Assembly (NCBI GenBank): GCA_047967505.1 | Contig: CM106538.1 | Length of the DNA: 64,000 bases | Strand: one strand, 5' to 3' | Source of the DNA: Dipteris shenzhenensis | Taxonomy: Eukaryota | Shown here: positions 1-64,000 of the stretch, one piece after another | Numbering within the stretch: position 1 is the stretch's first letter | Layout: each line of letters begins with the position of its first letter | The notes under the pieces: model-generated | The model's database searches: none | What the model saw: the letters and a program-made list of their open reading frames with translations, nothing else | Told to the model about the DNA's origin: nothing | Translations under genes and position numbers: made by a program

Positions 1-1389
1 TGTGAAATATACAAAGTGTGTGATATTTACAATGATTTCTTGGTCTCCAAAAATAGGCACATCATTGCCAATGTAGACGTTATTAGCTTTGAGAAGAAGG
101 GAAAAAATACTAGAATATTAGCCTCAACTTTGTGATCACAAAGATTTCCAGTTAAGCCCTTTGCATGAAACTTTTCCATCTATGCTAGCCTAGTCTGACT
201 TTAGTGATGTACAACCATTACATGTATGCATGGATTTTGATTCCATTTACTATCACAATAGATGATGCAAATACATTATAGGAGTTCAACAATGATGATG
301 TAGATTTGCAGAGAAGCCCTCAATATGAGGATACATCTCTAGGAGCATGAAAGAATACATGCCTTAGTGCATGCAAATCCTCAAGAAATTTTATTCTAGC
401 ATCCATGACTTTCACCATGGAGCAGATCGTGTCTTGGGCTTAGGTTCTAATAACCCAGATCAACAGAACACTCATTAGGACATCTTAGCATTGAATTAGT
501 TATGCCACACTGTATCACACTTGGATTCAGTTTAGCACCACTTCTTTAGATGTCCAAATCATTCCTCAGCATGAAAATGTTTATGCGTCAATAGAGTCAT
601 GTCCTAGTGCAACATATATTATCAGGTTTGGCCATAGAGCAACTTAGCGAGCCTTAGTATCACTATGCACTTATGGTTGCTGTACATAGTCCATGCTTGA
701 TGTAGATTAGTGCTGGATGCAAGACTTTAGATCTATCTCAATAGCACCATTCAGCTCACATTCCTCGGGGATACCTTATACCTTTTTAATTGTATATCAA
801 GTTTCTAAGCCTTCTTGCTGTTAGCTCCTTTTGATAATCCTATGGGAAATGTTACAGTTGATGCCGATGATGTTCAACCATGTACGCAATAGAAAATTAC
901 ATATATATATAGGTTTAATAAGCTTCCATGATAGTTAACATACAAGTTTGGTAGGCTACGATGCCTCGTTAATTTTTTTGGCCCCTTCATTAAAGCATAG
1001 TAACCTATGGCCCCTTCTTTTATGCAACTCTTTGATCACTTTGTCCACAGTGACTATGTGATCTTTTATGATCCTTCATCCTATGACAAATATTACTCTA
1101 CTATAGCATACCTTAGGTAGTGCTATTAGTTCTTTTGGGATGGTGACATCCTTGTTTCTCACAACATTCTAGATAACATCCTCTCCATTTTATGTAGATC
1201 ATCTTCACACTCCATAGTGACTTAGGACATGTTTAGCCTTAGCTCAACCATCTGCAACATGCAATCCTTCACACAATCATTGATTGATCAAATAGTCTTT
1301 GATCCAAGAGAACTTCTTTCTTTTTGGTATTCTTTCCCCTTTCTTTGGACATTTTATGGGTATTATTCCCAAATAGGAAGGATGACATA

Positions 1390-1830
1390 CAACTTAAGAG
1401 GGGGAATTGAAGGTTAAGTTGTACAAGATATATACAATGCAAAGACTTCCATTGTATAATCATTACGCTCACACATGCACATGTTACTATGATATTTTTA
1501 GTTTTTCTTTTTTAGTCTTGGTTGCATCATATGCACTAGAAAATCCAAAAAGAGATCTTGTACATGCACCCTCTTCTTGTGTAGTGAATTTAAGAGGAGG
1601 TATTAAGGATAATGTAAATTACAATATTGTAGAGATGACTATAAGGGCATAAGGACTATCCCTAACCCTAATCCAAAGGGGTAGAGAACTATATATGAAT
1701 TATCATGTTTAATGCAACATAGTGTACAATTAGTCATGTCTTGTGCACTGTTCTCTCTCTCCCCCAAAACCTCCAACAACTTTGTAGCATATTTAGTAAC
1801 ATCTTCTCATTTTAGAGGGAGGTATTAGCC
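1390..1830 (+). mobile_element. Degenerate LTR-retrotransposon 3' ends (repeated PPT plus short LTR-like segments)
   Basis: PPT-like TTAAGAGGGGGAATTG (~1394), TTAAGAGGAGGTATTA (~1590) and TTAGAGGGAGGTATTA (~1812); the first two are each followed by a ~200-bp AT-rich LTR-like segment. Confidence 0.4.
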
Positions 1831-3899
1831 CTTGGAACTTCTTTATCTTGCATTTCATAAGGCTTATGATGGCAAGGTGGGGGACTAGGACTTCTTGAAA
1901 GGAATTGTCTACCAATGGGGATGTTAACGCTTTGAGAAAAATTTTGTGAGCAAAATAATTCTTTAAGAAAATTTTGCCAATTTTAGTGTGCTTGACATTG
2001 CAAAAGTTATGGTCATAGAAACCTGTTGACCTTTTGACCAAACACATTATAAAATGAATACATGGAAATGTAAGGAGTATGACTTGTTGCAAACAAGAGC
2101 AACTTGTAGACTTGGCAAACTCAAGAGGGTATGACAAGGATGATAGAATATGCACCATAATGTACACAATCCATACAATGGACCATCACACATAAAGTTC
2201 ACACCATATGCATAAATGATGTGTAGATGATACTGGACCATCATAGCTTGTGATAGTATTGACTTTGCATGATGATCTTAGTTTGATGTGGTATTGAACC
2301 TTAATGATGATATTGTCTTAGCTTGCAAAATGACCTAGAGAGTTGCGTATGTAGTGGACTTTTCACTTAGAAAATGTTGCTCACATTTTAATTAATTAAT
2401 TTTGACTCACATAATCCTCACTCATAGTCTAGGTAATCGTTCATCTTGTAAATGCAAATGGCTCAATTAACTTAGCTAACTTTTATCCACTTAACACTAT
2501 TCAACATCTTTTAACACCATTTAGCCTAAGGCCTTGGTAATTCATTTACCTCCCCATTACTATGACTTATCTCCATCAATGATGTGTTAAGCAATGGATA
2601 TGTGCCCTTAGACAAAGGGAGTACTCAATCTTTGAATTGGGATTTGAACTCTATATGGCATCCAAGTTTAATCAACTATAACAATGACTTGGCCATATCA
2701 ATTCAATCCACCTTAAGAGGAAAAGGACACGACATATAACAACATAAGAGGGAGGGCGTGGAGAGCCCTTCAATTACTAGTTGTTCCATGATTCCCATTT
2801 TTTTTTCATACCTCTCCTGCCTCCATTTAATCAATAGAATCGTGATAGGAGGGTTTTGAGTTTTGTTGCTGATACATGTTTTGAAACATTTAATGAACAA
2901 GTGCCAATCTAAAGAGAAATGCCATGAATATGAGGCAAAGATGTACTAGACAACCTTCAACCACATTAGAAAACATTCAATTATTATATGCCCAAGTGAC
3001 AATGGAATGGTGACAGTGGGAGGCTTTTCATCTTAAATTCCCTCTATGACCATTTTTGAGAGGGGAGTTGTGATGAAATTCTCCCCCGAACAGGGGGGGT
3101 CACTAAGAAATATGTAAGATATCACGTGTGATCAATGGAAGGGGTTTTATATTCGTATGAAGTTACATAAAATTTACATACACAAGGGGTTCTTTAATTC
3201 AAAAAGTGAAAATTTTCATACATAAGGGATACTTTAATCATATCAAAATTTACAAAGGGGTGTATATAGGTTATAGAAATCCATAGGTAGGGGGTTTTTT
3301 AAATACCCCTTGATTGCACGTGCTATAAGGGGTTTTAATGCAGTGCCCCCTCAAAATTTTTCCCAATGTCACCATTCCCCCCCCCCTTCTCTCTCTCTCT
3401 CTCTCTCCCCCCTACCCCCCTCTCAGCTGCCCTGCTAGCCCCTCAGCCCTCTCACCAACCCCTTGTCAACCCTCACAAGCCTTTCAACTCCCTCGCCTAG
3501 TCTCAAGACCTTCTTGGCCTGTTACGATTCAAGGAAACACTTGTAGGATGCCTCTCCACCACTGCCAAGCCCTGTAGGATGGCTCTCCACCACTACCCTT
3601 GCACATCTCCTGCACCATCGTGGGTCTTTGTGGGATTGCCCTCTATCTTGTTGACATTGTGGGGCAGCTCTCAGCCCCTACATAGGATCCTAGCTCTTAA
3701 GAGGAGCTCGGCACCTGTAAAGATAGGTCGGGGGCCCATTCTCAAACCCCACAATAGCCCATTAGCCCTTTGGCCTTGCCATAGTTTGCCATCCAACCTC
3801 TACAACCCCCTGCCTACCCCTACACATACTCCAGCTTTTGCACCTGCAAGATACCAGCAAGGGCCATTAAAATTAGGATTCAAATCAAGCAAAATGCAC

Positions 3900-5270
3900 A
3901 ATGTACTACTGAAAAGGGGAAGAGGAGTACCAGTTCAATTGAATATCATTTGAAGACCACCCCTAGCTGCCAAACATGAACACACATGCAAGGAAATTAT
4001 CCTTTTCTGAAACTCTGGACTTTTGAAAAATAGACAGGAGTGTCTGGTGAGAATATTTGAAATACCTATGCAAGAATTCAAATGGGGAAAACAAGCTTTG
4101 GATAATGCCATGGCAGCCACTAAGCAGGGACACCTAATAGGGTTACAAAAAATGTCCTCACCAACCTCATTAAAATTTTCATAGCCCTCATTGAGAAGGT
4201 AGTTAATTTGGAAGCCACAAATGTGGCCTTGCTAGCTAAGAAAACACTTCTGGATAAGGCATTAGAAGCAAATGGGGAAAACAAGCTTTGGATAATTCCA
4301 TGGCAGCCACTAAGCAGGGACATCTAATAGGGTTGCCAAAAATGTCCTCACCAACCTCATTAAAATTTTCATAGCCCTCATTGAGAAGGTAGTTCATTTG
4401 GAAGCCACAAATGTGGCCTTGCTAGCTAAGAAAACACTTCTGGATAAGGCATTAGAAGTAAGGGAGAAAGACGCACTACAGGAAAGATGAAGGAAAGAGA
4501 AAGCCAAGAGGGAGGAGTGGGAGAAAGAAAAACTAGAATGGGAAACTATCAAGACCAACCTCCAGGACAAAAAAGCATGCACTTGAAATCGAATTACAAC
4601 AAATCAAAGACATGAAGGTGACCCAAAAAGGGAGATACAAGGCAATGGAAGAGCTCAAAGCAGAGCATGCCAACCTTAGGAAAGATATTATAGCTATGCA
4701 GGACATGATGCAAGGAAAGCACACTAAACTTACAACAAATCAGCAAGGGAGAAGCCAAAATATTGTAATGGAAGGACGTGGTTAAAAAAGGCACATTAAC
4801 CCCTATTGTATCGGATGACCTTGAAGAGGACAAAAGGCAGGACAACAAATATTTAAATGTACTTGTCAGAGGATTACTGGTAAGGGATATCCCCATGGCA
4901 GATGGCAAAGTTCTGCTCACCAAGATGGGAATCAACTTCACTTGTGAGGCATCTTGGAGGGTGGGTAAGGTAGACACACCGGTAAGACCATTAGTGGTGA
5001 GACTATGGAAAAAAAGAGGATAGATCTACTCTTATGAGTATGAAGGCAACATTGAAGGGCACCAGGACCTTCTTCGATGATCATCTCACCCTCCTACAAT
5101 AGGAACATCGAAGGGAGGGAATGCTGAAAGTGATGGTGGTAGGACAGGAAGGGAAATGGGCTACATTTAGAGATGGTAAAGTTATCATCCATGAGAGAGC
5201 AGATAGTGCAAAAAGAGAAGAGAAGGAGGAAGGTGAAATGGATAGCACACGATGGCAGAGTGTACTTTGA
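3900..5270 (+). mobile_element. Degenerate LINE ORF1-like fragment (coiled coil followed by RRM/CTD-type region)
   Basis: Heptad-like charged segment (MEELKAEHANLRKDIIAMQDMM), then VLVRGL..WRVGKVDTPVRPLVVRL..KATLKGTRTFFDDHLT, a pattern typical of non-DUF4283 LINE ORF1 proteins. Multiple stops and frameshifts. Confidence 0.55.
4079..4458 (+). repeat. 190-bp tandem duplication (2 near-identical copies)
   Basis: AATGGGGAAAACAAGCTTTGGATAAT starts at 4081 and 4271; copies end ATTAGAAG at 4268 and 4458. Confidence 0.95.
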
Positions 5271-5385
5271 TATCCAACTAGTTACCATTTTTTATATCAA
5301 TTGGTCTTATGATTTCTTGCATCGTCTCAGTATGTGCCCCCTCATGTTGAAAAATAGGAAAATCCTATTAATTAGTTACATGGGC

Positions 5386-5810
5386 CAAATCCTAGGACAT
5401 AGCCAAATACATTGCTCTGAAATATGGTAAACAAGACATGCCCTTGTAGTATGGGACGATATTAGAATATAAGAAAAAGATAGAGCAACGGATGGAGGTT
5501 GAGACCTAGAAATTTAATGCCCCTATATCTGCCATCCTTAAGAAAGTGGATGGGGCAACTTTAAAGGCCAATATAGGGAAGCTAGAAAGGGTGCTAGACA
5601 CATACAATGAGAGGCTATCCAAGACCGAATACTTGGTAGGAAATTTATTCAGCTTGGGAGATCTCTCTTATCGGGCTCTCATCTTCCACATATCAGCTCT
5701 CTCATCCTACCAAGATGGGAAATTTGATCACCTCTTGAAAACATGTGAATGCATGGTGAAAGAAAATTCTTCTTAGCCATCTTGGTTGAAGGTGAATCAA
5801 CTACCATCTC
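5386..5810 (+). pseudogene. Phi-class glutathione S-transferase pseudogene fragment (last exon only)
   Basis: Translation across frameshifts and stops gives IAKYIALKYGKQ..YGTILEYKKKIEQRMEVET*KFNAPISAI..KLERVLDTYNERLSKTEYLVGNLFSLGDLS..GNLITS*KHVNAW*..PSWLKV, resembling the GSTF C-terminal domain. No upstream exons recognised. Confidence 0.85.
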
Positions 5811-6736
5811 TAGTGTCTATGCTGAATTAGCTCATCCAAAAGCTTGACTAGTGGGAGATTTCTTCTTCATCTTTGTTCTATGACTATTTTAAAGAATTTG
5901 GGATTTCCCACAGAGCATGGCAAACTCTATTAAAAGTCTCCTATGTGTTGCAACAGTATATTTATTAGTGCCATCACCTTCATGCAAAAATTGTGCATTA
6001 CAATCAACACCATCACAATAGTACACAAATATGGGATAAACTCGCACATCCCTAATACATTTAGCTTCCATACATCATCACAAGCTAGCAGCTTGAAGAG
6101 TTCTCAGGTTGCATATATGCATAAGCAAAAGTATTGCACTGAATAATGAGTGGGAGGAGTTGCCATGATTGCCCTGTCTAAATCATTTTTATATTGTAGT
6201 TGAAGAGGAAGTTGGAGGTTTTGTTCCATTTTCATGTTGAGTCATTAAATCATTCTATGAGGAGTTTTAATTCTAAGAAGAGCTTTCTTATATGAGTTGA
6301 AGTCTAAGAGAACAGAGTGGATTGTGGCACATTCTATTTTTTGTTCAAGCGATTTATTGAGCATTCAATTTGCATCCTCTTGTGTATCATGCTTACTAGG
6401 GCTATGCTCACAAACATATAATGACTCAAAGATCATTGAGAAAGGTGGAGCCATTTGGAATGTCCCCCCCAACACGAATGATACAAAAGGGACGAAATGA
6501 TAATGACCCAGAGGTCATTTAGAAGTGCTTGAGCCATTTCTAATGTCTCCCCAACATAAGCGATACATAAAATGTTAGAATTGAACTCCACTAATAATGG
6601 ACCTAGTATGATGGTTTTTTTTCCTTGTGTGGTATCACAATATAGGGAGATATGCACGGAGATTAATATCAAAGGGCCCACTTTGAGCCATTAGTGGTGG
6701 CAATTAAAGGTCAAGGAGACCCTTGAGAGGTAGCGT

Positions 6737-7116
6737 ACCAAAACAAGTCTATAAACCATCCATATCTCATATCTCATAAAGTACTCCATATTAATTTGTT
6801 CTTGGGTTTAAGGCTAGGGTTTGGAGAAATTCCAGAAGAAAACGAGGCTTAGCTTGAGGAGTATAGTGCAAAAAAAGAGTCATAGCATTCATCAAGAAAG
6901 ACACTTGAATGGGGAAGTCTATTTGACAAACTCATAAGATACCGAAACAAGTCTATGAACCATCCATATCTTATAAAGTACTCAATATTGTTGGGTTTAA
7001 AGCTAGGGTTTGAAGCAATTCCATAAGAAACAAGGCTTAGCTTGAGGAATATAGTGCAAAAAAAGAGTCATAGCATTCATAGAGAAAGAAACTTGAATGG
7101 GAAGCATATTTGACAA
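6737..7116 (+). repeat. ~200-bp diverged tandem duplication
   Basis: TACC(A/G)AAACAAGTCTAT(A/G)AACCATCCATATCT...GGCTTAGCTTGAGGA...TATTTGACAAA at about 6737 and 6940. Confidence 0.9.
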
Positions 7117-9065
7117 ATTATTTTGGTGATTTGTCCTAGGACACAATGCCATACATCACCTTTTGGGGGCCCTTTCTTTCCTTGGTCATATCTTAGAAGA
7201 CTGCCAAGTTTTCCTCAAAGAATAGTTTTGCTCATAAAGTTGTGCCTGGTAAATGGTCTATCTCTTTGCCAATATATGGCATAGGAGGTAGATTTCAAAT
7301 ATCCAGATCTATCCACTATAGTTGCCCCATTTCCCACCTTGTAGCTAAGGTGATGAGTCATTTCCTTCATTTGACAAAAATAGACCATGGGACTTTATAT
7401 TCCCATTGAATAGGTCAGTGGACTTCATATTCCCATAAAAAATGATAAGGATATTTTCCAATGTTAGCTTGTTAGAAACATAGCCATATTCTTAGAGGCA
7501 TCTCTCAAGAATATACAAAGCCTCACAGATGCTTTGTAGGATTTTTGCCTTGTGGTAGGTGCACTTATCAAAATGGCACAAATCGATATGATTTTGTGTC
7601 AATGATGTGGATGTACTAGGAGGGGTTATTGAGCTTGGATTTAGATGGAATGAAGAGGGGTACCATTGCTAGATATTCAGGATTCAATGTGAACTCCATC
7701 CAATAGTTTGCTTTAGTTTTATAGAACATCAAGAAGAAGCTGCTATATTAGAGTTCCATTATCCTAAAATTGGCCTTTATGGCCCCTCATGGTGAACTAG
7801 CTATAATTAGCATCTACATGGTACATTGCTTCGTATTGGTTCTTCTTATGCTCATGCCAATGGTCAACTCAAGAGATAGATATAGAACTATCTATGGTCC
7901 AAATTTAACAGCACCAATTGACACTAGGGCGAGGGTGGCCGAAAGCATCACCAACCTATCTACACAGAATAGAGGCCTCAACATTATTGATCCTAACATT
8001 ATAGTATAGGGACTTGTTTCTAGGTAAGTTGGTGATTAGAGGACTCCTCGGAAATAAGCCTTGAATGGATTTATTTACTTAATAGATGCAATTCTACACT
8101 CCCCACACAAGTGGTGATTGGCTTTCAAGTACAATATGTGTTTTCACACATGTAGATACTAGTTTCCATGTTCTCCCCTCTTGGCAGTGGTTATCAAAGC
8201 TTGGCATCAAATTTGAGGATTACTTTCATGGATTTCCCCTCATGCTCAAGTTAAGAGGGATAGACAATCAATTATGTGGAACAAGTATGTTTTGAGGATT
8301 TAGAATGGCCACTAGGCTATTCAGACTACATATAGTATTGGGGATGGGATAGGGGACAATGTCGACAATAGATAGCTAGCATTGAGTGGAACATCATCAG
8401 TCAATATGTGTAGGGCACTCATAGATGCACTTTATAGACTGATCCAGTTGTCCTCCTTGGCTGCTTGTAGGGGGAGTGATCAAATGGAGGGTAGGCATGA
8501 TTATCAGTCTGGGCGTACTCTCCTATACAAGTTCCAAATTTACAAGTTCATCATTTTCTCCCACACAAGTGTTCGTTTAGTGATTATTTGTCTTCTTTGG
8601 GACTAGAGAAGAAAAGAAATTATTTATGAGCTGAGGAGGGTTAGAATCAGTAGATTGAAAAAGCAAAACAATTCTTTATGAGCTAAGGAGGGTTAGACTT
8701 AATAGATTGAAAAAGCCGAACTTGACTAGGAAGCCTATTGTCCAAATGATTAGGCTTGTTAGCTTGAGCAATGGAAAATGGTACATAAATCCCACCCTCC
8801 TCTTGTTATGGGATATACTTGGTGCCTTTTTGCATCCACCATAGCTAGTACATTGATCATTGTTGCACTAGGCTTAGCACGATCCACATCTTTCTCACGT
8901 GTTCCCCCTCCCCTCATAAATAGAGGGACTTGATCATTAATCACTCTTCTCTTTACCAATTCCCTTTCCTTTCCCTCCCTCCCCTCCTCATTTTATTTAG
9001 TATATCTTTGAATTCTTGGAGTGACCTATTGGAGAAAACATGTTTTGAAATTGTGTGAAAACATA

Positions 9066-9320
9066 GGGGGATATGAAGTCAATGAAAACAACTACTGGAC
9101 ATTCTATGAGACAATAAAACAATTATTTGACGTCATATGTTCCATTCAAACAACTGTTTGACATTGTATGTTCCATACAATGTCAAATAATTGTTTGCAT
9201 TGTATTCATACCCCCTTATTTTTTCATACAATGTCAAGTAATTATTTTCATTGAACGTGTTTCCTCCATTATGGTTTCATATAATGTCAAATAATTACAT
9301 TCATTGTCTTCATACCCCCC
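9066..9320. mobile_element. MITE-like element with terminal and subterminal inverted repeats
   Basis: Left end GGGGGATATGAAGTCAATGAA and right end TTCATTGTCTTCATACCCCC are near reverse complements. Internal (CAATTA)TTTGACATTGTATG / CATACAATGTCAAATAATTG motifs occur in both orientations. Flanked by TA on both sides. Confidence 0.6.
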
Positions 9321-9489
9321 TAATGGCTCTGACCTAATTCTTCCACTAGTTTCCTCATCTCTATTTTCCATCTACCTATTCTAAATCTTAATCTCAACAA
9401 ATTGTTTGATACATGTAATGTCACATAAGGAGAAAGGTAATTGAAAAGGGATTTATTTTTCAATAGATGAATTCTATTGATTTCTTAGG

Positions 9490-9610
9490 TAGAGTACCCC
9501 AATTAAGCTCAGGTCAAAGGGCTAGCTTCAAAACTTCATGCAAAGGGGGACTTGAACTCAAGACATCCACTATGCACTCTCAAGAACTTGCAACTTGGCT
9601 AAATGCGCAT
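9490..9610 (-). mobile_element. tRNA-derived SINE-like remnant
   Basis: Minus strand reads TAGCCAAGTTG (A-box-like) ... GAGTTCAAGTCC (B-box). A related copy lies at ~10317-10392 and a weaker one at ~2615-2700. Confidence 0.5.
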
Positions 9611-9933
9611 CTACGTACTCTTAGGATAGTACCTACATGACATCTTTTTGATTAGTGAAGCTTCATGTACACATTGCAGATGGGAGATCTATGTAGTCCT
9701 TTCATTAGAGGAGCTCTATGAATTTGGACTTATTTGTAACATTCTCATTTGCAAGTTGGGTTGGAGGCTTCAACATTTTATTTCTTATCATTGTGTTCTT
9801 CTTGGCATCATTGCAATGAGGACTGCATTCTTTCTTTCTCTCTCATAATACACATCCACTTGAGCACGTGTGCATATGTATGATTCACAAACATATATGC
9901 ACACATATATACATACATATATAGCAAGTGGTG

Positions 9934-9935
<2 letters not shown>

Positions 9936-9974
<39 letters not shown>
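9936..9974. repeat. (CA)n microsatellite
   Basis: Perfect CA run. Confidence 0.97.
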
Positions 9975-9976
<2 letters not shown>

Positions 9977-11084
9977 TGTGAAAAAAGCATAGTATAGATA
10001 TGATAAGTGGGGGCCCCTCCCTTCATAAATACAGGGACTTCCTCATTAATGATTGTCCCACCTAAATTCTCCATTAGTTTACTCATCCATTCTTTGTGTC
10101 TACTTATTCTAAAAGTCTTTAATCTCAACAAATTATTCCCTACATATAGCTTAACAAAGGAGGACTCTCACTTAATTCCTCCATTAGTTTGGTCATCTAT
10201 ACTTTCCATTTATGTATTCTAAAGGCCCTTAATCTCAACAAATTATTATGTACATATAGATTAACCCAAGGAGAAAGATAATTGAGAAGGCCTTAAATTT
10301 TCAAGGTATAACATTGGAGTATGCAATCTAGCTAAGGCCAAAGGGATAACTAATTTCATACAAAGGGGAGACTTAAACTCAAGACATCCATTACTTACAT
10401 CACAAAGCTACATGAAGATGTTGTGAAAGAAGCAAAGAATACAAGAGCTTTGAATTGTATCATTATAAATAAGAGGGGAGCACAGGGGGAGCACAGGGGA
10501 GGGCCCCTATTTCTCCTCATAAAAAGAGGTATTTTCTTAATAATCACTTTCTCTTTACCCCTCCCCATTGCCTTTTGATCCTTCCACTCCCTTTTCCACT
10601 AATTCATATATTTTTGAATTCTTTTCAATTGGCGTTACCTAAATGGGTCTTAGGTCTTTGAAAGTTTATGAGTCAACCTGTAGAACATAGATTTAAGAAG
10701 GATTTATTCCAATGAAGAGAGAATTATGGAGAAAATTCACTCGCAATAAAAAGACTTATTCAACAGTGTATGAATAAGAGTGGATGAATCAAATTTTAAA
10801 TTAAAAAATCCATGTATTAATGAATGTCATGAGAATATGGAGTGATCAATGTGTATTTGATTTATTTGCTTGGCAAGGAGATACACGTACCTTGGGTTGA
10901 CAACAATGAGACAAACTTGAACAAGATAGTGGCCAAGTAGAATACTAAGAACAAGGATTTGCAAGTAGGGAGAATGTGATTTGGGCAAGTATGGATGATC
11001 TGCAATTGCGGAGAGTGCAATCAAGCATACATACAACATGCGCATTGTGAATTGTCAATGAAACACGATCGACCAAATAAAAAA

Positions 11085-12640
11085 ACAATCACACTAGTTA
11101 GCTAGGTTTGGGGATAGCCTTAGTGGTTACATCATAACTCTTCCCTATACCCACACTAATTAATAGACCAATTACATTAGTCACGTACCATAATCGTTCT
11201 AATTAATAGACATTCTCTCTTTTGCAAAAATAAGTATAAGATTGTCATAGATTGTCCTTCCAAAAACCAAGCAATCATACATTCTTTTGTTTTTTGATGA
11301 GACCATCCCCCAAAGAAATTTGCCACAATTGTATCTTGTTCAACATCGTCATCTATTCAATTGGAGCATCATTAGCTCTCACCAAAAGACTAGTGCAAAA
11401 ATCTGCCAAAGCTGCACCTCCTCCATAATATTCTTCATTTTTGGTTTTGTAGCAGTAAAAGATGAGCATTGGCAATTTGCCACAGATGCTATCGAAAAAA
11501 ATAAATTACATTAGTTAGCTAGGTTTGGGGGATAGCCTAAGTGGTCACATCATAACTCTTCTCTAAACCTACACTAATTAATAGACCAATTACATTAGTC
11601 CCATACCATAATCGTTCTAATTAATAGACATTCACCGTTTTGCAAAAATAAGTAGAAGATTGTCATAGATTGTCCTTCCAAAAGCCAAGCAATCATACAT
11701 TCTTTTTTTTAAAAATGAGACCATCTCCCAAAGAAATTTGCCACAATTGCATCTTGGTCAGCATCTTCATCTGTTCAGTTGGAGCATCATTATCTATCTC
11801 CAAAAGACTAGTGCAAAAATCTGCCAAAGCTGCACCTCCATCATATTCTTCATCTTTGGTTTTGTAGCAGGAAGAGATGAGCATTGGCAGTTTGCCACAG
11901 ATGCTATCATATACTTCATACTTCATAGATGTTCACTTTTTTGAAGCAAAAATTAGAAGATAATCAATTGTATTTGTAGCACCATTATTTATCTCCAAAA
12001 GACTATCTGACAAAGTTACTCCATCTCCATCATTTCTTCATCTTTTGGGTTGTAGCAGGAAGAGAGGAGCATTGGCAATTTTCCACATATGCTGTCTTCT
12101 TCATACTTGATAGACAACCACTATTTTGCAACAAAACTTAGATTATATTTCCAATAACAAAGCACATATTCATTTGTTTCTGGATGAGACCATCTCTGCC
12201 ACCATTGCGTCTTCTTCAGCATCTCCATCTGTTCACTTTGTAGCATCATTATCTATCTCCAAAAGACTAGTGCAGAAATCTGCCACAGTAGCACCTCCTT
12301 TATCATATTCTTCATCTTATGGCATTTAGCAGGAAGAGACGAGCATTGGCAATTTGCCACAGATGCCGTCTTCTTCATCGTATCATCTTTTGATTTTGTA
12401 GTAGCATATATAAATGCAGGAACGTGCGCAAACTCATCCTCTAAAAGCATGACACATAGTTCAGTTTCAATCTCATGATAGTCACTCATAAGGTTGAAAG
12501 CCATAAACTTCATCATGCACAAAAGGGACTAGCTGCTATGGCATCCCCACCGACATCATCAGCTTCCAACGGTGGGTGTAGATCATAGTATAAACATATG
12601 CTCTCACACATACAAATCCACACATCCACACATACTGAGC
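11085..12640 (-). repeat. Degenerate TE-derived repeat block: ~420-bp tandem duplication plus four copies of a ~115-bp subrepeat
   Basis: 11085-11500 and 11505-11910 are near copies. The motif CCAAAAGACTA..GAGCATTGGCA(A/G)TTT(G/T)CCACA recurs at about 11380, 11800, 11995 and 12260. Segment 12415-12640 is homologous to 23085-23290. Confidence 0.8.
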
Positions 12641-12723
12641 AGTGTCTTATCTCCGAGAGACGGAATTAGAGATCTCCCACGCATGTTCATCTTCATCACA
12701 TGAAGCTGGCAGCAGGAGAGCAG

Positions 12724-15384
12724 CTATCTTCCAGAGACGAGTGTAGACATTTGCCAGGAAAGCTGAGACTGTGCTGTATGGGAGAGAGCTACATCTCCTT
12801 CACTCTGTGTCTTTGAAGCATCATCATCATGGTCGTCTTCTGGAAAATATGGTTTTGCTCTGGCAAAGAAGCTACAGGGAGGGGGGGATGCCAATGCTTC
12901 TGTTCCATGAGCTGCTTCCAGCACCTTGACAACCCAGCTCATTGCAGGCCTGGAAGCAGGGTCTTCCTGGAGGCACCACAGAGCCACCTTCACCATCCTC
13001 TGAACTCTTTCCTGCTGCTTCTCCTCCAGGATCTCTCTCTGTAGCCTCGGATCTGCAAGCTCTATCAGATCTTCCCCTTTCTCCAACAATTCAAATGCCC
13101 AGGCAGGAAGATAGCATTCCTTCTGACTCCCATCGAAGCTCCTCCTCCCTCCCACCAGTTCCAGCAGCATTACCCCATAGCTGAACACATCGCTCCTCTC
13201 TGTTATGGCTGCATTCTTGAGCCATTCTGGAGCAAGGTACCCTCGAGTCCCTCGCATTGTCGTCACCGCATAGCTCTCATCTCGCTTCATGGGCTTTGCC
13301 AGACCAAAGTCGGATACTTTGGCATTCCATTGCTTGTCCAGCAATATGTTCTCGGGCTTTATATCGCAGTGGATGATGCGGCTGGTGCACTCTTCGTGAA
13401 GGTAAGCCAGGCCCTGTGCTGTGCCTAACGCGATCGCACAACGCTTTGGCCAATCCAATATGACATCTGCTTCTTTGTTGAAGAGGACCCGATCCAAGGA
13501 TCCGTTCCCCATGAATTCATAGACCAAAAGCCGGTGCGATCCCTCCATACAGTACCCGCAGAGACGCACTAGATTCCTGTGGGAGACGCTGCCTAGAGTG
13601 GCCACCTCTGCGCGGAACTGCTTTGTGCCAGCTGCGCGGTGGATGTCTTTGAGCTCCTTCACGGCAACTCTGATACGATGCGGCTGCGTAAGCACTCCTT
13701 CATACACGGCGCCAAAGCCACCAGCTCCCAATTTGTTTGCAAAACCATCGGTGGCTTCATGCAAATCCTTATAGGAGAATCGGGGGGGTAGCCCGGGCAA
13801 GGTGTCAAGATACATCTCATCCTCTGCAATGGCTTGGCCTCTCCGTTTTCGCCTCCTGACGAAGCATGTTACGAGGCCTATGAGACCAATGAAGGCGGCG
13901 ACGGCACCTATAGTTACTGCAATCGCAAGTGTTTTACGGTGAGAGGAGGAAGCTATGGGAGAAGTAGACGCCCCGCCAGCAGAAGTAGAATTGTATTGTT
14001 GAGGAGAGGGTGCAGGAGCAGGAGCAGGTACAGGAGCTAACGAGCTCGAATCATTACGCAGCTTGATGAAAACCAACTCATTCGGATCATTGGAGAATTG
14101 AAGAGTCCTGATGGGATACTCCATGAGATAGCAGCTTCCGAATGATGATCCCGAATCGTTCTTGAAGAAGACGGATTGACAGGAGCAGTTCTGCAAGCAC
14201 GATAGCTTGCAATCATCCAAGCTGGAATAATTGGACTGGCTTTCTCCATTGTAGAAGTCTTGCGCGGAGAAGTAAGTGTATCCGGTGACATTCAACATCG
14301 TCACGGCAGTGGAATTCGCGCCCCGAGTGCATTGATTCTGCAAGGGTAGAGCAGGGGATGTGCAACCCTGTGTTGGATCCGAAGCATTTGCGAGGCGGAA
14401 ACCACGAAGGCATACGCTGCTGCAAGAAGATGAGGAGGAGCTGCAAACTCCGTATTGGCCGCAGGCATCCGGATGCTGGCACGCCGTCGTGAGAGCTCGA
14501 TAGTTGAGCTGCCAGATCCCTTCCTTGAACACGAAATCGCGCAAGTTCCCGTCCGATTCCAATCTTACATACTCGAAGAATTCGGAATTCGGATTGAGGT
14601 TATTGCTGGACGTGCTCACGATGCTCTCCGAGGAGCTGTCGTAGACGGTGAGGCCGTTGCTCACGGCGACGTAAGAACCCAAGCAGCACACCCAGGCGTT
14701 TTGGGGGAGGCTGAACGTTGCTTCCATGCTCCAGTAGATTTCTGGACCGGATGGTTGATCGAAGGAAGCGTACAGAAGCAAATCGTTGGAGTAATTGGAA
14801 ACTGCCATGGAGTAGATGCCTCCCGATTTGTAGGGAGCATCGGCAGCTGCAGCGAACATCGTCACATGCAGATTCAATCGCTGGCCAATGATCAGAGTGT
14901 CTGATGGTTGATCGAAGCTCTGCCATACCGTCTCCTTGCTCACATTCGAGTTTCTTCCCTTGACGAGCATCAGATTGCCGTTCCGCAGCAGCTGCATGGA
15001 TTTCACACCGCTTGCCGCTGTGCCACTGTTCCATGCCAAGCTTCCATTGTCCCTCAGCTGCAGATCTCCATCCTTCTGCAGGGCGAGGCTGCAGTTTGGA
15101 GAGCTGTTGCTGCTGGTAGCGTTGTAGAAATTGGCCACCCAGACTTGCAGGGAGGAGGGGACGTGATGCACTGCAAGAATACAAGGCGCATTGGGAGAAG
15201 CTCGGCCTAAGATAAGCGAGAAATTGCCATTAGTAAGGACGGTGAGGTTGTCTTGCAGCGCTTCATTTTGCCAGTGTGTGCCTAAGGCTGCGGTGGAGTT
15301 GACGAGTGCGCGAGCAGGGATGGATCGATGCAAGGAGAGAAGCAGAAAAACGAAGGCAAAAGCAAGAAATGGATACCGATCCAT
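12724..15384 (-). CDS. G-type lectin S-receptor-like Ser/Thr kinase (SD2/SD2-5-like), 886 aa, uninterrupted ORF
   Basis: Signal peptide (MDRYPFLAFAFVFLLLSL), B-lectin motifs (LQKDGDLQL, LLRNGNLML, WQSFDQPSDTL), RLESDGNL, EGF-like CQHPDACGQYGVC, PAN CKLSCLQNCSC, TM helix followed by RRRKRR, LPGLPPRFSYKDL juxtamembrane, and complete kinase motifs GAGGFG/VAVK/HCDIKPEN/DFG/GTRGYLAPE. Confidence 0.96.
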   Translation of the reverse strand: MDRYPFLAFAFVFLLLSLHRSIPARALVNSTAALGTHWQNEALQDNLTVLTNGNFSLILGRASPNAPCILAVHHVPSSLQVWVANFYNATSSNSSPNCSLALQKDGDLQLRDNGSLAWNSGTAASGVKSMQLLRNGNLMLVKGRNSNVSKETVWQSFDQPSDTLIIGQRLNLHVTMFAAAADAPYKSGGIYSMAVSNYSNDLLLYASFDQPSGPEIYWSMEATFSLPQNAWVCCLGSYVAVSNGLTVYDSSSESIVSTSSNNLNPNSEFFEYVRLESDGNLRDFVFKEGIWQLNYRALTTACQHPDACGQYGVCSSSSSSCSSVCLRGFRLANASDPTQGCTSPALPLQNQCTRGANSTAVTMLNVTGYTYFSAQDFYNGESQSNYSSLDDCKLSCLQNCSCQSVFFKNDSGSSFGSCYLMEYPIRTLQFSNDPNELVFIKLRNDSSSLAPVPAPAPAPSPQQYNSTSAGGASTSPIASSSHRKTLAIAVTIGAVAAFIGLIGLVTCFVRRRKRRGQAIAEDEMYLDTLPGLPPRFSYKDLHEATDGFANKLGAGGFGAVYEGVLTQPHRIRVAVKELKDIHRAAGTKQFRAEVATLGSVSHRNLVRLCGYCMEGSHRLLVYEFMGNGSLDRVLFNKEADVILDWPKRCAIALGTAQGLAYLHEECTSRIIHCDIKPENILLDKQWNAKVSDFGLAKPMKRDESYAVTTMRGTRGYLAPEWLKNAAITERSDVFSYGVMLLELVGGRRSFDGSQKECYLPAWAFELLEKGEDLIELADPRLQREILEEKQQERVQRMVKVALWCLQEDPASRPAMSWVVKVLEAAHGTEALASPPPCSFFARAKPYFPEDDHDDDASKTQSEGDVALSHTAQSQLSWQMSTLVSGR

Positions 15385-15691
15385 GGCGAGAAGCTTGATG
15401 GTGCGGATACAGGAGAGCTCAAATCCTCAAGAGGATCCAAAAGTAGTGATCTCTGCATGAACGAAAGCTCAATCTTGCTATTGCTTTTCAACGCAGAATG
15501 GCGCGAACCACGCTCAATCATCACTGTAGTGTCTATGATTTGACAATGTCAACGCCACCCATCGATCCAAAAACGCGTCTTCAAGCTCAGCACAACACGT
15601 CTTTCATGCCCCCGCAACTTTCCCATTTCTCACATACCTGCTTTGAACCTCTGCATTAACAAACATTGCAATCTCCTCCACTCCCCCTCAG
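15385..15691. promoter_or_regulatory. Candidate shared divergent promoter / 5' UTR region of the two RLKs
   Basis: Immediately upstream of the minus-strand RLK ATG. Contains the palindrome TTGACAATGTCAA (15540-15552), ACGCGT (15573-15578) and ACACGT (15595-15600), and ends at a plus-strand donor-like CAG|GTACCC (15691/15692). Confidence 0.4.
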
Positions 15692-16479
15692 GTACCCCCC
15701 GCATCATATGCTTTCTCGCTTTTTTGGTTCACTTTGTTTTCTCGCGGGATTGTATAGATTGGCTGCAAGAACATAGAATCTCTCTAGCTTGCCTAATTGC
15801 ATGCGTTACTACTTTTTCTATTCAACATTGCATCGATCAGCAAGCCGTAGATGGCTTCATTCAGGATGAGTCGTTAGTAATCACTTACCGATACCATACA
15901 TGCCGTATACTCAGCCGCCTGATTATTCCTCTGTTAATACCCCCCCCCCCCCCTGGCTGGCTGTTTGCATTTACAAGGCTTCTACCAGCAGCTCCGACTT
16001 GATTGTTGTTGCCAATCCATTGTAGGTGGCATCAGTCCACTGATGAGGGCAAGGTGGCAAGCCTAAGAAGGCGTTCCCACTCCTCGCCCATCCAAGTAGA
16101 AATGCCTCAAAATACAACCGCTGGTATAGTTCCCACTCAACTTCCCGACATTTTCGGAGCCAAAACCACGCGTTGCCATGCCCTGTTGGAGACACAAAAA
16201 AGCTCTTGCTCGCCGGTCATTTTGGGGCTTCCTGACAACAAAGTTTGTTGTTTCTGCGGTTTCAACATTTGCAGGTCTATCTTTAGGTGCTGTGTGGGCG
16301 CGGACTGAGAACAGGCTATAAGAGGCCGACCAGCTTTTGAAGCCATGAGCATTTAATGGTGGCCATAGCTACAGAAACCTGCATCCCCGCACTCCTTTGT
16401 CAGGCCATCCTGCTCTTCGTCCTTGCATCTATGCTTACATGAACCACCTTGCATCTATGCTTACATGGACCACTGCACT

Positions 16480-16790
16480 TCACTTCCCTTCAAGGCATAG
16501 CACTGGTGGGCTGCATTGTTGGCCTCATGCCCACGCGAAGCTAGGTTCATGATTGGATACATGCGAGTTTGGCTTTCGAGGGTGACTACATCCAGGAGGT
16601 CACCATCTATGGGAAAGGCATTTTTCTTATTCAGTTGAGTGTCTGATGCCACCTAGCTCCTTGTGGAGTAAAGTCCAATTTTCCTCGGCCCGCATCTAGT
16701 GTTCTTCATATTGTGGTACCATGGTTTCACAATTGATGATATGGATTTGATGCACCATGTGCCGCATTTCCTAGTGATGCTTCAGTTCCC
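16480..16790 (+). mobile_element. LINE (L1-type) ORF1 DUF4283-like fragment between the two RLKs
   Basis: Translates as VHDWIHASLAFEGDYIQEVTI..GKGIFLIQLS..SPIFLGPHLVFFILWYHGFTIDDMDLMHHVPHFLVMLQFP, which aligns by eye with ORF1 of the LINE at 29272-29973 (EDGHIEEVALMGRGIFWLKLS..PWYRGFS..IPHHPVTLVFP). Confidence 0.75.
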
Positions 16791-17554
16791 ACCTAGCAGG
16801 ACATCACCCTCATTGTCAATCTCTTTTATATTGGAACGTGGGTCCACTCCTCCCCCTTCACCGCTGTTTTTTCCATATATTACCATACACAAAATAGGAT
16901 ATCTGAAGAATGCCTTTCATATACAATAGGCTGTTCTAAACTGTTATAACATGCCAATTAATCAATATGAGAACCAGTGTTTATACTATAATAGCACATG
17001 AGTTGGTGCTCATGGACAGATGCCTGTAATGAGCTTCCTTATTGCCAGTAATGTACTTGCTAGAAAGCCTTTTCCAAAATCCAACTGGATTTAGAGACAA
17101 ATCTTTGAGCACCTTGGTCATCAGGAGAAACTTTAAAAATGGACGCCAGCATATTTCCCAGATTTTTTTTTTGGTGAGATTGCGATGTAACACTGTCTAC
17201 GATGACAAATGTTATTTGATGAATCATGTATGTGTATGGAATGATTCATATGGACGATCATTTGGAGGGCATGCACCTTGAATTTGAGATACACAAGGCT
17301 GCTTGAATTGAATATGATAGCAAGAGTATGGAGATAATAAAATGGCATAAGTTCATGTTCCTGCTGGAATCTTAAAAGAATAGTTCCTGAAATTGAGCCA
17401 TGCAAGGGGTTACACCCAAAACAGTTTGAAGCAGTCTTAAAAGAAGATAATCTAGAGAATATCATTAGTAACTTTTTGACGAAATTTTTCTTTATTTCAG
17501 ATCTTGTGGACTTGGGCTCTGCAAATGTTTTAAACCTTCTTGGAGCTGGTGGAT

Positions 17555-20029
17555 ATGGTCATCAAAGCTCCTGCTTCATTAGTCATCCTCCCCTGTTTTG
17601 TCTGCAAATGGACTGTGGACCAATGGCATCGTCACATCCTATACGTGTTGCTTCTGAGCATCGTCATTCAATATAGTGATTGTAAATCAATTATGGGACT
17701 GGGAACAAGCACCAGTGCCAATTATTTTATGGGATCCCAAGCTGTGGTGGTGCTTGAATCAGGATCAGGTGGATATGCTATGTTATTGGACTGTGGGAAT
17801 GCAACTATAGTAGTAAAGAATATAATGGCTGAATTAGATAGCCCAGTGCTAGTGTGGGTGGCCAATTATTTTGACAGTAATTACACTGTTATGGGTTCAG
17901 AGAATGTTACTTGTTCTTTGGAACTTCGACGAGATGGAGATCTGCAACTTTTACTCAATACAACAGAGCAGAACAGTCAAGTTCTTGTATGGAGTACTGG
18001 CACAAAAGGGAAAGGCGTACAAAGCTTGGAGATCCAGGATTCAGGAAATTTGGTTTTAGTTGATTCCAGAAATGGTACTGTGTGGCAGAGCTTTGACTAT
18101 CCAACCAATGTGCTGCTAGAGGGCCAGAACTTGACAAAAGGAATGAAGCTCGTGGCTCCAGATGCCACAGGATATCATTCAGGAGGTGCTTATTTAATGG
18201 AACTGGAAGATGGAGACCTATGTCTGTATGCAGTTATAGGTAATGATGGAAACAGAGCCCTCTACTGGAGCCTTAACAAAAGTATTGGGAGCCAGGTTCA
18301 CTCAGACCTCAGCCAAGTTGAATATGCAGCACTTTTCCAAGGAGGCATTGGCCTGTTTGCAGCAGATTCTTCTGTTGTGGCCTTCACGTCAAGTCAATCA
18401 TCTCAAAGCTCTTATTCCACCTTATTCGGTCGCTTGAATGCGGATGCCAGTTTCGTTGTTTATCTGTTAGTCGAAGGTGAAGCGTGGTCCACAAATTATG
18501 CAGCTCTTGACACAAATTGCCAAAATCCCAAGGCATGTGGCAATTATGGCCTTTGTGCCATCAACAGCTCACAGAACACCGTAAATTGCACTTGCCCAGC
18601 TCGTTTTAATCCTTTAAACTCATCTGACCTCACTCAAGGCTGCACACCCCTACAAGTTCCTCATTGTGGAGGTGATGTGGAGCTTTTGCAACTCGATGGA
18701 AATGGATACTCTTACTTCTCCAGTTATGTCTCATCCTCTGTTAATATGCCCTTGGATCAATGTAAACAAAGTTGTCTACAAAACTGTTCATGCCTTGCTG
18801 TGTTCATCAATCTGGAGACTCCAAGTGCATGCTTTTCCATTCAGAATGATATACTGACAATCATGGCAACTTCTGACGCGAACCAGCTCATGTTTCTGAA
18901 AGTTGATGCCAACTCTATCGGCCAAAGCACTACAGCAAGTGCACCCACAAGCCATAAGAAAGGAGTGTTGACAATAGCGGTAGGGCTAGGCTCTGCAGGT
19001 GCAGTTTTGTTCCTCAGTATCATGGTGGTTTTAATAATGATATGGGGAAGAAAAAAGGCTCAACATAAGAAAGGAGAAACCTTTCTGAACAAGTTGCCAG
19101 GTCTACCTCCCAGATTTTCATACAAGGATTTGCAGATTGCGACAAATGGTTTCAGTCAGCAGGTTGGTAGAGGAGGATTTGGTTGCGTCTATGAAGGTGT
19201 CCTTGGTAGTAAGTCTAGAATAGCTGTGAAGCGTTTAGAAGGTGGAACACAGGGAGAGAAACAATTTGAGGCAGAAGTTGCTTCTATTGGAAGCATTGAC
19301 CATATGAACTTGGTGCGCCTCCGAGGATTTTGCATGGAGGGTGAACATCGGTTATTGGTATATGAATTCATGGAAGGAGGCTCTCTGGATATGTATATTT
19401 GTAGAGACAGGGTGACTCCATCTTTACCCATACTAGATTGGCAAGCGCGCTATAAAATTGCACTGGAAGTAGCAAGGGGCTTGGCATACCTCCATGAGGG
19501 AACTTCCAGGAAAATCATTCACTGTGACATCAAGCCTGCAAACATTCTTCTAGACTCGAGCTTGGTTGCCAAAATTTCAGACTTAGGCCTCTGTAAAATA
19601 ATGCACAGGGACATGCAAAGTTACACAATGACTAACATGAGAGGTACAAGGGGCTACCTTGCTCCCGAATGGCTTTTGAACTTGCCCATAACCGAGAAAA
19701 GTGATGTATACAGTTATGGGATGGTGCTGCTGGAGCTAGTAAGTGGCAGGAAAATTTTGGACCTCAATGCGGGCGATGAAAGCTTTGTTGATCTGCCAAG
19801 CCAGGCATCCAGTGCAGTTATAAATAACTGTATTGTAGATTTCTTGGATGGTAGACTCGCTGCAGTCACCCCTGGGCAGGAGGTATACAGGCTTGTTCAA
19901 GTATCTTTGTGTTGCACTCAAGAGGTTGCTGCATTAAGGCCTAAGATGAGCACTGTAGTGAAGATGCTAGAAGGTACCATTGAGGTCCTCCCCGAACTTT
20001 CACCTAGTGCTATAACCCTGGTGCATTGA
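17555..20029 (+). CDS. G-type lectin S-receptor-like Ser/Thr kinase (SD2-like), about 824 aa, uninterrupted ORF
   Basis: The ORF track starts at a TTG (17540); the first in-frame ATG is 17555. Hydrophobic signal ILYVLLLSIVIQYSDC, LRRDGDLQL, WQSFDYPTNVLL, EGF CQNPKACGNYGLC, PAN CKQSCLQNCSC, TM, LPGLPPRFSYKDL, and kinase GRGGFG/IAVK/HCDIKPAN/DLG/GTRGYLAPE. Confidence 0.95.
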   Translation: MVIKAPASLVILPCFVCKWTVDQWHRHILYVLLLSIVIQYSDCKSIMGLGTSTSANYFMGSQAVVVLESGSGGYAMLLDCGNATIVVKNIMAELDSPVLVWVANYFDSNYTVMGSENVTCSLELRRDGDLQLLLNTTEQNSQVLVWSTGTKGKGVQSLEIQDSGNLVLVDSRNGTVWQSFDYPTNVLLEGQNLTKGMKLVAPDATGYHSGGAYLMELEDGDLCLYAVIGNDGNRALYWSLNKSIGSQVHSDLSQVEYAALFQGGIGLFAADSSVVAFTSSQSSQSSYSTLFGRLNADASFVVYLLVEGEAWSTNYAALDTNCQNPKACGNYGLCAINSSQNTVNCTCPARFNPLNSSDLTQGCTPLQVPHCGGDVELLQLDGNGYSYFSSYVSSSVNMPLDQCKQSCLQNCSCLAVFINLETPSACFSIQNDILTIMATSDANQLMFLKVDANSIGQSTTASAPTSHKKGVLTIAVGLGSAGAVLFLSIMVVLIMIWGRKKAQHKKGETFLNKLPGLPPRFSYKDLQIATNGFSQQVGRGGFGCVYEGVLGSKSRIAVKRLEGGTQGEKQFEAEVASIGSIDHMNLVRLRGFCMEGEHRLLVYEFMEGGSLDMYICRDRVTPSLPILDWQARYKIALEVARGLAYLHEGTSRKIIHCDIKPANILLDSSLVAKISDLGLCKIMHRDMQSYTMTNMRGTRGYLAPEWLLNLPITEKSDVYSYGMVLLELVSGRKILDLNAGDESFVDLPSQASSAVINNCIVDFLDGRLAAVTPGQEVYRLVQVSLCCTQEVAALRPKMSTVVKMLEGTIEVLPELSPSAITLVH

Positions 20030-20533
20030 GTTTGATCTTTGTATGATTGATTTTTGAAGAGAGGAATACGAGGAGGTAATGAGTTAATTGTGGGAAATGC
20101 CTCCAAAGGACTACTTAAACAAGTTGTTAACTATTAATGACAAAAAGTAGCTAAATTTGTCATAGTTGAAGCCAGCAAATAAGCTAACCCTCTCATTTGA
20201 ACATTGATACTGCCTCACTTTCACGCTTCCCCTCTTTCCCTTCTTCACTCCTCTATCCATGCTTTCTTCTTAGCACTTTTTCACCAAAAGTGGATGACTT
20301 CCTGCACCTGTACACCATGTGCAGATGATGAAAGCTTTCCAAGTGCTACCTTAAATGCAACTAATTTTCTCTTGACCTGTGTGACCAAGGAGAAAGTTAC
20401 CTAAGGTAACAGTAGTTAGGATTACTATGCCGAGAAGTGTTGGGTTTTGAGGGCTAATTTCCTTTCTTAGTATGTTTTGATTCAATTCTTGATCTACATG
20501 CACTCTCCTCCCACAACGGTGCTCTCTCTCCCT

Positions 20534-20563
20534 CCCCCCCCCCCCCCCCCCCCCCCTTTTTTT
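20534..20563. repeat. Poly(C) tract (~23 nt) followed by T7
   Basis: Directly visible homopolymer runs. Confidence 0.9.
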
Positions 20564-21399
20564 GCGCCTTCTTATCCAAATGTAACCCGCACCCCTCTTA
20601 CATTGATATAAATGCCCTTTCTCAGGCCTACACCTTCTGTCAACCTGCTCCCTCTTCTTTTAACCAGATTCACTTCCTCTTGGGGGACAGGGTAGTGTAT
20701 GGTTCTTAGTTTGGTGGATGCACATGGATGTTCGAAAAGACATTCAAAATAAACCCCAAGAATGATTTCACAGATAAGCTTATGGGAGACCAGGACCCCA
20801 AGATTCCGAATGAGCTCACCAAGCTTGAGAATTATATATAAATTTGATCTCAAAAGATGGCAATCTGTTGTATGCAGGCATGCAATGACAGAGTTATGCC
20901 CAAACTTGGTGGACAAAAGTGTAAGATTGCCCAGACAGGCAGGACACTCAGGCAGATTCTAAGGAGATCAAGGTATTGAATTTTGTGTCCCAATAATCCT
21001 GAAATGGTATCTGCAGGATTCCATGCCTTGAATCAAACATGCATGGTTTAGGAATGTAAGAATGAGTTTTGGAAGCTCTGTACAGGAGGTCGTGAGAAGA
21101 GGTAAAGCAGGGTTTACATCCGTTGTGAGGACCCAGAATACTCAAAACATTGAGGAATCTACCCATGGGACTGGGGTCATAAGCCTCGGTACAATGGTAT
21201 GTGTGGGCAGTGCAAAATAATAAGAAAACAAAGCTCATTATTACTAAAACTTTACGATGACTATCATGAGCATGAGGATACACTCAAGATATAAGATGTA
21301 TCCATGATGATGCTAGCTAGCAGTTACTCTGGAGTCTGAATTATGGCAATGAAGTAGGCAGATGAATAAGGCAAGGAGCTGTTAAAATAGAGCAGCTCT

Positions 21400-23521
21400 T
21401 AAATCTATGACTTGTTGGAGGAAGCTAGAATGCAAGAGAGCAAGAAAGAAAAGGAGTATACTTGCAAATGGATGATGAGAAAGTAGAATAGTGGCCAATA
21501 TATGGCCCAACCAACTTAGGACTAAATGTCCAAACGGTACCAATCCTAGATGCCCTAGGTGGACCAAGTGTCCTAACTAGCCTACAAGGCCATACCAGGG
21601 CTAAAGTGGCAGCAAACATCCTTGCATAGTATGGCATACCATCCTCTGAGGAGAAACAGAAGCCAGGCTCCAATGGTATGGAAAACGGCTTACAATCCTC
21701 GAACTGAAAGTGATGTAAGAGCTGTCCAATGTACTTAGACTGGCTCATCATTATGCTTCCCTCAAAGTGAGCAAATTGGTTGTCAAGATAGTAATGCAAC
21801 TGGCCAATATCTGACATTGCAAAAGATTTTTGCAAATCAGCCTTGAAGGCTGCAATTTGTTGAGTATTTGGCCCAGTGATAAGCATGCCATCCACATAAA
21901 GAATCAATATGAGCAAATCTGCTCCACTCTTTTGGAGATAGAGTTACTTCTATGGGGCTGTTCTAAAAACCAAGGCATATCAAATGTATATGAATTTCGG
22001 CATACCATGCATGGAGTGCTTGCTTCAGCGCATAAAGGGCCTTGTGTAGCCGGCATACCTTATTTTCAAACCCTCTCAACCTCAAAATCAGGAGGTTTCC
22101 TGACATAGATTTGGTCAAGAGAATCACCGTGCTGAAAAGCAATCTTAATGTCAAGTTGATAAGACTCGCAAAGCTTGTGTGATGAAATAGCAATGACACA
22201 TTGAATGTTGATGTGGGAGCAAAGGTTTTATCAAAGTCAATGCCTTACCACTGAACATAGCCCCTAGCAACAAGACGAGATTGGTATTGGTCCACGCTGC
22301 CATCAGCTTTCTGCTTCAACTTGTAAACCCACTTAGTGCCGATGGCACGCTTGCCAGGAGGCAAGTCATGCAACTCCCATGTGCCAATTTGATGAATGGA
22401 ATCCAATTCAGCTTTCATAGCATCTATCCACTCTTTGTTGTCAAAAGCATCCTTATGGCATAAAGTTCCTCATTGCAGGCTATGGCAATCAAAGCAACAT
22501 CCAAAAAATTGTCATGCATGTCTCTGTGCACCTCCAGTGCAGGACCAAGGGTTCAGCTTGCTTGCTGTCCCTAAGAGTATCCAAAAGTCACCTGGGGACT
22601 GTTTTTTGCTGTTTAATGACAGCTCTCCTCTGCAAGTGCTTGTTTAATAGCATGATCACCACGCTGAGGCAAATCAGGCTGAACATGGGCATCATGAGGA
22701 GGCTGAGAATGCTAGAAGCTGAGGGATTTGAACCCTGCAAGTTTGATCTGAATTTATATTTGATTGAAAGAGGGGCAGCAATGAATCAAACACATCTGAG
22801 GCATTTACAGAAGGCTGTTTTTGACGGTCCAGCTAAGGCAGAGCTACTTCCTCAGCAAAAACAACATCTTTGCTGACACTAATTCCTCGTGCCAGGTTGA
22901 TACAATATTTAGCCTTTACTTTATAAGATAGCCTATGAATATACATTTCACTGCTTCATCCTCCAATTTGTGCCTCAACTAAGAGGGAACGTGTGCATAT
23001 GCTGACACCCAGATACCCGCATGTGTGAAATTACAAGCCTCCGGCCTATCCATGCTTCATAGGTAGTGTATACCTAGATGAGTCCAGGAACATGCCCAAA
23101 CTCACCCTCTAAAAACACAACATAGTGCATTTTTAATCTTATGATAGTCACTCATAAGGTTGAAAACAATAAACTCCATCATGCATACAATAGTGGGCAT
23201 AGACCATAGTATAAACATATGCTCACACATACAAATCCACACACCCACACATACTTGGAACATCCATTTATACAAAGTCTTCATACTGAGTTTTTGTCAG
23301 CACTTCGGAGGTAAAGGGCAGACTCAGCCATGACGAAGGCTAGCACTAAAGGAGAAGGCTAATCAAAAGGTAGTCCAAAATCTCTTCCTTCAAGCTACAA
23401 CTACTTGTGAAGACTAAAACGATTTCATTTTAGTCTCTCCCAGACGAGCATCTAAATCTAGTTGATCGCCTTGAATGCCTGTGTGGGTGATGCATTCAGT
23501 ACATAGTTGGCATACGGGATT
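21400..23521 (-). mobile_element. Copia element A, 3' part (end of integrase plus degenerate RT)
   Basis: RT motifs VCRLHKALYALKQA, ILYVDGMLITG, MSQSKYI, DCKPFSIPLEPG; 23460-23520 reads IPYANYVLNASPTQAFKAI (integrase C-terminal part). Confidence 0.85.
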
Positions 23522-23651
23522 TTTTTTGCCAAAAAAATAGTGCTAATTATATTACTTCGAAAACAAGATACAAGAGGTCAGCATTGCAGCTGACGGGCTG
23601 CATTCACAAATTGGACGCAGCCCAAAAAGGTAACAAAAGTAAAGCTCTCTC

Positions 23652-26600
23652 TCACGGAGGGATAAGGCGAGTGTGAATGAACAGCCAGAGAGGTGGTGAG
23701 TAGCGCCACTGAAGGCCCTGCGAAGCCTGCTCGAAGAAGAGGCCCTGTGTGTCCCAAACCCGGAGGAAACGTCTCCGCTTCTCCCGACCGGCCCGGGAGT
23801 CCCCCTGTATCTGGTCCCACTGGCCTCTGAGGGTGTGTATAATCTCACTCCAGATGTCAGTCATGATCTGGGCAGTCGATAAGGAGGTGCCACCGAGGAT
23901 CTGCGCGCAGCGTGAGGTCCAAATGTGCCATCCTGCGATGCTGCTAATAATCTCCCAGACTGGCTGCCTCTCCTGAGCTCCTGTGCCAGCCTCTGCCAGG
24001 TGCTGCGGGATACTCTCGAGCGGCCCCCACGTCCCCTGTGTGATAAGGAATGTGGGGTCCTGCTGACATGCCTCGAATAAGTGATGAAAACCAGGTGCGG
24101 TGCTGCACTAGCAGAACGCGCCCCAAGTGATCAATCCTAGCTCCGGTGTTGCGCGAGTAAGGATCCCGAAAGTCCACCTCCACACTTCCTGGGCGTGAGT
24201 GCAACTCCATAGGCAGTGTTTTGGTGACTCCTCGTCCTCATGACAGATCTGACAACGTTCGTCCTGGCCTATTTGCCGCAACCAGCTCCCCACTGGAAGA
24301 CCTTTGTGGGCAAGAAGCCACAGGAAGTAGGAGATCTTCCGCGGCCGCCAGCTCTCCCACAAGGCCTGCAAAAAGAACCTGGAAATACCCTGTGCATACC
24401 AACTGGGCCGTTGGGTGGGAGGGCGGCTCTGCATCCTCCCGAGAACTCGCCTGCCCAATGTCGTGCTGTAGGCAAAGAAAGAGGTCGGCCCCTGACCTGG
24501 TCACAATCTCTGGCCATCTCCACTCTCTTGGGTCCCAATCAAGCTCTGACAAGGCCCGCCCCTCCCAGAGCTAGAGTCGCCAAAGCTGCAGCTGATCCTG
24601 CTCTATGCTAGGATTGGTCCGCCAAACCTTCCCCACGAAGCCTACAATCCAAACCCTCTGCCATGGGAGTAGGGGGTTGATGAGCACATCCTCTCTCCTG
24701 AGTCGTCCATCCCCCATAACCGCGAAGAAGGAAACAGAGGAGTCGTCCATCCGCCCTACGACCACCAGTGGGATGCCACGGGGGGTGAACTGTCCCAGCC
24801 AATGGTCATCACCAGGCATGAGGATCTGAAGCTCAGGTGGAACCAACCAATCAGCTGGAATCACGCCGTCAATCTCCGTACGTCTCGCCTGGGCTCCACG
24901 GGCACCTCCAGCTACGTTTGCAAGATCAGCCGTCTCCAAATGTCTGTACGTGTCCCTCCAAACTCGAAGGGACCGGGCTGGCCCCCGCATCCAGCCGTCC
25001 CACCTGATGTGTGATCTCTCCCCCAACAGAAGGCCCTCGGCATCTCTGACCTGATCGTTCCAGATAAGTGGCTGGCGATCGATCTCCTCCTGACAGCTAG
25101 GAGGGGACTGAATGAGACTGAGGCGGAGCCGCCTCCAAACCATGAGGAGGCTACGAACGAGTGGGGAGCGGGGCTGAGTGAGCGGGGCAGAAGTGAAGAT
25201 CCACCTGAGGGACAGTAGCCACTCTCCACCTCGGCGCGGGACACAAGAACCGACCCCCTGCTGAAGTAACATCTTCCACGTTTGCCCCCCCGGGGTCAAA
25301 CCGCGGACAACTAGCTTGCCTAACAGGGCCTGACTCTGAAGCTCTGGATCGATGACCCCCCAGGCCACCCTCAGCCTGCGGAAGAATGACTGTCTGCCAA
25401 GCAACCCTGGCTCTGGTATCTCTGAGGCCATCCTCCTCGGACCATAGGAAGTTCCGAACCAACCTCCTAAGCTGTGCCACGCTGGATCTCGAGAAACACC
25501 AATAGGAAGCCACATACCAAGCCGTGGCTAGGAGGACCTGGTTGACTACCAGGGCACGACCTACAAGGGAGAGCTTAGCAGTGCTCCAGAAAGCCAGCTT
25601 CCGTCGGATGGAATCTAGCACCGGGAGAAACTACTGAGCTGGCGTGATATCCAGGCCGACCTGAAAACCGAGATATCTAGCTGTCTGTCCCCGCGGGATC
25701 CACCTGAAACCCAAAAACCTCCTCCACTGAGAGCACGCCCCGGGGTCTGTGAGAAAACCAACTGATTTGTTCCAGTTGATTTTCGCACCGGTAGTCGAAC
25801 AGAAGACCTCTAGGGCCATCCTCACCCTCTCCAACATCATCTCATCATCCTGTACATATAGTGCTGTGTCATCCGCGTACTCCGAGTCCAGGAGCTCCGT
25901 GTCCTCCCGGAGTGGAAGGCGAACACCCCTGATCCCAGTAGACCTCGCCCGAAGGTAGTATGTCATAGCCTCAGCAAAGAAGAGAAACAAGTAAGGAGCA
26001 AGGGGGCAGCCCTGACGCACTGATCTCTCCAGACGAAAACGCTCACCCATCCTACCGCCAATGATGACCCTGCTAGAAGCTGTCCTGTACTACGCTGAAA
26101 TACCCTGAATCCATCCTGCTGGGAAACCTAGTCGCTCCAGAGTCCCCTCCAGAAAGGACCAGTCCACTCGATCGTAGGCCTTCTCAAAGTCGAGAAGTAG
26201 GATGGCTAGGTGTGACCCACTGTGCTGAGCCCACTCCGCCGCCTCTGAGAAGGTGAAGACATTATCCAGGATACTGCGATCCTAGACAAAGCCTATGTGA
26301 GTGTCATGAATGAGGTCTGGAAGTAGAGGCCGAACTCTGGCGCTGATCATCTTGGCAAGGATTTTGTAGGCAGTGGTAAGGAGGGTGATCGGGCGCCACT
26401 GACGGATCTCCTGTCTATCTCCTCGCTTCGGGATGAGGCAAATCAGTCCCGAGGAGAGGCTCTCTGGCATATAACTGCTGCTGAAAATCCTCTGAAGAGC
26501 TGCTAGGAGGGGCTGATGGATCTGATCCCAGAAGGAGGTGAAGAATGCCCGGGATAGCCCATCCTCGCCCGGGCATTTCTGCCCGTCGATGGCCATCAAG

Positions 26601-28030
26601 GCCTCCAACATCTCGTCCGTAGTGAACGGTGCCAACGTCGCCTGCATGCTGGGCTGGACCAGGGATGGAATGTGCCTCCACACCTCCTCACGGGAGCGTC
26701 GAGTGCGAGGGGCAAGCGGCTCCTACTGGAAAAGAGTCCTGTAGAAGTCGGTAGCCAACCCCAAGACCTCACCCGGATCCGTAACAATGTGCCCCCCCGC
26801 TGTCTTGAGACTCCGAAGCTGATCACTTGTGCTGCTCTCTGACCATGCGTCCTGAAGAACTCCCTGCACATCCGGTCACCCTTCCGAGCCCAGAAGGAGA
26901 GAGAGGCATGATAGGAAAACTCTGAACGGCGCTGGAGGGTCTCCTCAAGAAGGGCTCTGGCTCGAAGGGCCTGAATCCGAAGCTCCTCCGAGCCCGGGGC
27001 TGCCTGCTGGAGTCGCTGAATGGAGGCGAGGTCCCTCCGAAGAGCTCTCTCTCTGCCCCACCACTCCTGTCGAACCTGTAGGACTGCGAGTTGGCAAATC
27101 TGGCTGGACTCCTGCAAAGCCTGCGCCACCGAATCAACCAGATCCACGCACTCGCCCCAATCTCTGTCCCATAGATTGCATATACTGTTGCGCACGTCCT
27201 TCCTCGAGAAAATGGAGTCGGGAATCTGGCATGAACGGGGGGGAAGGGCTTGAACTGCTGAGTCTAATGATAAGAGCACAGGCGCATGGTCGGAAAGTGT
27301 CGTCCCTGGAACTATACCCACCTGACTGCCTTTGTTGATGGCCCAATCACTGACATAAAATCTATCCAGCCTCTCCAGGAGTCTGCCTCCTTCCCTGCGG
27401 AAGTCCCACGAGAAGTCCAAGCTCCCGTGCCAACGACGGAAGGACGGGTCTCTCCAACTGTCCCTACCTCCTGTCGTGAAGATAAATGAGTCCCAAGCGG
27501 ACTGCTCTGCCTGAGACATACCTGTAAACTCCGGTCCTCTGCCCTACTGGTCCTCCAAGGTCTCCAGATTGTTGAAGTCACCTCCAACAATCCAGGAATC
27601 CGTCTGGGAGAATCCCTGTAAGTGTCCTCCAGAAGGTGGCTCTGCAATGGAGGTCTGTGGGAGCATAAATGTTGAGGATTCCTATTCTGGAACCCTCCAG
27701 TTCCAGGCCTACCCAAAGGGCACGGCCTGGGATCAACGTGCCATGACCGAAAACTCCCTGGGCTAGCTGCTCGCACACGGAAGTACAAACACCTCCACTC
27801 CTCCCTTGTGCGCCGATCGAGGGCTCCCAATAAGTGTGAGAACGTCTAGGGAGAATCTTCCCGCAGCTACGGGAGTGAGCCGCAGAAAGCTTGTGCTCCT
27901 GGAGCAGAAGTACATCCAAACGACCAATCACTGCTGGCTGAAGTTCCTGTCTCAAAATGAGCTTCCTAGGACCACGGGTGCCAGAAGAATGAAACCCGTT
28001 CACATTCCAGAATACAAGGTGTAGGCTCAT
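23652..28030 (-). pseudogene. LINE ORF2 (APE endonuclease, reverse transcriptase, zf-RVT), several stops and frameshifts
   Basis: WNVNG..LQEHK..NIYAP..RLDRFYVS..SDHAPV (APE); KCPGEDG, WRPITLL..YKILAK, LDFEKAYDRVDW, VRQGCPLAPYLF, YADD, YLG (RT); CQICHEDEESPKHCLWSC (zf-RVT). Confidence 0.95.
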
Positions 28031-30100
28031 GGTGAGGACTGGGAGGCTGCGAACAACTGTCTGCTCGCGGTCGAAGTCGATGAAGAAGCTGACATTTCGG
28101 AGTGGAGGCGCTGACGCTTATGAGAAGGTTTGGAGGGGGAGGCAGGGTCGTCCTGCCCGTTCTTCAACACCTTTAGCAAAGGCGAGAGGCCTTTGGTGCC
28201 ATGAGCAAATGCTTTCTCGAGCCAGCTCGAGATCTCTGAAGTAGTCATCCCGTAGAAGGCTCGGAGTTTCTGAGGGGTCCAGGCTCTGACATCCTAGGGG
28301 AGGGGCCATGACAGGGGGGGCCTGAGGATCACAATCAGTTTGAAGCGTTTGGCGGCGCAACGCCACCGCAGGCGCACGTCACCCTCAGACCACTGAGTCT
28401 CGAGAAGCTGCCCACCGGACGGGCCTATCCAGGAGCAAACCTGAGCGTGCGTCTGCTCTCTGAGAGCCTCCCAGACCGAGTCGTCTGTCCAAGTCTCGGT
28501 GTCGTCGCTGAGGAACGTGAAAGCAAAGCTAGGGCCATCCCTAGGGGCCAAGGCGGCTATCTTCCCATCCGCCCCTTTGCGGAGCAGGAAGATACTGATG
28601 TCGAGACAAGCAAGGAAGGTCCCGAGATCGGCCACATCCAAGTAGTCCCGGGGGCCAGATCTGTAAAAGTCGCGAGGAAGCTCTCTCTCCTGAAGCTGAG
28701 GCCCACCAGAGTCTGCCACTGAGGGGCAGGGAAGCCTGCTCCAGTGGTGGTGTAGACTCAGGGTGTCTTGCCAGTGGAGGGGGAGGGGGAGGAGGCTGGG
28801 GGGTAGGCGACTTGACTCCACGGAGGCGACTAGCGGAGGAGGTGGAGGAGGGGGAGCGGGGGCTGCCCTCGGCTGAGGAGCCGTCGGTGCAGCTAACCCT
28901 GCAGGAGAGCTGAGAGAGGCCGGGGGGGGGGGGGGGGGATGGGGATGCATCTGGAACTGGGGCTGAGCAGGAGGAGGAGGAGACTGAGGAGGAAGAGGCG
29001 GGGGCTGAAGCTGCGGGTCGGGAGAAGGGGGGTGCAACTGGGGAAGGGGCTGGGACTGAGTGGAAAGGGACTGGGGAGCGGAAGAGAGGGGGACCTGAGG
29101 CTGTGAAGGGCGCGGGCTACCGTCGAAGAAGAAGCTCTCCCAGGTCCCTGGGCGGCTGCCTGTCAGGTCTCTGAGGTGCTACTGCAGGTTGGGTAACCTC
29201 TGCCTCCTTACCTTTATCAGAAATCTTCTTGTTCTTTCCTCTTTTCCTTCTAACCTCAGTCCAACCGCCAACTAACTCTGGACCGGACTCCGGCTGCCTC
29301 TGCTCCTCCTGACGTGGCTGCCCGGAGGGGAGGGGAGGGGAGGGGGCGGAGGGGGAGGTCGAGAAGAGCTGGCGAATCGTGGACAAACAGCCGCCAAGTG
29401 CCCAAAGCCGTGACACCTCAGGCACTGGCCTGGTTGTCCAGTGACTACCATGCTCTGGGTGATGATGCCGGCATCTGTCACGATCTCGATCACTGCAAGG
29501 AGAGTCGCAGGATCCGCCACAGCCACACGGACTCGGGGGGCTCCTACCGTAGTCACCGCGTCGGCGAAAGTGTCGTGCATAACCCAGCCAAAGTCGGAGC
29601 CCAGGTCCCTGACAATCGGCCGCAGCTCAGCAGCAAGACCTGGAAAAACTAGCGTCACTGGATGGTGAGGTATACGGAACCGAGCATCAAAATCCGCTGC
29701 GCTGAATCCACGGTACCACGGGACTATCATAATAATCTTTCCATCCACCGACGTGGGGGAACCAACAATCAGGTTGCTCGCAGCTTTCGCATGGGAGAGT
29801 TTGAGCCAGAAGATGCCCCTTCCCATAAGGGCCACCTCCTCAATATGGCCGTCCTCTAGCATGAGTGGACTAGCATGAGTGGACTGGAGCCAGACAGTCC
29901 CTGATGGCTGATCTGGAGGGGGAATGTCCAATGACTCTGCCATAAACAGAGGTAAGGGCAAAGTCATTGGCAACCTCCTGAACCCGAGACGATTGTTGCT
30001 CTATCAGGATGACGCAGTAGGCATTTGGAGAGGGAGGGTCCGCCACCGACTGGGCCTCCGGTTCCGCAGGCAGGGAGCCGCCATACCGCCAAGACAAACT
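28027..30100 (-). pseudogene. LINE ORF1 (DUF4283 + CX2CX4HX4C zinc knuckle + Pro-rich region), frameshifted
   Basis: VYGRVIGHSPSRSAIRD, MGRGIFWLKL, PWYRGF, CLRCHGFGHLAAVC. A small duplication (CTAGCATGAGTGGA x2, 29856-29883) breaks the frame. The ORF1 stop overlaps the ORF2 start (ATGA at 28030-28027). Confidence 0.85.
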
Positions 30101-30184
30101 GCGAGGCTTCCGATGAAGACGAGGCTGCCACCCAGAAAAGGGGGGATAGATGCGGGAGGGTGGAGCCTGGGTGTGAAGAAGACG

Positions 30185-30813
30185 GGTGAGGAACGGGGGC
30201 GGGAGGCCGGGAGGCGGAGGTGGCGCGGGGTGGGGGGGTGAGGACGGAGAGCGGGTGAGGTGAGGAGGTGGGAGTGGGGGAGGGGCGGGGCGGGGCGGGA
30301 GGGCGGGAGGGGGCGGGGTGGAAGGGCGGGGCGGAAGGGGCGGGGCGGAGCGGAAGGGCGGGAGGGGCGGGGCGGAAGGGTGGGGTGGAGGGGGCGGGGG
30401 CGGAGCGGAAGGGCGGGAGGGGCGGGGGCGGTGTAGCGAGGGGAGGGGGGTGAAGCGGGGGAGGAGCGGAGTGAGACGGCGGGGCGGTGAAGTGAGGGGG
30501 CGGGGGGTGAGGCGGAACGGCGAGGGGGGGGGTGAGGCGTAGCGAGGGGGGGTAGCGTGAGACGGGGTGAGGCGGAGGGGCGAGGGGGTGAGGGAGCGGA
30601 GAGGCGAGGGGTGAGGCGGAGAGGTGAGGGGTGAGAGCGGAGGGGGGCGAGGGGGTGAGAGCAGAGGGCGAGGGGGCGCGGCGGCAGCGGCGAGGTGAGG
30701 CGGCGGGTGAGGGGGGGGGTGAGGGCGGAGAGGCAGGGGGGTGGGGGTGGTCGAGGCGGGGAGGAGCTAGGGGAGGTAGAGGTTGCAGGAGGGGAGGGGA
30801 GGCTCGCAGGAGC
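30185..30813 (-). repeat. Extremely G-skewed low-complexity 5' UTR of the LINE (GGGGC / GGGGTGAG arrays)
   Basis: About 630 bp dominated by G runs on the plus strand, CpG-rich. Confidence 0.9.
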
Positions 30814-30842
30814 ACGCTTTTGGGCTTATACTTAGAAAGCAT

Positions 30843-31560
30843 GTTGGCATACGGGATTGCATCCAACCAAAACTTGTTGGACAAAGAGTTACCCTTAAGC
30901 ATACACGTGGCCGTTTCCATAAAAGTTCGATTCTTCTGCTTTGCAACTCCATTTTTGGTGTGGAGTGTATGGCACTGTGCACTGATGTATAATGCCCTGG
31001 GCTGCTAAAAAATCAAAAAATTCATAGGACATGTACTTACCCCATGTGTCAGTGTGGAGGGTTAGGAGCTCATTTCCACTATCATTTTCAGAAGAAAGAG
31101 TAGCCCCTAAGAGATGCTGTCCAAATCAGTCTGCATAAATCTCTATGTACTAAGTGCAACTTCCTAGATGCACCAACAGTCCCATCCTTGGGAAAGGAAA
31201 ACTGATGTATTTTGCCCAACAAGCAGCCCTCATAGACCCCAACAAGCAGCAACTGATGTATTTTGCCCAACAAGCAGCCCTCATAGACCCCAACAAGCAG
31301 CCCTCACAAACATGTTTGGAAAGCACATGCATTCACGGAAGGTCTACCATCATGTCGTCAGCATTTTGACTAGACTACCATAGTTGAGGTTTCCCAATCT
31401 CTCATGCCATAGATGTGTATCAACAATTACAGATTCAGCTGATGCATTTGCTTCTATAAAAGCCCCTTTGTCATAAGCATTGAGATGTACAGACCTCAGG
31501 AAAGTGTTTGAATAAGTATTATGTTGCTTTATCATGCCGGTAGACATACATGGCACAATG
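30843..31560 (-). mobile_element. Copia element A, 5' part (GAG-pre-integrase and partial integrase)
   Basis: LWHERLGNLNYGSL, VCEGCLLGKIHQFSFPK..KLHLVHRDLC, METATCMLKGNSLSNKFWLDAIPYAN, which continues on the far side of the LINE. Contains a 51-bp tandem duplication at 31200-31301. Confidence 0.88.
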
Positions 31561-31679
31561 ATAACCATTAAAAATGACCTTGAAAGCCATTTGTAGAGAT
31601 GGTTGATATAAAATCAGATAACATACAAAACTTTAAGACCGTGACTGTAACTCTCGAGATATAAGTGACTTCCACGTGA

Positions 31680-34390
31680 TGACCCTCCAATGAAAGATGA
31701 AGATCAGCAAATAAACGACGTAGCCAAACATGTTCAACTGTCGCTGTGAAAGCTGCCCTGTACTCAGCTTCACATGAGGAGGTAGCCACCATAGACTGTT
31801 TCTTGCTCAACTAAGAAATGCAAGCATGTCCTAGAAACAATTCCCAGTGGTGGACTGCCTAGTATCATAGTCTCCAGCCCAATCTGAGTCACTGTAAGCA
31901 TGCATCTGCAAGTCACCCCCCCTGGGAAACATCAAACCAAAAGACTTTGTACCTTGCAAGTAATGGAAGATGCATTTTACAGCTTGCCAATGCATAATCT
32001 TTGGGCTGTGCATATACCTGCTCACCTGAGAAACTGAAAACTGAATATCAGGTCGTGTATTGCAGAGATAAATGAGGCATCCAACAGCGTGACTATAGAG
32101 TGTGACATCAATCGATTCACCCACATCATGCATTGTAAGCTTCAGCCCCGGCTCCATGGGAGTGGACATAGGCTTGCAATCATGCATGTTGAATCTGTCA
32201 AAGAGCTTTTGAACATACTTGGACTGAGACATAACAATGCCACATTTCTCTTAAATAAACTGGATCTCCAAAAAGAAATGTAACAAGCCCAAGTCTGACA
32301 TATCAAATGTAGCTTTCAATTGGGCCTTGAAATCTGCAATTACTTCCTCATTTGATCCGGTGAGCAGCATGTCATCTACATAAAGAATGATGACCAGAAT
32401 GTCCCCCCCATCCTTCTTGATGTAGAGGGTGCTCTCAGTTGGACTATTGTGCAGCCCCTTGCTAGTCAAAAAGGCATCAATTTTGGCATACCATGCACGT
32501 GGGGCTTGTTTCAGCCCATACAAAGCTTTATATAGCTTGCATACCTGAAGTGCATTTCCTGAAATTTCAAAGTCCAGAGGTTGTTTGACACAAACCTCTT
32601 CCAACAAGTCTCCATTAAGGAAAGCTGTTCTTTTGCAGCTAGCCTTGCCTTGTACCGATCAATGGACCCATTTGGCTTTCTTTCGACTTTGAAAACCCAC
32701 CATGTACCTATGGCATTCTTACCTGGTGGCAAATCCACAACATCCTAAGTCTGATTTTTATGAATGGACTGCAACTCATCGTGCATGGCATTCATCCAAT
32801 GCACATTATCTTTTGCTTCTTCAAATGTCTCAGGCTCCTCCTCATCAAGAAGAGTACTTGCATAAGTTGATTCAACTGAATGAGCTCCCTCCATGTGCCT
32901 TATTGCACTACGAGTTCTGCCAGGCAATGGAGCTTCAAGCCTACTCTCCTTGAGAGTCTGAAGCAGCCAATGCGGGACTCTTTTGGCTACGTGTATCTCT
33001 TGAATTTCTTGCCTGACAACTTCGTCCACATCGTGAGGTTGTACCAATTCAGCTGGGGGCTGAATCTGTACTTGTGGAGCTGGTGGAGGTTGCTGTAAAT
33101 TTTGATTTTCAGGGGGGGAACCAAATGCTATAGGAAGCATCCCCTCAAACACATCATCTGAAGAGGCCGGAATCTGAAATTCAGCATTTGTATGTGTAGA
33201 ATTTTCAGAGAATATGACATCTCTACTGACAAAAATCTTGCGCGTAGCAGGATTGTAGAGACGATAGCCTTTGCTTTGTGAACTATATCTCACAAAAATG
33301 CATTTTAGTGCCTTATCTGACAACTTGTGTTTGAACTCCACAGGTACGTGGGCATATGCAACATAACCAAAAACTCTGAAGTGGTCCACTGAAGGCTTTC
33401 TCCCATGCCATGCCTCATAGGGAGTGATTGTCTCCAAAGCCTTTGTAGGAGCCTGATTTAAAATATAGTTTGCACATATGAGGCCTTCAGCCAAAACCTG
33501 TGAGGCAACTTCTTACTTGTGAGCATGCATCTATCCATTTCCATGGTGGTGCGATTCTTCCGCTCAGCTTTGCCATTCTGTTGAGGTGTAAGCCTCACTG
33601 TAAGCTGATGCATAATGCCTTTTTCTTTCAAAAATGTCTCAAATTCATGAGACATGTACTCCACCCCCTCGATCTATGCGAAGTGTCTGCACCTTGAGTC
33701 CTGTCTCATTTTCAACCATAGCCATAAAGTGTTTGAAATGCATAAACACTTCTGATTTTGCCTTGAGACCATAGATCCAAGTGTAGCTGGTAAAGTCATC
33801 TATGAATGTAACAAAATAGAGATAACCCCCAAAAGTAGGTATCCTCATGGGACCCCAGACGTCACTGTGAATAAGCTGCAATTTTCTTGTAGCTTTCACT
33901 ACACCATCCTTCTTGAAGGGAAGCCTATGCATTTTGCCAAGAATGCAACCTTCACATGCATGAGGAGGAGGTAATGCATCAACCATATCATGCCTTTGAA
34001 GTGTCATTAAGCTGCCATAGCTCATGTGCCCATCCCTGGCATGCCATAACTCCACATTGTGCATCGCAGCAGTGGGAGTGCTAACAGATAATGCAAGATG
34101 GGATCTTTTTTCATATAAATTAAGCTGAAAAAGACCCCGATACAAAGTGCCAGACAACCTCAAAGCAAGATGGGATCTTTTTTCATATAAATTAAGCTGA
34201 AAAAGACCCCGATACAAAGTGCCAGACAATTTTCTTTGTCTCTGACTGCACACTTGTCATCATAAAAAACAACTTGAAATCCTCCTCTATTGAGTGAGGA
34301 CACTTCTTCTTTATACCTGGCACATAAAGTACTTCTGAAATTCTGAAATTTGTGCCATCAGTGGATGTGAGAATAATATCTCCCATTGGT
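31680..34390 (-). mobile_element. Copia element B pol (GAG-pre-integrase, integrase, RT, RNase H), frameshifted
   Basis: LWHARDGHMSY, CEGCILGKMHR, IHSDVWGP, FIDDFT, TPQQNGKAERKNRT, WVFKVERKPNGSIDRYKARL, LYGLKQAPRAWY, LYVDDML, TRPDI, YSDSDWAGD, SSCEAEYRAA. In-frame 72-bp duplication at ~34093-34229. Confidence 0.95.
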
Positions 34391-34599
34391 GGGTTGACCC
34401 AATCGCCGGCTTATATCACATTGCTGAGCAAACTTTATGGCATCTTATTCGCCACCGGAGTCCACATGCAGGACCTTTCTGCCAGAGTGATGTTGTCGAG
34501 AAAGTGTCCACTAGAGATTCCTTGCTGTGCTTCACGCAAGATGGCCTCTGTTTCATGTAGTAGGTGCACAACACCGAAGAATTGTATCAAATGCTGATG

Positions 34600-34975
34600 T
34601 GGTAGAGCTGTCCTACGATGATGTAGGATCTACGGCTTTGCAGGGCAAGCTTCTTGCATCGGTCATGTGATAAATGATTGCCCACGATTTCGGTATACAC
34701 AAAATGGAACATGTCTCAGCCTCTACCTTAAACAACTTTGCATCCGGGAAATCATCGATAAATAAGTCTCCAGTTGGGAGAGGTAGTCCGTTATCGAATG
34801 TGTGGAACCCGGAGTATGCATAGCAGTAAAATACAAGAATCTCCAGTCGGGAGAGGGGTTTTGTGGTGAAAAAGATCTTGGACATATGAATTCGATGCTC
34901 TGAAAGATGGTTCTACAAGAGTATCGTCTTGCCCTGTTTGTTATAGCAATTTCGAACAATCTAACAAGAGGGGTT
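34600..34975 (-). mobile_element. Highly degenerate Gypsy RNase H/integrase linker fragment
   Basis: FEIAITN..GKTILL*NHLS and IDDFPDAKLFKVEA resemble FDFTIAVDKGKTHMIANHLSR (~56485-56547) and VEDEFPDAEL (~40010) in the Gypsy elements of this window. Confidence 0.5.
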
Positions 34976-35982
34976 CATCCTCCTCATCTTCATCAAATTT
35001 GTCAATCATGTTGACGCCTTCTACCATCTATGGGCAAAGGTGGGTATTCGCTTCTCCTCTCTCTCCCCCGCCCTCCTTGATTCGCATTAACCTAATCGCC
35101 AATTAACCTGTTCATCCTGGCTATCCCGTCAACCTCCCTTCGCTCCCACTCTCTCTCTCTTTCCCTCCGGAGACTCAGCCCCCACCTCTGCCTCTCCCTC
35201 CTTACCATCTCCCTCCCATCTCTCCCACTTCTCCTATTTCGTGGAAAACCTTTTCATAGGCCTTCCTCCTCCTCTACCTTGCTCTGGTATTTACAAGAGC
35301 ACCCTGCCCTGGTATTTATAAGAGGAAGCAGAAGCTTCGCTTCTGGAGAGAGCAAAAGCTTCTGCAAGAAGCTACCCGGTTCTCGATTTGAATTCTACCT
35401 TACATTAATGGATTTCAAAATTCACGCTGCGACCGCCGCCATCGGCTTATTAGTCACATACGTTTTGAACTCCTTTTTACCTTTGCAAAATGGTGATTTG
35501 TCAGACTCGAGCCTGTCAGAGGCCATAGCCTTGTAAAAACCCGCTTAATATCTTCCATCCGTAAGACGTCTATAACAATAACACATTGGGAAATAGGGTG
35601 GCACCATACTCGATGCTCTTAACCTCAAGGTGCTATTTTTCCACACTCTGGACAACCATTGATGTGACATTTCCTTTATAGCATGTCTCATTTTCCCTTG
35701 GATCATTATGTCATGCATTATAGGAAAAACATCCTAATTAGGCTCTTCCAAGGGAAAAGCATCCAAAATAGCCATCATTATTTCCCCCCTTTTTCCCCTC
35801 CATGACATAAGCCTGTTAAGCAGGGATGGTGCACTTCTGAGAACGTGGGTCCCAGAGCTGACATGTGGCCTAGCCGTCGCACAGGGGGCAATCACCGTAG
35901 TTCATGAGATGTGGCATGGGACGTGACATGTGGCGGTGCATTGGGTGGCATGCGAGGCCCAATTAGACTCAGGACTCAGCGG

Positions 35983-35986
<4 letters not shown>

Positions 35987-36050
<64 letters not shown>

Positions 36051-36155
36051 CAAACATTAAATTCTATATATATAGACATAAATATGTGTATATTTATAGA
36101 GAAATACATAAATAAATAAAATTATACACTTTTTTTTTTTGGTGAAGATAAATAA

Positions 36156-36201
<46 letters not shown>

Positions 36202-36330
36202 GAGAGAGAGAGAGACAGAGAGAGACAGAGAGGAGTGTATATATTTATATTTATATACATACATACATACATGCATGCGCGCGCGCACACACACACATAT
36301 ATGGAGAGAGAGAGGCAGGGGGGAAGAGAA

Positions 36331-36368
<38 letters not shown>

Positions 36369-36746
36369 GAGGTATATGCTTAGTTTGGTTGTGACTGCTA
36401 TTACTTTAAGCATTGTCTCTAGAAATTTTGCGAGGACAACAAACTTGCATAATGTGTTGCTTAATATTCTTGAGTTAAAGTGAAAGTTTCTACCTTTGAA
36501 TTAGGCAATTATGTTTATGTCAATGTAAGTGGCCAAGCATTGTGGCTTGAGTTGATGTTATGCTTGAGATGCATAAAGTGTGGTTGAAATGCTTGAGATG
36601 ATGCTAGAGGGTTTGAAAAGCAAACACCTCAAACTCTTTATAACTAGTTTGTTGATGTGTCAACTATTCCCACCTGGTGACATGTCCCTCTCCTATATAA
36701 TGCCTCCTTTTAATAGTAGAGGTTGCAAGGAGGGGTGCCATGTGGA

Positions 36747-36788
<42 letters not shown>

Positions 36789-37125
36789 TATGTATATTTA
36801 TGTTTACTTTATATACATATATCTCTTATATTTATATATATCTTATATATACATTTGTACATGAGGAAATGCACGAAGGAGGTTCGGGGATCTTGAGAGG
36901 AGGGCTATGTAGGTTCAGTGGGAGAGGAGGGGGGTAGTAAAGCTCAAACTATGATTAGAGAGAGAGAGAGAGAGAGTTTATAAGATATTTATTTATATTT
37001 TAATATTTAGTGTTTTGTATGTGTGTGTGTGTGTGTTTAGAAGTTTGGTTAGATGAAAGACACCTAAAAATTCTTGAATATTTGTGTGTGTGAACGCGTG
37101 GATGTTGGTATGTATGTATATGTTT
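35987..37125. repeat. Compound microsatellite cluster: (GA)n, (CA)n, (TA)n-like, (GT)n
   Basis: Multiple perfect dinucleotide runs at about 35987-36048, 36159-36230, 36334-36364, 36748-36786, 36956-36976 and 37020-37036. Confidence 0.97.
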
Positions 37126-37686
37126 TTTGCAAATTTTCTTAAAATTGCTCAAAGTTTGAGATTGATGAATGAAACCATAAATTTAATTAAAGGTGATCTA
37201 TGATCGCAACTTTGAGACCCAACGGAGCAGGTCTCTAGCCCCCGTCGTAGACTGGTCAGGTTAGTTGTTTGGATAAAGGAACACAGAGTAACATGTAACA
37301 GGAAAGTAAACAGCAGAAGCTTCATTCTGAGTCCGATGTGGCTAATGTGCACTGAAGCTACTCCAGCCATCTCTGAGTAAGTGACCCACCAACCAATGGA
37401 TTTCCTCCTGAAACACCCATCTCTATTGACATTGGTGCCACCGACACCGTCACCTGCTCTACCATTACCGGTGGGGGAGGCGCATGCATCACACTGAGCT
37501 GGGTTGAGGACACCCCACTGCAAAACAAACTCTCTGTCACACTTGCATGGGAAGGAGTAAGGGGAGCAAGAGAAGAAACCACTCCTTGCATGATACGACG
37601 GCCTTGTCATCTCTGCTTTTTGGGCTCTCGACCAGATGATCCTTCAGCTGCATCCTACAGAGGTCCTTCAAGTTCAAGAGTGAGAG

Positions 37687-38320
37687 TCAATGCCGTATTC
37701 TGTCGAGGTTAGTAGAATCAAGCTGCAAAGGGAAAAGAACTTCTAAAATCTGGCCAATCTTTGAGTTAACAGCTTGCTTCTTATCTACCGCCGTTGCCAC
37801 CCTTTGTGCCTCTGCATGGATGCGCTCCTTTAAAACACGTGCCCAAGGCACTGGTAGTTGCTTAGCTACCGTGATCATCCCTCGAGTCCTGGAAGTGATC
37901 GTGTAGGTCTTCGCTTGCAAACAGACCGACTCAAGTATCCAACGATACAGATCTCGAATTTGAACATCTTTACATGCACTGATCTTGTACTCACCTCGAG
38001 CAAGATTGCCAAACTCAGCCATCATCACCTTCGTTAAACACATTGGTTGCATAAACAAGCCTCCATCCATTGGCAAATACAACCGCCGCTGATAAATCAA
38101 TTAGATGGTCAGCTCCTGATGCACGCCCAAAAACTCCACAGCTGATCCAAACACAAGTTGTTGGCAAAGTGCTAATGCTACTAGGTGAATGTTCACCCTC
38201 TGCCAATCTATGCTGCTAAAACTATGGATTCGCAGCCATTGGAGATGTGCATTGATGGACTGAGAATCAAAGTAGACCAACGAAATGAAGGGGTGAAACC
38301 ATGCGTGTGCCATCACCATA
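37687..38320 (-). pseudogene. Additional ORF downstream of Gypsy integrase (one in-frame stop), unknown function
   Basis: ORFs 38101-38490 and 37687-38100 abut in the same frame, separated only by a TAA; about 210 codons from the ATG at ~38319 with protein-like composition. Confidence 0.55.
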
Positions 38321-38479
38321 GGAAGATGAAGGAAGCCAAAAGAGCTGAGAGTGTGATAAGGAATACTAAGCATGCAACAGGTATATGAAAAAAAAAGACC
38401 AAATATTGCAATCCAGATTGCCAATACCCATCCTTGACGACAGGTTGTTAATGGCGGCTGGGATAGGACCTCGCAGAAG

Positions 38480-40745
38480 ACTGTTGTCATCAGGCATCTT
38501 ACCCTCCTACCACATGTCCACCTTCTATCGCCTCCACCTCGTCCTAGGAAATCTGTGCCTCGTTAGATATCGAAAAGGGGCACTGAAGACTCACGTCATG
38601 ATGATATGGATGCAACCAAAAACCATTAATTGGATGTGCAAGTACGTGCCCTTGCAAGTCCGCAAGGTAGAACAATGTAGACTTGTAGTCATGAAATCTC
38701 CAGAATGGTCCCAACCATCGCAGCTTTAGCTTCCCCGGCATCCTCCTTAGATGAGTGTTGAACCGTAGCACCATTGCCTGTTCTCAAATGATTTTTTCTT
38801 CGAAGCCAAATCCACCCACTGCTTCCGCCTTGCTTGAATCTCTAGAGTCAAATAGTAGCTCTCCAGCCACATATCATCCAACTGATCAAGGACATCCAAC
38901 AAGATCACCATGGACTCCAGTGAAAGAAGCCTGTCCTCCACTGCAATCCACAAACCAGGCACTATATGTTTAATCGGCTTAGCTCTCCAGCCGCATATCA
39001 TCCAACTAATCAAGGACATCCATTAACAGGAACACCATGGACTCCTATGAAAGAAGCCTATCCTCCACCGCAATCCACAAACTAGGCACTATATGCTCGA
39101 TTGGTGTAATTGCCACCTTGAAGGATGTGCGGTAAGCCCATAATGTTGCCAACAACTTTTCATCCCAATCCGTGTAGTGCTCATTCACTAACAGCAAAAT
39201 AATCTGCTTGAATGTATAATTGGTTGATTCAACCAACCCATTAGCCTACGGATAGTAGGGAGAAGACTTCTTGTGAATCACCATATAGAAAGAATTCATC
39301 CACTTAATGACTGTTGACAAAGTGGGTACCCCTGTCGTTGCTGACAATCTCAATTGGGCAACCAAACCACGTAAACACATCTTGATAGAGGCACTTTGCA
39401 ATAGAATTTATGGTGTTATCTCACAAGCCCAATCTTCCACCCATTTGGTATAGTAATCAGTTTGCTACCAGTGTGTAACAATTCCATGTGCGGGTAGTAG
39501 TTGGCCTAAATGGACCCATGAAGTCCAGACCCCATTTTTAAAATGTCTCTAGTGGTAAGATGGGGTTGAGAGGAATCTGATCGTGATCTGTGGGTTGACC
39601 CAACCGTTGGCAGAGATCGTAACTCTTTGCAAATCACCGAGCATCCTTCTACATGGTTGGCCACGCTTGCTTATAGAATTTTCTTTGTGGTTATTTTCCC
39701 CACAAAATGACCACCCAAAACCCCGCAATGGGCTTCCATCAGCACTACCTCCTGCTCATGAGGATAGACACACTGTAGCAGGCCTCCGTGAAATGTAATT
39801 GATATAGTTGGCCCAACACTGCTTCAAAAGATTGGCTTCGCAATGCCAATCACTTCCTTTGGTCTCGATTCATGTACTTGGGCATTATTCCAATAGTCAA
39901 GAATGAGAGCATCTCATCATACCATGACCACAGGACTTCCGAAACCACTTCGGGCTCCACCTCGATCGGATCCGCCCGAAAAATATCCGCCAGCTCTGCA
40001 TCAGGGAATTCATCTTCCACTCCCATTGGCAGCTCCCCAAACTCTAGTCGAGATAAGTATTTTACTACCGCATGCTTCGAGCCAGGCTGATGAATAACAT
40101 TGAAGTCATATTCCTGCAGTAACAACAACCAACATGCCAATCGGCCGGTAAGACTTTGCTGTTTAACTAAGTACAACAACGTGGAATGATCAACATGGAA
40201 CACAAAAGGTCGGCCCAATAGTTTTTTGACTGAATAAATCATGCCCAATCATTCTCTTTCTGTGACAGAATAATTATTTTCAACAGTCAATAGCCGTTGG
40301 CTTATGTAGAGAGTGGGCAATACCATTTGTCTGCATCTTCCTGCATCAAGACTGGGCGATACCATTTGTCCACATCTTCCTACCAATAACCCTATCTGAA
40401 TCATCAACAAACACATGAAAATTCTTCTCCCAATTGGAAGACATCAGCACTGGTGCTCTTGAAAGTTGGATTTTGAGTTGCCGGTATGCTTTGTCGCACT
40501 CCATAGTCCACAAAAATGCCTTTGGTTCCACATGAGCAAGTGCATTCAAGGGAATCGCCATATGAGCCAAAAACTGCAAATGTTTGCCATGCCATCAGAT
40601 CTGCCCCAAGAAGCGCAAGCACTCCTTAGGGGTTGTTGCTGTAGGCGCTTGCATGATCACAGCCACCTTGTCGGGATCCATTATCGTAATTCCCTCTGTC
40701 GAGATGATGTGACCCAAGAGTTCCCCGCTACGTACCACAAATAGG
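38480..40745 (-). mobile_element. Gypsy pol (end of RT, RNase H, integrase with GPF motif), disrupted and 5'-truncated at a LINE remnant
   Basis: ELLGHIIS..DPDKVAVI, FHVFVDDS, FHVDHSTLLYL..GRLACWLLLLQEYDF, WGLDFMGPF, DWDEKLLATLWAYRTSFK, PGKLKLRWLGPF. Confidence 0.92.
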
Positions 40746-40749
40746 CTAC

Positions 40750-42260
40750 TCTTCACTTCTACTAGGTTCCATTAACCCTCTAACGTTAGATTCAAGAAAG
40801 AGACTAGTTTATTTGGCATTCTTTTTTTGCCCCTTCTTAGCCCTAGGGTTGGGGCTATTTACTTGCACAGTAGCAACTTTAGATTGTCTTTGTTTATGTT
40901 GTACCACAGTGAAAGCTTTGCCTTGACTAGAGTCCCCTTGGTTAACTGGAGTACCCTTGGTTTGATCTTCTTTTGATTCTTCTTCACTTTACTCTACCCC
41001 ATCAATGGCATCCTCTCTATTCACATCCTCTTAAAACTCTTTTCACCAACCAGATTCAATAATCATATCCTCTCTATTCACATCCTCTTCAAACTCTTTT
41101 CACCAACCAGCTTCAATAATCATATTGCCATCCTAACTCACTCTATTGCTTCCTTCAATGACATCCTCTTTGTCTTTGAGAGGTTCAAAGGAGTTCTTCT
41201 TAGTTGTAGGTGTCTCAAAAGAATCCTTACCCTTTCCATTGTTTTTGTCGATGGCTCGATCTTCCTGCTGAGTACTCAGTGGTATTGCAAGGGGTAGCTT
41301 GTTTAGTAGTAGAGGGCTTAGCCCCCTTAGACTTGCCCCGACTTGCCCCTCTTTAGGGGACAATTTTAAATAACATGTGTGGAGAGACCACACAAAAAGC
41401 ATGAATTAGGAAGATTTTTATATATCAAGGGTTGCTCTTTAAAAGTGTTACCATTTCTATTCAAAATGATGAGAGTCTGAGGCATCTCCTCTGCTATATC
41501 CATCTTGATACAAATTTAGGGATTACCTTTAGGACTGATGAAATTTTCCTGCTCCACACCCAGGACTTCACCTAGCCCACAACATAGGAAGGGGATAGGA
41601 AGGGTAACTGGTTACATAGATAGAGAGGTAAGTCCCATGCATGAATTCTAGTAGATCTAGGGGCGTCTAGAGAAAAGTCCTTGGACCACCATTCTAAGTA
41701 TAAAGGTTGATTCCTAATGGTCCATAGGCCATGCTACATGGCTCTTGTAGCCATTTCAAGCCTCTCAAATAAGAATACAAAAGAGCCTTTTAAAAAAAAT
41801 CTCATATTCAATACATTCATGCCCTTCCTTACCTAGTTGGTTCTAATCCAAGTTTCTAGAAAAGCCATTGGAGGTTTGACACTAGAAAGGAATCCTACCA
41901 GTGCATGGGTGAGCAGCTAAAGGACTAAGTCATGTAGCAAGATATCATCAAGAAAGGCCAAAATCAACTTACTTGGGCTAGCAAATCCCCTCTCTCCTTT
42001 AGATTGTTGTGTCCCTCTAGCACTTTGTTGTGTAGGAGCTCTGGTTCAATGTTTGCTTAAGGCATCTGCTCTTTTTCTTTCTCCTAGCTACTGGTTGGGA
42101 AGCCTCGTCTCAATCGGAGATGACTTAAAACCTTCAAGATGTGACCTTCTTTCTCCTGCACATTCGTCTCTGAGTGTATCATGCGATAAGTTTGGCTCTA
42201 TTTTCTGCCTTGGAGCCGTATGGGTCCAAGTGCTTATAAAAATAGAATGAGAGAGATAAA
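40750..42260 (-). mobile_element. L1-type LINE ORF1 remnant (DUF4283), second LINE family
   Basis: HALVGFLSSVKPPM..WIRTN, GLWTIRNQPLYLEWWSKDF, GNP.ICIKMDIAEEMP, KKNSFEPL; 57-bp tandem duplication at ~41011-41124. Confidence 0.75.
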
Positions 42261-42399
42261 AGAGAGTACAAGGGTTAGGCCTCCCTTCAAAAGGTGAATT
42301 GTATAAATTGCCAAAATTTGGACTTTGGAATTCATTGTGTAGTTGCAAAATTTTAGAATACAACCTCTCTCATTCTTTCATTCACTTATGAGTGAGACC

Positions 42400-43500
42400 T
42401 CTTTCTTCCTAGTGTGTGTTGCCTTATGATTGCTACTCCTCCCCCTTGACTCTCCCCTTCTCTTTCACATCCCTTCTCTTCTCATACCTTCCCCTCTTCT
42501 CTTCCCCTCCCCTCTTCACTCTCATGAAATCAGATTGACACAATCTGGTAGACACTTGAGTGACACAAGTGTCAGCCTCATGCTGGCAAAGCTCTCACAA
42601 GGAGTTTCTCAGGATTCGAGCCTCTTTTGGCATTCCTCCAAGATCCTTACAACATGTGGAGTTGCTATCGGCTATACATAGCCAAGTGTGCACCCACCTA
42701 TTGATACTTGTGTCGCATTGGTTGAAGGCAACTTTAGCTTCTAGCCGTGATAATCGTTGCTAATTCATGGAGTCTCCACACAATTTTAACAACCTTTGTT
42801 GCTCCATTAAGCTACCAAGTGCATTTTTGCAGCTGCACCTACCCAACGACCAAATATTGAAGTACCTTCCACTCTTTCAAGCCTTGACAAGGCCTTGCAA
42901 CTGACTTGTTGTTGCTCTTATTTGCTCTAGTGTAGCTCCATGACTCTCTCCAAACATTGGCACCACTCCCATTTCACTGACTTGATTTGCAAGAGTTTTG
43001 GTTAGTACATCAAATGTTGACTACCATGACCTCTCTCCAGCTACATTTTGACCAGCCTTAGCACCAACTTGACATGTCCATGCAGCTATATGAAAATCCA
43101 TGCACTTGTATGGATTCTATGCAGGGTATCCATACAACCCTAAAATTGCTAGCCATACCATTTTCTCTTAATTGTTCACAATTGCCTTGTTTGTTCACAC
43201 AGGTTGATGTGGTAGATTGCCACACAAGGCGGCATTGTTGTTCAGGTTTGTACTCAACACAGCCTACTCTTGGACCATCAGATATCCTGCAGTCCCTATC
43301 CATAGAAGCATGAACCCCAACAACTCCATGGGAATTAAACTTGGTTCCTATTGTAAATCCTCTTAGCAATCTCTTAATGTAAATGGCCATTTTGGATTTT
43401 AATTCTTGTATGCCCAGCATTCTCCTTTGAAAGAATGACCATTGGCTGAGTGAGATAGGATAACTTTTAAAAGAGCACATGCTCAATTGTAAGTATTTGG
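42400..43500 (-). mobile_element. Very degenerate Copia-like 3' region
   Basis: ELKSKMAIYIKRLLRGFTIGTKFNSHGVVG loosely resembles the RT/RNase H junction; a purine-rich PPT-like tract lies on the minus strand at ~42435-42520. Confidence 0.35.
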
Positions 43501-44249
43501 ACTTTTGCAATACATACTTTGTATTCCTCACTCTAAGTTATTTGACAGTCCATCATTTTCAAGTTTATATGCACAAAGTGTTCTTTCAAATGTACAAGTC
43601 TTCGTCCTTTTTTTGGTTATAAACGTTATGTTGTTTTTTTTGCAAAATTTCTTCTCTTGGTTCCCGTCTATTTTGGAATGTTTTGCAAGTTTTGATATGA
43701 TTTGATGCGCAACCAAGCATGAGACTCGTTAGTGGTGTGAAAGCCTAGTAACACTTTTGTGATCACACGATTTAAAAAAAAAACATATGGAAATCTACAC
43801 AAGACAAATGATATCATCGATGGTTAGTAAAACATGAGGTTCCACTCCAATTGGGTGGTTGAACAAGCAACATTGCTTCACCTCAAAATGATTCTATTGA
43901 CAATTAGATTGCATCTCTTCCATGCATTACTACATAAGAGTCTATAGTGATTCTTATTCTGTCTCTGTATCCTCCCCCAATATAATTCCACTAACATCCT
44001 CCAATAGTATATTCCACTAGTATCCTCCCCCAATATAATTCTACTAGTATATTCCTTGTCCTCACCTCGTTCCACCTCCACATGCCATCATGACTATGAA
44101 ACACTCCAAGTTTTATGGGAAGTTGACCAATAACATTGATGGGCACATCTTATTAATTGAGAGTACTTGGTTGGGGTCAATGATCCAATAGTTTGACAAG
44201 CCCACCAGGCCATAAAGAAAGCAAAATTTCTTTCCACTCTTCACAAAGT

Positions 44250-47230
44250 AGTGTTGAATCTACATAGTGCAATATGAGGATGGCCATTTTATAGTCTATG
44301 ATGTAGAATGGGATGCATTCCTCACATGCTTCCTACAAGAAAACATTATCGTCCACGTCCTAGAAAAGTTAGGCTGCATGGACTAACATGAGTTGTCTGT
44401 GGATGAATATGCAACCAAGCTTTGGCATATCCTCTGATGGATTGATACAAGTCAATCAAACAATTATGCAAGTCTTAAATTCTTACTTCATTCATTCATG
44501 GTTTATCAAAAAATTTAAAACTTTCTATGGCTTCTAGATGTTGCAACACTCATGTTAAACCAGTTAATTGCTTTGGTGATCTAGGCTGTAGGATATAGTT
44601 AGTTTCTCATCCTCATGGGGAGAAGACTCGACTCCAAGGTTAATGGAGGGGTAAAAAGGCTAGTGCCATGTGGCACTATTTCATGCATGCTTCTATGTGA
44701 ATCTTCATAGGCGTCTTTGTCTCGACTCTTCGAGTTCTTGTGAAGGTCTCATCTCTGTCGGTGTGGAGCTCCTCCATGAGAGTTGGATCTCTTGACTGTT
44801 GGTAGCTATGAAGAGGTCGCTGAGGAGCTATGGCACGACTACTTGCTCTCACTACTTGGGTCGGTACCGTCTCTCCATCAGGCTGATACATAAGCTCGTT
44901 TTTTGGTCACACAGGGTCTTGAGGTTGATAGCTACTTTGTGTAGTGGTCATTTGTGCTCTTTGAGAGCTTATGAGTGTGTAAGCCTTTGTGGCTTGTTGC
45001 TTACAATTGTAAAACCTTCACAACAAGCACAATAGTGATGCGTGGAGGTCTCTAAGTCATTTTGTGAGAATAATAAAGATTTAGACTCTTACCTATAATC
45101 TATCTTTTCAAGTCCAACAATTGGGTTCCATAGTCTACGTCTGAGAGGGTTCTGAGGTGAAAATCTATGTCCAAAAGAGTGTTGCATAGTCGCTCTTGTG
45201 TGTGTTCATTACCTGTCATACCAAGGGCGCTAAGAAGACCATAGAGCAACCATAGTGCAACTAGATGACGTTCACCATTAGTTCTGTTAGTAGAGGTATG
45301 TTTCCTTGAAATCTTGAATCAGTAATCATCGATATACCTAAGAACAAAAAGGCTAGTGGAGCACTTGTTACATTCAATGGTAAGAATTTCCCTTCATGGC
45401 AATTGGTAACCCAGCTATTGTTCATGCAGAAAGGTCTATGGAGCGTTGTTGCAGGGACAGAGAAAAGACCAAAGGAGAGATCACATAATGCTGATAAAAT
45501 TCTGGTGTGGAGACAAAGAATGAAAAGGCCATCAGTTACAGTCAAAGCTCTGGGTTATGAATATTTCTACCACCTCAATGTGAAGCTGACACCGGCAAAA
45601 AATTGGCAAATCTTGGAATCCTTGTTCGAGTACGTATGAAGCATTCAAAGGCCAATCTAAAATAAGAACTTTTTTATCTATAGATGGAGGAATCAGAGTC
45701 TCTTCCTCAATCACATGCAAGCTTTGTTGTGCCAGCTTAACGACTTGGGAGCTAAAGTAGAAGATGATGATAAAAAAGCTACATTATTGAAGAGTCTACT
45801 AATCAAGATCGAACCCACTCACCTATGTAGTATCCAATAAGAAGAAAGGATGTGATACTCGTAAGTGTTTGTACTGTGGTAAAGAAGGTCATATTGAAAA
45901 GTTTTGCTATACAAAGAAATGGGATGAGCTTGAGAAAAAAAAAGAAAAAGAAATGACAGTGGATAGTAAAGAAGAATCGAGTATGTTGGTAGAATCCGAG
46001 ACTCTCAAGGATCAGGATTGGGCTTTTTAAGGAGGGCAGAGTCGAGCTCTTTGTGAGCAAACACACTGTTCTTTGTGAACGTGGTGAGATACTCTTCAAG
46101 GTTCTTTGTGAACAAAAGGATTCAATTTATGAAATGCTCTTCATGAGCTTTGCTAACTATTTCCTTTGTGGATGTTTTAGCTTTGTAAGCTCTTTGTGAG
46201 CAAGTATATGGCAATTGTATTTTGTAGATGGTTCTGGTTATTTATCATTTGACAGTCTGATATAGTTAGTACATGTTCTCCCCATTTTGGCCGAGGGGGT
46301 GTATGTAGGATATAGTTAGCTTCTCATCCTCATGGGGAGAAGATTCGACTCCAAGGTTAATGGAGGGGTAAAAAGGCTAGTGCCATGTGGCACTATTTCA
46401 TGCATGCTTCTACGTGGATCTTCATAGGTGGCTTTGTCTCGACTCTTCGAGTTAAGGTCTCATCTCTATCAGTGTAGAGCTCCTCCATGAGAGTCGGATC
46501 TCTTGACTATTGGCAGCTACTATGAAGAGGTCATTGAGGAGTTGTGGCATGATTGCTTGCTCTCACTACTTGGTTCGGTACCGTATCTCCATCAGGCTAA
46601 TACATAAGCTCGTGTTTTTGGTCACACACGGTCTTGAGGTTGATAGCTACTTTGTGTAGTGGTCGTTTGTTCTCTTTGCGAGCCTATGAGTGTGTAAGCC
46701 TTTGTGGCTTGTTGCTTACAGTTGTAAAACCTCCACAACAAGCACAATAGTGATGCGTGGAGGTCTCTAAATCTTTCTGTGAGAATAATAAAGATTTAGA
46801 CTTTTATTGTTCTTAGATTTTATGTGACCTATCTTGCAAGCACTATCATCTATCTTTTTAGGTCCAACACAGGCTACTGAAAAAGTCCTAGTGCACAAAG
46901 CAAAGCATCCACGAAGGTTAAATCCAAAACAGGTCCATTTCTATTGATGAGTCATCCTCCTCCACCAATTCAAGAGACAGTACTTTGGAGGATAAAGCCA
47001 CAAAAGTGCCATGAGTTGAAACATTATGACCGAGAAGATTGAGAAGTTAACTCTAGAGGAGTCTCTCATCAAAACCGACATTTTCAAAGATGGTACCAGT
47101 GTAGCTCATCTTCAATGTTTGGTGATGGAAGCTTGCCATGCTAAACGTGCACCAAAACAATTGGTTGGGGCTGTTGCCACCTTAGTAATCATACCACCAT
47201 TCACTCTGATAGCCAAATCCAATTAGGCAC
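44250..47230 (+). mobile_element. Degenerate Gypsy-like gag, split by the gag-only LTR element
   Basis: WDAFLTCFLQENII..SVDEYATKL on the left; MTEKIEKLTL on the right of the insertion. Confidence 0.45.
44587..46869 (+). mobile_element. Non-autonomous gag-only LTR retrotransposon (TR-GAG-like), 2.28 kb
   Basis: LTRs 44587-45119 and 46304-46869 (TGT..ACA); flanks TAGGC/CAGGC (TSD with one mismatch); PPT-like GAGGGGGTG before the 3' LTR; internal degenerate Copia gag (NGKNFPSWQL..MQKGLWSVVAGTEKRP, zinc knuckle CLYCGKEGHIEKFC); no pol. Confidence 0.92.
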
Positions 47231-48672
47231 TATGACCTTTTCGACCTAAGAAGTGACGTGCTAGCATACCGAATTTCCCACCAGGGTAAATCATCTACTA
47301 TTATTGCCATGCACTCTGATACCAAAAGTACGAATGTGAGTTATGTCAAAGGCGCCAAGTTGAGAAGAAGCAAAATAGAGGTCAGTATAAAGTGTTCACA
47401 GGACTAGCACCTCAAATCAATATGATCCAAGTTCAAGTTATGGATTAATAGTAGGTAACACTAGCTATCAAGGATACCAAAGCAATACTTGTGACAAGGG
47501 TGATGGATATTCTATCAGATCCAACATTGCCCGATTGGTGATCTGATAAAAAGGCAAAATGCCCCATTGATAGGTAAGCACAAGTAGATATTTGTGTCAA
47601 GATATTAGAGTGGTTCCAAGAAAGGAAGCCTCCAATAGTGATACACATGGTCTACTTCATCCATCTGCAAAGAAGAGTCCAATCCTTGATGTAGTAAGTA
47701 CATTCCCATCTTTGTGTGGGAAGTGTTGGTATATATGTAATGCCCACCTTTCATATGTAACCACAATGTTCCCTAGTGCTCTTTTGTGAGGCCCCCCATT
47801 AAGAGGAGAAGCCATGGTGTGAGCACTGGACATTGGTAGGATCCTAGTTTTGACACTAGATGAGGTCTCATGCTGACTGTTTAATGGTTAGGAGATGGTA
47901 AAAGGATCAATGTACTCCTCGAGGGTTCAGGGGCAGCACCCCTGATGGGGGTGTGGGGGCAACACCCCCAATGGTAGGGTCTGAGGCCTATTGGTAGGCC
48001 CTGACCCATGATGGTATGCCCTCGTTGCATGCGTGTGATCATTCGCCTATGAATTTGCCCTCGCGTGCATGATCAATGGTCGGTGGTCAATGGTCTTTGG
48101 TCAGTGGGGAAAGTCAAGCAAACATCTGCCACCATCCTCGCACCACTTAGTCGCACACTGTGTTAAGTCAATATGCATGTGCCACTACCAGCCCACCATT
48201 GTGGTGGAATTGGTCTACTACTAAGGGCTATACAAGGAGGCCACTTCTCAAGCCTCAACACGAATGCCAATACCCCTACCTTCAATCCTTCTCCATCCAG
48301 AGTCTGTCTAGATCACCATTGAAGCTCTACTGGAGAGCGCACGGGTGGACAGCACCATCAGTTGTATCTGATATGAAATTTTTATTCAGCTCTATTGTGT
48401 CTATCCTCTTGTTATTGTACAATCGTTGTTGTCAAATGATCTCTCCATGCTGCATCGTATTTCTACAGGAAGCACTTCATCTTTCAGATCCGGAATTGAA
48501 GAAACAACATATCAACATGTCAATTGAACAATTTCTCCCATTGGTAGTGAATTCTTAATAGCAATTGTGTTAGAATATCATGGAAGCGAGACAACTAGAG
48601 ACAGTTCAATTTCATGTCCCTACACCCATAGTTTATACACCACATCTAGATTTCTCTACCTCTGAGTCATAG

Positions 48673-48890
48673 GTGCCCATTTATGATGAAAATATCATAG
48701 TTATCATAGCAATGGTTAATAACCAGTCCATTCTTCGTGTGCTTCTTGATGGGAGCTTGGGTGTTAACATTCTATTGGATATAGTGTGTGCACAATTAGG
48801 CTTCACTAGTTGGAAACCCACTCTATTTATAATATGCATGGAAGACCAATGGAGGGTGCAACCGATGGGCCTAATCTGCTATCTTTTTTT
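48673..48890 (+). mobile_element. Gypsy aspartic protease fragment
   Basis: RVLLDGSLGVNILL..CAQLG..ICMEDQWRVQPMGLI matches the retropepsin LxDxGxxVN pattern. Confidence 0.75.
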
Positions 48891-49134
48891 TTGGGAGCAA
48901 AAAAAGTATACTTTTATGCTACTTTATCAAAAGATACATAGTTTTGATCAGGCAATAGAAGAGTCAAGACCGAACCATTCTCCACAGGAGGAGGACAGTG
49001 AACACCAATGAGTCCACAAATCATTCAAATCTAGGGAGATGAAGCTTCAGGAACAAAGACCTATGCTAGTTTAGGTGAAACTATTTCAATTATTAAATTG
49101 ATGAAGATTTACTGGATGAATATGAGGAGTGGCT

Positions 49135-52100
49135 TTAGTCCCATGCGGACATTGAGTTCTTGCCTAGGTCGTGTTTGCTTGCAACCTTTTTGGAAGCTTG
49201 ACTTTGCAATAGCTGGGTAAAGATGCAAGATTTCTTCATCGAGGATCCTTTATCTTCTTGTTTCAAAGAGAAAACATGGCAGCCCAATTTCTTCTTCAGG
49301 GTCTCTGGACAATCATAAACCAACCCCTTTACCTGGAGTCTTGGAGACCAAGCTTCAACCTACACAATCAGTTGTCAACCAAGCTTCTGGTGTGGGCACA
49401 GCTATCCGATCTTCCTTTCTCACTTTCCAACCAAGCAGTCTCTCTCTATAGTTGCTTAGGGAAAATCGTGAGTCTAGAGAGAGAATAGTTTATTAATCCT
49501 TGTGGTAATCCCCAGGTCTATGTTCAGCTTGATTTAGCTAAAGATTTACCTAGCACTCTTGTCCTCCTTAATAGGAGAGGTGAATTGGTTAGAGAGAAGC
49601 CTTTCGTTTACAAGAAACTCCCTATTCCTGCTTTCTATGTGGCCTTGTAAGTTAATCGATTAAGAACTCTCCTCTGAAGAAAGACAAATCCAAGCCTTCT
49701 CCTAAACCCCCTCCCACCAATCCTAAAGAAAAGTGGGCTCCTAAGGCTAACACCCCTCTGCCAAAACCTCTCAAACCAGATAGCCCACATACTAGTCCTC
49801 TAAAAGTTCAGTCTACTCCAAGTATCTAAAAGAGGAGAATGTGGAAGAAAAAGGGGAGACTTCTATTGTCTCCAAAAACCCATTTGACACCCTTGCGGGT
49901 CAGGACATAGATGAACAAATGCTTGAGCAACCCAAGGAGGAGATTGAGAGTGGCGGGTCCAAACAATCCGAGAACAACAAGATAGATGAAATGCTGATAA
50001 AAGATAATGAAAATGACTCAAAAGAAGAGCTTCCCGTACCTTCACAATTTGAGAAAGACATGATTGTGCCGAGTAAAGGTCGAGTAATCATACAGAATAA
50101 TCCCAGGTCAAAGAGCCTCTACCCATCCTAAGAGCCCCAACCCCAAGGCCAAAAATGGGCAAAAGATACATGGTAAGTAAGCCCTCACACTTAGAGTGTG
50201 TGGATTAACTAACCCCTCTAGAGGGGAAGTTGTAGCTAGTTGCTTGTGAGAAAATTCTCTCTCACCCACTTTTTTGGCCCCATAAGGGGTTAAGGTAACA
50301 AATAGTACTCATGAAGCAAGGCTGAAAACTATCAACAAACTTTTTTGGCCCCATAAGAGGTCAAGGTAACAAATAGTACTCGTGAAGCAAGGTTGAAAAC
50401 TATCAACAAACAAAGAGAGTCGTATTACACCCAGTAGAGGAGGGTAGGGGAGGTACTAATCTTGGGATACTCTCCCATTACAAACATGGATCCTCGAGAA
50501 TTTCGCAAATAATATGGGAAGATGGTTGGCACTGCAATGCACTATCAAAGACATGCATATTATGATGATATATATTTATGCATCTACAAGCTACCAAGAA
50601 AGGAAGAGAATCTCGAACTCTCTTGAAGGCTTGGATGAAAATGTTGTTGTGTTAGGAGATTTCATTATGGTAGACCATAGAGAGGACATATGGCTAGGGA
50701 GGAAAACATCATTTCTCAAAGGCTCCGAGTTGCAAGCTTGGGCATCACTTAAGGATGCATTGTACTTGGTTGATCCAGGAACTGTTGGAACTTTTACTTG
50801 GCCCAACAGACAATTTGGTGAGCTCAAAAGGGAAGCAACATTGGATAGAGCTTACCTCTCTCAAGGTATCTTGAAGGGTGCCATCAAAATTAGTACACAT
50901 GTGTTCTCCTCCCTTTTAATCTCATATCGTAAACCCCTTAAAATGGTCTGTGACTTTGGAGAAGGTAGGGCTTCGACCTCTTGGTTTAAAGCTGACCCCT
51001 CTCTCTTCTCTCTACAAACATTGCAGAAATGGATTCTTGAATTTTGGAGCACCCCTTTTTTTGAGGGCAAAACAGTTGTTGATCTATGGTAAAAAATATT
51101 CTCTACAACTCAAAAGAATGCTTCGGGATGCAAGGGAAAATCGTGCTAAAATTCCGGCCACAAGAATTTTTGCCATTAATGCAAAGGTTGAAAACTTAAA
51201 AATGCTGGCCAAGTAGGGTTGTGTTAAAGCTCAAGAGGAAGTGGCATAGAACTTAGAGGCAGGAACAGTTCAAGCTTCAAGACACTAAGGTCTACTTCAG
51301 GAAGTGGTGGTTGGCAAAATGGATGGACCCTCAAAGGAGGTTTTCAAGATGATTAGAAGAAAGAGGGAGGATGAAGAGATCCCTCTTCTATATATTGGGG
51401 ATAACAAGTGGTGCACCAATGATTTTGAAAATCAAGATTGTATCCTCAAGCACTTCCAAAATCTCTTATCCTCTTCTACATAGAAGCGTGACGAGATATA
51501 ACTGGCAAGGGCCATTTTCCAGTTGGTTAGGAAGAAATGTCTTAAAAGATTTGAGAAAATCTCTCTTGAATCTCCCTTAACTCTCTAGAACCTTAAGAAT
51601 GTATTCTAGAAATCCCTTTGGCTAGCATTTGAGAGTGTGAAGAGCCAACTCACCTTTTGAGTCTTGATTCTATTAGGGTTTTTGTTATACACAAAAACTC
51701 TCCACTTGGGGATGAGAGTTTTTCACTGCCTGTTTGCTACACAAGAAAAGACTAAGGACCTGGCAACAATTATGGTTAAGAGATCGGTTCAGATGGATGA
51801 ATTGGCTGAAGATCCGAAGACATTTTGGGCTTTCTAATCAATTTCAAACCTGATAACTTCAAGGCTAGCCTTATGGAAAGGAGACATACAATGGAAGGAG
51901 ATGTACAGTGGAAGGGGAGGTACGTTCCTTAATGACTCAATGGAGTTTAGTTGAGTCAATCAATTGCTATCCATTCCCATGCCCACTGAAGACATCAGTG
52001 ATATTGTAAGGGTCTTGAATTCCAATGGAAGGGAGGAGAAAATATCCTTTGTTGGAAGACTAAATTTGGCAGAATCTGGCACAGTAGTGCATCCTATAGA

Positions 52101-52620
52101 AAATGTCTACTCTTTTGTGGTTAATTTTACCCAAAGTTGTTTGGACTAATGCGAGAGGAGCAGGATTGGTAAGGGGGATGGACTTTGTAAGCATTGACCA
52201 GGGAGCAAAGAAGACATCTTTCAATTGCTTGTTGCATGCCCCTTTGCTAGGAAAGTGTGAAAATTTTCTTAGATATAGCTGGGTGAACCTCTGAACTAGA
52301 AATCTATCCTTTTGGGAGAATCCACTAAAGTTAAACAATCTATTTGGACACTTGTCAAAGCTCATGCACTTTGGTCTATCTAGATTTCTATCCTTGTGGG
52401 GGAATACACTAAAGTTAAACAGTTTAATTGGACACTTGTCAAAGAGGTCTATCTGGATTTCTAGAAAAGTTTTCCAATTCAATGAAATGGTTACTAATCC
52501 TGAATCTTTCTTTGTGGACTAGCTATCAGGATCATCACATATTGGATCAAGCCATTAGAACCTTCAACAAGGGCCATCAATGTCATGGTTTGGACCAGAT
52601 TTAATCTAGGCCGTTCCATT
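49135..52620 (+). mobile_element. Degenerate, internally deleted L1-type LINE (ORF1 DUF4283, endonuclease, zf-RVT remnant; RT core missing)
   Basis: GLWTIINQPLYLESWRPSF; IYAST..VLGDF..FTWPN..LDRAYLS; CKH..SKEDIFQLLVACPFARKV near 52186-52260. Small tandem duplications at ~50270-50411 and ~52295-52445. Confidence 0.82.
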
Positions 52621-53415
52621 GAGAATCTTTAAATCACAGAATTTGCCCCTCCCTCAGACTGAAAAATCTGGCAAATGTGCTCACCACGTGTCAAGCGCGT
52701 AGCCTCCCCACCTCCCTTGATGACTAGGAAAGGCCACATGTCGGCCTTATCGAAATTTGGTAGAATTTTGGCTCCCGACTGCGAGCCGTTCACCAGCATT
52801 CGACCGGCTTCCTCCCTAGAAGGGCCTCCCCATGACACTTCCCTACTCCATGACCATATGTTCGTGAAGCAGGCTACCAATTGAAACATCGTAGAGAATG
52901 CCAACACAATGACCATGCGGGTTAGTAGTAGTGACTGTGAGGTGTGGGTGCGGGTAGGTAAGCCGCAATGGTTGGCGGTTCAGTCCTTCAAGCGGTTCAA
53001 GTCTTCAACTGTCTCTAACTGATAGACGATTCTTGTACGCATATCCACCATAACCTTTAAAAAAAAAAGCTTTGTATTTGATTCACTTGCAGTTCATGAG
53101 AAAGTGGTAAATGGGATAATCAAATGTGGGTCAATGTAATTTTGTGATATAGGGGGCCTTCGAATGTGGGCACTTGAATTGCTTTTTAATCGCACCTTCA
53201 ACGAATCTAAAATATTGTGCGGTTTGGATCAATATCCCATCATGGAGAAGTTGGGTAGATGGTCGTCATGGAACCGAAATTGAGAAGACTTTACAAAATG
53301 ATGGTGCAAATATTATAGCAAGGTGTTATTCCATTTGGATTATCGTGATACCTTCTTTTAGGGTGCATGTCCGTGTGAATATAGTTAGGTGTGTACAATG
53401 GTTTAGGGTTGGGTT

Positions 53416-54063
53416 AAATGATGTTGCATGGCTATGATACTTCACACAAGCCTCAAAATAGGTGAGTTTAAGGCCCATTCAAAGTATCACGACCATCTAA
53501 CATAATTTTCCCCCTTTGTAAACCCCAAACCCTTGTTTTAATAAGTGCTTAATGCTCCTTAAACTAAAAAACAAGGAGTTGGGCTTTGCAAATGGGGCAA
53601 ATGATGTTGGATGGCCATAATACTTTGCATGGGCATCAAAATAGGTAAGTTTAAGACCCATGAAAAGTATCATGGCCATCAAAAATCATTTTTCCCATTT
53701 GCAAGCCCCAAACCCTTGTTTTTATAAGTGCATAATGCTCCTTCAACTACAAAACAAGGAGTTGGGCTTTGCAAATGGGTAAAATGATGTTGGATGGCCA
53801 TGATACTTTGCACTGGCCTCAAAATAGGTGATTTTAAGACCCATGCAAAGTATCATGGCCATCCAACATCATTTTCCCCATTTGCAAACCCCAAACCCTT
53901 GTTTTAATAATTGCAAAATGCTCCTTAAACTAAAAAACAAGGAGTGGGGCTTTGCAAATGGGGCAAATGATGTTGGATGGCCATGATACTCTACATGGGC
54001 CTAAAAGCAGGTTATTTTAAGGACCATGCAAAGTACCATGGCCATCCAACATCATTTTCCCAT
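53416..54063. repeat. 183-bp tandem array (~3.5 copies) built from alternating inverted half-units
   Basis: ATGATGTTG(G/C)ATGGC recurs at 53418, 53601, 53784 and 53967; each unit also contains its own reverse complement. Confidence 0.95.
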
Positions 54064-54120
54064 AGGTATTGATGGATACTGCACTAGTGTGACATGTGAA
54101 ATACCAACATTTGCTTACAA

Positions 54121-54700
54121 AGGGCGGAGGGCGGGGCGGGAGTGGAGGCGAGGGTCGAAGGTGAGGGGGAGGGATGGCGGTGGAAACGAGGGCAGGAGGC
54201 TGGGAGGCGAAGGGGGCGAGGGTGGAGAGCGAGGGTGGGGGCTGAGGATGGAGGGTGGGGGGGGTGAAGAGGCGAGGGCGGGGGCGGCAGGGGTGGGGCG
54301 GGGCGGGGCAAAAGGGCGGGAGGGGGCGGGGCGAAAGGACAGGAGGGGTGAGGGGGTAGGGCAGAAGGGCGGGAGGGGCGGGGGGCAGGCGTAGCGAGGG
54401 GGCGAGGTGAAGCGAGGGGGCGGGGGAGAGCGAAGCGAGGGGGTGGGGGCGGGCGAAGCGAGGGGGTGGGGGAGGGCGAAGCGAGGGGGCGGGGTGAGGC
54501 GAAAAGGCGAGGGGGGGTGAGGCGTAGCGAGGGGGGCAGGGTGAGGCGAAGGGGCGAGCGGTGAGGTTGAAGCGAGGGGGCGGGGTGAGGCGGAGGGAAG
54601 AGGGGGTGAGGGCGAAGAGGTGAGGGGGTGAGGGCGGCCGAGGCGGGGGTGAGCTAGGGGGTAGAGGCTGCGGGAGGGAGGGAGAGGGCTCGCAGGAGCT
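54121..54700 (-). mobile_element. Isolated G-rich LINE 5' UTR homologous to 30185-30813
   Basis: Same GGGGC/GCGAGGGGG/GGGTGAG arrays and same terminal motif GAGCTAGGGG..GTAGAGG(C/T)TGC..GGCTCGCAGGAGC; no ORF1/ORF2 next to it. Confidence 0.85.
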
Positions 54701-55414
54701 CCTCGTTTTTAAGGCTCATGTATGAGGGCAAAATGTTGCAAAACTACATGATTTTGTTACAATGTTAGGCCGTCAGAAGTGGATGTGCAACTTAGTGCAA
54801 CCAAGTCTTCTACTTTGAGGATAAGAAAACATTTGATTAGCAATGAAGTGAAACAAATAAAGAGATGTGAGGGACCAAGTGTCAAATCTATTATTGTCGC
54901 CATCCTACAAGGCATTAACCATTTAGAAAGTCGAGTACCCCATGCACAAGTTGAAGATTGAAATGAGTGAACATTTAATATGTGCAGCTATTACAATGTA
55001 AATTGACATTGATTTGGACCATGGGGATTGTAAATCAATTAGTTGCTAGTTTCATACATATTCTATGTGATGATGTGTGAATTGGGTTTGGATATTTAAG
55101 ACTATTTGTAACGTGAACAAATGCTTTTAAATCTTCCAAATAACTGTCACGTAGACGTAAGCATTGCTAGCTATTACACTAGCGTGTGTGAAGTACCAAC
55201 ATTTGCATATAGAGCATGATGTGGTGAATGATCATAGTGCAAATAGATGCTTACTCGAGATCGAGTACGATGTGGAAAAAGGCAATTTTCCATCCCACAC
55301 CTATGTCCATAGGCAGATTACCACGTCTATAGCCATCCACTTATGTTAAGAGGGGCCAAGATAATTGGATGTTTTCTCAATCTCGAGCTCTAGCACACTG
55401 CTGAATAAGAATGA

Positions 55415-56694
55415 GTGAACTTGATTGTCTTTAGTGTGATGACTGGATACTCCCCTATAGTCATCATGCTAAAAAACAATGGCAAGATCGGGGTATGCAT
55501 TGATCTAAAGAAATTGAATGTTGCAACACAAACAAGCCTTTATCCACTTTTGTTTACAGAGCATGTGTTGGAAAGGGTGGTGGGGAAAGATCTTTATAGC
55601 TTTCTTGATGGATTCTTGGGTTACAACCAAGTATTCATAGCCCTAGTAGATCAACAAAATATTGTATTTTCCCCATGGAATAGGTGGTATTTTCTTCATG
55701 AGTGATGCTCTTTAGTCTCACCAATGCTCCTACTACATTTCAGAGACTAATGATCATAGCCTTTAAAGGGTATCTAAGAGGTTTTGTATAAGTCTTCCTT
55801 AATGACTTATGCATCAACTCTAAATGGGATGATCATATGAAATATCTCAGACTAGTCGTAGAGAGGTGTCACCTATATTGCATATCCCTCAACCCCATCA
55901 AGTGCCAGTTTTGGGTAAGGAATGGAGTAATTCTTGGCCACATCATGTCTAAGAATGGGATCTCCATAGACTATAATAAGATCAAGATCATCTTGGATCT
56001 CCTACCTCCTATGGACCCTAAGGATGTACAACATTTCACAAGGCACAAGGGCTATTATCAAAGGTTCATAATATTTTACATTGTCTGCCCATTGTAAAAT
56101 TTACTAGTGGCTTTCTTTTTTACAAAAGAATGACAAGTAGCCTTTGACACCCTTAAACTCTCCTTGGCTATTGCACCAGTTCTAGGGGCCATAGACTAGG
56201 ATTTGATATTCCACGTCTTTGCAATAGGGTGCGTAATGGCTCAATTGGGTGAACATAATTTAAACTACCCAATATATTTTACAAGCCATCAACTCAATGA
56301 TGCCAAAGTAAATTATACAACCATAGCAGGATGGACTACCCATGGTATATGCGGTCAAAAATTTTAGACACTACTTGCTAGCAAACAAGTTCATGTTCTT
56401 TGTTGATCATCAAGTGCTTTTTCACCTAGTAATAAGTCATGCATGATTGGGCTAATAACATGATGGATGTTAAGTCTTCTCAAATTTGACTTTACCATTG
56501 CAGTTGATAAGGGGAAGACCCACATGATCGCTAATCATCTATCTCGGGTCCCCACTTGAGAACCACTAGTAGGTGTCGAGGACAATTTTCCAAATACCCC
56601 ACTCTTCCTTGTATACTGGATACCAAAATGGGCCAAGGAGATCAAGACTTGCTCACCAGTGGGTTCTCAAAATACAAACCCATTAACTTGAGGA
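55415..56694 (+). mobile_element. Gypsy RT and RNase H (disrupted)
   Basis: SPIVIMLKNNGKIGVCIDLKKLN, YPLLF, FLDGFLGYNQV, LTNAPTTFQR, FLNDL, LNPIKCQFW, ILGHIMS, NYTT, KNFRHYLL, FVDH. Confidence 0.93.
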
Positions 56695-59600
56695 TGAGAA
56701 AATATACATGCCTCAAGATCTATGGAGCGCTCTAAGGTGGATGAAACCTATGTGGAGACATGATGAAGATGCTCATGACATGTACCTCAAGTCAATTAGG
56801 TTCCAAGATAGATTAGCTTAGACTCATATACAGAATCTTGAGTGAATGTGCATTTCTTCTACTCAACAATACATGATAGGCCTCTTATATAGAGAGTGCC
56901 CTTTGAATAGTCAACACTTGTGGGATCCTCTAATCCACATCTCTCCTTGTGGATATCCTTGATCCACATCTTCACATCTTGTAGTCCACATCCTAGGGTG
57001 GCTACTTTAATTCTTTCCTATACCATACCTTAGCCTTTAATCTATGTGCTCATGGCACCATATCTCAACACCTTCCTTGGGTGCCATGATCCATTGGCTA
57101 CTACAAGGTGATCATATGTGAGTTTACATTCCATCACCTCCCCTTAGTGCATGCATTTCTACTTAAGGTAGTCAAGTGTGGTTTTTACATGTCAATACGT
57201 CCCCTGGGTGCTTTCATAGCTACTCTCAGGTGGTCAAGCTTGATTTACAAACGCGTGGGCTAAAGGTGGCAAGGATGTTGCTTCTCAATACATGTTGTTG
57301 ATGGTGTTCTCTTCATTGCTTAATGTAGTATGATGCATGATACTTTGTTCTTCCATGTTTCTTAATGCTTTATGTGTGGATGCCATGTTCTGTGCTATGG
57401 TCATCTCATGCACTTGTGCTTTTGGCATGCTTTTTGCATTCATGCATCGCTTTTCCATTTGTTGTAAAGGTCTTACCAATTGATTTCTTTCAATATTGGT
57501 AGTGTTTAATTGCTAACAATGATTTTGATTTGATAGGCGTGTAGAGCTAAAAAAGACGATAACTTTTCCTTTTTGGAGCATATGCAAATTCCTCCTGGAT
57601 TGCAAGTTACGCCTTGTTGAAGTTTTTGTGAAGAAGAGGGGCAATTGATGATTGGATTCACATGTTGCTTGCAAACTGTGCCTGGCAAGAATCTATGTGC
57701 TCAGGTGGCACTTGGTGATGTGGTAGTTAACCAATCTTGAACCTACACCAGAACTAAACCAGCTTGTGGTAAACTTGACTGTTGGTGACTTAATTGAACT
57801 AGATAGTCTCAACCAAGGTTGAGCATGCTTAACCATGGTTACTTCCAATCTGCCATGTGGCAGTCTACTAACCATTGCATGGCTAACCAAACCTTGAGGC
57901 TTAACCAGACTGAACCATGGTTTGGTCCTATCTGCCACATGTCTTTTTGGTAGAGAACGTTGGAGGAGACTTTGTGGATGGAGCTTTGAGCTCGTTGTGA
58001 GTCAGAGACGGGCATCAGAGCCTTAGAGCTTGTGGTGGTTGGTGTTGTGAATCGTAGTAGGCTGATTGGCGATGGTGGCTGTTTTGGAGCATGGGCATCG
58101 ATGGAGCCTTAGAGCTCCTTAGATGCGGGTTGCTACAGGTTGGAGAGGCTTTGGCTATAGCAGAGGGCCATTGCACTGCTTAGGTGTCGTGAAGAGGTGG
58201 AGACAGCTGACAATGTCGGGGGGCAGCATGCTCCATAGGCACTATGTGGAGCAGAGACAAGGTTGAGGTGGGCGGAATGAGGGCTTCTTGGTGAGCCTTC
58301 GTTGACAGAGTTATGGCTGGGCTGGCTGTGTGTTTGTGTAGGTCCGGTTGAGTTTGTCATTACAATTAAGCAGTTGGAGGTGCTAGGAGGAGTGGGAGCT
58401 GTCTATTTTGCTAGGTCATAGGGCGGGCAGTTGTATGCAATAGTCGTTGATGCTTGGCACTCTGTGCATTGCTGTTGAGGAGCTAGGTGCTTTTTTGTTG
58501 GCAGAAGATGTTGGCTGTGAGGGAGCTTTGACTGTTGTAGCATGGGCTACCTTATCTGCTTGGAGATGTTGGAGAGGTCAGGTTGTAGCTCTCAGGTTGC
58601 AGCTCATCTTGCTTGCTGGTCCATGTGGTAGAGCTCATGTGTATGGGCCCATTGAGCCTGAGTCACTTGAGGATTGTAGACTATTGTTGAAGGTTGAGCT
58701 TGTGTGGCTTTTCTGAAAGCAGGCATTGAAGCTCATGGATGGTTCTTAGTGGAGTACAGAACTCTAGCAGAATAAACGTTACAAAAATAGAGCTTTCAAA
58801 ACTATGAAATCAAAAAATCTCTCAAGGAACTCTTAACAGAAATCCTCTCTCATGCAGGAAGAATAAATCTCTCTCCCACAATAAGAATCTCTCTAAGAAT
58901 GAATTGAAATCCTCACAAGGAAATCTCAAGAAATGAATGGAAATCTCTTTCAATCAAATGAATGGAAATCTCTTTCATGAACGGAATGAAAGGATACTCA
59001 CTCAATTGGTCTCAATCTCTCAATCTCTCATTCAATCTCTATATCACTCTCACAAGCCAATTGCAATACCTTAGCGGAAGGCAAGGGAGCTCTGATACCA
59101 TGAGAAAACATACATGCCTTAGGATCTATGGGGCACTATAAGGTGGATGAAACCTATGTGGAGACATGATGAAGAGAATGCTCATGACATGTAGCTCAAG
59201 TCAATTCGGTTCCAAGATAGATTAGCTTGGACTCATAAACAATATCTTGAATGAATGTGCATTTCTTCTACTCAACAATACATGATAGGGCTCTTATATA
59301 GAGAGTGCCCTTTGAATAGTCAACACTTATGGGATCCTCTGATCCAAATCTCTCCTTGTGGATATCCTCGATCCACATCTTCACATCTTGTAGTCCACAT
59401 CCTAGGGTGGCTACTTTAATTCTTTCCTATACCATACCTTAGCCTTTAATCTATGTGCTCATGGCACCATATCTCAACACCTTCCCTTGGTGCCATGATC
59501 CATTGGCTACTGCAAGGTGATCATATGTGAGTTTACATTCCATCACCTCCCCTTAGTGCATGCATTTCTACTTAAGGTAGTCAAGTGTGGTTTTTACATG

Positions 59601-61877
59601 TCAATACGTCCCCTGGGTGCTTTCATAGCTACTCTCAGGTGGTCAGGCTTGATTTACAAATGCGTGGGCTAAAGGTGGCAAGGATGTTGCTTCTCAATAC
59701 ATGTTGTTGATGGTGTTCTCTTCATTGCTTAATGTAGTATGATGCATGATACTTTGTTCTTCCATGTTTCTTAATGCTTTATGTGTGGATGCCATGTTCT
59801 GTGCTATGGTCATCTCATGCACTTGTGCTTTTGGCATGCTTTTTGCATTCATGCATCGCTTTTCCATTTGTTGCAAAGGTCTTACCAATTGATTTCTTTC
59901 AATATTGGTAGTGTTTAATTGCTAACAATGATTTTGATCTAATAGGTGTGTAGAGCTAAAAAAGACGATAACTTTTCTTTTTTGGAGCATATGCAAATTC
60001 CTCCTGGATTGCAAGTTATGCCTTGTTGAAGTTTTTGTGAAGAAGAGGGGCAATTGATGATTGGATTCACATGTTGCTTGCAAATTGTGCCTGGCAAGAA
60101 TCTATGTGCTCAGGTGGCACTTGGTGATGTGGTAGTTAACCAATCTTGAACCTACACCAGAACTAAACCAGCTTGTGGTAAACTTGACTGTTGGTGACTT
60201 AATTGAACTAGATAGTCTCAACCAAGGTTGAGCATGCTTAACCATGGTTACTTCCAATCTGCCATGTGGCAGTCTACTGACCATTGCATGGCTAACCAAA
60301 CCTTGAGGCTTAACCAGACTGTACCATGGTTTGGTCCTATCGGCCACGTGTCTTTTTGGTAGAGAACCTTGGAGGAGACTTTGTGGATGGAGCTTTGAGC
60401 TCGTTGTGAGTCGGAGACGGGCATCAGAGCCTTAGAGCTCATGGTGGTTGGTGTTGTGAATCGTAGTAGGCTGATTGGCGATGGTGGCTATTTTGGAGCA
60501 TGGGCGTTGATGGAGCCTTAGAGCTCCTTAGATGCAGGTCGCTACAGGTTGGAGAGGCTTTGGCTATAGCAAAGGGCCATTGCACTGCTTAGGTGTCGTG
60601 AAGAGGTGGAGACAGCTGACAATGTCGGGGGGCAGCATGCTCCATAGGCACTATGTGGAGCAGAGACAAGGTTGAGGTGGGTGGAATGAGGGCTTCTTGG
60701 TGAGCCTTCGTTGACAGAGTTATGGCTGGGCTGGCTGTGTGTTTGTGTAGGTCCGGTTGGAGTTTGTCATTGCAATTATGCAGTTGGAGGTGCTAGGAGG
60801 AGTGGGAGCTGTCTGTTTTGCTAGGTCATAGGGCGGGCAGTTGTATGCAATAGTCGTTGATGCTTGGCACTCTGTGCATTGCTGTTGAGGAGCTAGGTGC
60901 TTTTTTATTGGCAAAAGATGTTGGCTGTGAGGGAGCTTTGACTGTTGTAGCATGGGCTACCTTATCTGCTTGGAGATGTTGGAGAGGTCAGGTTGTAGCT
61001 CTCAGGTTGCAGCTCATCTTGCTTGCTGGTCCATGTGGTAGAGCTCATGTGTATGGGCCCATTGAGCCTGAGTCACTTGAGGATTGTAGACTATTGTTGA
61101 AGGTTGAGCTTGTGTGGCTTTTCTGAAAGCAGGCATTGAAGCTCATGGATGGTTCTTAGTGGAGTACAGAACTCTAGCAGAATAAACGTTACAAAAATAG
61201 AGCTTTCAAAACTATGAAATCAAAAAATCTCTCAAGGAACTCTTAACAGAAATCCTCTCTCATGCAGGAAGAATAAATCTCTCTCCCACAATAAGAATCT
61301 CTCTAAGAATGAATTGAAATCCTCACAAGGAAATCTCAAGAAATGAATGGAAATCTCTTTCAATCAAATGAATGGAAATCTCTTTCATGAACGGAATGAA
61401 AGGATACTCACTCAATTGGTTTCAATCCCTCAATCTCTCATTCAATCTCTATATCACTCTCACAAGCCAATTGCAATGCCTTAGCCGAAGGTAAGGGAGC
61501 TCTGATACCATGAGAAATCATACATGCCTCAGGATCTATGGGGCACTGTAAGGTGGATGAAACCTATGTGGAGACATGATGAAGAGAATGCTCATGACAT
61601 GTAGCTCAAGTCAATTCGGTTCCAAGATAGATTAGCTTGGACTCATAAACAATATCTTGAATGAATGTGCATTTCTTCTACTCAACAATACATGATAGGG
61701 CTCTTATATAGAGAGTGCCCTTTGAATAGTCAACACTTATGGGATCCTCTGATCCAAATCTCTCCTTGTGGATATCCTCGATCCACATCTTCACATCTTG
61801 TAGTCCACATCCTAGGGTGGCTACTTTAATCATACCTTAGCCTTTAATCTATGTGCTCATGACACCATATCTCAACA
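56695..61877 (-). mobile_element. Tandem non-autonomous LTR retrotransposon: LTR-internal-LTR-internal-LTR
   Basis: Three LTRs at 56695-57070, 59101-59479 and 61511-61877 (TG..CA); perfect TSD GAGGA (56690-56694 and 61878-61882); tRNA-iMet PBS TGGTATCAGAGC on the minus strand at 59089-59100 and 61499-61510; PPT-like tracts beside the LTRs; two ~2.03-kb internal copies with no recognisable pol. Confidence 0.97.
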
Positions 61878-61882
61878 GAGGA

Positions 61883-62930
61883 TAGGGCTTGCAACCTCAT
61901 TAAGGATTTCTCACTATTCTAATTATTAACTGGCCAACTCTATCGTACGAAAAAGATGGCATCATGTGGTGTTGGTGTGTGTGAGATGATGAGTTTGTAG
62001 AAGTGCTCGATGAATCTCACTTAAAGATTGCCAATGGACACTTTGATGCAAAAGTCATGGCACGTAAGGTATTGTAAGCAAGCCTCTAGTGGCCCACTCT
62101 TTTTGCGGATGCAAACTAAATTTGTTAAATGTGCAACCAGTGTTAACAAGTGAAAATGCCCCGAGATTTCAATATGATGCCCCTCACCAGTGTTTTCAAC
62201 CATTTCAAAAGTGGGGTATTGAGGCTAGAGGCCCAATAAGCCTAGTAGCTTAAGGTAGGGGCACTGATGTGTCCTCATGACCACCAATTATTTCACAAAA
62301 TGGGTAGAAGAAAAGGCCACAAGAGGGCCAACCACCAAATTGCTATATGAGAATGTAATTACAAGGTTTGGATTCCCATTGGTGCTAGTCAACGATAGAG
62401 GAACCCATCTCCTCACTGAGAACATCAATATCCTGACAAATGAATTTGTGATTGTCCATCAAAAATCCATAGCCTATCACCCTAGGGTCAATTGCTTAGC
62501 AAAGAGATAAAAAAAGATGTTATGCTTTATCATGAACCAAACATCCAAAGCTAGTTGAACAAATTGGGAGCACAAACACGGTGGCACTAGGACCTATTGC
62601 ACCACATACAAAGTAGCCACCAGCTACACCCTGTTTAGCCTAGTCTTTGGGATAGAGGCAGCCATGCCCAAGGATTTCGTAGTGCCTAGCTTGAGAATTG
62701 TGGTGAGTGAGAGAATATCTATGAATTCCATTTTTGAAAGGCTTATTGATCTTGAAAATCTTGATCAAATTAGACTTCGAGCCACATATTGCCTAAAGAT
62801 TAAAAAAGCATGACGAAAGAAATGGTTCAATCATAACCTTAGAAATGAGGAATTATTTAGGAGGGTAACCTTGCAACTTTATATAGTGTAAGAAATGGAA
62901 AGTAGAAGTATAGACATAGGCCCTATGTCG
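61883..62930 (+). mobile_element. Gypsy integrase (continuation of 55415-56694 after the tandem insertion)
   Basis: FQKWGIEARGPIS, TNYFTKWVEEKA, NVITRFGFPLVLVNDRGTHL, AYHPRVN, TYKVATSYTLFSLVFGIEA. Confidence 0.9.
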
Positions 62931-62974
62931 GTCGAGTGCCTCCTTACCCATTTTTCAAGGAGACAAATGGCTTA

Positions 62975-63400
62975 CCTTATTAGGAGCAACATGACAATAG
63001 AGCAACAATGCAAGAAGTAGAATGCATAGAATACACAATACAGAAAGTACACAAAATGGAAGAGAAAGAGAGACACCGATATATGTGGTTCACCCAGTGT
63101 CAGCTACATCCATGAAGAAATAGCCAATCCTATGTTTTTGTATCTATCCAGTGAGAAGATACAAGATACAAGCAGTATATCCACTTCTCTCATGCTATGT
63201 GAGCCACACACCTTTTTACAAAATTTGACCACACAGTTCATGTGCCAATTTTCATGTATTTTGGACCCTCTTGGAACCCCCCCGGCAACCTACAACCCCC
63301 TTCATAGAGTGGGTATAAACATGCCTGGGTCCAAAGCATGGCTAAAAGCAACCTCTAAAAAAAGGATTATGCTCCACATACAACACATCTAATGTCATTT
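62975..63400 (-). mobile_element. Probable LTR remnant
   Basis: AGAGAGACAC..GTGGTTCACCCAGT..GCTACATCCA motif resembles plant LTR sequence read on the antisense strand; no partner LTR in the window. Confidence 0.35.
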
Positions 63401-64000
63401 TGGCATGTGTGGACATAATTTGGTTGGATGCTAAGTCATCATGCTGGGATGACTATTCTTGTACTCAAGCAAACTTTACTACATATTGTTTGGGGTGTGG
63501 GCATCCAAGAAAAGCCATCATAATACTGTATGCATGTAGCCGTGCCACTTATAGCACCGCTTGCCCTTATTTCAAAAGCCTTTTGTCTCTCTCACTCCTT
63601 TTCTTCATCACCAATCATCCTCTTGCTACTTCTTTGTGCCTTGCCACTTGCTCCCATAATCATTTTCCCCCTTGCCACCTTTGTGATCTCTCTCGCAGTA
63701 GTTCTTCCCTTCCCCACTGCTTCCCTGCAATTCTCCCACACTGCTGCTGCCGAGGTGAACTACAAGCTTTTGACCAACTTGAACCTTTCTTCCACACATG
63801 TTTGCAAATGTTTGAGTTCACTGTGCCTCTCATCAAAGAAATGTAACTACCTTGGAGTGCAACGTCTACTCACTATGAGATAGATAGCATTCTTGCAGAG
63901 TTGGCTCAGGGTGATGCTGTATGGGTGGCGAGTACCTACTCTTGGAGTAGCTTGTAGCTCAGCAGCTATGATTGCCCATGGATGGGCACAAGAAGGTGCC

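Follow-up and report, generated by a model that had tools for sequence, protein, structure and literature searches.

The window, meaning the whole 64,000-nt stretch of Dipteris shenzhenensis DNA that was analysed (assembly GCA_047967505.1, contig CM106538.1), carries two divergent receptor-like kinase (RLK) genes of the S-domain type: gene A on the minus strand (12724..15384) and gene B on the plus strand (17555..20029). The first-pass annotation had described an intact head-to-head pair with start codons about 2.17 kb apart, an HCD catalytic loop in both proteins, DFG in one and DLG in the other, and strongly diverged ectodomains next to conserved kinases. All of this is borne out by the reading frames: the ATG-to-ATG gap is 2,170 nt, the motifs are as described (DFG in A, DLG in B), and A and B share 41% identity overall, with 33% for the ectodomains and 54% for the kinases. 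The further statement that they are the only intact genes in 64 kb stands for 174 of the 241 stop-to-stop frames of at least 70 aa, where a Pfam scan found only retroelement domains and one GST_C fragment (5510-5773) broken by surrounding stop codons; genes made of short exons only could be missed by such a scan. The other 67 frames were the two gene frames themselves, other frames over A, B and a LINE, and Pro/Gly-rich repeat frames. A low density of genes is usual for the large genomes of seed-free plants. The segment 11079-12460 was considered as an SCR-like ligand gene and rejected, because stop codons interrupt all three minus-strand reading frames of its copies and Pfam gave no match.

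Gene A is a single open frame from the ATG at 15384 to the stop at 12724, with an intronless coding sequence for 886 aa. The predicted protein starts with a putative signal peptide (hydrophobic peak at residues 6-24), followed by a B-lectin domain, an S-locus glycoprotein (SLG) domain, EGF-like and PAN-type cysteine clusters, a Pro/Ser stalk, a transmembrane segment and a kinase in which the motifs HCD, DFG, VTTMRGT and APE were read from the sequence. Its cysteine pattern occupies residues 302-418 and has a matching set in the EGF-like and PAN clusters of B; gene A aligns through this region with SRK8 (6kyw, E 1.5e-7), the only solved receptor matched. Beyond kinase subdomain XI, there is a C-terminal tail of 64 aa (12724..12918, minus strand), and tails of 59-65 aa are also present in the A-type proteins P0001, P0241, P0242 and P0390.

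Gene B extends from the ATG at 17555 to the stop at 20029 and encodes 824 aa. A long atypical leader of about 43 aa, which stays below the hydropathy threshold and has a predicted helix at 21-41, precedes the B-lectin, SLG, EGF-like and PAN domains, the transmembrane segment and a kinase with K559, E574, HCD, DLG, MTNMRGT and APE; the protein ends 19 aa past subdomain XI. Both proteins have one strong transmembrane segment and a cytoplasmic kinase, with HCD and LPGLPPRFSYKDL, and neither lacks a core catalytic residue. By its core residues, B is not a pseudokinase co-receptor or decoy: K559, D658 and D676 are present and invariant in 8/8 aligned rows. The AlphaFold model of B has a mean pLDDT of 68, with the activation loop under 50.

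Pfam matches to PF01453 (B_lectin) and PF00954 (S_locus_glycop) lie above the cut-off in A and B alike, in addition to the kinase domain, and a PAN_2 match was obtained in B only. By their predicted domains, both belong to the S-domain RLKs, a family described as land-plant specific (PMC10868138). The best named hits are of the SD2-5, At5g35370, At1g34300, At2g19130 and SD2-2 types, which identifies A and B as SD-2-type G-lectin kinases; in trees and in the E-value rank count, their kinases group with non-RD SD2-named proteins, away from the HRD SD-1 types. Among the 65 best hits to B by E-value rank (A's own orthologue set aside), 62 are non-RD, two HRD and one unread, and of the 54 ranked next, 51 are HRD. 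Being non-RD is thus general in the subfamily, and HCD says little about this particular pair, so the earlier view of it as a sign of something special falls away. Nor is the juxtamembrane motif specific to the pair: LPPRF occurs in 26/122 collected non-RD lectin kinases, a set rich in near-copies of the A/B clade.

Transcription of the two genes was followed in contigs from four public runs of four organisms (X1-X4), which tell of presence and splicing but not of expression level, strand or precise start. None of the runs is recorded as RNA, and the RNA origin of the contigs is deduced from a spliced GT..AG joint that skips 1,809 nt in 2/4 runs, with 66 nt (X1) and 75 nt (X2) on the short side. 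Pieces of both genes are present in 4/4 runs, and A and B are therefore both transcribed in the same samples, contrary to a situation in which one gene is silent. Near-full-length single contigs were recovered in X1 (12597-15440 for A, 17497-20063 for B) and X3 (12807-15389 and 17734-20034), while X2 and X4 gave partial pieces of both; the intervals 16779-17352 and 20223-20480 are uncovered, gaps that carry no weight as absence. The minimum 5' UTR of A is 15385..15478 (minus strand), its outer limit being the furthest contig end (X2 piece 15237-15478; X1 reaches 15440). For B, the joint 15687-17497, with the cut at +4 and the donor and acceptor read in the sequence, defines on the plus strand a non-coding exon 1 of at least 15613..15691, a 5'-UTR intron of 1,809 nt (15692..17500) and a remaining 5' UTR of 17501..17554. 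Both 5' UTRs contain an upstream ATG: in A, it opens an out-of-frame frame of 58 aa overlapping the start of the gene (15282..15458, minus strand), and in B, a minimal upstream ORF (17525-17533).

Because of the intron, the regulatory distance between the genes is at most 134 nt rather than 2.17 kb. In X2, the contig of A reaches 15478 and exon 1 of B goes back to 15613 (75 nt before 15687), which places a shared core promoter region at 15479..15612; in X1, the 5' ends are at most 181 nt apart. The region includes a CGCG-box-like hexamer (15573..15578, read from the sequence), which we take to be a putative CAMTA site, and a 13-nt palindrome (15540..15552) that 5/5 closely related Sphagnum loci also have, about 850 nt upstream of their A orthologue. 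Some common 13-mer arose by chance in 16/1000 shuffles and 16/417 real tiles, and the palindrome was chosen post hoc; as a conserved cis-element, it is a weak candidate and a lead only.

A core of this size could by itself explain why the genes have stayed together. If their promoters came to overlap after an inverted duplication, separation would harm both genes, and the linkage could be old but only regulatory, the two proteins acting independently on different ligands. A shared stretch of no more than 134 nt would suffice for such retention, and ectodomains only 33% identical fit with different ligands. Moreover, the characterised G-lectin receptors SRK and LORE are reported as homo-oligomers (PMC13006823), and the kinase gene SZE1 is described as sharing a 313-bp bidirectional promoter with a mitochondrial gene unrelated to it (PMC13360266). 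We regard this explanation as unlikely, although it deserves to be kept in view, and the points against it come from the peat mosses and from the kinase of B, both described below.

Orthologues of A and B bear adjacent identifiers in four Sphagnum species: S. magellanicum (CY35_17G002100/17G002000), S. jensenii in two assemblies (CAK9264610/609 and CAN5961976/975), S. tenellum (CAM6063072/073) and S. compactum (CAM6038948/949). Adjacent identifiers give adjacency, not orientation, and the latter was read from metagenome contigs. Six metagenome loci were returned, five of them Sphagnum-type; the sixth (L006) was dropped as a spurious bacterial-type match. On two of the five (L001 and L002), the orthologues stand head-to-head, with that of B in L001 on the minus strand from 545 to about 3450 and that of A on the plus strand starting at 8321. 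These contigs are 99.6% identical, and the moss orientation thus counts as one independent observation. The three remaining contigs are without B upstream of A over the sequence they contain (6.3 kb in L003, 8.3 kb in L005 and only 2.7 kb in L004), and in L003 and L005 a different sequence continues upstream of A up to the contig end. In addition, the A-type P0241 and the B-type P0285 each lie on a contig of 9,476 bp, probably the same one. When six-frame fragments of L001, L003 and L005 were compared with the window, nothing matched outside the A/B pair, and a clathrin-light-chain-like neighbour of the moss genes is absent from the 64 kb.

The divergent linkage is therefore not species-specific, as the microsynteny comparison suggested by the first-pass annotation made clear. 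The moss start codons are about 4.9 kb apart, and the spacer varies; that the genes remain neighbours at a distance of some 5 kb speaks against retention by overlapping promoters alone. As counterparts of A and B are still neighbours in peat mosses, the linkage suggests that the receptor partnership predates the split between mosses and vascular plants, which took place more than 400 million years ago.

Phylogenetic analysis led to the same age. In a tree of 30 rows and 755 columns, gene A, P0001, P0241 and two Sphagnum proteins form one clade (100/100), gene B, P0285 and two Sphagnum proteins another (100/96), and the two clades are sisters (94/92). Both fall within a separate 11-row clade (94/96), the named members of which are all from seed-free plants, apart from the SD2-5 clade. 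A kinase-only quick tree agrees with the A and B clades (SH 87 and 95), with its rows picked by non-RD status and hence partly circular. A short ectodomain tree does not settle the position of B. After the close orthologue P0001, the best ectodomain matches of A are Sphagnum proteins, and the best match of B is a different Sphagnum protein. On the fern side, gene A groups with an Adiantum fragment against the mosses (89/90), the fragment being 55% identical to A and 39% to the Sphagnum protein; on the evidence of this one gene, the plant is probably a fern. Searches that were word-limited or run on 50% representatives recovered from Adiantum only this kinase-less A fragment of 166 aa, and no A or B orthologues from lycophytes, liverworts, Physcomitrium, Ceratopteris or seed plants; a profile search with alignment A3 gave no further member of either lineage among 27 hits.

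These data bear directly on the simplest explanation, an ordinary recent inverted tandem duplicate, for which paralogous neighbours in sister clades would indeed be expected. However, each gene is more closely related to the orthologue in moss than to the gene beside it, the AU test rejects a clade joining gene A, P0001 and gene B (p-AU 4.5e-7), and the adjacency is found in four Sphagnum species. The probability of a recent duplication is practically negligible, and the earlier proposal that A and B are something other than an ordinary tandem duplicate is upheld: they are separate, old lineages whose linkage recurs in Sphagnum.

The two lineages have also kept a consistent difference from each other. 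All B-type rows (7/7) end 1-19 residues past subdomain XI and have an Asn before (M/V)RGT of the activation loop (xNM); five of the rows are near-identical Sphagnum copies, so that three independent lineages are represented. Both features are rare: among the 122 collected non-RD lectin kinases, the activation-loop position is Asn in eight and Thr in 85, and tails no longer than 25 aa are found in 13/94 rows, with a median of 54. In the A-types, TTM is retained and the tail measures 59-65 aa, except in three longer gene models from Sphagnum; in one of these (P0135), the extra length is a fused clathrin light chain. Core motifs drift in the B-types, with DLG in gene B (2/122 rows) and ARE for APE in 5/5 Sphagnum B rows. 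The ectodomains differ likewise: compared with moss, residues 241-320 are the most conserved part of A (65% and 57%) and the least conserved of B (32% and 25%). In organism C, B is the more conserved gene, with 162 differences in about 2,300 nt vs 327 in 2,586 nt for A, a poor fit with a simply decaying or relaxed B. A predicted ectodomain complex of A and B scored 0.00 in a run without supplied alignments and control folds, a score that counts neither for nor against binding.

The rare kinase and tail changes common to the B-types look like dependence on a partner, the second point against linkage for regulatory reasons only. They might also mean that B is a brake, a tail-less and weakly active kinase co-expressed with A to keep it quiet, by analogy with a BIR-like role. 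The missing tail, the loss of one activation-loop Thr, DLG and the Sphagnum ARE would all fit with a brake. Nevertheless, B retains the catalytic Lys, the alpha-C Glu, the HCD Asp and the DxG Asp, and its good conservation in organism C also argues against it; we consider a brake improbable.

Another possibility raised for the pair was self/non-self recognition at an S-locus-like locus. The domain order is as in SRK, the one solved receptor matched is SRK8, and the pair sits in retroelement-rich DNA, all of which such a locus would share. Several observations make it very improbable, however. Residues 241-280 of A, in the second lectin/S-locus region, are 65% identical to moss against 15-20% in the A-versus-B comparisons, the opposite of the hypervariable SRK pocket. 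X1 is near-identical to the window, with 31 differences in 2,853 nt and 17 in 2,567 nt. The kinases of A and B are both non-RD, which sets them apart from the SD-1 type, HRD in 51 of the 54 lower-ranked hits. Finally, Pfam and sequence reading recognised no secreted Cys-rich gene near A and B in the window, where a small one could escape.

Taken together, these observations incline us somewhat towards an ancient, co-regulated module of two receptors in which A and B act in one pathway. Tree and synteny show an inverted duplication of a single SD-2-type G-lectin RLK before the moss/vascular split, from which arose two lineages that have remained back to back. In Dipteris shenzhenensis, both genes appear to be transcribed outward from at most 134 nt, a proximity masked by the 1.8-kb 5'-UTR intron of B. 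With such a shared stretch, one set of cis-elements should induce A and B together; it counts against the module that the contigs show only the presence of both genes, not their co-regulation, that the start codons in moss are about 4.9 kb apart, that B was not seen upstream of A on three of the five Sphagnum contigs, and that the limited searches recovered no orthologues from the other plant groups. Gene A would be the likely ligand-binding and signal-output receptor, in view of its ligand-facing lectin region, which is conserved, its pair of activation-loop threonines and its C-terminal tail. Gene B, in turn, would be the likely partner, tuning or completing activation, as it keeps the catalytic Lys/Asp/Asp, has no tail, carries Asn where A has its second threonine and accepts DFG>DLG or APE>ARE. 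Most likely, the two would serve one pathway responding to a conserved cue, for instance a lipid or glycan of microbial origin or a signal derived from the wall, with a ligand that is probably conserved rather than polymorphic. A physical A-B heteromer is conceivable from the sequences, though we doubt it more than we believe it, and for an immune or microbe-sensing role the chances seem evenly balanced. The strongest form of this reading, an obligate heteromeric G-lectin receptor, hard-wired as receptor and co-receptor since the moss-vascular ancestor, recognising a conserved microbial or wall ligand and apparently lost in seed plants, is put forward tentatively and lies on the unlikely side.

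The family of S-domain kinases turns over fast, and mosses and ferns seldom keep the same gene order; a pair held together for so long consequently points to strong selection. Whether G-lectin immune receptors need co-receptors is stated as an open question in a 2026 review, which also describes G-type lectin receptors binding microbial lipids (PMC13006823). The A/B locus offers a defined candidate for the receptor and another for its partner, together with named Sphagnum models, on which the co-receptor question can be tested directly. In addition, it contains a natural promoter of no more than 134 nt for two receptor genes, of which few characterised examples are described (PMC13360266). No paper on the A/B pair was found in the literature covered; subscription papers and supplements were outside its scope, and family or synteny tables could list the genes.

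The closest known relatives are the SD-2 G-type lectin RLKs, i.e., Arabidopsis SD2-5 (At4g32300), At5g35370 and At1g34300 and rice Pi-d2, which have the same domain order and a non-RD loop. Published accounts name Pi-d2 as the homologue of SD2-5 in rice (PMC5889549) and class it as non-RD (bioRxiv 2020.01.23.916528), and in the literature consulted a conserved head-to-head partner was not found described for SD2-5, At5g35370, At1g34300 or Pi-d2. A and B stand further from SRK, LORE and RDA2, which are of the SD-1 type. These three are RD kinases, and the SD-1-like hits to B are HRD. The A/B ectodomain is homologous to that of SRK8, a receptor of the kind for which homo-oligomers (SRK and LORE) and a hypervariable pocket (SRK) are described (PMC13006823).

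Paired RLK genes may have a precedent in the cereal Lrk/Tak duplex, in which two genes for non-RD receptor-like kinases reportedly lie close together and in opposite orientation throughout the grasses. The Lrk/Tak ectodomain class differs from the S-domain, and the duplex is grass-limited. If the duplex is indeed of this kind, paired RLK genes are not new, and what would be new in A/B is the age and the S-domain class. In their divergent orientation, short common promoter and unequal partners, A and B resemble the head-to-head NLR pairs such as RRS1/RPS4 (PMC13360266). As cell-surface kinases without the NB-ARC and LRR domains, however, they are not an NLR pair and might at most work alike. 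NLR pairs are usually lineage-restricted, whereas A/B spans moss and fern-side plants. Were the two receptors indeed an obligate heteromer, the pair would be a cell-surface counterpart of the paired NLRs.

The two divergent receptor kinase genes differ in base composition, with a GC3 of 0.58 and a CpG observed/expected ratio of 0.71 in gene A (12724-15384, minus strand) against 0.41 and 0.30, respectively, in gene B (17555-20029, plus strand). The 5' half of gene A is CpG-rich, while gene B, like the background, looks methylation-eroded. Within the 5'-UTR intron of gene B (15692-17500), pieces at 16096-16769 were matched by low-depth contigs from the X1 sequencing run, which represent either unspliced RNA, intron retention, or DNA.

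On the 3' side of gene A, the stretch 11079-12460 consists of three to four degenerate tandem copies, among them a 416-nt unit with 90% identity, whose minus-strand frames are broken and contain Asp/Glu and Cys; no Pfam match was obtained for these frames. The stretch is covered by contigs from two of the four runs (X1 and X4) and may correspond to a long gene A 3' UTR or else to a decayed gene. A short high-copy repeat, which we infer to be SINE- or MITE-like, is also present in the gene A 3' region (12420-12640), with another copy near 23085-23255 and a contig depth of hundreds to thousands in all four runs.

Outside the pair, the only non-retroelement Pfam match in the scanned window frames was a C-terminal fragment of a glutathione S-transferase (5510-5773, plus strand), which is surrounded by stop codons and is a pseudogene piece. 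A broken LINE, in which pieces of the endonuclease, RT and zf-RVT are present, occupies approximately 23650-30000 on the minus strand and is followed by a G-rich repeat (30170-30780) that recurs at approximately 54100-54700. Further broken retroelement pieces, of copia type (RVT_2, integrase, gag), RT_RNaseH and one DUF4283, are located at 21428-22469, 31353-34410, 39853-40594, 45310-45636 and 49213-49485, and the regions 53410-54061 and 56694-61878 hold an array with a 183-nt period, also self-complementary, and a 2.41-kb unit in three repeats.

In the Sphagnum-type metagenome contig L001, the gene A orthologue is followed by a clathrin-light-chain-like gene (L001 16534-18560), to which it is fused in the gene model P0135; this neighbor is absent from the 64-kb window. 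The Sphagnum orthologues carry lectin-region introns (L001 ~2600-2650 and 8717-9480), whereas the coding sequences of genes A and B are both uninterrupted. The sole A-type match in Adiantum, P0246 (L7F22_051201), is a 166-aa fragment without a kinase and may point to a locus that has decayed or was mis-annotated. In Sphagnum, both lineages also have relatives that lack a kinase, namely two lectin-SLG-PAN proteins, one A-like and one B-like (P0400 and P0429); by analogy with SLG beside SRK, these could possibly act as soluble decoys.
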